A stretch of DNA of 64,000 bases from Heteronotia binoei (lineage: Eukaryota), in NCBI RefSeq assembly GCF_032191835.1, contig NC_083234.1:61070001-61134000 (forward strand), given 5' to 3'. The first letter of the stretch is position 1. Every line of letters begins with the position of its first letter. Shown here in pieces: positions 1 to 64,000 of the stretch. The translations under genes and the position numbers were made by a program. The notes beneath the pieces are model-generated. The model saw nothing but the letters and a program-made list of their open reading frames with translations, did no database searches and was not told the DNA's origin.

Positions 1-685
1 CCCAGATCTACCCCCCCCCCCAAAGTCTCCAGATATTTTCCAACACAGACCTGGCAACCCTACTTTGATTCCCCACACCTCCTCCACATGCAGCCAGCTG
101 GGTGACCTTGGGCCAGTCATAGCTCCACCTTCCTCACAAGTGCGTCTGTTGTGGGAAGAGGAAGCCGCTCCAAGACTCCTTTGGGTAGTTAAGAGCAGGG
201 TATAAAACCAACTCTCCTCCTCCTCCTATTTTCATTGCATCGCTAGAGCTATAATTTTTAAAAGGAAAGAAAAAATTTGGAACATGGGAATCATGGTGTA
301 AGGAGAGCTTGTTCTCTGTGTTTTACAGGATATTGGTATGGCTTTCTAAAAATAAGCTCAATGGACGCACATTACAAGGCTTTCTGGTAACTTTCCTAAG
401 ATCATGTGTAGCTGTTTGTCACATCTAAATGTCCATCACACACTGTGCTCCGGTCAGCTCAGAGAAGAGGGTGCGTTCTTCCTGGAAGGGTGTGTAGGGG
501 GGTGGCAAAATTGTCTGGGAAAAAGAAAGATTTACTCATGTCCATCTGTAGATGCCAATCAAAATTTATAACATTGCTGTTGCTTAAAAGGCATATGCTG
601 CAGGGTGTTCTTCTGGAATTTCAGGTGATCTCCAGACGGCACAGTCTCCTGGAAGGAAAGGGCTGCTTTCAGGGTCGGATTCTAT

Positions 686-1202
686 TAGGGTTGCCAAGTC
701 CAATTCAAGAAATATCTGGGGACTTCGGGGGTGGAGCCAGGAGACATTGGAGTGGAGCCAAAAGCAAGGTTGTGACAAGCATAACTGAATTCCAAAGGGA
801 GTTCTGGCCATCACATTTAAAGGGACCGCACACATTTTAAATGCCTTCCCTTCACTGGAATTAATGAAGGATAGGGGCACCTTCTTTTGGGGCTCATAGA
901 ATTGGACCCCCTGTTCCATTCCTTTTGAAACATGGAGGGAGTTTTGAGGAGAGGCAGCAGATATGTTGCTGAAAAATTGGTGCTTCTACCTCAAAGAACA
1001 ACCCCCCCAGAGCCCAGATACCCATGGATCAATATAATGGATCATTATCATATCCATTATATTCATTATATTTCCCTATCGAAATCGGTCTCCATAGGGA
1101 ATAATGGAATACCCAGCAGATATTTCCTTTCTCCCCCGCTCCACTTTCTGAGGCCTCCAAACCATGGGATCCCCTGCCCCCACCTGGGGATTGGCAACCC
1201 TA
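686..1202. mobile_element. Non-autonomous hAT DNA transposon (TAGGGTTGCC...GGCAACCCTA termini)
   Basis: Terminal inverted repeats plus a perfect 8-bp TSD gattctat (678-685 and 1203-1210); no transposase ORF. Confidence 0.85.
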
Positions 1203-1481
1203 GATTCTATATGGCACCACAACTCTTCAGAGTCCTCTCCCTTCCCTAAGCTCTGTCTTTCCTGGAGAGTGCCTCCAACCTCCAGGGGTTTCCCAAGCAG
1301 GAGTTCACCACCTTAGGCCTGGGCGGGTCCACTGGAAGCATATCCCACCTGGAACTCTGCTTTGGATTTAGCTCTTCTTGAGAATGTCTTTTTAAAAAGC
1401 CTTTAAACTATGACCTTTACATTTCAAGCCTGAGAACTTCTGTTTAGAGTGGGAGTGGGGAGGGAAATTTTCTGACCTGGA

Positions 1482-2161
1482 TAGGGTTGCTAACCTTCAG
1501 GTGGGGTAGGGTTGCCATCCGACTCGAGAAATATCTGGGGACTTTGGGGGTGGAGCCAGGAGACTTTGAAGGTGGAGCCAGGACAAGGGTGTGAGAAACT
1601 CGATTAAACTCCAAAGGAAGTTCTGGCCATTACATTTAAAGGGACCACTCACCTTTTAAATGCCTTCCCTCCATTTGGAAATAATGAAAGATAGGGGCAC
1701 CTTCTTTTGGGGGCTCATAGAATTGGACCTTCTGGTCCAATCTGTTTGAAACTTGGGGGGTGTTTTGAGATGTGGCACCAGATGCTATGCTGAAAACTTG
1801 GTGCCCCAACCTCCCAAAACAGCCCCCCTGAGCCCCAGATACTCATGGATCAATTCTCCATTATACCCCATGGAAATCAGTCACCATAAGGAATAACGCT
1901 TTCTGATAATCCTGAAGCGGAGGGAGGGTCTCCAAACTGGGGGATCCACTGCCCCCAAATGGTGATTGGCAACCCTAAGGTGGGGCCCAGAGAGCTCCTA
2001 CTATTACAGAGATCATTCCCCCTGGAGAAAATGGCTGCTTCGGAGGGTGGACTCAGTGGCATTGTACCCCGCTGAGGTCCTTGTCCTCCCCAAACTCTGT
2101 TCTCCCCAGGCTCCATCCCCAAAATGTTCAGGTATTTCCCTACACAGAACTGGCAACCCTA
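1482..2161. mobile_element. Short TAGGGTTGC-type hAT MITE interrupted by the 1507-1977 element
   Basis: TAGGGTTGC at 1482 and GGCAACCCTA ending 2161; internal 'cccctggagaaaatggctgct' core recurs many times in the window. Confidence 0.7.
1507..1977. mobile_element. Second copy of the 686-1202 hAT element, nested
   Basis: Same internal sequence as 686-1202; 8-bp TSD aggtgggg (1499-1506 and 1978-1985). Confidence 0.85.
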
Positions 2162-2570
2162 CTAAAGAAGCTAGTGGCAGTGGGTTCCCACCCCCCAATA
2201 AAAATGCTGGTGTTCAAAACTCCACAGATCTGACCCACCCAGCTGTGCCCACCCAAGCTTTCCCTCATGAAAGTTTCAAGATCACCGGGTTGCCCTACAG
2301 GTGGATACTTTGTCACGGAGCTTGTAGAGGCCAAAAGGTAGCGTAAGGAAAGCCAGTTGCTTAAGGAAAGTTATTTTAATAAGTACATTCTACTTATTTT
2401 TAGTTGTGTTTCTGATGTTAATAATAATTTATAGACCCCCAAAATACACACACATGCTCAGGCTTGTCAAGGAAGTTCTAGAAGTTTCAGATGGTTAGGA
2501 GGACAGGATGGATTCCCCTCCACTCATTGTCCAGGAGGCCCTCCCACCAGCATTAGGAATAGGACAGCTT

Positions 2571-2765
2571 GCCCTGACCTGGGGAGCCCAGGCAAGCCCG
2601 ATCTTGCCAGAACTCGGAAGCTAAGCAGGGCTGACCCTGGCAAGTACTTGAAAGGGAGACTTCCAAAGGAATACCAGAGCTGGGACGCAGAGAGGCAGAT
2701 AAGCAAGCCATCTCTCTGAAAAATGTTCAGGCCCCAATAGGGGTCTCCAGAAGTTCCAGGCACAC
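2571..2765 (+). mobile_element. 5S rRNA-derived SINE
   Basis: gcccgatcttgccagaactcggaagctaagcagggctgaccctggcaagtacttgaaagggagac...ggaatacc is a diverged 5S rRNA internal segment (A/C boxes) with non-5S head and tail; several copies in the window. Confidence 0.8.
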
Positions 2766-3299
2766 AAGAACACACAAGCGCGTGTGCACACACACACACA
2801 AAAATGGAAATAGGATTGCTGGCTCCATGTAGCAAGGAATGCTAGATTTGGTCCTGCAGCTGAAAGATCTGCTTCTGCCTAGACCCGGGCCTCATCTAGG
2901 GTTGCCGCTCTCCAGGTAGGGGCTGGAGTTCCCCCAGAATTAGAATTGATCTTCAGACTACAGAGATTCTCTGGGAAGGATCCTTGCAGGCCCAAAGGAC
3001 CACACCATTTGTTCTTGGTTCTTGTGAGGATCTACGAGAAAAACCCCAAGAAGAAAAAAAAGATCCAGACTTTCCCCTGCTTTCTCTTCCTCCTCTATCT
3101 TGTCCTCTCAGTCCAAAATGGGACAACAGAAAGCATTTAATCTCTTCCAGGTAATATTTTCACTGAGCATGCAGTAGATTGGCAGAAGGTTCCCACCACC
3201 CTTTGGCCTCTGTGAGCTCCATGACACAGTATCCTCCAGTAGGGCAACACAGTGATCTTGAAACTTTCATGAGGGAAATGAAAGGGATACAGTACATTG

Positions 3300-3625
3300 T
3301 CTGCTCCCCATTTTAGACACAACCTCCTGGGTTTGTAGCAGTGCAGACCTCTGGCATCAAAGCCCTATATAGTTTGGGACCAACATACCTGAAGGATCAC
3401 CTACTCCCTTATGGACCCACCTGACAACTATAGTAATCTTCAGAGGCCCTGCTTTGGGTGCCCCCACCCTCTAAGGTTTGGTGGGAGGTAACCCGGAACA
3501 GGGCCTTCTCAGTCATGGCACCAAAGCTCTGGAACTCTCTCCCCATGGAGATTTGTTCGTCCCCTCCTGTTGCCATCTTCAGCCAGTGGGTAAAGACTTT
3601 TTTTTGTTTCATTTGGCATTCCCTT
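3300..3625 (+). mobile_element. L2-type LINE 3' fragment
   Basis: Translates to RNRAFSVMAPKLWNSLP, the typical L2-like ORF2 C-terminal motif; left boundary approximate. Confidence 0.6.
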
Positions 3626-5408
3626 AGTGATCTAGTGTTGCCAGCCCCCCCAATCTGGGTGGGGTTTCCCCCACTTTTGCAGGCACCAGCTGGTTGGTGG
3701 GGGGAACCTCGCCTGCAAATGCCCCCAAACACAGCACAATAAAGCCACCTGGAAATAACATCATTGCACCGCTGACATCACATGGCAATACTCTATTTTT
3801 TGGGCAAAATTCTATGGTAAAATCAGGCTGAAACCATAGAGAGTTTTGCCCCAAAACTAGAGTATCTGCATGTGACAGCATCGGTGTGATGTCATCACTT
3901 CCAGGTGATGTCATTGAACCACACACACTTTGTGTGTATGGCAGAAGGCTACTGCTTGCTGTGCAATTTCGTGCTTTCATTTTTCTTTAATTTTCAGACC
4001 CTGTCTATAACCCTTAAAGTGCATCATTTTCATTCCTGTTCAGCCTTTAAAATAATCTATAAATGTAGACTGCATTTAATTATACTCCAGAGCCAGCTCA
4101 GCAACCTGCATTTAAACTTACGGAGAATTTAAATCTTTCTGTGTCTGCAGCACCATTTCCTTTGCAAATAATAGAGCTTGTGAGATGCTGGAAAGCAATG
4201 TTGGAGAACTCCATTTATTCCCTGAGATGCTTCCCAAAAGAAAGTGAAAGTATGCTTCAGGGCTTCATTTCTATGGTGCCATAGAGTTGTATACCAAATT
4301 GCTAGAGTGTTCCCTGTGTGATGTGCCCAGAGCAATTATGTCACTTCCAAGTGATGTCATTGTGCCAGGCAAATCAGGCACCATTGCAGCTCTTCAGGAG
4401 TGGGGCTCCTCCTGTCAGCCAATCCTGTGCCAGTGAATTGGAGGCCCCAAAATCAGGGGAATTTCTGCCCCCAGCGGGAGATTGGGAAGCCTATCTGTTA
4501 ATGAAGCGATCATTATTTGTTTTATTGACTTGTAGCTGGCCTTTCTTGCTGATTCTCAAGGTGGATTATGTGGTGTAAAACAATATAATCAAAAGGCACG
4601 AGACATCCAGCGAACAACGCAGCAGGACTAGGATCACAGAGATGAGCGGGCAGGCCCTAGAGTGTTTGGCACCCTAGGCAAGGCTAAATTCTGCCCCCCC
4701 CCCCGTCCTGCACTGATAACATCACAGAATCACACGGGAGCGCCCAGTTTGGCGCCCCCAGAAGATCAGTGCCCTTGGCAATTGCCTAGTTTGCCTAGTG
4801 ACAGGGCCGGCCCTGTTAGCAAGAATGCAGAAAGATATCAGTGTATGATCTACAATCATAGGTGGGAAGAAAACTGTGCCTTCTGTCAATCAAATTGTGC
4901 AGAATGGATGGAGAATCCCTCCCCTGTTGCTGATGTTCAGTTGCACAGCCATAGCAAAAAGACAAAGAAAAAAAAGCAAGCTGCACCCTGGAGGGCCCCT
5001 TGAGAGAGGTGGGGGTCCTGGAAGTCAGGAGGCGGGCCCCCAAAGCCCCCCCCCCCCCGTGGCTACAGGCCTGCTTCTAGGACAGACAGGATAAAAATGT
5101 AATAATAAACGGCCTAGTTCTGCTAGAAAGAAACTTCTTGCACTTCTTTTTCCACACAGCCAAATTAAATGGGGAAACAGATCACAGTAGTGCAGTGCGG
5201 GGGGACAGATCAAGGACTAGTGGCAGAACCTGGAAAAATGCAAAGTTCTGCTATTCATATTACATGCCAAGGCTGCATTCAGCCATTCTCATTCTGCCCT
5301 AATGGCATGTGCACACCACCCCTTCCTCCTGCCCTTTTGAGAAGGAATGTCCCAATTGTCATTGGATCGAATTGCTCTGATCTTCCCCCCTCTTCTCCTG
5401 TTTGGTAG

Positions 5409-5592
5409 TTGGAGGGCTGAGCCATGGCAGCAACGTCAGTGGTGTGGAGTGTTACAATCCCCTGGACCACGAATGGAAAGTGCTTGGATCTGTCTCAAGG
5501 CATCGGAGTGGCGGTGGAGTGGTTTCCCTCAATGGCTCCATCTACGTGGTGGGCGGCCATGACGGCGTGGTATGCTTTAGCAGTGTTGCAAG
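5409..5592 (+). CDS. KLHL20-like kelch protein, internal exon (kelch 1-2: VGGLSHGSNVSGVECYNPLDHEW...VGGHDGVVCFSSVAR)
   Basis: Acceptor ctcctgtttggtag, donor AAG|gtaatt, phase 1 to 2; aligns with KLHL20 VGGWCSGDAISSVERYDP...VGGHDGSSYLNSVER. Confidence 0.92.
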
Positions 5593-6378
5593 GTAATTCT
5601 GCATTTGGAATTGTTTACACCATTTGTAATCCACATCTCTTGCTGAGACTCAAGGCAGAAATTGATAAGTGCTTGGATTTTCCCTCTAAGGGATACCAGT
5701 TCTGGAAAAAGCATACTGCCTGTCCTCATAGTCTGCCATGGGTCTTTGCAGCTGGGTGGCCAGGAGAAATCCTCCTACTGCCCCAACTTCTATCTACTCC
5801 GCTATGTTCAAACTCCTAAGCTTTAGCCTCTGCAATCTAGACAGGTGGAGTGTGACTGATAGATAATAGCCATCAGCCTTCAGTGTTCATATTCAACCTG
5901 CAACTTCCGGCTAATTTTGAAAAAGCACCTGTAGCTATGGATTGAGATTAAAACCTGAAGAAAAAGTTATGGCCATGCAAAGTTAGGAGAGAAGAGGCAA
6001 TTAAGTGAGGATGAAGCCATGGGAGAAGGGATGAGTAGTCTCGTTCTCTGCTGCAAGTGGTCTTTCAAAACCCCAATCGTATCCTTTAAGTGCTGAGTTC
6101 TTAAAATCTGGCAGTTCTGAATCATCCCCCTGAGCCGTTCAATCAGACATTTGAGAAGAGGCTGAAGTGGTTGTCGAAGGTCTGTAAAATACCTATGTGC
6201 ATAGCAAGATGACAGCAATAGGTTTTGAGTTTCCAGAAGCAGAGGGAGCTGGGGACATAAATATCTGCCTTGATGAAGGGCTGGGATGTTTGTAGCGTGA
6301 GCAATGCAGCAAGTTGGGTGTATTTTCTCCCTTCCTTTTCAATGTATCAGGGTGGCGTAGTAAAGAGGGCTTTGGCAT

Positions 6379-6576
6379 CAGGGCTTTTTTTGGTAGGAAA
6401 AGCTCAGCAGGAACTCATTTGCATATTACACCACACCCCTGATCTCACCATTGTTTCACATGGGTTTTTTTAAGAAGAAGCCCAGCAGGGACTCATTTGC
6501 ATATTAGGCCACAACCCCTGAGGCCAAGCCAGCCAAAACTGCGTTCTTTTGTGTTCCTGCTCAAAAAAAAGCCCTG
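6379..6576. mobile_element. hAT MITE, CAGGGCTTTTT...AAAAAGCCCTG type carrying ATTTGCAT
   Basis: TIRs; TSD tttggcat/gttggcat (7/8); two internal subrepeats. Confidence 0.8.
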
Positions 6577-9038
6577 GTTGGCATCAGTAAAGAAACCTGG
6601 GTTCAAGTCCCTGCTCAGGCATCAATGCCACTGTAAAAACTTGGGCCAGAATCACCTGTTTCATAGGTGGCTGTGAAATGAAGAAGGGAAAGTCTATGAT
6701 TCTATGAAATCCCTCCATTACCTTACCTTGGTGGAAGCAGAAGTCACAAAAGTGAGGAATAAGAAAAATATTTAAAATGAATAGGAAGACACCCCCCAGT
6801 CTTGTTAGGTTGGATCAAGGCTTCATCTAGAGGAGGAACATCCTGTCCTAAGTCTTATTGTGATGCTTCCCACCCAAGACAGTTTCCCTACCATCTGCTG
6901 TCCCACGGCAAAGCAGGCAACTGGCCCACCAGCCTCAGAATTAGGAGGGAGAGGGAGTTATAGCACCTGGGTCCTCTTGGTTCCCCCAGATCAGCTCTCT
7001 GCACTCTTTCTCCCTCCCTGGTCTGAGCTCAGCCTGTTGCTTCCTTTCTAGCCAGGTGTGCTGCCTTCTCTTTTATGGGATTCCCTGGCCCCACCCCCCT
7101 ACCTGGCCTATCTCCAACCTCTTTCCACCTGCTCCATCTGGGAGACTAAAAAGAAAAGGAAGCCTTTCCTGCCTGCCTCTTTACCTTCCCCCTCTGCCCT
7201 GTTCTTTTGCCTTGCTGCTTTGTAACCTCTCCCCTTCTGGCCTTCCCCAAGTCTGAGCTGGACCTTTGTTTTCTGGACATGCCCCTCCCAACCTCTGCCT
7301 GGATTCCTGCCAGGGTTGCCAACCTCCAGGCAGCCCCTGGAGATCTCCTGCTATTATAATTGATGTCCAGTAGGCCAAGATCTGTTTCTCTGGAGAAAAT
7401 GGCTGCTTTGGAGGCTGGACTCTATGGTATTATATCCTGCTGGGGTCCTTCCTCTCCCCAAACTCCACCCTCCCTGGGCTTCACTCCCAAAACCTCCTGG
7501 TATTTCCCACCTCAGGGCTGGCAGCCCTACTTCCAGCCTTATTTTCAGCTTTCTGATCAAAGCCACCAAGTAATACACTGTCTTACAGTTTGCAAAAATA
7601 TATTACAAGGACTGTGTATAACACATAGTAAACAATACAATATTGATAGAGGCCAGCAGTGCTAAGGCCTTTTAAAGTAACAGAAACCCCAAGGGGGCCA
7701 AAAAACCCCCGTCCCCAAATAAATAAATATGTCCAAACCTGGAAATAGTCCAACTGAAATTCACAAGGTGGGTGCTCCCAAAGAACGTAGCTTCAACGCA
7801 GCCGCTTTCTTAAAAAGACGTCTCTCTAGATTTTGATGACGTTTCAATTCCTTCTTCAGTTTTAACGGCTCAATTGTTCAGGAACTACAATGATAATAAT
7901 AATTACCAACCAGGGTTTAAACAGAAAAATATACAAGTTACACTTAAACATATCAAAACAATAATTATAACAAAGGCTTACCCCTGTTCTCTAATCACAG
8001 CGTTAAGTTTCTCATTTTCATCAAGGAGCTACCCCACCTTAGTTTTAAAGGGATATTAGCTGCTGCTTACCAGGTGTAGCCAATGAAATTTAGATAAAAG
8101 CTGTATATTCTATCTCATTGTTAAAACCATATGGTTCATATGTTTTAAATCTAAATATAAATTTCGCCTCCATCTGTAATAAAATCTTTTTCACATCCTC
8201 TTGTTCGTATTTTTTATTTTTATATAGGGTACATAAATTACACAGAATCTCATGGCCTCTGGGCTATGCCCCATGCTGATGCAATGATCTTTCATTGGGG
8301 CATTTTCACACCCCTGGAAATTCTGGCCCGATGTTCTAACACCCGTGTAATTACTGCACGTGTGGACATGCCTGTATATCGCATCCCACATTTGCAAACG
8401 GCCAGATATATGATGTTCCGTGTTTTGCATCCTGAAAAGAAATTACATTGGATATTAAGTTCCTTCGTTTTATTCCAAAATGCTGTCCCCTCCAGAAAGT
8501 ATTTTGTAGAAAAAGCCTAGCAGGAAGTCATTTGCATATTAGGCCACACCCTTGTCACTGGGCCAGCCAGAATTGTGTTCCCACTTAAAAAAAAAAAAAA
8601 AAAGCTCTGATTTAAACGAATCCAGTAAAATATTAAAACAATACAGAATAACAAGGCATCTGGCATCAGTTTACACCCTCTCCATGTTCTGCCTCAGCAT
8701 GGGACCCAGCCACCTCCCTCTCCCGGCCTTCCTCACAGGGGTGAATCTGGGCCACTGCTTCCTCAGCTTTGGCAGCAGGGGCAGGGTTGAGTTGGGACTG
8801 AGAGGGGGCTCTTGGCATCAGTGCTTACAGGAAGCCCTCAGGGAGAGTTCTCTGTTTGCCCATCAGGAGCTGGTATTGGATAAGCGGCCTTTGAACATGG
8901 AGGTTTTATTTATCCATCAAGGCTCATAGCCATTGATGGATCTCTCCTCTGTGAATTTGTCAGATCGTCTTTAATGCCACAAAATATTTTGGCAATGAAG
9001 TCCACAGGTTAATGTGGCTTTGTGTGAAGTGCTTCACG

Positions 9039-9322
9039 TTGTCCAAATTTACAGAGTATCAGTTTAGTTGGGTGACCACCAAATCCTGCTCCTTATGGGG
9101 AGCATTCCACAATCATTAGAAGGCTGTTGGGGAGTTATATGAGACAGGGTCTTGTTTATGGTGGTCCTGAGATATGTTTCCCTTTGTCCAAATTTACAGA
9201 GTATCAGTTTAGTCAGGCAATCACCAAATTCTGCTCCTTATGGGGAACATTCCACAATCATTAGAAGGCTGGTGGGGAGTTATATGAGACAGGGCCTCGT
9301 TTGTGGTGGCCCTGAGATATGT
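9039..9322 (+). repeat. Tandem duplication, period about 145 bp, of an L2-like fragment
   Basis: ttgtccaaatttacagagtatcagtttagt...ctgagatatgtt occurs at 9039-9178 and 9184-9322. Confidence 0.85.
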
Positions 9323-9596
9323 TGGAAGTCCCTTTCTCAAGTTGTACATTTAATTCCACCCTTGTTAGCATCAGAAGATAAATAAAGACCATCTTCTTTT
9401 GGGGACTGAATTTAGTGGTGATAGTTAGGGTCACCAGGTCTCCCCTGACCACTGGGAGGAAGAGTTGCCAACTGCAGGTTAGAAAACACCTGGAGATTTG
9501 AAGGGGTGCCTGGGGAGGACAGAGACCTCAGTGGGGCACCATGCCATACAGTCTGCCCTTCAAAACATTTTCTCCAGGGGAACTGATCTCTGTAGT

Positions 9597-10211
9597 CAGG
9601 GCCGGCCCTAGCCCTTCTGGCGCCCTAGGCAGCAGTCACTGGGCCTGCTGCCTACTCACAAGTAGCCCTGCGGCTGCCACCTACTCGTGAGTAAGTGCGG
9701 GGCTAGCTAGAAGGGCTAGGGACAGCCCTGAGGGAAGGAAAGGTGCGGTGGCAGTGGTGACTGGGAGGGGCGGGGTAGGGCAGAAAGGGAGGGAAGGGAA
9801 GGAAAAGTGTGGCTGCGATGGGGGGGAGTGGAGAAGAAAGGGAGGGAAGGGAAGGAAAAGTGCGGCTGCGATGGGGGGCGGCGGTGGCGATGGGGGGTGG
9901 GAAGAGAAGGAAAAGTGCGGCTGCGATGGGGGGGCGGGAAGGGAAGGAAAAGTGCGGTGGCGGTGATGGGGGGCGGGCAGGGAGGGAAGGGAAGGACAAG
10001 TGCCATGGCGGACAGGCAAGTGGCGCACTGGGGGCGGGGTGGGTGGGTGGTGGTGGCTTGGAGGGAGCTAGCGGCAGCAGCAGCGGGGAGGGGGGCAAGC
10101 TAAGCACTTGCCTGGGGCACTGGAGGGGGGGGGTGAGAACCCAGTTTGCTGCCCCCGCCTTTCGGTGCCCTAGGCAACCGCCTAGTTTGCCTAGCGGGAG
10201 GGCCGGCCCTG
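9597..10211. mobile_element. CAGGGCCGGCCCT-terminated non-autonomous DNA transposon containing a G-rich minisatellite
   Basis: Inverted termini cagggccggccct/agggccggccctg; a related shorter copy ends near 4815; sits inside a TAGGGT-type MITE (about 9426-10231). Confidence 0.65.
9725..10005 (+). repeat. G-rich minisatellite (core gggaagggaaggaaaagtgcggctgcgatggggg)
   Basis: About five imperfect units of 40-55 bp; explains the low-complexity ORFs here. Confidence 0.85.
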
Positions 10212-11126
10212 CCTGGAGGCTGGCATCCCTAGTAGAGAATCTCCTTAATTTCACAGTTTAAGTTGGAGACATGTTTGTAATACCCCGATTCTCCTAGCAA
10301 GGCCTCTGACTATTAGAGATTTCTAAAGGCTCGTCTCTGCCTGCCGCTGTCGTTGAGCACATCAAAAAGCTGGACTGGACGGAAATGGTTGACAGAAAAT
10401 ATCAGCAAATATTAAAAAAGAATGACAGACAGGATCTTGGGCTGTCCCTAATTGGAGTCCCTCCATTCTCCTTCCTGGAGTGTCTTTGTGCTCACACCAA
10501 TAATCGGGATGGTATGAGACCTTCTCACTGCCTTTCTTAAAATACGGCAAACCTGGAGGGACGCTCCTCTTTCTTCCCTTGAGGCTTGCTGCGGCAAACG
10601 ATCTCCTGACAACACTGAAAATTGGCTTCGCACTTGATTAGTGGCATACTGCAAGTCACCGTGCGAGTAACCAGGTAATACCCTGAGGGAGAAAGCTGAG
10701 CTGCTGGCAGCAGGCAGGGAAGACCCAAAATATCAGTATTAACACAATCTGTGTGCATCTGGTGTCCTACTAAAGAAATGAGGCTAAAGTATGCCCCCCC
10801 ACCACCACACTGACCTTTTCTGTCCTCACTAGTGGATTTGGAAGGAGCCTGCTAAATCTTCCACTGCAGAACAAGACTGCTTTATGTACATTTCAGCATC
10901 TGCATATTCTTATTTTGCTAAATTCTACCTCCGAGTCATGAGGTAGGGCAAAGAACTAAGGAGCCCTTCCTTCCTGGCCAACAGAAATTGTAATCAGCCC
11001 TCTTCATTTGGCTTGAATTTACTAAACGCACTTCCAAGTCATAGGGACTAGAAACTTGACTGAATTTGGTACCCAGGACTGCTACTGTGTATTTGTACAG
11101 AATTGTGCAATTTATTTAATCAGAGA

Positions 11127-12414
11127 GGTCGTTGCAGTGTCTGACTTGGCCTCGCTGGTCTTCGTGTAGCTGGATGATGACCTCTCGGAGCCCTTCCCAA
11201 TAGGCACAGGTGTAAAGCAAGGCTGCGTTCTCGCGCCAACTCTCTTTACGATCTTCTTTAGCATGATGCTTCAAAGAGCCGCAGTAGATCTAGATGAGGA
11301 CGATGGTGTCTACATCCGCTATCGCACCGATGGCAGCCTGTTCAACCTGAGGCGACTAAAGGCCCACTCCAAGACAATGGAAAAACTCATCCGAGAGCTA
11401 CTGTTTGCTGATGATGCTGCACTCGTCTCCCACTCGGTATCAGCTCTGCAGCATATGACGTCCTGCTTTGCAGAGGCTGCCAAGCTATTCGGCCTAGAAG
11501 TTAGTCTGAAGAAGACAGAAGTTCTCCACCAGCCTGCACCCCAGGAAGATTATCACCCTCCCTGCATCACTGTGGGTGAATCAGTTCTGAAGACAGTCCA
11601 GCAGTTCAGCTACCTGGGGTGCATCATCTCCTCAGATGCCAAGATCGACAAGGAGATTGACAACAGGCTGGCAAAGGCAAACCGTGCATTTGGCCGACTG
11701 CACAAAAGAGTGTGGAGCAACAAGCATCTGAAAAAAGGCACAAAGATCAATGTTTACAAAGCAGTTGTGATGACAACCCTCATCTATGGCTCCGAATCGT
11801 GGGTTTTATACCGTCATCACCTGCGACTCCTTGAGCGCTTTCATCAGCGCTGCCTTCGCACCATCCTCAACATCCACTGGAGTGACTTTGTGACCAACAC
11901 TGAAGTCCTCAAGCGGGCAGAGGTTACCAGCATCGAGGCACTGCTGTTGAAGACGCAGCTGCGCTGGGCAGGGCATATTTCTAGGATGGAAAACCACCGC
12001 CTTCCCAAGATTGCCCTGTATGGCGAACTCTCCACCGGCCATCGAAATAGAGGGGCACCAAAGAAGAGGTACAAGGACTCCTTGAAGAAATCCCTTAGCA
12101 CCTGTCACATCAACCATCACCAGTGGTCTGACCTAGCCTCAGATCGCAAAGCATGGAGGCACACCATCCACCAGGCTGTCTCTTCCTTTGAGAACACACG
12201 CATAGCTGGTCTTGAGGACAAAAGGAGATTGAGGAAGAATCGCACTGCTACAGGACCAACCCTAAATCAGACTTTTCCCTGCAGCCGCTGTGGCCGGACC
12301 TGCCTGTCCCACATTGGTCTTGTCAGCCACCAGCGAGCCTGCAGCAAACGTGGACTATTGCACCCTTCTTAAATCTTCGTTCGCGAAGCCAAGCCGAGAG
12401 AGAGAGAGAGAGAG
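11127..12414 (+). mobile_element. 5'-truncated, 5'-inverted RTE-clade LINE; uninterrupted RT C-terminal frame 11179-12372
   Basis: GVKQGCVLAPTLF and LFADD RT motifs, C-terminal CxxC...H...C motif, (GA)n tail, 13-bp TSD atttaatcagaga at 11114-11126 and 12415-12427. Confidence 0.95.
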
Positions 12415-13363
12415 ATTTAATCAGAGACGGTCCATGTGCATGGTGCTAAACACTGCAAGAGAGTCATTTGACACTAAGGGTTTACAGTCTGAAATCTGGC
12501 ATGTGGATGGTGAAGGGTTGGGTAAAGGGGAGGGGAAGGGATACTCCTTCTTTCCACTGTCTTACTTTCAATGGAGAAGGTGTATTTAAGGTATGACAAG
12601 TGGGGGCCCACAAAACTCAAGAGGAGGAGAAATCCCATCTCCCTCCCCCCACTCTTTCACTAAGCCCAGCATGGCCCCTGGGCTCTCCGGCTGCTGCTGT
12701 TAGGTCCAGTGAGAAGCCCTGGGATGTTCAGCATTGCTGCCAGGCCCAGTGGAGCTCTTGGGCTCACCCTAAGCTGCACTACCACATCAAGGCCAGTGCA
12801 GAGTCCTGGGTTATGGAGCTGCTGCTGCTGTGGCCAGTATGACCCCCTGAACTCTTTGGCAAAGCCTCTAGGGTCTCCCTGGTTTGCACTGCTACTGCCA
12901 GGCCCAGCACGGCTCATGGATTGCATGAACAACAACAGTTTTGGTGGCGGAATACCCAGGGCAGCTCCCAGGTTGTGCACTGACCACCAGGCCCAGTGCA
13001 GGGCCCTGGGCTACGCTGCTGTTGGACCCAGTGCAGTTCCTGTGCTGCATGGCCACCACCATGGGAGCTAGTGTAAAGCCCTGGGCTGTGCAGCCACCAT
13101 CGTTGTACCCAGCGCAGCCCTCCAGGGCCGTCGCTGTTGACCACAGCAAGGGAAATATGTCCGGCACAAGTAAAAACTGACCTTGTGTCCGTAAATTGGA
13201 CTAGCAGCATAATATGGGATCATAAAGTGAGCTTGTTGGGTTGGGTCACTGGTCAGCCTTTGCCCAGTTTCCTTACTTTCTTGGGTAAGGAAAGGGTTTC
13301 CCCACTACCGAAGACCTTTCTTGCTGGAAGTGGCAGGGAATTAACCTGTGTCTTTCTGTATCC

Positions 13364-13647
13364 CAGAGGTGGTCAAACTGCAGCTCAGGAGCCACATGTG
13401 GATCTTTCACACATAATGTGTGGCTCTTGAAGGCCTCCCCCAGCCCCATAAGCCAGCTTGGGGTAGAGATTTCTCTTTAAATCACTTCTCCAAGCCAGCC
13501 AGCAGCTTGGAGAATGCATTTAAAGTTAAAGCTTCCTTCCTTCCTTCTTCACAGCCCTCAAACATCTGATGTTCATATCTTGCAGCTCTCAAATATCTGT
13601 CATTTATTCTATGGGGCTCTTATGTTAAGCAGGCTCGGCCACCTCTG
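13364..13647. mobile_element. hAT MITE (CAGAGGTGG...CCACCTCTG)
   Basis: TIRs; TSD ctgtatcc/ctgtatgc; related copies near 29186-29466 and 47362-47677. Confidence 0.75.
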
Positions 13648-14324
13648 CTGTATGCCAAGTGGGCACTGCCGCTGAGCCATGACCTGCCTGCTCCAGAGCA
13701 GAAACCCAATTTGCTCCCAGTTTCCGGCCCACGGCTAAGGATCCCTATAAAAACAGCTCTCTTGCTGCCCCCAATCATAATAGTGTTTTGCTGCACTCTC
13801 TGTATTGATTGCATTCTAACTGCTCTTTGCTGGTCTCTCTCCGTCTCCCCTGGGTTCCTTTAGCACACAAGTTATTGCTGCTTTGTCTTGACTGATAGCT
13901 TTGACAACCCAATTACTGCTATATTGCTTGCTAAAAGATGGCTCAGAGTCCCCAGCTCATTCCAACAAGTGTTTCATTTCAGGGCTGAAATCCTGTGTCT
14001 AAATATATATATATATATAATTGAGAGAGTGAGAGAGTGTCAGAAATGTGTCATGTGGTATTTCCAGCTCTGCTGTTGCTTCTCAGCAAGCCTGTTGCCC
14101 TTCCAAAAGGGATTGGTTGGCTGAAAGGCTAGCCCAGCCACCCCGAGAGGCAAGCCAAGAGGTTGGCTGGTGTCTTATTTTGGGTTTCGAGGTCAGCTTC
14201 CTTACAGCCATACTTTACTCTGCCATAATCTTTCCTCCTTACATGGCATGTGAGAGGAGCTTGCCCACATCAGCAACTTCTAATGACGGACATTTGCATT
14301 TCCTTTTTTTTCCCAATGCTGAAG

Positions 14325-14468
14325 GTACGAGCCTGAAACCAACTTGTGGAAGCGGGACGTGGCCCCAATCAGCGAAGCCAAGAGGGATGTGGCTGTTGCT
14401 GAGCTGGGAGGCTACCTGTATTGTGTGGGCGGCTATGATGGGCTGTTGTGCCTTAGCACTGTGGAGAG
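14325..14468 (+). CDS. KLHL20-like internal exon ([48 protein letters not shown])
   Basis: Acceptor cctttttttttcccaatgctgaag, donor GAG|gtaggc, phase 2 to 2; keeps the KLHL20 W-x-x-D-V-A-P signature. Confidence 0.93.
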
Positions 14469-15189
14469 GTAGGCTGCATCCCCTGGATAACTGTGTGGTG
14501 GTGGGACAGCAAAGGCGCCAACCTGTGGCATTGTTTAGCAGAGGTTTTCTGTTCACTTGACAGGACGTCTTTGGTGGTGGCTCCTCAGCTGTAAAACACC
14601 CTTCCTAAAGTGACTGGCCTAGTGCCTAACTTGTTACAGCATTACACACCAGGAGGAAACTTTTCTGTTTGCCCAGACAATTGGTTGGGTGTCTTAAGCT
14701 TGCATTTGCTGTTTCTATCTCTGTTGTTTTCACAGTTTTATTGCTCTGCTGCTTTTATTGGCTTTATTACTTCTGACTTGATATAGCATTTAAGCGTCAT
14801 TCTGCTGCTTTTGTTATTTTAGCCTTTCCCCTGCTCATTATCATGTTTCAGGCCCCTGAAGCAGTTTTTAAAGGGGGTTTAAATAAAAGTTCAATCAAGG
14901 TTTTTAATTAAAAACAAACAAACAAACAAACAGATGGCAGCCCACAGTCCTGGATGTGGCTAAAGCTCCAATGTTTACTAAATCAACTAAATATCTTTTG
15001 ATCCATTTTTTAAACAGAAACCCCTGACTGGGCAGCAATTTGAAAAAGTGCTTTTATACAATCTGGAGCTGGCAGAGGACATCTTAGAGATTCCCCGTTC
15101 TCTTCTTCTCATCAGAGTGCCTCTTCCAGTACCATCTGCACAGAGGCATTCCATTCCCACACACTTACACCTGTCAATAGCATTGCAGA

Positions 15190-15360
15190 CAGGGGTAGAA
15201 TTCTAGCAGGAGCTCCTTTGCATAATAGGCCACACACCCCTGATGTGGCCAATCCTCCAAGAGCTTACAAAAAAGAGCCTTGTAAGCTCTTGGAGGATTG
15301 GCTACTTCAGGGGTGCGTGGCCTAATATGCAAAGGAGCTCCTGCTAGAATTCCACCCCTG
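15190..15360. mobile_element. Palindromic hAT MITE
   Basis: The whole element is a hairpin; perfect 8-bp TSD attgcaga. Confidence 0.88.
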
Positions 15361-16931
15361 ATTGCAGACAATCTCTCATCCCTCCTACATGGGAAGGAAA
15401 GCTTCTTCTCCCAGCATGGAAGAGGCATTCCTGTCTTCTCTGTTGTGAGAGGGAATGCTTCTTCTGAGATGGTGTCTGCTATTCAGCAGCATTTTGATGG
15501 CAACCCTACTTTATTCTTTTGGCTTACAAAAGGAATGTTTACTTTCTGTAAGAGAAGCTTACAGAACGTACAAACATATATACAGCTTGGTAGGGATGTG
15601 AAATACAGATGGCTTTGTAAGTTCCACATGAAAGAGAGAAAGCCAGAGGTGAGCTTGAAATGCAGTGTTGGCGAAGGACTTGTCAAGAGCTTTGTGAGAG
15701 AAGAAAATGTATGGATAAATATTGGAGAGGGATGAGGACAGATGAGAGCGTGAAGACGAGACAATTGAGTGTAACAGTACATTCTAAGAAATAGGAGGGA
15801 AAGGAAATTGGAAGGCAGAAGGGCACGCTCTGGATAGGATGGCATGAGTCAGAGGGAGAAAAAAGGGCTGGAGATGTTGTTATGCAGGCCTGAAAAGGCT
15901 TCCAAAAAACAGACTAGAGTTGCTGAAAACAAGGCTGCAAACTGAAGGGCAGGATGAACAGCGGCAACAGAAAGCCTTCCCCATTTGTTAAATAGTGAGT
16001 TTGATGCAGTGGAGTTCAACACAGAACATGCTTTATTTCTCCTGCATACTAAAAGTCAACATGGCAGGACCGAGACCCTGCTTATATTCATGCAATAGAA
16101 ACACACCCACGCACCCGATTCCCATACCGAATCACGGCAGTCAAGTTTCTTGTCAAGACCGCTCATTGGTTGCTGTTCCAAGTTCAAATCTATCAGTGTC
16201 AACAGCATTTCCTGTGGTTGCCCAGATGCCTGCGCTGCTACCGCAAAGCAGTAAATTCAGTACATACCGCCATTCGTGTTGCTGCCCAGCTTAAAATTGC
16301 AGCATGTTAAGGCATGCTTCCACCCTCCATAGCTGCCGAAAGCCCAAGATGTTGCCACTGTAGTCTTCAGGTGGGACAGGCCAGCCTGACTGGGCAGCGG
16401 GGGGGAGGGAAAATTTTTAAATTTTCCATCTTTCGACCCGAAAAATCCCTGTCATGCAAATCAAACCTGTGACTTTGTTATTTTCACACCATTTTATGTT
16501 TCCTGACACCGTGAGTTTTTAATTTTTTTAAAAAAAAACTGATGGCAGCCCACACTTTTCCTGAACCTCTCTGAGTCTGTGGGCACATTTGGAATTCTAA
16601 CACAAGGTGGTGGGCACAACTACAGCATGGCGGCTGCAGGAGGGGGAGCCAACCACACAGAGGAAGCCCAAATGCAGAGGAGAAGAAGAGTAATTATAAA
16701 CCTACACTAAGGAAGAGGAGCGAAAGAGAAAAAAACCCAATACTGTGGACTAGGCAGCTGCTGTTGAAGCATTTATTGTAATGTGTATGGGTGATCAGAA
16801 GCCCTGCTGCACAAGAACCTCACCTGACTCCACCCATTTATAAAAACCCTTGATTGGCCCAGGAAAGGTGTCGGTAGGTGGTGTGGCTCCCATGGGAACC
16901 ACAGTGGAGACCCCATTGCACACCAATGTGT

Positions 16932-17148
16932 GGGGAGGGACGGTGGCTCAGTGGTAGAGCATCTGCTTGGGAAGCAGAAGGTCCCAGGTTCAATCCCTGG
17001 CATCTCCAAAAAAGGGTCCAGGCAAATAGGTGTGAAAAAACTCAGCTTGAGACCCTGGAGAGCCGCTGCCAGTCTGAGTAGACAATACTGACTTTGATGG
17101 ACCGAGGGTCTGATTCAGTATAAGGCAGCTTCATATGTTCATATGTTC
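16932..17148 (+). mobile_element. tRNA-derived SINE (Squam2-like) with CR1-type (atgttc)n tail
   Basis: A box ggtggctcagtggtag, B box ggttcaatccc; tail tcatatgttcatatgttc; four copies in the window. Confidence 0.85.
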
Positions 17149-18280
17149 ACCAGATGTTCATCCTAAAATCTACACTTTTCAGTGGTCTGTATGTAATCTT
17201 GGGTTCCCATTCATCAGGTAGGGGTGGGGATCACCTGATTTGGGAGCTTTTGTGGAGCACCCCCACCCCAAATAACAATGTCCCCTGGAAGTGATGCCAT
17301 CACATCAGGGACATCATGTGGCAATGCTCTGGTTTGAGGGCAAAACACCATAGAGTTTTGCCCTCAAACCAGAGAATTGCCACACAACATTCCCAATATG
17401 ATGATGTCACTTCTGCATGATGTCATCATGTCAGGGACATTGCTGTTTGGGATAAATCCATACACCCCCAATCTCCAGGAATTTTCCAACTTTTTGTAGG
17501 AAACCCTACCTTGTATTTAGAAATTACCATGTGGAAGAATCCAAACTAGACCCCATCATCTTAATAAGGTTGTCAGGATCCCCTGCCCACTGGTGGGGGA
17601 TTAGGGGGTAGGGTTGCCAGCTCCAGGTTGGGAAACTCCTGGAGATTTGGGAATGGAGCCTGGGGAGGACAGGGACCTCAGTGGAGTTCAATACCATAGA
17701 GCCCACACTCCAAAGCAGCCATTCTCTGTAGGGGAACTGATCTCCGTAGTCTGGAGATGAGCAGTAATTCTGGGAGATCCCCAGGTCCCACCTGGAGGCT
17801 GGCATCCAATAATAATGATGTACTCTATTCCTTTGCTCCTCAAAGTTAGTCTTTCTGATTTCCAGAGGAGATTCTAGAATAGAAAAATCTAAACTTTATG
17901 GTCCAAAGACCTCCTTGAGGGAATTTCTTGGGCTCGGGTAGGGTAGGCTCTGTCCCATTTTACAAAGCCCTACTTAAGAGAAAAGTTGAGAGTTGCACAA
18001 GAGGTTGGGCTGGTAGCACCAGACACACATCCCTTAAGCAAGATCAGCAGTGCTTCTTCAAGTGCTGAATGAAAAGGGTCCTCAGGCCAGTGGTGGTCTG
18101 CAGGCTGTAATGTGGATGCCACCCCCCAAAAAAGTCACTTTGAGCTCTTCTTTCATCCATTTATAACAGTCATCAACAGTTATGTGCTTGAGATTCAGGA
18201 TGGGTTTTTTTGGGAGAAGAAGGGGTATAGTTTGGGGTTGGATTGGCCATCTCTAACTTTGCTTCCCAGATCCTATCATC

Positions 18281-18449
18281 CGGGGTGGAATTCTAGCAGG
18301 AGTTCCTTTGCATATTAGGCCGCACACCCCTGATGTAGTCAATCCTCCAAGAGCTTACAAGACTCTTTTTTGTAAGCTCTTGGAGGATTGGCTACATCAG
18401 GGGATGTGGCCTAATATGCAAAGGAGCTCCTGTTAGAATTCCACCCCTG
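18281..18449. mobile_element. Palindromic hAT MITE
   Basis: Same family as 15190-15360; TSD ctatcatc. Confidence 0.85.
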
Positions 18450-18462
18450 CTATCATCTAAGT

Positions 18463-18891
18463 CAGGGGTGTCAAACATGCGGCCCAGGGGTTGAATCATG
18501 CCCCTGGAGGGCTCCTATCAGCCCCCCAAGCAACTTACTGCTTCCTTTTCCCCCTCTTGCTTCCTTCTGCATCACTGCTTGCTTTTTCAGGCTTGCTCAA
18601 TCACACAGGAACTACAGAGCAAAGCTCCATTTGGGAGGAAGTGGGGAAAGGAGAGCTAGCTTTGCCAGGCGCTCTCAATTGCACAGCAGAGCTACTGAGC
18701 CAAGCCTCTCTTCCTCCTGTTGGCTGAGGCTCAGAAAGCCAGTGAAGTGGATTAGGCTGAGTGTGTGTGTTTGTCTGTGTCCTTTATAAAGTTTATATCT
18801 CCCTGACCTGGCATTACATTTTATGACACACATGGCCCGGCCCGACAAGGTCAAGATCCTGCCCTCATAGCAAATGAGTTCGACACCCCTG
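18463..18891. mobile_element. hAT non-autonomous element (CAGGGGTGTCAAAC termini)
   Basis: TIRs; TSD atctaagt/atttaagc (6/8); homologous to 31120-31726. Confidence 0.75.
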
Positions 18892-18949
18892 ATTTAAGCA
18901 TTACTTTTACTATTCATGCAGTCTCACAATTGTGCATGTACTTTTTTAG

Positions 18950-19083
18950 GTATGACCCTTTGCTAAATAGGTGGTGCAGAGTGGCACCCATGAATCGCCG
19001 CCGGAGGGGCCTCGGCCTGGCTGTGCTTGATGGTTACCTGTATGCTGTTGGGGGGTCCGATGGCTGTTCCCCATTATATTCAG
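18950..19083 (+). CDS. KLHL20-like internal exon ([44 protein letters not shown])
   Basis: Acceptor tacttttttag, donor CAG|gtaaat, phase 2 to 1; matches KLHL20 [44 protein letters not shown]. Confidence 0.94.
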
Positions 19084-19685
19084 GTAAATGGGAGAGACTG
19101 GTGGCAGATCTGATTTGGTCAGAGGAAGTTTGGAAAGCGAGGAATTTTGCTCTTGAATGTTCAGCACTAAATAAATAAATAGAGTGACATTCCAACTTCC
19201 TTTAAAGTGGCCTTGCCCAATCAGCTTAAAAGTCTACCTAATTCCACAACTAGTGTTACCATCACTGCTTTGGCAAATGCAGGGAGATAGTGCCTGGGGA
19301 GGGCGGCATTTTGGGAGGATGTGCTGTCACTTCTAGCTGATGCTCTAGGCTGCCTCCCCTAGTGTCTATGATCTTTGCCATAGGGAATAGGGAAAATTCC
19401 TAGAGCGTAGGGAAAATTCCTACAGCATCATTATGTAGTAGCCATTTCCCCCCCTCCTCAGTTCTTCAGGCTCAGGAAATTGAGGCTGGGGGCAGGTTAT
19501 TCTCTCCACCCAGGCAGTTAAATGGGAAGCATGCCCACAGTATCCTTTACCATTAAAACACAACTCCTCCCATAAAGGTGCAGACCCCTTCTCTTGCTCT
19601 GCATGCCAGCTAAAGCTTGCCCAGGTCAAACCTGGCACCCACAAACCAGCAACCTTCTAATGACAAGTCCAGGATGACCTTGTTG

Positions 19686-19980
19686 AGGTTCTCCTTAAGG
19701 GAAGAATGTACTAGTGACATATGCAGTCTATGAATAATCCATTCCTTTACAAACAAAAAAGTTTGATCAGAGACTCTAGCAGTGAAAGTAGAACCAACAA
19801 CTGAGAAAGAGGTCACTTTGTCTTCTGTAGAGGTTCTTCTTAAGAGGAGAATGTACTAGTGACACATGCAGTCTACAAATAACCCATTCATTCAGAAACG
19901 AAAAGATTAATCAGACCCTCGAGCAGTGCAAGAGACAGAACCAGCAACTGAGAAAGAGGACACTCTTTCTTTTGTCACAG
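19686..19980 (+). repeat. Tandem duplication (145 and 150 bp) of the intron 3' end including the splice acceptor
   Basis: aggttctccttaag...ctttgtcttctgtag (19686-19830) is followed by aggttcttcttaag...ctttcttttgtcacag (19831-19980). Confidence 0.85.
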
Positions 19981-20189
19981 TGGAGCGTTACAATCCGACG
20001 GAAGATAGGTGGACCCCTTGCTCTCCCCTGCGGACCTGTAGAGAGTACCTCGGGTGCACCACCTTCCAAGCGAAGATCTATGCTGTCGGCGGGCGGGATG
20101 ACCTCACAGAACTGCGCAGTGTGGAGCGGTTTGATCCTGTTGCCAATGAATGGTCTGCTGTAGTGCCCATGAAGTCCAAGAGGAGCAAG
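19981..20189 (+). CDS. KLHL20-like internal exon (VERYNPTEDRW...VGGRDDLTELRSVERFDP...MKSKRSK)
   Basis: Acceptor ctttcttttgtcacag, donor AAG|gtattg, phase 1 to 0; matches KLHL20 VGGRDDTTELSSAERYNP. Confidence 0.94.
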
Positions 20190-21023
20190 GTATTGGGTCG
20201 CAGCTATGTTATGGGAACTCGGGGGAAATGATGGTTGGGAAAGCCAGCAGATGGCCCTTTTCTGAAGGACTGTTCATGTCTTCAGTAGGAACCAACCCTC
20301 ATGTTTTGCACATTAGAAAATCTCAGTAGTGCACACTTCCCAAGATTTCAAAAGGAAGTGGACTTAAAAACATAAAACCATTTCACTGTTACGGTAACCC
20401 AAGCTTCCATGCTTGCTGAAAGGCAAAGCCTTCTTTATCTTTCCAGCTCTGATGGAGAAGGAGGGGGGAGTAAACAGTAATATAGTTGCTCCAAAAAAGT
20501 CCTGTCAGCCTGGTGGAAAATCATGCAAATTTATTTTATTTTTTTTTAAACATATGATAAGTTTATTAGAAATTCCAAGTTATACAGAACTTTGTTGGGT
20601 GAAGTAGTATCAAGTAGATTAATTCCATATATAACAAAATTTTACTATGCATAAAGTACTATGGTATATATAACATTGCAGAACATCTTTTTTTAGCATT
20701 TAAGATAACATGCAGTTCGCCAATCAATCAATCTAGAGGTAAATTAATTAATTAATAAATATCTTCTAAGGGTAAATTAACTGGTAATTGGGCTAGAATT
20801 TTGACTCTTAAGCTAAGAATACTGCCTTGCTCCATCCCGAACCAAACAAAAGGGAATATTTAAATACAAGGAGAAAGAATGGATAGCATAAGTTAGAAAG
20901 AATTATAGTGAGAGAAATTGAAGGTAGGTTGTGTTAATAGGTAAAATGCAAATTTAAAAGATGTGCAAACACAAATATCAACTGAATATTGCCTTTAGTG
21001 TGGTGAGGGCTGCCTGTTGCTTG

Positions 21024-21309
21024 GAGAGCCAGTTTGGTGTAGTGGTTAAGTGTGTGGACTCTTATCTGGGAGAACCGGGTTTGATTCCCCACTCCTCCAC
21101 TTGCAGCTGCTGGGATGGCCTTGGGTCAGCCATAGCTCTGGCAGAGGTTGTCCTTGAAAGGGCAGCTGCTGTGAGAGCCCTCTCCAGCCCCACCCACCTC
21201 ACAGGGTGTCTGTTGTGGGGGAGGAAGGTAAAGGAGATTGTGAGCCGCTCTGAGACTCTTCAGAGGGGAGGGCGGGATATAAATCCAATATCATCTTCTT
21301 CTTCTTCTT
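21024..21309 (+). mobile_element. tRNA-derived SINE (Squam3-like) with (tct)n tail
   Basis: gagagccagtttggtgtagtggttaag head, ggtttgattccc B box; near-identical copies at 34354, 55759 and 63478. Confidence 0.85.
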
Positions 21310-21530
21310 GGCCATGGCAGGAGAGGTGACAGTGATTCGCGGTCCCATCCTGGACCCAAGAATCACTGTGCCCCTGAAGCTGATATCCCCATCTATGGCC
21401 AGTACTGTCAAATGAACCTGGTAATTGGATTCTTCATTAACATTTGAGTCAATGGGTTTCGGCATGTAGTGTTGGCCTCTGCCTTCTTAACTAAAAACCT
21501 GAGAATAACTGCATTTCTTCCTTCGTGCAG

Positions 21531-21637
21531 GTCAGCCTTGCTGCTGCAAATGGCTATCTCCTAGCCATTGGGGGCTATGATGGTACCGTCCACGTGACCA
21601 CAGTAGAGGCATTTGACCTGGAGATGAACACGTGGAG
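21531..21637 (+). CDS. KLHL20-like internal exon (VSLAAANGYLLAIGGYDGTVHVTTVEAFDLEMNTWR)
   Basis: Acceptor tttcttccttcgtgcag, donor GAG|gtagat, phase 0 to 2; matches KLHL20 [36 protein letters not shown]. Confidence 0.93.
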
Positions 21638-22718
21638 GTAGATTGGTGTTTTGAGGCATCTGTTTCTTCTTAACTTCCTTGATGAATGTCCACTGAAATT
21701 TTCAAAGTTCTGAGAGCGGCAACCCAAGTTACTTCTTCTGGGGCACAACTGAAGGTTTACTGTTTTTCAAGTGTATGAGACAGAGTAAGGATAATCCTTC
21801 CCAAGAAGAGCCCATGCCTTGTTTCTGCATGAGTCTTTGCTTTGAATCTCCTGCCGAATGGAAGATGGCAAGCTCTGATCAGTCACTCATGCAGATGCAA
21901 GAGGTTCCTCCTCCAAGAAGGTCATTCTAATTCCAGAAAGCAACTGAACAGTCTGTTCACGCTTGATTCATTGTTTTAGGACAGGCTGATTGGAAAAGAA
22001 TTAAATTGTTTTCAATTCGCTGCAGCGTTTAGTTCTTTCTCTTAATTTGCTTCTTGTCTCCTCTTCCTCTTTACATTATTGGCCATCTTGATATAATTGT
22101 ATGTGTAAAGTAGTGGGTTCAGATGCTTGAGTGATTTCAGTATAGCCCTTTATTAGCAAGAAACACACGTAGCAAGCTGCAACTATATACACAGAAACTC
22201 CACCCAAAACACACCTCCAGCAATAAACAACCCAATAGAAAAACAGGTGCTTGGAACCCTCATTTGCATGGGCTTCATTCAAATAGGTATTGCCTGATTG
22301 GCTGGCTCAGCAATGGCAGCCGCTCTGAATGCAGCTGCAAGGAGCCTCTCAAACAATGGGTCTTCATTTGAAGCTCCCAGTACACTACAGCGTGCAAGAT
22401 TACACATCAAGATTTTTGTATGCTGGGGCTGGGACTCTTGCTCTGTGATTAGACACCACTGAGAGAGGACCACGACACAACTGTATATATGAATCACTCC
22501 AAGATTGCTTTTTGGCAGAGTTTTTATCAATGCATGCATGCATCTTAGCAATGAGGAGGGAGAGAGGCACAAAGGAATGGTCAGGCTTGCAGTGCGCTGC
22601 ACATGTGCCAAGTTTGGAAATAAAAAACCTAAATGTTGGTTCTAGGTTGAAAATGAGTCCAGGTAGTGATCTGGAACTTCCAAATCCATGTGGTTTTTTT
22701 TTTTGCTGTTTCTTGCAG

Positions 22719-22821
22719 GCGCTTTGGCAACACGCAAACTTGCCACCCCGGTGGAGGCGTCACTGCCATCAACATGGCTCCCTGCGATCGGGAAACTTCC
22801 CAAGTGGTCCGGAGCAGATAG
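22719..22821 (+). CDS. KLHL20-like terminal coding exon (RFGNTQTCHPGGGVTAINMAPCDRETSQVVRSR*)
   Basis: Acceptor tttttgctgtttcttgcag, phase 2, TAG at 22819-22821; matches KLHL20 [23 protein letters not shown]. Confidence 0.9.
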
Positions 22822-23112
22822 AAAGCCAATTCTGTTTTCTGGTTTGGTGGGACGACTAGTTAGGCCTGAACAATGAAAGAAGGAGGGGAGAGGGATTGGT
22901 GGCAGGCAAGGACTATGGCCAGAAAGAGTGAGAGAGATGGTATGGCAAAGGTGGGACAGAATTTCCTTCCCACCTGAATGGAAGTTCAGATGTGTCCATT
23001 TTGCAGGAGGTAAAAGGGAAATACTTTATCTTCCCAAGGCCCACTGTATTTCTCCTCTACAACACTCCCCCCCCCCCACCTGTCACCCACCCTGTTCAGC
23101 CATGCTTAGACT

Positions 23113-23304
23113 CAGGGCTTTTTATGCAGAAAAAGCCCAGCAGAAATTTATCTGCATATTAGGCCACACCCCCTGCTGTCACCATTGTTTTACACGGCTT
23201 TTTGTAGAAAAAAACCCAGCAAGAGTCATTTGCATATTAGGCCACACCCCCTGACACCAAGCCAGCCGGAACTGGATTCCTGCTCAAAAAAAAAAAAAGC
23301 CCTG
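23113..23304. mobile_element. hAT MITE, octamer-bearing type
   Basis: TIRs; perfect TSD cttagact. Confidence 0.85.
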
Positions 23305-23561
23305 CTTAGACTGGAAAGGAGACCCTCTGAGAGAAAAACAGACTGAAAAAAAGGAGTCACAGCAGGGAAGGCTGTTGGATGGGAAACATGTAAAACAACT
23401 TTCCTCCACCCACTCTTTTTAAAAATAAATGCCAAAAACAAATTATAATAATTCCAAAATAATAATCATATCAGTCCAAAGCATTAGTGCAAAACAAAAA
23501 TCAGACTTTAGCATCAAGTTGGTGGATAGAATTAAAATAAAAACAGACTGCAATACACCTA

Positions 23562-23849
23562 GGGCGTTTTCGCACTCACCTTCAAGTGGTGCGACCACCC
23601 TCCTCACGCCGGCGGATCTGCAGGGATTTCGCACCAGAAGCGCCGGCGCACCCAAAAGAGCCGGCGACTTCCGTTGCGAAACCAGCTCAAACGTTTTCCT
23701 GCTTCTTGGCGGTTTCCGTTTGAGCTGGTTTCGCGATGGAAGTCGCCGGCTCTTTTGGGTGCGCCGGCGCTTCTGGTGCGAAATCCCTGCAGATCCGCCG
23801 GCGTGAGGAGGGTGGTCGCACCACTTGAAGGTGAGTGCGAAAACGCCCC
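23562..23849. mobile_element. Near-perfect palindromic Tc1/mariner-type MITE
   Basis: 132-bp arms (23562-23693, 23717-23848) with 2 mismatches, 23-nt loop, TA on both sides, CpG-rich. Confidence 0.85.
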
Positions 23850-25221
23850 TAGTGATTTGCAACTTGTACCTGGAAATAAAATGAAATTAAATCTAGAAAT
23901 AGCATTAATAGCTTTGAGTGTAGAACTAAATACACGTCGAGATGCCAAAAAAAAAAATCTAATACTGGGAACCAAACGGCCATAAAATTTGAATCATAAA
24001 GATCTGATTCTTGTTGCATTAAGCAGTCGTAATTTTACCTAGGATACAAAGATCTTGAACTTTCAATAGCCAGTCTTTAATAGTTAAAGGTTTAGGTGAC
24101 TCCAGTATTTTGCTATTACCATTCTAGCACTCACTCTTTCAGCCCCACAAATACCTCTCCCACATCATTGGAAGTTGAAGTTCCCTGTTTGCAGCATCAT
24201 GCCTACAGTGTGGTCGAATGCAGTCAGATGAAGAGGTATAAAGGACTGTAGCACTTCAGCTGGCAGGTGTAGGATGAAACAGCCCTAAAAGTAGAAAGCT
24301 AGCACAGCAAGCAGCAGGCAAGGCTTGAACCTTTATCCCTGATGTGCTAGATTTTTAATTACAGGGTTTTCTATCTTTTTAACATGGAAAGCATCAAACT
24401 GGCAGTCTTCAATAGTGGTCTGAATTGGTAGCATTCCCTGCCATCTGTTCCAGTTGTATATGTCCAAGCCTGAGAAGAATGTGGTGGTAGAATGAAGCAC
24501 CTAAGGCTGGGACATGACATGCAGGTGGAGGGTAACTTTTTTTGTGTTCCCCTGCAAGTAGAAAATTAGCTCATCATGGAGAAGGCTGGTTTAGAACCTT
24601 TATTCCTGCTGTGTGGTTTTGTTTTGTTTTTTACTTGCAGGGAGTTTTTAACCACCTGTACCTGCAATCTGAACTGGTACTGGCTACTTGGGATGTTACC
24701 ACCTTGTTCTGCACCACATGGGTGCATGAAGTGGGAGTCACACATGTGGGAGAACGAGGAAGCGAGAACTGCTTCTTTTCAGTCTGCAGGTGGAGGACCT
24801 CATTATGGGATGTGCCCCGGGCTGGTTCCAGGTTTTGAGGGACCCTGGGCAGAGAATTCTCGGGGCCCTCCTCCCCTCTTCTACCTATCACCAGTCCCCC
24901 TACAGATGTCCTCATTCCCTTTCCTCCCACCCTCGTCTCCCACCTGCCGTGGATGTCCCTCCCCTGCTCTTTCCCACTCCCCTGGCTCACCACTGCCTGA
25001 AGCCCTTTTCCCAGCAGCACTGCGCAGTGCATGTGGCTGGGAGCTTGTACATAAGCCACTGGGGTCCTTCACCTGTCAACAGCGTTGGGTCCTGTCAGAA
25101 CTCCTGGGCCCTGGCAGGTGCCCCACCTCAGGGTATGATGATGCGGACCCTGGATATGCCCCATGTTTTGTTTTGTTTTTAAAAACACACTCTCCATAAA
25201 TAGGAAAAGAAGGGGTAGAAC

Positions 25222-25404
25222 CAGGGCTTTTTTGTAGCAGGAACTCCTTTGCATATTAGGCCACACACCCCTGATGAAGCCAATCTCTCCTGGAGTTTAC
25301 AGTAGGCCTTGTACTAAGAGTCCTGTAAACTCTTGGAGGATTGGCTACATCAGGGGTGTGTGGCTTAATGTGCAAAGGAGTTCCTGCTACAAAAAAAAGC
25401 CTTG
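25222..25404. mobile_element. Palindromic hAT MITE
   Basis: Hairpin element; perfect TSD ggtagaac. Confidence 0.88.
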
Positions 25405-27529
25405 GGTAGAACTATTATAACTGCTCTGCTGGTTGATTTTTTTTTTTTAATTATGGAAAGCCTTTGCCTACAATACAGTCTAATCTGCCACCTCCACATT
25501 CTCCCACCGCATTTTCCTGCCCGTGAACTAGACTCGGGAACTCCTGCCTTAATAGAGGGAAGGGTTTAACAGGACCACTCACTTAACCCCTTCTGATTCA
25601 TCCATACAGTTTGGTGACCTTGGGAATGCCTTCTTAACTCTCCATCCAGAAAGGTGTGTGTTTAGAGTTCAGGGCCATGATTAAGGGCAGCCTTGCTTGA
25701 ATTCATAATCTTGACTAGAGAATATATCTATCAGTAGATGTTCGATGCATGCATCCCTTTGGAATCAGACACTTGTTTGGAAAACAAACAGAGATGTGGA
25801 ATGCAGGCTGGAGAATAACTTTGGCATGGTATAACCTCAGCCCGAGTCTCTTAATTCTGCAGACAGCTTCTAGTACAGTGGAATGTTGCCTTTCAAGACC
25901 TGCAGCATGTGTAATAAAGCCATAAAGAAGCTGGTTGCAATCTCTGTTTCCTGGCCTCTTAATTGTTGAGCACAGTTTCTAGGAAGAGAAGATGCCAGCC
26001 CCAAACTGTCTTCACATTTAGTGTTACTATGGTTATAATAAAGCATTTCTTGGGTCTAAGACTGGGAACAATTAACTTCTACCTTCCTTATTAAAGTACC
26101 TGCTCTCTGCATGCAATTCCAATTTAATGTAACAAAGATTACTTATTAGGGATGATTGCTTATAATACAATGAACATCTTTAGGGTCACTTCTGACTCCA
26201 CTATGAATTCCTACAGTGCCTCGTAGGCCCTGATACCACCTTTGTATATTGTTCCTTCAGCTCTAAACCTTATAGAGGAACAAAAATAAAATATCAGTGC
26301 TGAATGGGTAACTTCAGTTTTACTGCTGCATTATCAAGAAATAGCTCTAGGGCAGGGGTGCTCATTCCTGTTGAATCTGTGGCCACTTTTGCAATTTTGA
26401 GGAAGGGTGGTAGGTGCCAGCACAAAATGGCTGCACTCTGTGTGTGGATGTGTGAGGGAATAATCACAAAATGGTCGCCACAGGAGTCCTGAGTCCAACC
26501 ACAAAATGGTGGGAGATTGCAAGCCACTTATCCTGCTAAGATGGAGGGTGATGTTTTTGAATGGGTGCTCCTTGGAGACATAGAGGTTCTTCTGAAGCCC
26601 TTCTAGTTTCAGTTAAAATCAGGGCTATCTCACTGCTTGTCAAAGAAGCAAACAGGTTTTTGGATCCACATGGTCAGGAACCATGTTGGGATCAGTTAGG
26701 CTTGTCATCTTTCACATGGGGATGGGGGACCCCCCAATTTTGTGAGCTCTTGGCCAGCAGGAGGAAATCCCCCCCTCCAGCAATGTCATGCTTATTTCAC
26801 CTGGAAGTGATGTGTGGGCATACTTGGGGCGATGGTCTGTTTTTTGGGCAAAACTCTATGGTTCGAGGGCAATTATACCATGGAGCTTTGCCCCAAAACC
26901 AGAGTGTCACTCCTCAGCATGCCTACATCACTTCCGGGTGCCGTAGGCACAGTGTGCAGCATCACACCCATTTCAGGATCCCAAACATATAGGATTAGAA
27001 CCAATAGCTTTCTGTTGTCAAGTGAGAACTTCTGTCACAGCAGAATATCCTCCATGGGGGTGGTGGAAATAGAAAGCAGTTTCTCTTTCACCCACACTGA
27101 ATTTTAGCCTCTGCCATCTTTTAAACCAGATCCCTGGAAGCTTCACCATGATGCCTTCTGTCTATATCCTTTTTGTTTTTGGGTAGTAAAAGTGGGGTGA
27201 TAAGGGTAGGTGGGATATGTCCCATGGTGGGGGGGGGGGGAAATGCACCCTGAAAAGATGTCCCATCAGAGCAAAGCTTCTGAGGTTACTGGGTGTGCAG
27301 ATCAGCCTAAAAGGGCAGCTGGTCTGAAAAGAGAACCTACCCTGAAGGATTACCTTATAACTTGTAAATAAAAATGACAAGATTCTTGTAATCTGTGTTC
27401 TCTCCTTGCTGGTGGGGCCACCACTTGAGCGCCAAGGCCTTCTGGTTTATATAGTGTCAAAGAGTTCCCAGATTCCAGGTGAAGCCTGGAGCTCTTCGGA
27501 ATTATAACTGGGTGGGACTCAGATCAAGA

Positions 27530-27780
27530 TGGGTAGCTGTGTTAGTCTTTCTGTAGCAGCAGAAAAGAGTAAGAGTCCAGCAATGCCTGAAAGACTAACA
27601 ACATTTGTGGCAGGGTAGCAGCTTTCAAGAGTCACGGCTCACTTCTTCAGACACTGTTCACTGTTCACCTCTTCGTATTTGAAGAAGTGAGCAGTGACTC
27701 AGGTAAGTTCCTACCCTGCCACAAATTTTGTTGGTTTTTCAGGTGCTGCTGGACTCTTCCTCTTTTCAGCTGGGTCCCAG
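27530..27780. mobile_element. Two Penelope-like terminal fragments in inverted arrangement
   Basis: gggtagctgtgttagtc...gagtccag...cacttcttcaga (27530-27652) is followed by a reverse copy (27677-27780); degenerate hammerhead motifs in both. Confidence 0.6.
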
Positions 27781-28246
27781 GTAAGAGATCAGTTCCTATA
27801 CAGAAAAATGGAAGGTGGAATCTGTTGCATTGTCCCCTGCTGAGGTCCCTCCCCTCCCCAGGCTGCACCCCCAAAATCCCCAGGTATTTCCTAACCCAGA
27901 GCTGGCAACCCAGGGCACAGAAGGTCAAGGGAAATAGTCAGAAGGGGAGGAGACCTTGGGAGCTGAACTTGCAGTGTGCTGGGTGGACCTGCCCATCTCC
28001 TGCCCATGAACACACACCTTCTCCTGAGTCAGGTCATTTGTCCACTTAGCTCAACCCTGTCAACTTCCTGCCAGCAGGAGTTGTCAGGAATTGAACCCAG
28101 GACCTCCCACATGTGCTCCACCACTGCTATGGCTGCTCACTGTTTCACTGAGCTCTGCAAAGGTTTACTATGGAGGTGGTGGTTTGTTTTTCTAGGTTTT
28201 TTTTTAAATTGGACTAATTTCCTATTAATTAACAGGCAGTGATGGG

Positions 28247-28418
28247 CACGACTTTTTTTGTAGCAGGAACTCCTTTGCATATTAGGCCATGCCTCCTGAT
28301 GTAGGCAATCCTCAAAGAGCTGACAGGGCTCAACTGTAAGCTGCAGGAGGATTGGCTACATCGGGGAGGGGGGTTGGCCTAATATGCAAAGGAGTTCCTG
28401 CTTCAAAAAAAAGCCCTG
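28247..28418. mobile_element. Palindromic hAT MITE
   Basis: Perfect TSD gtgatggg. Confidence 0.85.
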
Positions 28419-29681
28419 GTGATGGGACTTTATTCTCAAAAGGCAGGTAGGCTAAAATTTGGTTTTTAAACAGAATGAGAGACGGACTCCTTCTGACTTG
28501 ATGTTTTCAATGTGGTCTTCATTAGAGGTTGCTGCTGCTGGTGGTGGTGGTGGTGGAGAAGGGAATGCCCAAAACACTGTGGATGTTAACTTTGCAGGAA
28601 GAAACACTCAACGTGATGCTGTTTCCCCGAAACATTTTGTTCTTTCCTCCCTGGCCAGGAAGTGAAGCCTCGGAAGCAGCAGCAGAGTTGTTTTCATTTG
28701 AAACAGCATCAATTAGCTCATCAGAGAGAAATAACACTCATTTTCACTCCCACACCTTTATGTACTGCCTCCCCCTCCCAATCCCCAATGTGTTAAAAAA
28801 AAGAAAGAATCTGAACAGCATGTGACGGAACATGTTGTGCATTATGCGCTCTGGTGGAGCAGCCAGAGACTCACGCCGTGTGCTTTCTGGGTTCATCATG
28901 GAAGGGGCATGTGAGAGGTCTTAAGGCGGGCTCTTCAGTTTCATGGTGTTCTCTGCCCTGATTCCACTTTGATCTGAAATGTTATGCTGTTCTCTAAACC
29001 ACCTGGAGGAAAGAAGAAGAAAAACAAGGGGGCTGAGCTAGGCTGCTCTGCCCAGACTTTTCTCCCCAGCAGCACTGAGTCATTTGTGTGTCAAGAATGC
29101 CAACAGCCAGCAAGACCAGGTGGCACGTCTTACCTTGCCTCTGTAATCAGAAGATTATTGCCACCTTAAAATCTGTTCCCTCTAGGGCAGGGTTGACCAG
29201 ACTTGCTTAACATAAGAGTCACATAGAATAAACATCAGATGTTTGAAAGCCACAAGACATCAACGTTGGACGTGAAAGGAAGGAAGGAAACCAATGGAGG
29301 GAGAGGTGGAAAAAAGCAACTTTAAATGCATTCTCCAAGCTACCAGCTGGCTTGATTTGGAGAAGTGATTTAAAGAGACAAATGCCTTCTCCAAGCCAGC
29401 CAATGGCAGTGGGGGCTTCGAGAGCCACACAATATGTGTGAAAGAGCCACAGTTTGACCACCCCTGCTCAATGCTCATTGGTAGGTTTGATCCAGCAAGG
29501 GATGGGCTGTGTGTTATCCAGCTTCATGTGCCAAAGCAGCCCTGATGGAGCCACAGGGGGCTATCTTCGAGGACTCTGGCAAATGGTTGCTTTCTGGAAC
29601 CCCAGTCATGTCAACCCTGCAAGGGGAGATTTTTTATACCACAGAAGTGAGGCAAAAGATAACCAGAGACATGGCTTTTTA

Positions 29682-29880
29682 GGGAAGGGCTGTGGCTTAG
29701 TGGTTGAGTATCTGCTTGGTATGCAGAAGGTCCCAGATTCAATCCCTGGAATCTCCAGTTAAAAGGACCAGACAGGAAGTGTTGTGAAAGACCTCTGCCT
29801 GGAGAGCTGCTTCTGTTCTGAGTAGACAATACTGACCTTGATGGACCAAGGGTGTGATTCAGTATAAGGCTGCTTCATCC
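29682..29880 (+). mobile_element. Squam2-like SINE
   Basis: Homologous to 16932-17148. Confidence 0.8.
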
Positions 29881-30467
29881 AGTGCCAGATGCAAGATGCT
29901 CCCATCCACCACCCAGTAGTAGAAGAGACTGGATTTATACACTGCCTGTCACCCGGAGACTTGAGTGGAGAAAGGGAGGTGGGCTAGCCAGATGTGCAGG
30001 TGAGAAGAACAGCTGGTTCTTGTATCCTGGAGAGCAAGGAGAGAGGGTGTCACACCAAGAAGGGCCTTCTACTGGCTGCCACCACTCTGGTAAGGGTTTG
30101 TCTGGGATAGGGCTGCCAAGTTCCCAGGCTGGGCAGGGGTTCCCTCGCCCCGGAGGTTCCCAACCTGCCCGCCCACATTGGGCCAGCGGGGGGGATTCTC
30201 TCCTGACATCATTGTGCTGGTGATGTTGCACGCCGGATGCTCTAACAATTGCTAGAGTGTCTGGGAAAACCATAGAGTTTCCCCGGAAGCTCCTAGAGTG
30301 GCCGGCACGCACTGGCATGATGACAGCACTTGCAAGTGACATCATCACACCAGCAACATCGGGGGACATCGGAGGCTGCAGAGGACTTGCCAACCCTAGT
30401 CTGGGAGGGCCCAGTGCAACCCCCCCCCCCCAGCTTCTGTGTCTTCCTTAACAAAACCTCTTCCATC

Positions 30468-31113
30468 TGTGACCACACTGAGGTGGGGACCCTGGCAGTA
30501 GAATAATAACAAGTTTATTGTAAGTGCTCAAAACTTTGTAAAAACCTTTTAGTGCAACAGTGAATATGAAAACAGTAAAAGTTGGTACAAAGAAATAAAA
30601 AAACAAGCTATAGGTTCCCTTTCTCTAATCCTAAACAGACTCACCCCCTTGAGTAAGGGAACCCTCCTCCTGCAGCCTGTTGCCAGCTCAGCCTTCCCAG
30701 AGAGAACACACCTCCCTCTCTAGCTGGCCTTTTATGGTTTTCTTCCCAAGGCCCACCCCTCTGGGCAAGTTTTCCCAAGGCTTCTTTTTTAAAGCAGGAA
30801 TGCACAGGAATGCAGTTCTGGCTGACTTGGTTTCAGGGGGTGTGGCTTAATATGCAAATGAGTTCATGCTGGGCTTTTTCTACAAAAAAGCCCTGTGTGA
30901 AGAAATGGTGATGTCAGGGGGTGTGACCTAATACACAAATGAGTTCCTGCTGGGTTTTTTCCTATCATAAAAGCCCTGAGTTTTCCCTCCAGAACTGCTG
31001 CCTACCCAATCAGAGGGACAGAAGAGATCCTGGGAAATGTGGCCTTTTAGCTACAGGCTTCCCTGGAGCCTGTAGGCCTCACCAGGCCTAAGAGGCTGAG
31101 CACTAGAGTCACA
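30468..31113 (-). mobile_element. Possible solo LTR interrupted by a hAT MITE
   Basis: TGTGAC...GTCACA ends; on the minus strand an ATAAAAGG TATA-like box precedes AATAAA; no TSD found. Confidence 0.35.
30776..30978. mobile_element. hAT MITE, octamer-bearing type
   Basis: Perfect TSD agttttcc. Confidence 0.82.
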
Positions 31114-31119
31114 CTAGAG

Positions 31120-31726
31120 CAGGGATGTCAAACTCATTTGTTGCAAGGGCCAGATCAGACATACAGGAGACTTTGTTGGGCTGGGCCATTTTGGGCCGGG
31201 CCATGTGTGTACCTATTTAAGATTAGGTAGCAGAAATACAAGCATTATAAAGGACACAGACAAACACAATTAAAGATTTTTTTAAAAAAACTTAAAAACA
31301 TGCTTAAAACATTAGCACTCATTGGTCTTAAAGGCGCTTTCTTTGTATTTCTCCCATGGGATTGTGGGAACTGGGCATAGGAAGCTCTGGCTCTTTCTTC
31401 CCCAGGGGACTGGGATGAAGAGGAACCTCGGCCAATAGAAGGAAGAGAGGCTTGGCTCACTTGCTGTGCTTTGTGACTGAGAGAGCCTAGGAAAGCAAGC
31501 TCTCCCTCCTCCCTTCCTCCCCAAGGAAGGAGCCTCAGCCAATGGAGAACATAGAGGTTTTGTTCTGTAGTTCCTGTGTGATTGAGCAAGCCTTGCGAAG
31601 CAAGCTGTTATGCAGAAGGAAAGCAAGAGAGAGGGAGAAGGTAGATGACAGCCAGTTGCTCAGGAGTCTGATGGCAGCCCTCCAGGGGCCTGATTTGGCC
31701 CCTGGGCCACATGTTTGACACCCCTG
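31120..31726. mobile_element. hAT non-autonomous element
   Basis: TIRs cagggatgtcaaac/gtttgacacccctg; perfect TSD cactagag. Confidence 0.88.
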
Positions 31727-32833
31727 CACTAGAGTTTGCGACATAGCCCAAGAAGACATAAGATGCTGGAGTGGGAATACTTCCACAAACACTGTGGGTG
31801 TGCTAAGCTGGAAATGGTGGTGCAGAAAAGAATCCTAATACTTATTTGGGTAGCAACATCATGCTGGGTTTGTATCCTCTTCATTTTGTGAAAAACCAGA
31901 CTGGCCTTACCTTGATCAAGGAGACAGCCCTGAACAGTCCAATGGAATAAAACCAGTGATTCAATGACTATATATTCATCTTTGCAAGTTCTTTCAGTGA
32001 GACAGCTTTTAAGCACCTCGCCTCAACCTCCAGAATACCACTCCCAATTAAAGGTTTCAGTTTTTTTCAAGTCCGTCATACAGTACAGAAAAAGCCATGC
32101 CTGGAAGCCTGTGGATAGTTTCAGCCTGAAAGAAGTTTTCCAACAGTGAATAAATTCTGAGCTTAATGAATGGTCATTAGCAATATTCTCAAAGTTACAA
32201 AACTCTACTACTTTGCTAAAGTGATGAACAATTTCTCCCAAGAACTCATTGCTCTTTGCAAAATTAATGAACAATTTCTCCCAAGGGCTGAATTATAGGA
32301 GAATGAGTTGACTCGATACTCACCGCCCACTAGAGGGGAGTGCAGCACTCGTATGTCTACCTACGCTTAGGGTGTAAGTGCCATCTTACCAAGGACTTTG
32401 ACTGCCATGCTGTTTCAGAGGCTTACGAAAAAGATATTTCACGTGTAGGCAGGAAGTCATTGCTTTCTGAGACTGACTTTCTCCATCATCATGACAATCG
32501 CCCCCATCTCTTCAGTCTAATGAGAAGCAAAGCAGCTTGGAATATCTGCTTCTTCTGACCTACAGAGAGGGTAATATGCTTTCTAGATAATTCTGTAATT
32601 ATCTAGAATTTCTTTAAAAATGCTGCATATAAAACAAATCCCCCTGCGCTATTGTATCCTCTCTTGAACGTCAACTTTTTGAAAAGCATCACGACAGGGA
32701 TGGCTGACAGGTGGCATGCAGTTTGGATTGGGGTCTCCCCATAATTTCCACAGCTCTTAGCTGTTTGGTGGATATATCAAACTACTGGATCTAGAACAGG
32801 AGCCCTGATTCATCTTGTCCAGCACTGTCTGTT

Positions 32834-33028
32834 GGTGGCTCAGTGGTAGAGCATCTGCTTGGTAAGCAGAAGGTCCCAGGTTCAATCCCTGGCATCTCCA
32901 ACTCCAACACAAGTAGGTGTGAAAAACCTCAACTTGAGATCTTGGAGAGCCGCTGCCAGTGTGAGTAGACAATACTGACTTGGATGGACCGAGGGTATGA
33001 TTCAGTATAAGGCAGCTTCATATGTTCA
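32834..33028 (+). mobile_element. Squam2-like SINE
   Basis: Homologous to 16932-17148. Confidence 0.82.
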
Positions 33029-34353
33029 ATTGACAGCAGCTCCTCAGGGTCTTGGGCAGAGAAATATGTTTCCTGGTATTAAATACTGGGTTTGAAGCAG
33101 TGGTAGTGAATCAGCATCCTTTATTTGTGATCGAGCAACTACAAGACTAAAGCAGGAGGGCAAACTGCCCTGCTTAAATAACACTCTACCTCTCCTATTC
33201 ATGACACCATTGGTGCATTCAAATCTAATACATGCATGCAATAGGTAACCCAACACACAATCCCACTTCCCATTGGTTAGTCCTTGGATCCCAACTTCTA
33301 TTGCTCTCCCCACTCGAAGCTCTGTCGGTCTCCAGAGGAATAAGTCCAGGCATGTAGCAGATGCCTTAAGTCCAGTCTTCGGTACATGAGATCCTCTTAC
33401 TGTGGACCCCATGGCTGGCTGCTGATTGCTTGGGAGGAGTGCATGAGCAAGCTGTAGGTCTTTCCAACATGGAAGCCCTATCATTCCACCATCTGTGGAA
33501 TTAGGCAGCAGCTTTCAGAGCTGTTCACAGCTACTCTTGCTTATTAACAATTAGCAGAAATGTCCCATGTTTGGATACCTGCTTGACAATGCCCAGGTTA
33601 AGTTTTCCTCCCAAGCTACTCAGTCAACAACTCCAGCATGAAAGCGGCAGCCCTCTGGAATTCAATACATCCCCTGACCTTGAGGTTTGCAAATCCAGCT
33701 CTCCGGCCTTCAGCCAGCCAAGATCCACTGCTCTTTTTTTTTATCTGCCACCCAGAACACCTTAGTCCTTTTCACTTCCTCATTTCCCAAGAAATTTTTC
33801 GTACAACCAATTAGCTACCCTTTCTTTCGGAATCTAAGCCTGAATTATGTGGGACAAATTCTTCCCTTTTATTTCTGCATCCAACACACTTGCTGTCTCC
33901 TTTGTGCCAAATTTTGGGTTGTAAACTCCTCAGGGCAGGGACCTATCACCTAGTACTCTGTACAGTGCCATGCACATTGCAGGCACTAGATACATCATCA
34001 TCACCACCATCAGAGGTAACAATCCTGTAGTGTCAACATTTTGGTGGAAATATACCTCTTGTTGTAAGGACTGCAGGTCACAGGATTGCTTGTGGCAATG
34101 TTCAGTAGCTGTGAGATCACAGAAAAAGAAAAAGGTGTGATTATTCTCAGGTTCTTTTTTTAATTTGCAAGATTTTAAGTCCTCTAACCTTTTGTGCAGA
34201 TTAAAATTCAGAAAAATTCAGGAAAAGCCCATCAGGAACTAGGTGTTTTTCCAGAAGTTATCCAGGAGGTTCCAGGAGACATCCATGAGAAAAAGGGCAG
34301 GGGAGCAAGGGGATCCACACAACCCAGCCGAGCTATGGGGGAGCTGGTGTTGG

Positions 34354-34628
34354 GGGCCAGTTCGGTGTAGTTGTTAAGTGTGCGGACTCTTATCTGGGAG
34401 AACTGAGTTTGATTTCCCACTCCTCCACTTGCAGGTGCTGGAATGGCCTTGGGTTAGCCATAGCTATCGCAGGAGTTGTCCTTGAAAGGGCAGCTGCTGT
34501 GAGAGCCCTCTCAGGCCCACCCATCTCACAGGGTGTCTGTTGTGGGGGGAGAAGATATAGGAGATTGTAAGCCACTCTGATTCAGAGAGAAGGGTGGGGT
34601 ATAAATCTGAGGTCTCTGCCTCCTCTTC
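34354..34628 (+). mobile_element. Squam3-like SINE
   Basis: Homologous to 21024-21309. Confidence 0.82.
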
Positions 34629-35773
34629 ATGCCTGTCTCAGGACATTGGAAGTGTTGAGATCACTGCAAAACGTCTTATAGACTTGTACATCTTTCCCTG
34701 AACTCTGGATCCCTACCATAACCCGATGAAATTAACAGAGAAGTCCACATTCTGTGCATCTGTCAGAACGCACATGGGCTTCATTTAGCACTGGGCTGAA
34801 TGTACACGGTTACAGGTTTCCCCGACTGTCACGAGAACTAGAAGCTTGCCTTTTTGAGAACAAGACAAAGTCCAAGGAGCCAGCGTTGCCTTTCAGTTCT
34901 CCAGCATCTCTCTCTGACACTGGGCGTGTTCCCCCTTGCTGTTATCAAGAAAGAGTGCCCTGGGATGGCTGACTCACCTCTTGCCTCTTTAAAGAGCAGA
35001 GTGGTCTATCTGTGGCTATGCAGCCTTCAATGACATTTCCTCCTCTTGGCTGGCTCCCTTCTGGAAAGCAGTTGTCAGAGGATCCTCCCTGGGGGATGGA
35101 TTGACTTCATAAGGAGAGAACCAGGTAGCCAAGAGAAGGAAGTGTTGACAATTCCAGACAGAGGAAGAGCCTGGCCCCACTGCCTGGTCATCGAGAGGCA
35201 GCAAAAGAGACATCCATGAGAAAAAGGGCAGGGGGGGACAAGGGGATCGGCACAACCCAGCCGTGCTACGGGGGGGGGGGGGGGGGAGGGGGCTGCTTTC
35301 CTCACACGCCACTGGAATCTCAATGTGCATCAAGATGAATGCTCTGGTTCACAACAACCGAGGACTTGCCTGCTTAGCACATTTATTCCTGGCCAGTTTG
35401 CTGTGGTGGGACTGATTGGAAGTAATTTTGGAAGAAGGTTAGAAAAGCCTTGCTGGATCACATGAAAAGTCAATCTAGACTGACATCGTGCTTTGCCCCC
35501 CAGCCAATCAGGTGCCCCTGGAAGGCCCTGCAAAGAGGGCATAGGGACGGATGGAGCAGACATCCGTGAAGCTAGTCTTGTCTTTGATAATCCGCTTCAT
35601 GGACAGACTCTTCAGTGCATCTCATGAAGTGACGTCTGACTCACTGAAGCTGATGCTGGGATAAATTTTGCTGATCTTCTTTATGTCGCTGCTGGAGCTC
35701 TGTTTCATTTTGTTGCTCATGGGGAATTCCCCCTCCCTACCTGTTTCACTCATGGCTTTTAAAAAGATGTGTT

Positions 35774-36157
35774 CAGGGCTTTTATTGTAGCAGGAACTCC
35801 TTTGCATATTAGGCCGCCACCCCCCAATGTAGCCAATCCAGGGCTTTTTTGGTAGAAAAATCCCAGCAGGAACTCATTTGCATATTAGGCCACACACCCC
35901 AATGTCACCACTGTTTCACATAGGGCTTTTTGTAGAAAAAGCCTAGCAGGAATTCATTTACCTATTAGGTCACACCCCCTGACACCAAGCCAGCCGGAAC
36001 AGCGTTCCTGCTTAAAAAAAGCCATGAGCCAATCCGTCATGAGCTTACAGGGCTCTTCTTACAGGGCCTACTGTAAGCTCCAGGAGGATTGGCTACATCA
36101 GGGGTGTGTGGTCTAACATGCAAAGGAGCTCCTGCTACAAAAAAAAAAAAAGCCCTG
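35774..36157. mobile_element. Palindromic hAT MITE hosting a nested MITE
   Basis: Outer TSD gatgtgtt perfect; sequence resumes after the nested element. Confidence 0.88.
35839..36026. mobile_element. Octamer-bearing hAT MITE nested in the palindromic MITE
   Basis: Perfect TSD agccaatc. Confidence 0.88.
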
Positions 36158-36576
36158 GATGTGTTCTTTAAACACAATGTATAAATGAAACAAAAGTCCA
36201 GCGGCACCTTAAATGCTGATAACACTCATTTCAATATTGAGCTTCCCCAGATATCTGAGGAAGTGAGCTGGGACTCCCAGAAGCGTAGAGTGCCACTGGA
36301 TCTTTGCTTTCTTTTGCTGCAACAGACTTACAGGGCCACCTCTGGGCCATCGGGGGTAAATGACTCAAACGCAGTTGTGAAAGCAACAGGAATCCTTTGG
36401 AGATCGGGATTAACAGCCAGTCCCTGTCGTTCATTCTGCACATATATCTCCCACCCATTCTGCAAGGATGGTATAAATGCATGAGGAAGAAAGGGGAAGT
36501 CTCTCTGTTTTCTCTCCTTTCCTGCCAGAAACTTCTTATCCAGCTGGTAGGCAGCCACAAAACGCCCCCATTGTTA

Positions 36577-36752
36577 GCCCTGACCTGGATAGCCCAGGCA
36601 AGCTCGAGCTCCTCAGATCTCAGAAGCTACTTAGATGGGAGACCTCCTTGGAATACCAGAGCTAGAAGCAGGGGCAGGTTTTTCTCAGTCATCTCCCTGG
36701 ATATCCTCCAGTAGAAGTCAATCACCGGAGGTCACCATGACTTCCAGATGCA
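36577..36752 (+). mobile_element. 5S-derived SINE (internally deleted)
   Basis: Same head gccctgacctggatagcccaggcaag and 5S-like gggagacc...ggaatacc. Confidence 0.75.
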
Positions 36753-37844
36753 GACATACTCACATATACACACAAAACCAAAACCCAAATACCCCCATCG
36801 TTTCCCAGATGAGCAGGGACAGGCCATCTTCCAGCAGAGCCCTGCAGTATATTGGGAAGCCATGCGTGGGAAAGGAAGGACGACAGGAGCGCATTCCCTT
36901 GCCGCATGTGAAGGGGAAGACTCAGCAGGGGCCCTGCCAGTCCTGCTTCTCTTTTCAGATCAAGAAAGAAATGTGCATCCCATGAAGTGACCTCTGCCCC
37001 ACTGAAATTCATGCCAGGAGAAACCTGGTTACTCTTTAAAGGTGCCATGTGGTTTTCTTTTGCTACCACCAGTATGGCAGGCTATCCTTTGGAAATGACA
37101 AACTGAGACAGAAAGGTGGAGCAGAGCCTTCTTTCTTCAGCATCCACTACGCTGGGTGGTCTCACAAAATCTTAGAATCATAACATTGGAAGGTACCTCC
37201 AGGGCCATCGAGTCCAACCCCCTGCAACCATCTAGTCCAACCCCCTAACATTTGTTATGAGGGCCGGATCTGGCATAAATGAGACCTTGTTGGGCCGGGC
37301 CAGGCCATGTTGGGCCGGGCCATATGTGTACCTTATTTAAGATTAGGTAGCAGACATATAAACTTTATAAAGAACACAAACACAATTCATTTTTTTTTTT
37401 TGCAGTATTCACTGAATGCTTTTGTTTTGTGTCAGGCAATCCACCTGGAGTCTTAGCGAGATGGAGGGCTGGAAATGAATAAAGCAGATGAGAAATGGGC
37501 TGATCAAAATTAAAAACAGAATTCTATTTCTGCAGGGGTACCTCAAGAATGTCTTTTCATTCAGGTTCATTAAACTTAAATCCCTGGAAGATCATCGCCT
37601 AGAGTGCTTCCTGAGTTGCAGTCCTAGAAGAGGCCCTGTTAATTTCTTTTTAAACTAGGTTTCCAGGCTGCACGGTGCTCCAGCCGCTTACTGCAAAGGA
37701 AGGGTCGTCGATGAAACTGAAACTCCGCCAAACTGCACACACACGGAGGAATCGATAAGCACGGTTACGCCCTGCGGGAGCTATCAGTTGCTCAATTTGC
37801 ATTGCAGGGCAACGGTTAAGGCTGCTGGATGATCTAGATCCAGG

Positions 37845-38150
37845 TGGGCAGCCGTGATGGTCTGAAGTAGTAGAACAAAGCAGGAGTCCAGTGGCACCTC
37901 TATGACCAACCAAGTTTTATTCAGAATGTAAGCTTTCGTGTGCATCCACACTTCTTCATACAATGGAATGGGGTACGGTGAGCAGAACTGCATATAGCTG
38001 GTGGGCAGTGGTTAAGCATGTAAAGTGGTACAAAGTTAGAATCCAAGGGCAAAACAGTGAAATTAAAATCAGAAAACCTTTGATCTGGGTTGCATTAGCC
38101 TGGGAAACCCATAAAACAGTAACCTGTTTTATTCTATTCTATTCAGTTTT
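37845..38150. mobile_element. Penelope-like terminal fragment
   Basis: gggcagccgtgatggtctg...gagtccagtggcacc...cacacttcttca; homologous to about 43600-44110. Confidence 0.6.
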
Positions 38151-38289
38151 ATTCTATTTCTGCAGGGGTACCTCAAGAAAGTCTTTTCGTTCAGGTTAAT
38201 TAAACTTAAATCCCTGGAAGACGGTCGCCTGTTTTATTATGTTACCTGTTTTATTATGTTAACTGGATGATCTAGGCAGGATCCGTTTC

Positions 38290-39060
38290 AAAAGCCATTA
38301 AGCCATGCACTTTCCACAATTGCCTGAAGATGGCGCCAGAGCGTTACAAACGGACCCATTTAGGCAGGGAAATGCCCCACGGGAGCAAGGCAGGAAAGGA
38401 GAAATGTTAGTCTTGAAAGCGCCAAGTGACATCTGCAGACGCCTTTTCCTAGCTTTAGTTGCAAAGGCCTCCCCCTCCTCTCCTCCCCTCCCCTCTCTAG
38501 CGCCTGGCGTTTGCCCAGAGGGACTACAGCTCCTAGCAAAGATTCCCCGCAGCTGTAGAATTGCCCGCCGAGCAGGAAGAAACAAGCCCATTGGCGCCCT
38601 TTTCGTGGCAAATCGCAACTTTCCCCTCCCCCGACTTGTTGCTCCTTCCTTGCCTGAAGAAGGCGAGATCGAGCCCGGGAAAGCGGCTGGCGGGCTGGCT
38701 GCGATGCTCTGGGGATCTCGCAACCTAGCGTCGGGCGCCTTCTTCGCTTGCAGGATGGAAGCTGCCCAGGGCTGGGGTTTCTGGGCTCGGGCGGGCAGCT
38801 GTTGGGCATCTGGGAGGGCGGAGGGCCAAGGAGAACCCTGCTGGTGAGCTGCCCCCGCCAGCTGATCTTATGCTTTCTCAGGCTGCTGGAGGCGCGCCGG
38901 CTCGCTTGTGGAGCGATGCTCTGCCCCGAGGCCGCTCCAGCAGGGCTAGAGGCCAGCGACAGTCCCGCCGCTCAGCAGCTGGAAGGGACCCGATCCGCCG
39001 CCACCGAATGCTACACCAACCAGACCTTTGTGTTTGACGATGGCTGCTCGCACAGGTAAC
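38290..39060. promoter_or_regulatory. CpG island / probable KCNT1 promoter and 5' exon region
   Basis: Sharp rise in GC and CpG content in non-repetitive sequence overlapping the first KCNT1 coding exon; YY1-like AAGATGGCG at 38327-38335. Confidence 0.75.
38916..39055 (+). CDS. KCNT1: KCNT1 (Slack, Na+-activated K+ channel) first coding exon MLCPEAAPAGLEASDSPAAQQLEGTRSAATECYTNQTFVFDDGCSH(R/S)
   Basis: YTNQTFVFDDG matches the human KCNT1 N-terminus GGYTNRTFEFDDGQCAPR, followed by a phase-2 donor CAG|gtaaca; lies in a CpG island. The start codon choice is uncertain. Confidence 0.85.
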
Positions 39061-39306
39061 ACAGTCTTGGCATTTTTAAATTGAAAAACCAAAAGCTTGT
39101 GGTGTCTTTGCACATTCTTGCAACATGAGAAACCCAAGTCCAGACCCTGCCCAGTATCATGCTTCCGACGGAGGTCAGCCAGATGCCTTTCTGAAGCCCC
39201 AAACTAGGTCAAGGATGCCCTCTGGATTTGTCCTGGGCACAGTCCTGGATTCCGAGGCACACTGCTTCTGTAGATAGAGGTTCTGCTCTGTAAGGGTTGC
39301 TAGAAA

Positions 39307-39592
39307 GAGCCCGGTGGAACAGAGTGGTAAAGCTGCAGTACTGCAGTCCTAAGCTCTGCTCACGACTTGCGTTTGATCCCTGCGGAAGCTGGCTTCAGGT
39401 AGCTGGCTCGAGGTTGACTCAGCCTTCCATCCTTCCGAGGTCGGTAAAATGATTACCCAGCTTGCTGGGGGGAAAGTGTAGATGATTGGGGAAGGCAATG
39501 GCAAACCACCCCGTAAAAAGTTTGCCGTGAAAGCAACATCACCCCAGAGTCGGAAATTACTGGTGCTTGCACAGGGGACTACCTGTATCTTT
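39307..39592 (+). mobile_element. Sauria SINE
   Basis: gctgcagtactgcagtc...gaggttgactcagccttccatccttccgagg...ggtgcttgcacaggggactacc. Confidence 0.88.
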
Positions 39593-40681
39593 TTTTGAAA
39601 AAATAGATCTATTAACAAAAACAGAGAGAGAGAGATCTTGGGCTAGTGATTTGAGTGTGGGACGAAGATCTGGGAGATCCACAAAAATATAAGGCTTGTC
39701 TGGTTGTTTTTTTCTTGACACCTGGTTCTGGTAAAGACACTAACCTCTGAACGTGGAGGTTCCATTCAGATATCTTGGTCAATAGTTGCTGGTTCTGCAA
39801 TTTGTCTCCATGTGTGTTTTAAGCCAATTGACTGAGTGGTCTGCATCAAATCTGGTACAGCCATGTAAACTAGGAAGCAAGGAAAACCAGCCAGGTGAAT
39901 CCATTAAGGTTTCTTGGGTTCAGGAAGGGGTAGTCTTCTCGGTAGCAGAAGCTTTTGTATGGATGTGTTATGCCTTCTACTTTCCGTGGGAGAAAAGGTG
40001 AGAGCCACGCGCCCCCAATTTCTGATCACAGAAGTATAGGCAAGGATGAAACATCTGTTTAGTTTTAAAATGAGGTTGTCTTACAGGTGACAAGATGGAG
40101 GTCTACCAAGTTTTTCGTGGCACAGAGAAACTTTTCTCTGCCTCCTGTAACACCAGAACTTGAGGTCACCCTATGGAACTGATTGGCGGTGGATTCCAAG
40201 ATAGATTAAAGGAATTACTTTGTGTCACAGGCAGTGGGCTTGCGGAACTCACTGCCTTGGGGATTAACCCAACCAGACTTGTTTCAGAGATGCATGTGAG
40301 CCTTGAGAGTTCTCTGTCCACACTTGATTCAGTAGCATAGTGAATGGCTTGCCATGCTGGAGCAGGCTGGAGGGAAGCAAAACATAAGCAGTGACTCAGG
40401 CAGAGATGCAGCAGGCAGCTTCTTCTAGGGATTTGGTATTGTAGGCACTCTGGAGCCTTAAATTTAATTTCTCTTGGTGTGTTCATGTTGTGGTACCAAG
40501 GATGTGTGACCAGTTCCCCTGCCTGCCCTCAGTCATGTATGACTTGCCTTTATGTGAGTATCTCTATATAAGCTGGTAGGGTGTGATGTTTAGAGCTTGC
40601 ACTACAACCTGGAACAACTAGGTTCAAATCCCTCCCTTGATCACGGAAACCTGCTAGGTGACACCCTGTGCCCTGCCACTG

Positions 40682-40875
40682 TCCCCTGACCTAGATAGCC
40701 CAGGCAATCCTGATCACATCAGATCAGGGTCAGCTCTGGCAAGTACTTGGATTGGAGACCTCCTTGGAATACCAGCAGTCAGGAGGCAGAGGCAGGCTTT
40801 ATTCAGCCACCTCCCAGAATATTCTCTAGGCCCCCAGTAGATGTCAGTCACTAGAGGTCACCATGACTTCCTGGT
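40682..40875 (+). mobile_element. 5S-derived SINE
   Basis: Homologous to 2571-2765. Confidence 0.7.
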
Positions 40876-41526
40876 GTGTGCATGCATGTGCACACATATA
40901 TACACACACACACAAATACAAAAATGCAGGAAAAGAAAAAGAACAAAGAAACCTGCCGGGTGACCTTGAGCCAGTCACAACCTCTCAGCCTAACTTACCC
41001 TCATAAGGTTGTTGTGGTGCGTATTAAGTGGGAGAAGGGGAAACTATGTGAAAAACCACTTTGAGTTCAAAAGGGAAACCTTTGAGCTCAAAACCACTTT
41101 GAGCTCAAAAGGGAAAGTGGTCTATAAATAAAAAAAAACATCATTTCTCTCTCTCCTTCCCATAAATCACTTGTTCCCATCATCACATTGCTTACTGTAG
41201 GGCATCCTGTATGGGAATGAGCATCTCTTGGGTCCTTTCTACATGGTCCCTCTGAGCATCTCATGGGTCCTTTCTACACAGGTTATTTACCCCTTATGTG
41301 ATGGTTTTGGGAACTGGGTTCCCTCCCGTTTTGCTTCCCCAAAACATCATGTTGCATTTGTGTACTTGCCCTGGGTTTCCCTGATATTTCTCATACTTGC
41401 ATTGCTCCAAAGCTTTGGGAAACTTTATTTATTTATTTATTTGGCTTATGTTCTGCCCTTTCCCGTAAATGGGCTCAACAAAACCAACAACCCGACCCCC
41501 CCTACAAATCAGAGTTAAAACAATAC

Positions 41527-41820
41527 ATTGGCGCAGAGTTGTAATGCTGCAGTACTGCAGTCTGAGCTCTCTGCTGACAACCTGAGTTCGATCCTGGCGG
41601 AAGCTGGGTTCAGATAGCCGGCTCAAGGTTGACTCAGCCTTCCATCCTTCCAACGTCAGTAAAATGAGTACCCATGAGCTTGCTGGGGGTAAAGTGTAGG
41701 TGACTGGGGAAGGCAATGGCAAAGCACCCTGTAAAAAGTCTGCCGTAAAAACGTCATGATGCAACATCACCCCAGAGTCAGAAACGACTGGTGCTTGCAC
41801 AGGGGACTACCTTTAGCCTT
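41527..41820 (+). mobile_element. Sauria SINE
   Basis: Homologous to 39307-39592. Confidence 0.85.
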
Positions 41821-41992
41821 TTAAAATTAAATAAGGCAGGAACAATAAAACAATAGTTAAATGCATCAAAGATGGGAAGGGCACATTGTTCAAGATAAAC
41901 ATCACAGAAAAGCTTGGATGGGTGCTGTGTGAGTGGGGCAGTTGGATTCTCCCTGCCCTGCCTATGCAAGCAGCCATGTGCCCTGCCCACAT

Positions 41993-42127
41993 GTGGAACT
42001 CACTGCCACAGGAGGTGGTGGTGGCCACAAGCATAGCCACCTTCAACAGGGGGTTAGATAAAAATATGGAGCAGAGATCCATCAGTGGCTATTAGCCACA
42101 GTGTGTACATGTGTGTGATGTGTGTGA

Positions 42128-42159
<32 letters not shown>

Positions 42160-42246
42160 ATTTTTTTAGCCACTGTGTGACACAGAGTGTTGGTCTGGAT
42201 GGGCCATTGGCCTGATCTAACCTGGCTTCTCTTATGTTCTTATGTT
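41993..42246 (+). mobile_element. CR1 LINE 3' end with internal (TG)n
   Basis: ggaactcactgccacaggaggtgg...ggcttctcttatgttcttatgttc tail. Confidence 0.85.
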
Positions 42247-42457
42247 CCCCGATTTCCTCTTTGTGCCACTGGAGCTCTTTGTAAAAAAAAACCAAACAGT
42301 AATATCATTCTATCTATGTAATGTTAATATGTGTAATAGGTTCTGTGCATTCCCAGCTTTCATTTTTAAATGTGTCCAGCCCCTTTTGTTACAAAGATGC
42401 TCCTTTCCCCTTATATCTCCATAACAAAATGAAAGCTGGGAATTCACAGAACCTGTG

Positions 42458-42955
42458 GCCACATGTGGACCATAAGGAAGGCTGAGCACAGAATAATAGA
42501 TGCTTTTGAGCTGTGGTGCTGGAGAAGAATCTTGAGAGTCCCTTGGACTGCAAGAAGATCCAGTCAGTCAGTCCTAAGGGAAATCAACCCAGACTGTTCC
42601 CTGGAAGGTCAGATGCTGAAGCTGAAGCTCAAATACTTTGGCCACCCAAGGAGAAGGGAGCCCTCACTGGAGAAGATCCTGATGCTGGGAAAGACAAAAG
42701 GCAAAAGAAGAAGGGGATGGCAAAAAGATGAGATGGCTGGACAGCGTTAGTGTTGTAAAAAGGTAAAGGTAGTCCCCTGTGCAAACACCAGTTGTTTTCG
42801 ACTCTGGGGTGACGTAGTTTTCACGTTTTCATGGCAGACTTTTTACAGTTACTGATGTAACTAACATGAATTTGAGCAGACTTTGGAGGATGGTGGAAGA
42901 CAGGAGGGCCTGATGTGACTTTGTCCATGGGGGTTGCAAAGAGTCGGACAGTGAC
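42458..42955 (+). mobile_element. BovB (RTE) LINE 3' fragment interrupted by an antisense partial Sauria SINE (about 42758-42850)
   Basis: WTIRKAEHRIIDAFELWCWRRILRVPWTARRSSQSVLREINPDCSLEG is the BovB ORF C-terminus; 3' end gggttgcaaagagtcggaca. Confidence 0.85.
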
Positions 42956-44638
42956 CACATTAAAAAACACATTTAAAAGCCCAAAAGATGGGAATGGCTG
43001 CTGCTCAAGGACTGTGACAGGAAAACGATGGGGAAACTTCCCATGTGGGGAAGCCCTGTTGCCCTGTGTTTTATTGGCAGCCACAGCAGCGATGGGGGAA
43101 ATATCATGATGTGGGAACCCTGAACAGAGCAGCTTCTGATGAGGATCAGCAATTTGTGCGTGTGTGCATGCGTATCCACATGGTATCAAGTGGGAACAGA
43201 TGCTTTCTAAAGGCCAGCTTTTGTCTGGGTTGGGATATTCAAGCTCCATTGGGAACATTGCCCCTCTCTCCCGGAATCCCTTGGATGCAGTAAATCTGCC
43301 ACCATCAATCTGTTAGCCTTTCAGGTGACACCTTTCTATTTTTTGCCACAGCAGACTTCGCACGGCTGTGCCGCTGGGATCCGTCTCTTGGAACTTGTTT
43401 CTGACAGGATTGCAGCAGCAACTGTCTATTTCAGGCTTGATGTTTCCTTAGGCTGAGCCAGGTCATTGGTCAATCAAGATCAGGATTGACTGTTCTGACC
43501 TGCAGCAGCTCTCCAGGGTCTCAGGTGTCACATCACCTCCTGCTTGGTCCTTTCGACTGGAGATGTTGGGGATTGAACTTGTGACTTCCTTGAGGCATGA
43601 TAACAAAGTAGGAGTCCAGCAGCACCTTTAAGACCAGCAAAATTTTATTCAGAATGTAAGCTTTCATGTGTGCATGCACACTTCTTCAAATGAGAAATCA
43701 GGTACAGTAAGCAGAGCTACATATAACTGGTAGGCAGTGGTTAGGAATGCAAAATGGTACAAATTTAAAATCCAGTTAAAAAGAAGGTAGTCCCCTGTGC
43801 AAACACCAGTCGTTTTCGACTCTGGGGTGACGTTGCTTTCACAACGTTTTCATGGCAGACTTTTTACGGGGTGGTTTGCCATTGCCTTCCCCAGTCATCT
43901 ACACTTACAGAATAGTAAAATTAACAAATTGAGCAAACCTTTGATCTGGGTAGCACAAGTGTGAGAAACCAATAAAACAGTAACATGTCAAAATGTGAGA
44001 ATGTCTGCTGATCACTCTATTGTTTATAAGCCTGGGCCAAAATAAGGGCATTTCTTTCTCAGAAGTTTTTCCCATCCAACTCATTTCCGTTTTAATATGC
44101 AACATACATATAGTTTGCCATTAGAAGAAAAATACATTAAAATATAGTGGAAGATGGATCTAGTACATGTAATGAGATAGACAACTCTACCCATGAGCGG
44201 TGGCCCTTCCGTGAAGCCATGGCCCCTTTAAAATTATGCTGGAGGGCAGCCCTCCGTCTAAGCTGTGAAGTCTTCTGAGCCAAAATTCCACTTTGTGAGC
44301 TTCTAGCATTACGACTGCTGGCAAGCCATTTGGCCACCACATAAATCAGTTTGCTCTGGGGCCATCCTTCCTGAGCCAAGACAGAAATGTGGTAGCTGGA
44401 GGCCCAAAACCTGTGAGCTTGCTCACACTAACTCAGCTTGGAGGGAACGCTGGAGGAGGGACTCTGTGATGCCTTGGGCAGGGATGCCTCGAATGTTGTT
44501 GTTGTTGTTCTTGATTTATTGACCACCCTCCCCCACAAACAGGACTCAGGGCTGCCTACAACGAAACATGTACAATAAGTGATTTAAGTTAAAACCAACA
44601 TTAAAGCTTAATATCAGTTGGTGTTTAATGGTAATCAA

Positions 44639-44940
44639 GAGCCCCGTTGCGCAGAGTATTAAAGCTGCAGTATTGCAATCCTAAGCTCTGCTCACGACCT
44701 GAGTTCAATCCCCGGTGGAAACTGGGTTTTCAGGTAGCCGGCTCGAGGTTGACTCAGCCTTCCATCCTTCCGAGGTCAGTAATATGAGTACCCAGCTTGC
44801 TGGGAGCAAAGTGTAGATGACTGGGGAAGGCAATGGCAAACCATCCCATAAAAAAGTCTGCTGTGAAAACGTTGTGAAAGCAATGTCACCGCAGAGTCGG
44901 AAACGACTGCTGCTTGCACAGGGGACCTTTCCTTTCCTTA
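44639..44940 (+). mobile_element. Sauria SINE
   Basis: Homologous to 39307-39592. Confidence 0.86.
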
Positions 44941-45020
44941 ATGGTATTGGGAATCCATCTTGACAAGTCTATGGAATGGGAGCATGGCTTGGCTTCTGGC
45001 AAACTTTTCGGACTTCAGAA

Positions 45021-45212
45021 GGATAACCCAGGCAAGCCCAATCTCATTGATCTGAGAAGCTAAGCAGGGCCAACCCTGGTGAGTACTTGGAAGGGAAACC
45101 TCCAAGGGAATACCAGGGCTGGGACTCAGAGGCAGGCTTTATTCAGCCAACTCTCTGAAAAATGTCCAGGCTCCAGTAGGGGTTGCTGGAGGTCACCATG
45201 ACTCCCAGGCAT
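45021..45212 (+). mobile_element. 5S-derived SINE
   Basis: gatctgagaagctaagcagggccaaccctggtgagtacttggaagggaaacc. Confidence 0.78.
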
Positions 45213-46100
45213 GCAAGCAAACACCTAAAAAACCCTTTAAAAATCAGATTGAGCTATAAGAACCAGTATTATACTTGGCATTTAAGATCAAAGGTCTATC
45301 TTATCCAACAGCTTCTTTCCCACAGTGGCCAAGGAGACTAAAGGTAAGGGGAGGGGAGGGAAACATGATGAAATATAAAATTCCTCCCCCCCCCCCATAT
45401 TGAACCTTTTAAAAAGTTGTGTTTGGGGTCTTTGCCCCCAATTTGTTCTCACGGTGGCCAGCCAGAGGCCTCCAGGAGACTCAGCCAAAAAAGCATGAAG
45501 GTCTCCGCTGTGGTCCCTCTCAGCTGTCTCTGAATGTGGAGCTTCCTCTATTGGGCTATCGTAGCGGCTGACAGACCACTGCCATCTCTTCCTTCATGAC
45601 ATCTTGTACTTCCCTTTTGAAAGCCTTCAAAGTCAGTGGAGGTCACCCCATTGTGTGGCCGTGCATTCCTCCAATTACTTTTTATGAAGAACGTTTGTCA
45701 GTTGGCTTAATTAAAAAAGATGTGGGAGATAACAAGGTTGGCCCTCCGGCCAGTTTTAATCTTTCTTTAAAAGCAGCCGTGGGAGGTGGCTACGTAATTT
45801 GGATGGGGGCTTGCGTTCTTCTACCTTCGCCCTCACCTCATTTAGACAACACCCCGCCAGGTAATGACTGCCTTGGGCAAGGGGAGAGGGGGACTAATAG
45901 CTGCTGTGGGGAGGGAGGGAAGGAGGGATATTCTCTCTGCGGTGGATGAAAGCTCCCCCTTCCAGCACTCCAGATTAATATGGAGGCAGGCTTTAAAGAA
46001 AATGAGAGGTGGCTGGAGAGTCAGTTAGGTGTCTCGAGCATTTCATCTGACTGTGCTAGGGATGCCAGCCTGCCGATGGGACCTGGGGGTCCCCTAAAAT

Positions 46101-46258
46101 CAGGGCTTTTTTTGGTAGCAGGAACTCCTCTGCATATTAGGCCACACACCCCTGATGTAGCCAATCCTCCAAGAGCTTAGAGGGTCTACTGAGGATTGGC
46201 TGCATCAGGAGTGTGTGAGTGGGTGTGTGTGGAGTTCCTTCTACAAAAAAAAGCCCTG
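46101..46258. mobile_element. Palindromic hAT MITE (centre deleted)
   Basis: TSD cctaaaat/cctagaat. Confidence 0.8.
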
Positions 46259-46757
46259 CCTAGAATTATCAACTCATTTCCAGACTATAGAGATTAGTGT
46301 CCCTGGGGGAAATGGCTGCTTTGGAGGGTGGATTCTATGGTATTGTACCCCACTGAGGTCCCTGTCCTCCCCATCCCCAGATCTCCAGGAGTTTCCCAAC
46401 CTCATCCCATCCCTCCCTGGTGGCCAGGGGGGACCTGGCAGCCCTAGCTGTGACATCTGTGTTAGGACAATGGGGAAAGGAAACAGCAGACCCCCCTCCT
46501 GATATTCTTTACAGTGACCCATTCTCCCCCTCCTTCAAATCCCTGTTCAAAACTCTTTCTCCGTGAGGACTCTGGTACAACAATGTGGTGTTGTGGTTAG
46601 AGGGGTTGACTAAATGTGGGAGATCTAGGTTCAAGTCCCCACTCTCCCGTGGCAGCTCACTGGGTGACCTTGGGCCAGTTACACTCTCAGTCTAGCCTAT
46701 CTCACAAGGTTATGGTGAAGATAAAATTGGAGGAACGGAGAATGATGTATATTCATG

Positions 46758-46876
46758 CAGGGCTTTTTAAAAAAAGAAAAGGCCCAGCAGGAACTCATTT
46801 GCATATTAGGCCACACCTCCGAATGCTAAGCCAGCCAGAACTGTGTTCCTGTGCGTTCCTGCTCAAAAAAGCCCTG
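46758..46876. mobile_element. Octamer-bearing hAT MITE (short)
   Basis: TSD tattcatg/tatttatg. Confidence 0.8.
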
Positions 46877-47361
46877 TATTTATGTGTTTGTTTATTTACA
46901 AGCATTTATTAGCTGCTTTTCTCCCTTATGGAACTCAGTGCAATGTAGATAAAGCAATTACATAATATGAATAAACCGACAATTATAAAAACACATAAAA
47001 GGTCACAATTTAAAGATTCCAATTTGGAGGGCTGCCACTAAATAAAAATTAGATCAGTTAAATGCAATCTTAAATAAAACTTGTCTTCAACTCCCAGGGT
47101 CCAGGCACATCTCCTTGGGGAGGCTGTTCTATAATCATGGGGCTGCCACCAAAAAAGGCCCTGTCTCATGTGCCTACCAGAAGAGCTTTTTTGACTGGTG
47201 GGGCAGTCAGAATGGACTCTATGGTCTTATGCTGCTTTGGGTTCTTATTGGAGATCAAGGCAATATATCAATGAAACAAACAATCACCTTAGGCTTAGTT
47301 TCAGCAAGGGATGATAGTACATGTAGCTGAGAAAAGTACTCAGTGCTCCCTGACTGTACCA

Positions 47362-47677
47362 CAGGAGTGGCCAAACTGTGGCTCGGGAGCCACATGTGGC
47401 TCTTGCACGCATACTATGTGGCTCTTGAAACCCCCACGGCCCCACCAGCTGGCTTGGAGAAGGCATGTCTCTCTTTAAATCACTTCTCCAAGCCAAACCA
47501 GCCGGCAGCTTAGAGAATGCATTTAACATTAAAGTTGCTTTTTCCCCACTTCTCTGCCCATCTATTTGCCTTCCTTCCTTGCAGCTCTCAAACATCTGAT
47601 GTTCGTGTCTTGCGGCTCTCAAGCATCTGATGTTTATTCTTTGTGGCTTTTACATTAGGCAAGTTTGGCCACTCCTG
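47362..47677. mobile_element. hAT MITE (CAGGAGTGGCCAAAC termini)
   Basis: TSD ctgtacca/ctctacca. Confidence 0.8.
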
Positions 47678-49769
47678 CTCTACCACCTATCTGTTGTTCC
47701 CACCTCCTGGGTTTTAGTATGTAAGCACCTCAGGGCAGAGACCTGTTGCCTGGTGAATCTGCTACGGAAATAGGGAGGGACACACCACTGCCCCTCTTGG
47801 TCTTGTTGGCAGTGATGCTTGCAAAATCTCTCTCTTGGGACTATTCACAAGTTGGGTTGCCAAACTTTCCTTCCTGTGCTTTAAGCAGCCTGCCTGGCAT
47901 GAGAGATTCAGCAAGTGAGGCTTTTAAGGTGGAAAAGGAGTTGCCAGCTGAATTTCTGCACTCCACAGCTGAGGTTAAAGGCACAGCAGCAGTCCCGGTT
48001 AAGAAGGTTGGCAACTCTTTTTTTGCAGGATAAATCACCACATTGCTCCAACTTATTCCTGACCTGGAAACCGCCCCCCTCTTTTGTGTATATCAGTGTG
48101 GGTGTTAATTGTGCATTTAAATCTGCCCTCTTTTTGCTGTGTGCATTCTTACTGGGGAGGTTTCCCAATCCTCTTTAGCAGGATTTCAATTTTAAAAAAT
48201 TTGCCGCTTCAAATGCAAATTGCCAGAGGATATTTTGAATGCAGGGTCTACTGCGGCAGACGTGACCAATAAACTTTGCATCTGGAACCCACATTTACCT
48301 AATCGTAGCTGAACGAGGGGGAAAAAATCTTTTTCTCTGTCCCGTTTTGCTCTTATAAACATTCCTCTCCGCCAGCTGTGGCTGCATACCCCTTCTTTAT
48401 GACATCAGGAATGGCTATCCTAAATCTTTGGAACGTTGTTGTCTAGGCTAACAAAACATCCATCACTGGGGCCAGGCTGTGTGTGGGGAAGGGGCATGGG
48501 GAGCAGGGCTTTCAGATCATCCTCACTCCCTCAAGAGGGCTGCATTCATCTTGCATTTTTATGCAGTTGCCATTTTCCCTGTTGTTTCTGCATAAGCCTT
48601 TTGTATGCCAAAAGAACATTAAAAAATGCCTTGTAAATAAATAGTGGGAACTTCAACAGAAGATGAATCTGGGGGAAGAATAAAGACCTGCGTGTTCATT
48701 TCTCACCGAGGGAGCAATGAAATCAAATGGAGTGATTCCAATCAAACCAGCTACCTTTTGAAAGACGGTCTTATCCCTGCAGGGCTTTTATGTTGCAAGA
48801 ATTTCTCTCTCTTTCTCTTTCTCCTCCCATCTGCACCTCTGTGTACAATGTTATACTGCACCCTTCGCTGGGATTCCCCCCTCCCATAAAGGGGGGTGTC
48901 TCTCATAAGGGACAGTTGGTTTTATTGATTCCGTTTCAGCTGTTTGCTACGCCCCAAGATGGCAGGCACTCATGCACAAGAGAGAAAGAGAAAGGATGGG
49001 GTGGGGGGTTAGCCCTACTGTGTGCCCCTAGCAACTCTGCTGAGAATATGCTATTGAAAGCTATAATATAGTGGGTTCAATGCATGGAGGAGACAAGGTT
49101 GCAGTGATCATAGCTTTTTATTGAGTTACAGCATGGTAACGAGTAAGCTAGATGAATGCTGTACTGGGCCAACGAAGCCAACGTTATACAGTCCTGGGTT
49201 CCCGCTCTAGAACGCCATTGGGTCATTTGAACCAGCTGGGGGCCTGTGATTGGAGCAGGGATTTGGATCCTACTGCCCATTGTTCCTGAGTCCCCAAGCT
49301 CCGTCCTCAGGGCTCCAATGAGTCAGGCAGGAACACTGGTAAATGAAACCTGAAGTCCAAACACACAACAAAGGCTTTCACAGACGGAGTCCATTGGTTG
49401 TTGTAGATTTTCCGGACTGTGTGGCCGTGGTCTTGGCATTGTGAGGCCAGTCACAGTTGCTGGCAAAACTTCAGGTCTCACAGTGCCATGACTATGGCCA
49501 CACAGCCTGGAAAATCTACAACAACCAATCTGCTGAGAATCTTGCCCTGTTTCTTGGTCACACTAGAGTGTGCCAGGATGTTTGGAAACCGGTTCTGAGG
49601 GGGTGCACCAGTGCGTTTGTTGCTTCTGAGTAATAAAAATGGAAGCATCACAAATGGGTTTCTGCCCAAAGGAGCTTACAGTCTAAACGTCAACAAGGAT
49701 CTGGTGTGGGGGACAGAGGCAAAGTACCAGGGGATGAGGATGAAGATCCATGGCTGAGGAGATTCAAAG

Positions 49770-49977
49770 TTTTTTTTTTTTTTTTTTAAAAAGCAGGAAC
49801 GGACAGGAACGGAGTTCCAGCTGGCTCGGTGTCAGGGTGTGTGGCCTAATATGCAAATGAGTTCCTGCTGGACATTTTCCACGAAAAGCCCTGTGTGAGA
49901 CAATGGTGATGTCAGGGGGTGTGGCCTAATATGCGAACGAGTCCCTGCTGGGCCTTTTCTTTTTAAAAAAAGCCCTG
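49770..49977. mobile_element. Octamer-bearing hAT MITE (reverse orientation)
   Basis: Homologous to 30776-30978; left end degraded into poly-T. Confidence 0.75.
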
Positions 49978-50350
49978 GGGAGCTTTATTATCAGCCTTGA
50001 AATACTGGAGTTCTATAAGGAATCATTATTAAGGAATCACGAGCTGGGTGAGTCAATAAGTGGGACACCCCCCCCCCCCTTACAAATCTCCTACTCTGGG
50101 ATTCTGTAAGTGTATCAAGAACAGGTCCAGTGTTGCTTCAAGGGCTTAAGCAACTTAATTCTTGCTCTATGGAGCCACGGGACATCTGTTTTATTTTTGC
50201 TGAAGCAGAATAATGGAACTATAAACTACCGGAGTTGGAGGGGCCAGTTTTGCCTTTTCTTCTCTGTCTCCCCCTGCCCCCCTGTCATGAAGTGAATCTC
50301 AACTGCTCTCAACATTCAGTGTCTCTTGAAGCCTACTTATTCCTCATCAG

Positions 50351-50538
50351 CAGGGCTTTTTTTGTAGCAGGAACTCCTCTGCATATTAGGCCACACATCC
50401 CTGATGTAGTCAATCCTCCAAGAGCTTGCAGGGCTTTTAGTACAAGGCCTACTGTAAGCTCTTAGAGGACTGGCTGCATCATAAGTGTGTGGCCTAATAT
50501 GCAAAGGAGTTCCCGCTACAAAAAAAAAAAAAGCCCTG
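50351..50538. mobile_element. Palindromic hAT MITE
   Basis: Perfect TSD ctcatcag. Confidence 0.88.
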
Positions 50539-51962
50539 CTCATCAGGTTAATCTTTTATAGGAGGAAAAGGGTTCTGGTTGTCAATCTGCAAAGATAAGG
50601 ATTCCTCTGAATATTTGGAGAGTCCCCTGTTTATGTAGGAACCTGCAGTCCTGACCATGGCTCCCCGTTTGGAAACGATGCTGAATAATATAATGGCCCT
50701 GAATGAAGCTGGAAGAGCCTGCCCATTTCATGTGTTTGTCATTAAGATTCTGCATCAACAAAACGACTATGGGTTATGTGGGAAATGACTTTTGCCTCCC
50801 TAGCTTTGCCTGGTGGTTGTTGGTGTCATCTCTGACCCAGGGTCTAGAATCTCCCTCCTTCCCGCTCTCTTTTCTTTCTTTTTTCTTTTTGCCTTTCTCC
50901 TCTTGGGAGAAATCTGTGTACCGTTAAGTTGCTGGGAACTGTCAAATCCCCTCTCTTGACCATGTAAGGGATGGCTTGGCTAATGAGCCACTGCCAGGAA
51001 GAAAAGGATCGCTCCAAAATTAACCTGAGCTTGGCATTCAGCTTGGGTTTCCGCAGCACAGATGCTTCCCTCCTCTCGCTATGCTGGAACGGGAGTGGAG
51101 GAAGGCGATGGCCCATGGGGTTTGTGGTGGTGCGGAATTGCCCTAGAAAAACTGAACTGTGCTCTCCAAATCTGGTGGAGGTATTGGATCTCTTGCTTAC
51201 AGTGTCTTCTTTTGGGGGGGGGGAAGGAGGGAGGAATCCTGGTGTACGTTTGGCTGGGCCTTCAGAAGCAGGAAATCATGGCTTCTATTTATATCTGGCT
51301 GTTTATAACACACAAATCGTGACAATCCTAAATCTCTCTTGGAGAGAACTGTTTTGACCAGCCACGCAGAGCTGTGCTCAAGAGGCCTGCGAGGTGGGGT
51401 GGTCTCTGAGAGACTGCAAAAGACTTGCAGCATTCCACTTGGTGTGGAACAGGCAAGAAGGCTGGGGTCGGTGGGGGAATAGGGTGGCCAGCTCTGGTTT
51501 GGGAAATACCTTTGGGATTAAGGGAGGGGGAAGGACCTCAGCAAGGTATAATGCCATCAAGTCCACCCTCCAAAGCAGCCATTTTCTCCAGGGGAACTGA
51601 TCTCTGTTGCATGGAGATTAGTTGACGATGCAGTGTTCCCTTTAAGCTGAGAAAGTGTGAGCTGGCTCATACATTTTTGTCTTAGCTCAGGGAAAATGGC
51701 TCCAGAGCAAATTAATTTATGCAGTAGCCCACAACTTTAATGCCAGTAGTTCACAAAGTAGAAGTTTTCCTCACAGGACTCTACAGCTTAGAGGGAGTAT
51801 GAAGTCTCAGGAGATGTCCAGCCACCACCTGGAGGTTAGCAACCCTATGTAAGAGGGCTCATGGTTTGCCCATTTCACCTTTTCCACATTTCCTGGGGTG
51901 CCGCCTTATCCGAGGCTGTGCCAGTCTTTGTAGCTGCATAAAATATTGGCCTTGTTACAAAA

Positions 51963-52338
51963 AAGTGAAAAACCCCCAAACAAAACCACTGTAATATCTT
52001 ATTCCAAAGTGCAAATTAATTGACCCGTTTCAATATGACAAAAGCCACAGTTTGTTTAGGGACATTCTCAAAGTCCATCAGCTCCTCATTTTAAGGCGAC
52101 CTTGAGGAAGGATCTTTGATTTGAAATAGTCTCCTTAAGATCTGGATGAGTGCATCATCACACCACACAGCTGCATGACCTCTAGGAAGAGGGGGGGGGG
52201 TGGGGTTTGCTGTGGAATTAAAAAAGGAACTCCCAATTGATCTCTTCATTTGATGGAGTTTGTCATATTGAAACAGCTCAATTAATTTGCACTTTGCAAT
52301 AAGATATTACAGCGGTTTTATTTGTTTGTTTTTCACTT
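51963..52338. repeat. Inverted repeat pair (about 85-bp arms, about 205-bp spacer), probable old MITE
   Basis: 51963-52047 is the reverse complement of 52254-52338 with about 10 differences. Confidence 0.75.
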
Positions 52339-53026
52339 CAAATATTAACCTGATAGTTTCTCAGGGATGGGGGCCACAGCAGAAAAGGCCAGCCTGCTGT
52401 CACCACCTGGCATACCCCAGAAGGTGATGGAACTCCGGCCAAACCATCTTCCAGTGATCTAGCCATCCAAGGAACTGTCTGCTGATTTTTCACAAGAGGG
52501 GAAGGCAGAAAGGTCAATCGAGTCGCCAGCTTTAGTTTGGAAACTACTTGAAGATTTGGAGTGGGGGGGAGCCTGGGAAGGACACAGTTTGGGTAGGGGA
52601 GGGACTTCAGTGGGGTATAATGCCATAGAATCTGCCTTCCAGAGCAACTATTTCCTCCAGGGGAACTGACCTCTATCACCTGGAGGTCAGTTGTAATCCC
52701 AGGTGATCTCTAGCCACCACCTGGAGATGGCAACCTCAGGGGAAGTAAACTTTCCAGTAGTCAGAGTTGTGATTATGTAGAGTTTCAGATGTCATTTCAA
52801 CCAGCCTTTTAGATTATACCCTGAAGGCACAGAAGAGGGAGCTAACTATGTGGCTTCTTCCCTCATAGTAATTAGCTGGAGGAACTTGCTACCACAAGGT
52901 GTAACAGCCAGGATCTGAGTTGATTTTAAAAAGGGATTAGACAGACTCTTGGAGGTCCCTCAGTGATAATCAGCCATGAAAACCAAATGGGCCCTCCATG
53001 GTCAGACTGTGAAACACCTGTGAAAC

Positions 53027-53325
53027 TGGAATTCACTGCCACAGGAGGTGGTGGCAGCTACAAGCATAGACAGCTTCAAGAGGGGATTGGATAAACATAT
53101 GGAGCAGAGGTCCATCAGTGGCTATTAGCCACAGGGTATTGATGGAACTCTCTGTCTGGGGCAGTGATGCTCTGTATTCTTGGTGCTTGGGGGGGCAACA
53201 GTGGGAGGGCTTCCGATGGACCTCCTGATGGTACTTGGGTTTTTTGGCCACTGGATGACACAGAGTGTTGGACGGGAGGGGCCTTTGGCTTGATCCAAGA
53301 TGGCTTCTCTTATGTTCTTATGTTC
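53027..53325 (+). mobile_element. CR1 LINE 3' end
   Basis: Same family as 41993-42246; ends ttatgttcttatgttc. Confidence 0.87.
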
Positions 53326-53841
53326 AGTTCTGTGTGGGGCAACAACGTAGGGAAGTTTCAGTCTCTGTGCCCTGCAGGTAGCATTCTGAGAATGTTTAGT
53401 TGGCCCCTGCAGGGGAGGGGAGATGTTAGACCAGCCCAGCAGTGCCTGTGTGGCATTGTGGATGGAGTAAGTCAAGTCATTCGAGGACCCTACAATCCTT
53501 GTGTTCAAATCCCTACTTCTAGCAAAGTGACTGGCCTACCTCACAGGATTGTTGTGAGAAAATGGAAGAGGGGAGAACAATATTCTAAGGGGGGGAAGTG
53601 GGATATAAATAAACACAGCACATACAATGCAGGGCTCTTCTTCTGTTCTTATGAATTCAGTGTTGTTGGTGTTGAATAAAACAGATGTATTGGATCAGGG
53701 TCCCCCCCCCTTCCGGTTTCTTGTTTTAGCCTTACCACTACAGGGATAGTTATTTCATCTGGCTTCAGACTATGATTTGCAACTGCTCACTAGAATTTCA
53801 GGTGGAAAAGGTCTTTCCCAGCACTAGCTACTTGAGGTAAT

Positions 53842-54210
53842 TTCAAAATAAACTGTAGACATGGGTGGAGACTTTTGGTGTTCCATTCGTGATTTAGAAG
53901 GAGAGAATAAGGAACCGCTTATTAAAGGAATCCTCACGGTTTCGCTTATCAAGTTCTTCTTCAGCCTTTTCTCCCGACATTACATGGAGTCACAGTACTT
54001 TTTTCTATAACACAGATCAGCTGATAGCAGATGTTAAGAGCATTCATTGAAAAAAGTACTGTGGCTCCGTGTAACGTTGGGAAAAAAGGCTGAAGAAGAA
54101 CTTGATAAGCGAAACCATGAGGATTCCTTTAATGTGGTTCCTTATCCTCTCCGTCTAAATCACGAATGGAACACCAAAAGACTCCACCCACATCTACAGC
54201 TTATTTTGAA
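53842..54210. repeat. 369-bp imperfect palindrome (about 167-bp arms)
   Basis: 53842-54008 is the reverse complement of about 54045-54210 at roughly 90% identity. Confidence 0.85.
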
Positions 54211-55758
54211 GAGGCACTCACCAGTGAGAGACTGACACAGTGACTTTGTGGGGGTTTTCAAACAATATGTGTTCTCTTGTCTTATTTTATTTTGCATTAA
54301 ACAAGAACGCATTTTCATTTACGCACTTACAGTGTGATAGTATTATTGCTTCCGGTGTTTTTTGCAGCTTTCTGCATACACTGGTCCCAGTTGTTCTAAT
54401 CACTTGACGTAATTTGACTGGAAATGCTTGAGCCTGAATCTGGGGCTTCCTGCGTGCAAAGCAGGGGTTCTGCAGCTAAGCCGCAACTTCTGCCCTGGGT
54501 GAGCATACAGTTGCAGCTGTCTCTCTCATATCACTGAAGCCATTTAGGGTACATCTGTATTGCATGTATAAATGACCAAGTTAATATTTTAATACTTCAA
54601 TCATTTATGTTTTTATTAATATTTGATTGGCACAAATGACTTCCTGGGTCAGGCGTTTCCTGCTGTGATGAATGAGCTGGCTTCCACATCATTTGCGCTG
54701 CTCAAGTGGACATCTGCCTCCAGGCTGGGGGTGGGATAGAATGAGGTCTTTCTTGGAAAATGTCTCCTGGAATTTCCCACCATGCAACGGTCATCTTTCA
54801 AGAGCCCCTGGCATCCTGACAAGAGTGACTATCTCACTTTCTGTAAGCAACCAGAGAAGGGAGCATGGTTCTGGGACCAGTGAGAACCATAGGAAAGAAA
54901 GCAGCCTGGAGTGCCAGGAAGTCAAAGTTGAACCGAGTTCAATTTCCATATATGTAAAATTACACAGTCAGAATCCTTCACTCCTTCTCATATAACTCAG
55001 AAGGCTGGCAACCTGCGTGTGTATGGAGGGCAGTTTCCTGAATGAGGTGAGGACGGAAGCCTGTTAAGCTACCTTGCCTGGCTCTCTACTGACTTTTTCA
55101 AGCTGCCAGGTGAGAATTTGGGCGTCTTTGAGCCACGGGTTGTAATGTTCTCTGGGGTTTTGTTTGGAGACTGTTGCATGGAGGTTGGGAGAGCAACCAG
55201 TCAGCACAACCAGCCTCTTTCAGAGGCAAGAATCCTGAAATGTTTAGGCCTTTCGTGAGAGTGTTTGTCACAAGGGGACCAAAGGATGTCAGAAAGAACA
55301 TCCATCCTATGCAAGTAGCTGCATTTGGCTAACACATTAAAATTAATTGTATTAAATTGTTACTTGTATTAACTATTAATACAATTCTGATTTTAAAAAG
55401 TCTGTGCCTAATCTTCATTAATTATTCCAGCTTCTTGGCACTCAGTTGAAAGGTGAGGACGTGTTTGCTGCTTATTGTACAGATGTGTGGAATCTCTCTG
55501 GGCATGTTTTCCCATGTAGCTATGGAAGAGAGCCAAACTTGCTTGGAGATGCCGGGATGGATCTCTCGTATATGAGGGCAGAAGGGGCTGAAAGGGGTGT
55601 GTGGTGACATCGGGACTGGGGAAACTCATCCTGCTGGATAGGCCTGGCTTTCACAGCCAGAAGGGAGAAGGGTCTCTTTGACATTTTCTCTGCAAAGTGC
55701 CACCAAGTGGTCAACTTGTGTGGACCCCATAGGCGTTTCAAGGCCTGGTTTGCCCTTA

Positions 55759-56097
55759 CTAGTTTGGTGTAGGGGTTAAGTGTGCGGATTCTTATTTGGG
55801 AGAACCAGGTTTGATTCCCCATTCCTCCACTTGCACCTTCTGGGATGGCCTTGGGTCAGCCATAGCTATCTCAGGAGTTGTCCTTGAAAGGGCAGCTACT
55901 GTGAGAGCCCTCTCAGCCCCACCCACCTCACAGAGTGTCTGTTGTGGGGGGAGAAGATATAGGAGATTGTAAGCCGCTCTGGGTCTCTGATTCAGAGAGA
56001 AGGGTGGGGTATAAATCTGCAGTCGTCTTCTTCCTCCTCTTCTTACTTTTCCTCCTCCTCTTCTTCTTCCTCCTCTTCTTTTTCCTCTTCCTCCTTC
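55759..56097 (+). mobile_element. Squam3-like SINE with expanded (CTT/CCT)n tail
   Basis: Homologous to 21024-21309. Confidence 0.85.
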
Positions 56098-56124
56098 TGC
56101 AGAGCAAACCTGAACTTTCTTGGT

Positions 56125-56215
56125 GGTTCCCCATTCAAAAACTAACCAGGGTCAACCTTGCTTAGCTTCTGAGATCCAACGAGATCAGGCTTGCCTGGCT
56201 TATTCACATCAGGCC
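56125..56215 (-). mobile_element. 5S-derived SINE fragment
   Basis: Reverse complement contains gatctcgttggatctcagaagctaagcaagg. Confidence 0.7.
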
Positions 56216-56760
56216 TTTGATAGACTACCATCTCTTTATTGGCTGAATGAGTTCTGGCAGGCCCGGGCTATCAAAACCCAAGAATCAGATTGACTTGAGA
56301 CCTTTTTACACATGTGGGAGAGGCAACTGAAAAGGATCTGTTCTTTCTTTGTGGTGTCTGTGTGTGAGAGAGACTATGGGGAAAAGAACATGACCATGCA
56401 TAGAATGGCATCCTCTGTACTCAGTTGAGTCTCAGAGCAGGGAGGGGAGATCAGGTGTCCAGCCTCCAGGTATTACAAGTTCCATATTAGGTTAGTCTTT
56501 CTCTGTTTCGTTTATTTCATTTATCTCTGCACCATAGCTCTCTAGTGATATGCTAACAGAAATCAAGCTTGCATTTATGTTAAGGTATAAAACCTGACTG
56601 GATTCCTTTTCCAAAGAGCTTGGTTTGATGGGCCTTCAAACTGAGAAGGAAGGGAACAAAAGCAGGAGGTGGGAACAGGTAGAGGGGAAGCCCCTCTCCA
56701 AAAACGCTGCTTTAGAACTGATCAAGGGAAATACTTCTTCATCCAAAGAGTCATTAACAA

Positions 56761-57290
56761 GGAACTCACTGCCACAGGAAGTGGTGGTGGCTACAAGCAT
56801 AGATAGCTTCAAGAGGGGATTGGATAAACATGTGGAGCTAGGGCTACCAGCCTCCAGGTGGGGCCTGAAGATCTACTGTTTTTACAACTGATCTCCAGCT
56901 GGTAGAGACCAGCTTTCCTGGAGAAAATGGCTACTTTGGAGGGTGGACTCTATGGCATTGTACCATGCTGAGGCCCCTCCCCTCCCCTCCCCAAACCCCA
57001 CCCTCTCCTGGATCCATCCCCTAAGTCTTCTGGTATTTTCCAACACTGATCTGACAACCCTAAGGAGCAGAGGTCCATCAGTGGCTATTAGCCATAAGTT
57101 ATAGATGGAAAACACTGGGCAGTGATACTGTATTCTTGGTGCTTGGGGGGCAACAGTGGGAGGGGTTGTGAGGTTCTGGCCTTGTTGGTGAACCTCCTGA
57201 TGGCACCTGGGTTTTGGCCATTGTGTGACACAGAGTGTTGGACAGGATGGGCCATTGGCCTGATCCAACATGGCTTCTCTTACGTTCTTA
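56761..57290 (+). mobile_element. CR1 3' fragment interrupted by a TAGGG-type hAT MITE (56839-57062)
   Basis: CR1 sequence ggataaacatgtggagc resumes as ggagcagaggtccatc after the MITE. Confidence 0.8.
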
Positions 57291-57552
57291 AGTCCTTAAG
57301 AGAGGATGGAAGCTGCGAGGGGTCCTTACTGAGGAGAACAGAAGGACTTTCCCTCTTGTCCCTGAGAGTGGCCTGTCAGGCATTGGGGCAGAAGCATTAT
57401 AGGATCTTCCTTTTGAAAGGGAAAGAGCAGCTACATGGAACCCTGATCTGGACCTTTTATGAATATTCTTCCTCCATGAAACAGGGTGTTTGGGGGGAGG
57501 GAGTACCTTTATTTATATATGCATGTGTGTGTGTGCACCTAGAAGCCATTGC

Positions 57553-57960
57553 GACCTCTGGTGACTGACCTCAGCTGGGGGCCTGTATGATATTCAGGTA
57601 ACTGAATGAAGCTTGCCTCCGCCTCCTGACTGCTGGTATTCCAAGGAGGTCTCCCATTCAAGTACTGACTAGAGTTAACCGTGGCTAGCTTCCAAGGGGA
57701 GGGATGGTGGCTCAGTGGGAGAGCATCTGCTTGGTAAGCAGAAGGTCCCAGGTTCAATCCCCAGCATCTCCAGCTAAAAAGGGTCCAGGCAAATAGGTGT
57801 GAAAAACCTCAGCTTGAGATCCTGGAGAGCCGCTATCAGTCTGAGTAGACAATACTGACTTCGGTGGACTGAGAGTCTGATTCAGTATAAGGGAGCGTCA
57901 TATGTTCCTATGTTCAAGATCTGAAGAGATAGGGCTTGTCTGGGCTATCCAAGTTAGGGC
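57553..57960 (-). mobile_element. 5S-derived SINE split by a Squam2-like SINE
   Basis: 5S-like halves at about 57553-57695 and 57916-57960. Confidence 0.65.
57696..57915 (+). mobile_element. Squam2-like SINE
   Basis: Homologous to 16932-17148. Confidence 0.85.
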
Positions 57961-59274
57961 TCCATGAAGCAGTTATAAACATTGATTCCTAGTTCAGTCT
58001 TGGTTCAGAGTCCCCCAGCCTCCTGCATTCAGGTACCCTTCCAGACTAACTTGCCTTGACACATGGTGTCTCCTCCTGTTATACCTTTTTAGGTGAAAGT
58101 CTTCTTCCACTGGGAAAATAAGAACCCAGCTTGTCACTTCCCTCCCAGCAGTTGAGCAGTTCACCAACATTCCATCACTGATGACTTTTCATCTTCAGCA
58201 GTTAGGATGCTTGTGAACCTTCAGTGACGTCATAGCAATTTAGCTGAGTGTACCGGCTGGGCTCTGTGTGTTAGTGGATGGGCAGGTGAAAGGCACCGTA
58301 TGTTTTCCAAGAAACACAGTGTTCAAGGGAAGTATTGCATCACAAATCCTGGGGTGAATTCATGGCTAAAATTTCTTTATGGGCCGATCTCAGCGGCTTG
58401 TGTAACATTTGAATATTTCTCCGCCAGCCCTTGCTGTCAGGCAATTTTCCTTGCAGATGAGCTATTTGATGAAAATCCTCCTTACTATTGCCCTGAGTGA
58501 TTATATATCGCTTTTCATCCCAGGCAAGCATGACTGTCTTTTAAATATTTCATTGCCTCTTCTATCGGCGTGCCTGCCCAGTTCCACTGACCTTTCTTGG
58601 AGGAGACTTGGGCTCCTCGCAGTCCACCTATAATTCTCCCCAGTTCCTTTCCCATAGTATGCAAGCCTTGGCTTATCTGTCTAATGTGCAGACATTACCA
58701 TTAAAAAAAATGTTTTATAGATGAGGAAATGCCACTCTGGAGTTAGGTGGGTGGCTTCATCTCTTTTCCCACCCCTTGCTTCTCCATCCATTTGCCAGCC
58801 AATTTGTGATTGCAAAATCCCCCACGTTGGCTCCTAGTGAGTTGTTTCCATAATACCACACAAATTAGATCCGAGCTGTAAAAGAAACAGAGGTAATTTG
58901 TTAAATTCTTTATTGAAAGCCTTATTTTCAGCTTCACTCATGGCTTGAACACCCAGCGGATTCAGAGAGTGGGACCTCAGGGGACATCTGATGGGAGGCA
59001 GGCAGTGTGGTGTCGTGGCCGGAAAACAGGATGTGGTTTGGGGAGACCTAAATTCAAATCTCCACTTGAAGATGATGCTCACTGGCTGACCTTGGATCAG
59101 TCACTCTTTCCCAGATTGGTATAATGTGGCTTTGAGTCACAACTGACTCACTGACCCCTTGAAGTTCCACCTCACGAGGCTTTCAAGGCAAGAGATGAGC
59201 AGAGGGGCTGTCCCTGCTTAGCTTCTGAAAGCTGGACTAGTTTGGCTATTGGAGTTGCTGCAACCTAATTTGAT

Positions 59275-59359
<85 letters not shown>
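59275..59359 (+). repeat. (GATA)n microsatellite, about 21 units
   Basis: Direct reading. Confidence 0.98.
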
Positions 59360-59479
59360 CCTATGAGGCACAAGAAAAATAAAAAAATCTCAATATTAAA
59401 AAAGGCTGTAAAACAAACCAAGAGCCACCCCCCGACATAAAACAAACAATCAGCAGCTTAAAATTTGGAGATCAAGTCC

Positions 59480-60075
59480 TATGAGGAGAGGCTGAAGGAG
59501 CTGGGTATGTTTAGCCAGGAGAGGAGACAACTGAGAGGTTATGTGATCACCATTTTCAAGTACTTGAAGGGCTGTTATCTAGAGGATGGTGCAGAATTGT
59601 TTTCTGTTGCCCCAGAAGGTCAGACCAGAACCAACAGGTAGAAATTAAATCAAGAGTTTTTGGAAAACATTAGGAAGAACTTCCTGAGAGTTAGAGCGGT
59701 TCCTCAATGAAACAGGCTTCCTCAGGAGGTGGTGGGCTCTCGTTCTTTGGAGGTTTTTAAGCAGAGGCAATCTGACAGCAATGCTGATTCTGTGAATTAG
59801 GCAGACCATGAGGGCAGGAAGGGTTGTGCCATTTCTTAGTTTTTGTGGCCCTTTCTTACATGCTCAGGGAAATGCTGATTGCCACTTTGGGGTCGAGCAG
59901 CGATCTTTCTCCAGGCCAGTTTTGCCAGGGATCCTGGAGGTTTTTCCCCATCTTCTGAGTGTGGAGCAAGGATCACTAGGTATGTTTGGAGGGGAGGTAT
60001 TTGTGAATTTTCTGCATTGTGCAAGGGGTTAGATTAGATGACCCTGGAGGTCCCTTCCACTCTATGATCCTATGA
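59480..60075 (+). mobile_element. CR1 LINE 3' fragment (second subfamily)
   Basis: tatgaggagaggctgaaggagctggg...tagatgaccctggaggtcccttcc-ctctatgatcctatga typical CR1 3' end. Confidence 0.85.
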
Positions 60076-62197
60076 AAATGATATCCATAAAGCAGCCCTT
60101 GGGTAGACCAACAAGCCAGAAAGATAGCCACAAAAATATGGAATTCTTCAATTCAAAGCCTAGGAAAAGAGAAATGTTTTGGCCTGGCACCAAAAAGATA
60201 GTAAAGTAGGGACTGAGCAAATTTTAAGGGGGAGGGCATTCCACAAGCAAGGTGCCACCACTGAACAGGTTCTGCCTTTGATTGCTACCTGCCTTAGCTC
60301 TGAAGGTGGGGTCAGGAGGTAGAACTGGGTTCAGGAGGTAGATCTTAACGGGTGGGCTGGACTGCAGGCTTTCAAATACAACCCGCCCAGCCACTTAGGA
60401 CCTGAAAGGTAAGAATCACCTCTTTGAATTGTGCCTGGAAACAAATGGAAAATTCCTGGCCATTTGTGGTGGGGGGTGGACTCTGGAGAGGGGAGGGACC
60501 TCCACAGGGTATAATGCCATAGCTGCCATTTTCTCCCAGGGAACCAATCTCAGTTCTGGAGATTATTTGTCATAATGGGAGATCTCCAGACCCCACCTGG
60601 TGGCTGGCAATCCTAGTGTGAGGGGTGTGCATCATGTTGTGGTTCAGATAGTGGAGCCTGAACGTGAAATGAGTAGCAAAAGAGACAAGCTGAAGACAGC
60701 CTTGCTTTGAGATTTATTTACATTATTTATATTGTACCAGACTCTTAATCCTGTTCCCTGGACAGCCCAAGGGGGCTAAAACCTCCAATCAAGGTAACCC
60801 CAGCTTCTTCACAGCAATAGGCTAGAGTGAGTCATGTGGTACTGCCTGGCCCTTGTGTAAGATTCTGGATGAGCTGAGATAATCATGTGAGACTCTAGTG
60901 ATGCCAGCCTCCAGGTGAAACCTGGGGATCCCCAGGAATTACAGCTCATCTACAGACTACAGGGATCAGTCCCTGTAATGGGTGCTTTGGTGGGTGGAAT
61001 CTATGGCATTGTACCACACATAGGTTCCTGTCCTTCCTTGGCTCCTCCCCCAAATCTCCAGGAGCTTCCCAACCTGGAGCTAGCAACCCTATGTGAGGGG
61101 AGGGGGGTCCTTGATTCAAATCTGACTGTTGCCATTAGATGGCCTAAGGCTAGTTCTTCATGGCTTCTGCCCGCTTCCTTTACTGTGGGGATGATGGCCT
61201 GCCTCACAGGGCTGTTGTAAAAATGAGTGAAATGCTGACAGCTCTGTATAAATGTTTAATTATGAGAATAAATGGTATGGCCTCAGCTCCATTTCAGCTG
61301 TATCTGACTGCTTCCTTCCAACATAAATTTTCTTTTCTTTGGTTACCATGTTGTTGTCAAAGCTGTATGTACAAATCTGGCTAAATTCTACAGTCTGCCT
61401 CTTTAATGCCATCTGGGTAAATTTGCATTATTGCTTTTGCATAATCTACATTTTTTTTTGTACAGAAAAGTAGTAATTCTGGGTTCGACTAAGTTCTCTG
61501 AGATTTCAGCTAATGTACTTTTAAGCATATCTTAGCAGCCATAACTTGCTTTTTAAAACAACAAACAGCTGACATTAAGGAGTTAAATTGTGTATCGTTC
61601 ATTGATTCTGCTGGTGCAAAATCTCTGTGTATGGCAGCTAAATGGAACTTCTGTGTTCAGAGATAGTGTGTCTTTGAATATCAGAGCTGTTGCCCTGCTT
61701 CTAGACTTCCGGGAAGCATCTGGATGGCTGTTAGGGGTGAAATAAGTTGGACGAGATGGTCATTTTCTGTGATTCAGCAGGGCTCATTGTAAACAGATGA
61801 ATCTTCTTAATGGTGACTCAGTCTGTGGGCCCATCTTAGCTCAGTGTTGCCTGGCTGCAGAGCCCCAGCGTCTCAAGCAGGGAAAGCTCTCTGCCAGCAG
61901 AGATGACGATAACCGGAGATGCCAGGGGGGTGACATTGAGACTATCAGCATGCAACGCAGGTGCTCTTTCTCTGAGCCACAGGACTCCTCCTGTACAACT
62001 GCAAAATATTATGATCTCCCAGTGTAGCATATAAAGTTGCAAGCACATATAGGCAATAGCAGGCATATGTCATGAGGGAGGATGACTGGCTGATTCTTTG
62101 AGAAGGGGTGGGGTTTTGGCTCCCCTGCAGAGAATGAACAGCTTTTCTGCCTTGTCAATCAGCCACAGGTGGCTGCAAGAAGGACCAGAGAGTCTCC

Positions 62198-62200
<3 letters not shown>

Positions 62201-62229
<29 letters not shown>
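62201..62229 (+). repeat. (AG)n microsatellite
   Basis: Direct reading. Confidence 0.95.
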
Positions 62230-62232
<3 letters not shown>

Positions 62233-63244
62233 GGATCAGACTTCAGCATGCCTGCGTAAGCTGGCTGCTAGATTCCCTTCCATGCTGCTTCTAGTTGCAC
62301 AGCTGTTGCGATCTTCTTTGTCAAAGACCAAGAGCCATGCTGATGGTACAGAGATGGACTCTGGAACTGCGACGGATTTTTTCCTGAATGGGAAAAAGCA
62401 GGGAGAGATTCATCTTCATTCAACAAGGTGAATCTTTTTGGAACAGGCTCCCCTGTGCATGCCAAGATGGAAGGAGCCTCCCCGTGTAGGGCAAAGATGC
62501 CGACAGGGGGATTTACCCCCTGGGGATTGATTTGAAATGGGTTTTGTCTGGAGAACAATGCCAACCCTCAGCGCCAACATGCTGGTGCCCAAGATGACGG
62601 TGAGACGTTATTCCCGGAGAGATGACCTCGCTCAAAAGCTGATGAGGTTAGTGTCTTCTCGGGAGACATGACTGCTGGCTCTGAGTGCTGGGGAGCAGAT
62701 AGTCCGACTCTTTTGTCCTCTCCTTGTTATTTTTGGACTGAGAGGGATGTAGCATTTCAAGACAGAGTTTGCAGGTAGCTTTGTTGGTTCACCGAGAGGG
62801 AAAAACTAAATCCTAAAGCAGACCTACTTAGGGAGCCAGACAGATTTATTGTATGCGGCCATTAGTCATCACAATACAAAGTTACATTTATCATAAAAAG
62901 TGGTCGGACCAAAATAGAAAATAGTCAAATAGAAATACAGAACAGCGAGTTAAGTAAGTTAAAATGCAACAATTACAACCTTAAGTACATTTCTAAAATA
63001 CTAAGATAAGAAGCAGGTTTAAGCTGCTAAAATGTTAAAACGCTGTAATACTGAGATAATAAATAAACTATTAAGTTAAAACCAGTGTGAATCCAATAAG
63101 CAAACTTGTGGTGAATATCATTATACTCTAAAGTGATAGCCAACTAGAGTAAAACCAACTAGTCTGAGGAAACAGTCTTGGCGACCAGTTGTAGTGGTTA
63201 GAGTGTCAGACTAGGATCTGGGTTCAGATCCTCACATTATCTTT

Positions 63245-63741
63245 TGAATAACTTGTTTTTATACCCTGCTTTTCTCTACCCGAAGGAGTCTCAGAGTGGC
63301 TCACAATTGCCTTCCCTTCCTCTCCCCACAACAGACACCCTGTGAGGTAGGTGAGGCTGAGAGAGTTCTGAGAGAACTGTGACTGACTCAAAGTTACCCA
63401 GCTGGCTTCATGTGGAGGAGGAGTGGGGAATCAAACCAGGCTCTCTAGATTAGAGTCCACCACTGTGAAGCATTACAGTGGAGAGCCAGTTTGGTGTAGT
63501 GGTTAAGTGTGCGGACTCTTATCTGGGAGAACAGGGTTTGATTCCCCACTCCTCCACTTGCACCTGCTAGCATGGCCATGGGTCAGCCATAGCTCTGGCA
63601 GAGGTTGTCCTTGAAAGGGCAGCTGCTGTGAGAGCCCTCTCCAGCCCCACCCACTTCATAGGGTGTCTGTTGTGGGGGAGGAAGGTAAAGGAGATTGTGA
63701 GCCACTCTGAGACTCTTCTTCATTACACCATGCTGGCTCTC
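63245..63741 (-). mobile_element. Older Squam3-like SINE interrupted by a younger copy
   Basis: Antisense SINE body resumes as ccatgctggctctc after the insert. Confidence 0.75.
63478..63720 (+). mobile_element. Young Squam3-like SINE nested in the opposite orientation
   Basis: TSD cattaca (63471-63477 and 63721-63727). Confidence 0.85.
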
Positions 63742-64000
63742 CTTTGTGCTCTCTGGGTGACCTGACCTACTTTGCAGAGTTGTTGTGAAATAAAAGAAGG
63801 GATGGAAGAAGGAAAAAATATGGATAAAAATGAACTAGATAAAGATAACACAGTGCTTATAAAAGGCCAAGTGAAATATTAGATAACAAGTTTTTGTTTT
63901 TGTTAGAACTTCAGGGAGGATTCTAAATGCAAATGGGTGTGTGTGAGGTAAATAACTGCAAGTCCAAATTTGCTGTGAGTTGCAGCAAGTAGAAGATGTG

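What the first reader, a model, noticed from the sequence alone, without database searches (positions are those of the whole stretch)
5409..22821. Divergent KLHL20 paralogue with a remodelled, charge-reversed substrate pocket
Seen: six exons give a six-blade kelch propeller co-linear with human KLHL20 but only roughly half identical by eye, although true KLHL20 orthologues are nearly invariant in vertebrates. Aligned positions differ: RRKHLGC becomes CREYLGC (K498 to E and H499 to Y, codons at 20043-20048), YRRLGGG becomes TCHPGGG (L592 to P), and GGWC becomes GGLS. Established (recalled, verify): K498, H499 and L592 line the KLHL20 pocket that binds the DAPK1 LPDLV degron, including its acidic residue. 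Inference: a CUL3 adaptor paralogue, not recalled from the human KCNT1 locus, that recognises a different, possibly basic, degron.
Basis: partly seen in the sequence, partly recalled or inferred. Interest (0 to 1): 0.7.

Follow-up and report, generated by a model that had tools for sequence, protein, structure and literature searches.

The report
Kelch-only KLHL20 paralogue beside KCNT1
The six exons are a real, selectively maintained gecko gene, but it is an ancient KLHL20 duplicate that has lost the CUL3-binding half and keeps only a propeller with an altered binding pocket, always sitting just upstream of the KCNT1 channel gene in fish and squamates.

Summary
Six GT-AG exons (5409-22821, + strand) join in frame and encode a six-blade kelch propeller that is co-linear with KLHL20 and about 55% identical to it. 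K498E, H499Y, L592P and W326L are all present at the stated codons.

- **Age of the gene.** It is not gecko-specific. It belongs to a clade with rattlesnake, sturgeon, eel and teleost proteins (support 100/98). A squamate-only duplication is rejected (AU p = 0.002).
- **Pocket residues.** All 13 clade members sampled carry E498 and H591-P592. True KLHL20/diablo from cnidarians to mammals keeps every DAPK1-contact residue unchanged.
- **Domain content.** Complete orthologues are 331-348 aa. They have a short conserved N-terminus (MGVYNEQGE), a disordered linker and the propeller. No BTB or BACK domain appears in the proteins or in 10 kb upstream of five loci. A CUL3 adaptor role is therefore unlikely.
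- **Synteny.** In snake, pike and eel the gene lies 2.5-5 kb upstream of a KCNT1-type channel gene on the same strand. The window shows a weak match to that channel's first exon.
- **Selection.** dN/dS against Gekko kuhli is 0.075, so it is not a pseudogene.

Exons 1-2 lie off the window. No RNA evidence was obtained.

The parts
5409..5592 (+). Kelch exon A (third coding exon of the gene by homology; blade I/II). Begins with 2 bases of a split codon; the first base comes from an off-window exon.
   Evidence: AG acceptor and GT donor read; Kelch_1 E 1.6e-11; co-linear with KLHL20 chain 23-80; 57/59 identical to Gekko kuhli P0166.
5417..5419 (+). CTG = Leu at the position of KLHL20 Trp326 (DAPK1 contact). 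Trp is kept in fish paralogues and lost in squamates.
14325..14468 (+). Kelch exon B
   Evidence: Splice sites; Kelch_1 E 2.2e-7; 47/47 identical to G. kuhli.
18950..19083 (+). Kelch exon C
   Evidence: Splice sites; Kelch_1 E 1.3e-10.
19981..20189 (+). Kelch exon D (blades IV/V). Holds the CREYLGC motif.
   Evidence: Splice sites; Kelch_1 E 3.4e-17; ungapped alignment to KLHL20 chain 177-244.
20043..20048 (+). GAG-TAC = Glu-Tyr at the positions of KLHL20 Lys498-His499. Glu498 is invariant in all 13 paralogues sampled.
21531..21637 (+). Kelch exon E. His (CAC, 21591-21593) replaces KLHL20 Tyr567.
   Evidence: Splice sites; Kelch_1 E 1.3e-9.
22719..22821 (+). Kelch exon F: the closing strand and the C-terminus, with TAG stop at 22819-22821.
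   Evidence: 30/33 identical to G. kuhli.
22744..22749 (+). CAC-CCC = His-Pro at the positions of KLHL20 Arg591-Leu592. The HPGG motif is invariant in the paralogue clade.
38964..39041 (+). Context: candidate first coding exon of the downstream KCNT1-type channel gene (…CYTNQTFVFDD).
   Evidence: Weak tblastx match (E 0.004 in a small search) to the first exon of the channel gene that follows the kelch gene in Crotalus. It lies in the relatively GC-rich 38-40 kb bin of the window (GC 0.509).

Best explanation
The six exons are the propeller-coding part of an intact gene under purifying selection. The gene is an ancient truncated duplicate of KLHL20, at least as old as the common ancestor of ray-finned fishes and tetrapods. 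The duplicate kept the BACK-kelch linker and the six-blade propeller. It lost the BTB and BACK domains and gained a short new first exon (MGVY[N/K]E[Q/R]GE). It has stayed immediately upstream of the KCNT1-type channel gene on the same strand.

Likely mechanism (inferred). It acts as a stand-alone peptide-binding propeller of about 330 aa. Its top-face pocket was rebuilt once, early in the clade's history: Lys498 to Glu, Arg591-Leu592 to His-Pro, and loss of the basic cluster. That pocket has been conserved since. It should therefore no longer bind LPDLV/DAPK1-type ligands and should recognise a different, less acidic and possibly basic, motif. Lacking a BTB domain, it cannot dimerise with KLHL proteins or recruit CUL3 on its own. 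It would act as a non-catalytic binder (shield, competitor or scaffold), or reach another partner through its conserved N-terminal motif.

Shown here: gene structure, orthology, domain loss in orthologues, pocket signature, synteny and selection. Inferred: ligand type, lack of CUL3 binding, and biological role.
For: Exon anatomy.

Closest proteins: Gekko kuhli partial protein at 95% and Crotalus 'kelch-like protein 20, partial' at 68%, both co-linear over all six exons.

Tree of kelch domains: the paralogue clade of 2 squamates and 11 ray-finned fishes has support 100/98 and an internal topology that follows the species tree. It sits inside the KLHL20/diablo family (100/99).

AU tests: a squamate-specific duplication is rejected (delta lnL 43.6, p 0.0018). 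A vertebrate-wide duplication is not rejected (p 0.48).

Signature residues: E498 and H591-P592 in 13 of 13 paralogues. W326, C356, H373, K498, H499, R515, Y567 and L592 are invariant in 17 of 17 true KLHL20/diablo proteins from Hydra to rodent.

Kelch-only architecture: Pfam lists; no BTB/BACK by tblastn; the conserved MGVYNEQGE start and a linker homologous to the KLHL20 linker.

Synteny: the kelch gene is followed by an Ion_trans_2/RCK/BK_channel_a gene on the same strand in Crotalus (4.7 kb), Esox (5 kb) and Anguilla (2.5 kb). The stickleback protein is named 'kcnt1b isoform X21'. The window has a weak exon-1 match.

Selection: dN/dS is 0.075 against G. kuhli (dS 0.33, 287 codons, no gaps or stops) and 0.14 against Crotalus.

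Structure: the AlphaFold model of the snake orthologue has pLDDT 88, a disordered N-terminal 30 residues, and a propeller that superposes on KLHL20-DAPK1 6GY5 at TM 0.96 and 1.6 A.
Against: Exons 1-2 of this gecko's gene lie off the window. G. kuhli exon 2 is 9.2 kb upstream of exon A. Their integrity, and the absence of BTB exons further upstream, are therefore not shown for this genome.

No transcript evidence was obtained. The three RNA runs available covered only interspersed repeats and none of the exons.

By raw identity the gecko exons are nearer to true KLHL20 (55%) than to the fish paralogues (46-50%). Clade membership therefore rests on the likelihood tree, where long branches could attract. 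It is independently backed by synteny, the shared N-terminal exon and the signature residues.

Only two tetrapod lineages (a gecko and rattlesnakes) turned up in the protein searches.

No ligand, CUL3 or binding data exist.
Confidence: 0.62

Rival explanations
1. One reading: a full BTB-BACK-Kelch CUL3 adaptor paralogue whose BTB/BACK exons lie upstream of the window.
For: The propeller derives from a CUL3 adaptor family. The upstream exons of this gecko's gene are not in the window.
Against: Complete orthologues start with Met and are 331-348 aa with kelch motifs only. No BTB/BACK similarity appears in 10 kb upstream of the gene in snake, G. kuhli, sturgeon, pike or eel. In Crotalus the upstream space is taken by unrelated genes.
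Confidence: 0.07
2. A decaying or unexpressed pseudogene copy of KLHL20 in geckos.
For: No RNA support was obtained. It evolves fast relative to KLHL20. The G. kuhli model is partial and flagged UNVERIFIED_CONTAM.
Against: All six exons are open and all ten exon-intron junctions lying within the window are canonical. dN/dS is 0.075 over 287 codons at dS 0.33. The signature pocket residues are retained.
Confidence: 0.05
3. A squamate-specific recent duplicate of KLHL20 that only resembles the fish kelch-only genes through long-branch attraction.
For: Raw identity is higher to KLHL20 than to the fish paralogues. Both groups have long branches.
Against: The AU test rejects squamate genes grouping with vertebrate KLHL20 (p 0.0018). 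Shared derived E498, H591 and P592. The shared MGVY first exon and truncated architecture. The same position upstream of the KCNT1-type gene in snake, pike and eel.
Confidence: 0.04
4. The kelch exons are not an independent gene but an alternative 5' part or isoform of the KCNT1 transcription unit.
For: The stickleback product is named 'kcnt1b isoform X21'. The two genes are head-to-tail and 2.5-5 kb apart in several species.
Against: The kelch reading frame ends in its own stop codon in every species, including TAG at 22819 here. The called products are separate. No channel sequence is fused to any kelch protein seen.
Confidence: 0.12

Closest known systems
KLHL20 (human Q9Y2M5; kelch domain structures 6GY5, 5YQ4, 8CIA) and its invertebrate orthologue 'kelch-like protein diablo'
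   Same: Six-blade kelch propeller, co-linear, about 55% identical. The snake orthologue model superposes on 6GY5 at TM 0.96 and 1.6 A. Same family clade (100/99). The linker preceding blade I is homologous.
   Different: No BTB or BACK domain in orthologues. Of the eight DAPK1-contact residues named in PMC6720452, the gecko keeps only H373 and R515. K498 is reversed to Glu and L592 becomes Pro. It evolves many times faster. It sits beside KCNT1, not at the KLHL20 locus.
Fish 'kelch-like protein 20 / diablo' models of 331-348 aa (e.g. Acipenser P0258, Anguilla P0181, Esox P0232, Gasterosteus 'kcnt1b isoform X21' P0269)
   Same: Same clade, same kelch-only architecture, same E498/H591-P592 signature, and the same position upstream of the KCNT1-type gene.
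   Different: 46-50% identity to the gecko exons. Fish keep Trp326 and have a longer basic, Ser-rich linker. Teleosts carry a one-residue insertion in blade V.
Kelch-only substrate receptors KLHDC2, KLHDC3 and KLHDC10 (CUL2 receptors; from my own knowledge)
   Same: Stand-alone kelch propeller of about 350-450 aa used to bind short peptide motifs.
   Different: Not close relatives. Those proteins reach CUL2 through a C-terminal BC/Cul2 box. The protein here has only 10-20 residues after the last blade, and no such box was looked for or seen.
KEAP1 kelch domain
   Same: A kelch pocket whose charge complements the ligand (basic pocket, acidic ETGE motif). This illustrates how a K-to-E change would redirect specificity.
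   Different: About 36% identity and a different subfamily. KEAP1 has BTB-BACK.

Membership tests
KLHL20/diablo orthologue group | Invariant substrate-pocket residues W326, C356, H373, K498, H499, R515, Y567, L592 | tested here: not met
   17/17 true KLHL20/diablo proteins keep all eight. The gecko gene has L, S, H, E, Y, R, H, P at these positions (window codons read).
KLHL20/diablo orthologue group | Falls within the vertebrate KLHL20 clade on a tree | tested here: not met
   It groups with the kelch-only fish proteins (100/98). Forcing the squamate genes together with vertebrate KLHL20 is rejected (p-AU 0.0018). The tree used the G. kuhli protein (95% identical) as a stand-in for the window gene.
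KLHL20 family in the wide sense (KLHL20 plus its duplicates) | Kelch domain nearer to KLHL20/diablo than to KLHL17, 2, 5, 8, 18 or KEAP1 | tested here: met
   Family branch support 100/99. KLHL20 is the best natural PDB hit for exons A and D and for the fold.
BTB-BACK-Kelch (KLHL) CUL3 adaptors | N-terminal BTB domain with 3-box, and a BACK domain | tested here: not met
   This cannot be read in the window, because the upstream exons are off it. It is not met in the orthologues. Pfam shows kelch only, and tblastn finds no BTB/BACK in five loci with 10 kb upstream flanks.
BTB-BACK-Kelch (KLHL) CUL3 adaptors | Binds CUL3 | not testable with these tools
   Needs co-immunoprecipitation or pull-down.
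Kelch-repeat beta-propeller proteins | Six Kelch_1 repeats closing into a propeller | tested here: met
   Kelch_1 hits on exons A-E. The orthologue model gives a confident six-blade propeller (pLDDT 88).
Kelch-only KLHL20 paralogue beside KCNT1 (clade defined here) | E498 plus the H591-P592 signature | tested here: met
   GAG at 20043-20045; CAC-CCC at 22744-22749.
Kelch-only KLHL20 paralogue beside KCNT1 (clade defined here) | Lies just upstream of a KCNT1-type channel gene on the same strand | tested here: inconclusive
   Clear in Crotalus, Esox and Anguilla. In the window there is only a weak match (E 0.004) to the channel's first exon at 38964-39041.
Kelch-only KLHL20 paralogue beside KCNT1 (clade defined here) | First exon encoding MGVY(N/K)E(Q/R)GE, followed by a linker exon | not testable with these tools
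   It is not in the window. The G. kuhli linker exon is 9.2 kb upstream of exon A, which falls beyond the window start.

The most novel reading that the evidence does not exclude
The kelch-only KLHL20 duplicate is functionally tied to the KCNT1 (Slack) channel gene it has preceded, head to tail and only a few kb away, since before ray-finned fishes and tetrapods split. It might be co-transcribed from a shared upstream promoter. Its product might bind the channel's large cytoplasmic domain or a regulator of it through the rebuilt pocket. If so, non-mammalian vertebrates would have a dedicated Slack-channel partner that mammals lost.
Probability: 0.1. Interest if true: 0.75.

Novelty: new variant of a known kind. 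Interest (0 to 1): 0.45.

Why it matters
KLHL20 is one of the most conserved CUL3 adaptors and is now used for targeted protein degradation. This is a natural, long-lived derivative that discarded the ligase-recruiting half and fixed a charge-reversed pocket. It is therefore a ready-made comparison for how kelch pockets encode specificity. It also raises the question of what a BTB-less propeller does.

The gene carries the automatic names 'kelch-like protein 20', 'diablo' or even 'kcnt1b isoform' in databases. These names mislead orthology tables and expression studies in fish and reptiles. Its persistent linkage to KCNT1, an epilepsy gene, also deserves a look in fish models. Neither of the two paper searches made here (for KLHL20 with KCNT1, and for KLHL20 with 'ohnolog') found a paper describing it.

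Tried and rejected
- **Representative search.** The whole-library search with exon D alone was swamped by giant multi-kelch proteins, because scores sum over repeats. The orthologue P0070 only emerged after re-scoring all hits exon by exon.
- **RNA evidence.** The only three RNA runs on offer were small metatranscriptomic runs. They matched interspersed repeats (18800-18950, 20914-21366, 23028-23300) and none of the exons. This gives no evidence for or against expression.
- **Exon 1 in the window.** ORF listing, a regex for MGVY and tblastn with orthologue N-termini found nothing on the + strand upstream of 5409.
- **KCNT1 in the window.** tblastx of the Crotalus downstream region at E 1e-4 hit only repeats. 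Motifs recalled from memory for the KCNT1 N-terminal region found nothing specific. Only a permissive, region-limited tblastx gave the weak exon-1 match.
- **Stickleback locus.** The exact-match look-up of stickleback P0269 found no locus.
- **Sturgeon locus.** It shows no called channel gene within 10 kb downstream.
- **N-myristoylation.** The conserved Met-Gly start was considered but not claimed. Residue 6 is Glu, which by my knowledge of N-myristoyltransferase preferences is unfavourable.
- The spliced six-exon protein has no reference, so it was never assembled, searched, aligned or folded. Exons were handled one by one by reference. The stored G. kuhli and Crotalus proteins stood in for it in the tree and the fold. 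dN/dS was summed over per-exon codon alignments.


Full report

Yes. Reading the sequence around each proposed exon gives six exons on the + strand, each with an AG acceptor and a GT donor:
- A 5409-5592
- B 14325-14468
- C 18950-19083
- D 19981-20189
- E 21531-21637
- F 22719-22821 (TAG stop at 22819-22821)

The lengths are 184, 144, 134, 209, 107 and 103 nt. The split codons (R, R, V, R) fit together in one frame with no stop, giving about 293 residues. Exon A starts with two bases of a codon whose first base must come from an exon upstream.

Pfam Kelch_1 hits exons A-E with E-values from 2e-7 to 3e-17. Among natural solved structures KLHL20 is the best and co-linear match. Exon D residues 1-68 align without gaps to chain 177-244 of 6GY5, and exon A to 23-80. 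Summed exon by exon, identity to true KLHL20 of carp, jerboa or catshark is 139-140 of 251 residues, about 55%.

The construct in PMC6720452 starts at M303. With that numbering:
- GAG-TAC at 20043-20048 is E-Y at K498-H499.
- CAC-CCC at 22744-22749 is H-P at R591-L592.
- CTG at 5417-5419 is L at W326.
- CAC at 21591-21593 is H at Y567.

K498 makes the salt bridge to DAPK1 Asp1338. H499 hydrogen-bonds it and, together with L592, sandwiches Leu1339. W326 and H373 pack on the LPDLV motif, and R515 and Y567 contact the C-terminal part of the peptide.

**2. What is it related to?**

A whole-library search with exon D was dominated by giant multi-repeat proteins. Re-scoring the hits exon by exon singled out one 393-aa protein that is co-linear with all six exons at 52-77% identity. 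It is 'kelch-like protein 20, partial' of Crotalus tigris, clustered with C. adamanteus and C. horridus entries.

A word search with it found two groups:
- A partial Gekko kuhli protein. This is 95% identical to the window exons. Its model wrongly reads 14 intronic residues in front of exon D.
- A set of fish proteins of 331-348 aa, annotated 'kelch-like protein 20' or 'diablo', whose precomputed Pfam lists lack BTB and BACK. One stickleback entry is named 'uncharacterized protein kcnt1b isoform X21'.

A second search with the sturgeon member added about twenty more teleost members. It also returned true KLHL20 from the same or closely related fish species (Esox, Periophthalmus, Mastacembelus, Sphaeramia) and from a lizard (Podarcis). 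So this is paralogy, not a fast orthologue.

**3. Phylogeny**

A maximum-likelihood tree of 37 kelch domains has these features:
- The KLHL20/diablo family is separated from KLHL17, 2, 5, 8, 18 and KEAP1 (100/99).
- Within that family the kelch-only proteins form one clade (100/98).
- Inside the clade the order follows the species tree: squamates, then sturgeon, eel, salmoniform/esociform fishes and spiny-rayed fishes.
- True vertebrate KLHL20 has terminal branches of 0 to 0.1 (0 to 0.03 outside hagfish), and Podarcis and a frog are identical.
- The gecko and snake branches are 0.25 each, on a 0.44 stem.

Forcing the squamate genes to join vertebrate KLHL20, which would mean a squamate-specific duplication, costs 43.6 log-likelihood units and is rejected (p-AU 0.0018). 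Joining the whole paralogue clade to vertebrate KLHL20, which would mean a vertebrate-stage duplication, costs 1.0 unit and is not rejected (p 0.48).

The tree used the G. kuhli protein as a proxy for the window gene. The joined six-exon protein has no reference and was deliberately not built.

From general knowledge of vertebrate paralogons: KLHL20 (human 1q25) and KCNT2 (1q31) lie on the 1q counterpart of the 9q33-34 region that holds KCNT1 and PSMD5. Origin in the early vertebrate genome duplications would fit, but this is inference.

**4. Pocket**

In the alignment all 17 true KLHL20/diablo sequences, from Hydra and Nematostella to a rodent, keep W326, C356, H373, K498, H499, R515, Y567 and L592.

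All 13 paralogues have Glu at 498 and His-Pro at 591-592, within the motifs R-E-x-x-G-C and H-P-G-G. Other changes in the paralogues:
- Position 499 is Asn in 10 of the 13 paralogues (Tyr in gecko).
- R496 is lost.
- Trp326 is kept in fish but replaced in both squamates (Leu in gecko, Thr in snake).

It is a clade-defining state, fixed before ray-finned fishes and tetrapods split and held since. That is the pattern expected of a functional pocket with a new specificity.

An AlphaFold model of the snake orthologue, read from its MGVY start (326 aa, 34-row alignment), gives pLDDT 88 and pTM 0.84. The first 30 residues are disordered. The propeller superposes on the KLHL20-DAPK1 complex 6GY5 at TM 0.96 and 1.6 A over all 285 residues. 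The aligned positions are therefore structurally equivalent.

**5.

Full-length orthologues begin with a conserved MGVYNEQG(E/A)A (snake: MGVYKERGEQ). A variable basic, Ser-rich linker follows. Its last part (sturgeon KTVRYGEVVFAVGGW) is homologous to the KLHL20 BACK-kelch linker (KPIRCGEVLFAVGGW). Then comes the propeller.

Evidence on BTB and BACK:
- Pfam finds only kelch motifs in the snake and sturgeon proteins.
- tblastn with residues 1-300/312 of KLHL20 (BTB-BACK) finds nothing at E<=1 in the window, nor in the Crotalus, G. kuhli, pike and eel loci with 10 kb upstream flanks.
- In sturgeon it finds only a 35-residue match to the linker.
- The kelch-domain control gives 13-19 HSPs per locus.

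In Crotalus the gene has two small 5' exons: MGVYKERG at L001:10108, and the linker at 10814-10909. The space further upstream is occupied by a galactosyltransferase gene on the other strand and a PSMD5-like gene.

In G. kuhli the linker exon, open and with a good donor, lies 9.2 kb upstream of exon A. In the window, exon A is only 5.4 kb from the edge. Exons 1-2 of this gene are therefore off the window, and none was found in it. Without a BTB domain the product cannot recruit CUL3 the way KLHL proteins do.

**6. Synteny**

The kelch-only gene is followed on the same strand by a gene whose product carries Ion_trans_2, Slo-like RCK and BK_channel_a domains:
- Crotalus: 4.7 kb gap, 1278 aa product
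- Esox: 5 kb gap, 1303 aa product
- Anguilla: 2.5 kb gap, 1288 aa product

No channel gene is called within 10 kb in sturgeon. In the window, 38964-39041 (+) encodes ...CYTNQTFVFDD, which matches the end of the Crotalus channel gene's first exon (...CYANQTFIFDD). The match is weak (E 0.004 in a restricted search), but it lies in the relatively GC-rich 38-40 kb stretch (GC 0.509), 16 kb after the kelch stop.

**7. Is it functional in geckos?**

Per-exon codon alignments were summed without joining the exons:
- Against G. kuhli: dN 0.025, dS 0.33, dN/dS 0.075 over 287 codons, with no gap or stop.
- Against Crotalus: dN/dS 0.14, with saturated dS.

This excludes a pseudogene for the part seen.

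Transcript evidence could not be had. The three RNA runs offered held 7-9% of the sampled words, and all of that was interspersed repeats. The exon bins have depth 0, apart from a trace of 1.66 in one run over the bin holding exon E.

**8. Mechanism and rivals**

Best reading: a stand-alone propeller that binds a peptide motif different from the KLHL20 LPDLV type. Glu498 would repel the Asp that Lys498 binds, and Pro592 and Leu/Thr326 remove the hydrophobic clamp. It would act without CUL3 as a binder, shield or scaffold, or through a partner of its conserved N-terminal motif. That step is inferred.

Rivals:
- Hidden BTB exons (0.07).
- Pseudogene (0.05).
- Squamate-specific duplicate grouped by long-branch attraction (0.04). 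This is rejected by the AU test and contradicted by synteny and the shared first exon.
- Part of the KCNT1 transcription unit (0.12). This is suggested by the stickleback naming, but every kelch frame ends in its own stop.

**9. Novelty**

The proteins are in public databases under automatic and misleading names. No paper linking KLHL20 and KCNT1 in this sense, or describing a KLHL20 ohnologue, was found in the searchable library. I rate it a new variant of a known kind: a BTB-less, pocket-remodelled derivative of a CUL3 adaptor, conserved across ray-finned fishes and two squamate lineages. It was not seen in mammals, birds or amphibians, though that absence rests only on protein-database searches.

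Earlier notes of this scan told me the genome is a gecko and pointed to the KCNT1 CpG island. Both were checked only partly here.

Noticed in passing
window 11263-12372 (+), inside the intron between exons A and B: A 369-aa ORF with a partial reverse-transcriptase match (RVT_1 E 4.6e-6, just below Pfam's cut-off): a LINE fragment.
   Followed up: partly
window 20914-21366; also 18800-18950 and 23028-23300: Interspersed (SINE-like) repeats in the introns and the 3' flank. They are covered at huge summed depth by contigs of three metatranscriptomic RNA runs at 90-99% identity. They account for all the 'RNA signal' on this stretch.
   Followed up: partly
window 9039-9323 and 9782-9988: Two intronic repeat arrays: a 145-bp unit x2 (91% match) and a G/A-rich 53-55-bp unit x2.9. 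The second produces long spurious Pro/Ser- or Gly/Lys-rich ORFs on both strands (9681-10261).
   Followed up: no
window 38748-39059 (+): An ORF ending ...CYTNQTFVFDD in the relatively GC-rich 38-40 kb stretch. It weakly matches the first coding exon of the KCNT1-type channel gene that follows the kelch gene in Crotalus. It is probably the KCNT1 first exon.
   Followed up: partly
L002 (Gekko kuhli, GCA_051903775.1) gene 10001-22045; protein P0166: The deposited G. kuhli model is partial. It lacks exons 1-2, reads 14 intronic residues (EPATEKEGTLSFVT) in front of exon D, and is labelled UNVERIFIED_CONTAM, although it is plainly a gecko gene. Window introns are about 85-87% identical to G. kuhli, so the window comes from a different gecko species.
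   Followed up: partly
Proteins P0181, P0232, P0258, P0269 and about 20 others: RefSeq and UniProt name the fish kelch-only paralogues 'kelch-like protein 20', 'kelch-like protein diablo' or 'kcnt1b isoform X21'. Orthology and expression tables that rely on names will confuse them with true KLHL20.
   Followed up: partly
Alignment A1, columns 1-100: The N-terminus MGVYNEQG(E/A)A is conserved from snake to teleosts in an otherwise fast-evolving, disordered tail. Its role is unknown. The Met-Gly start hints at N-myristoylation, but Glu at position 6 argues against it.
   Followed up: no
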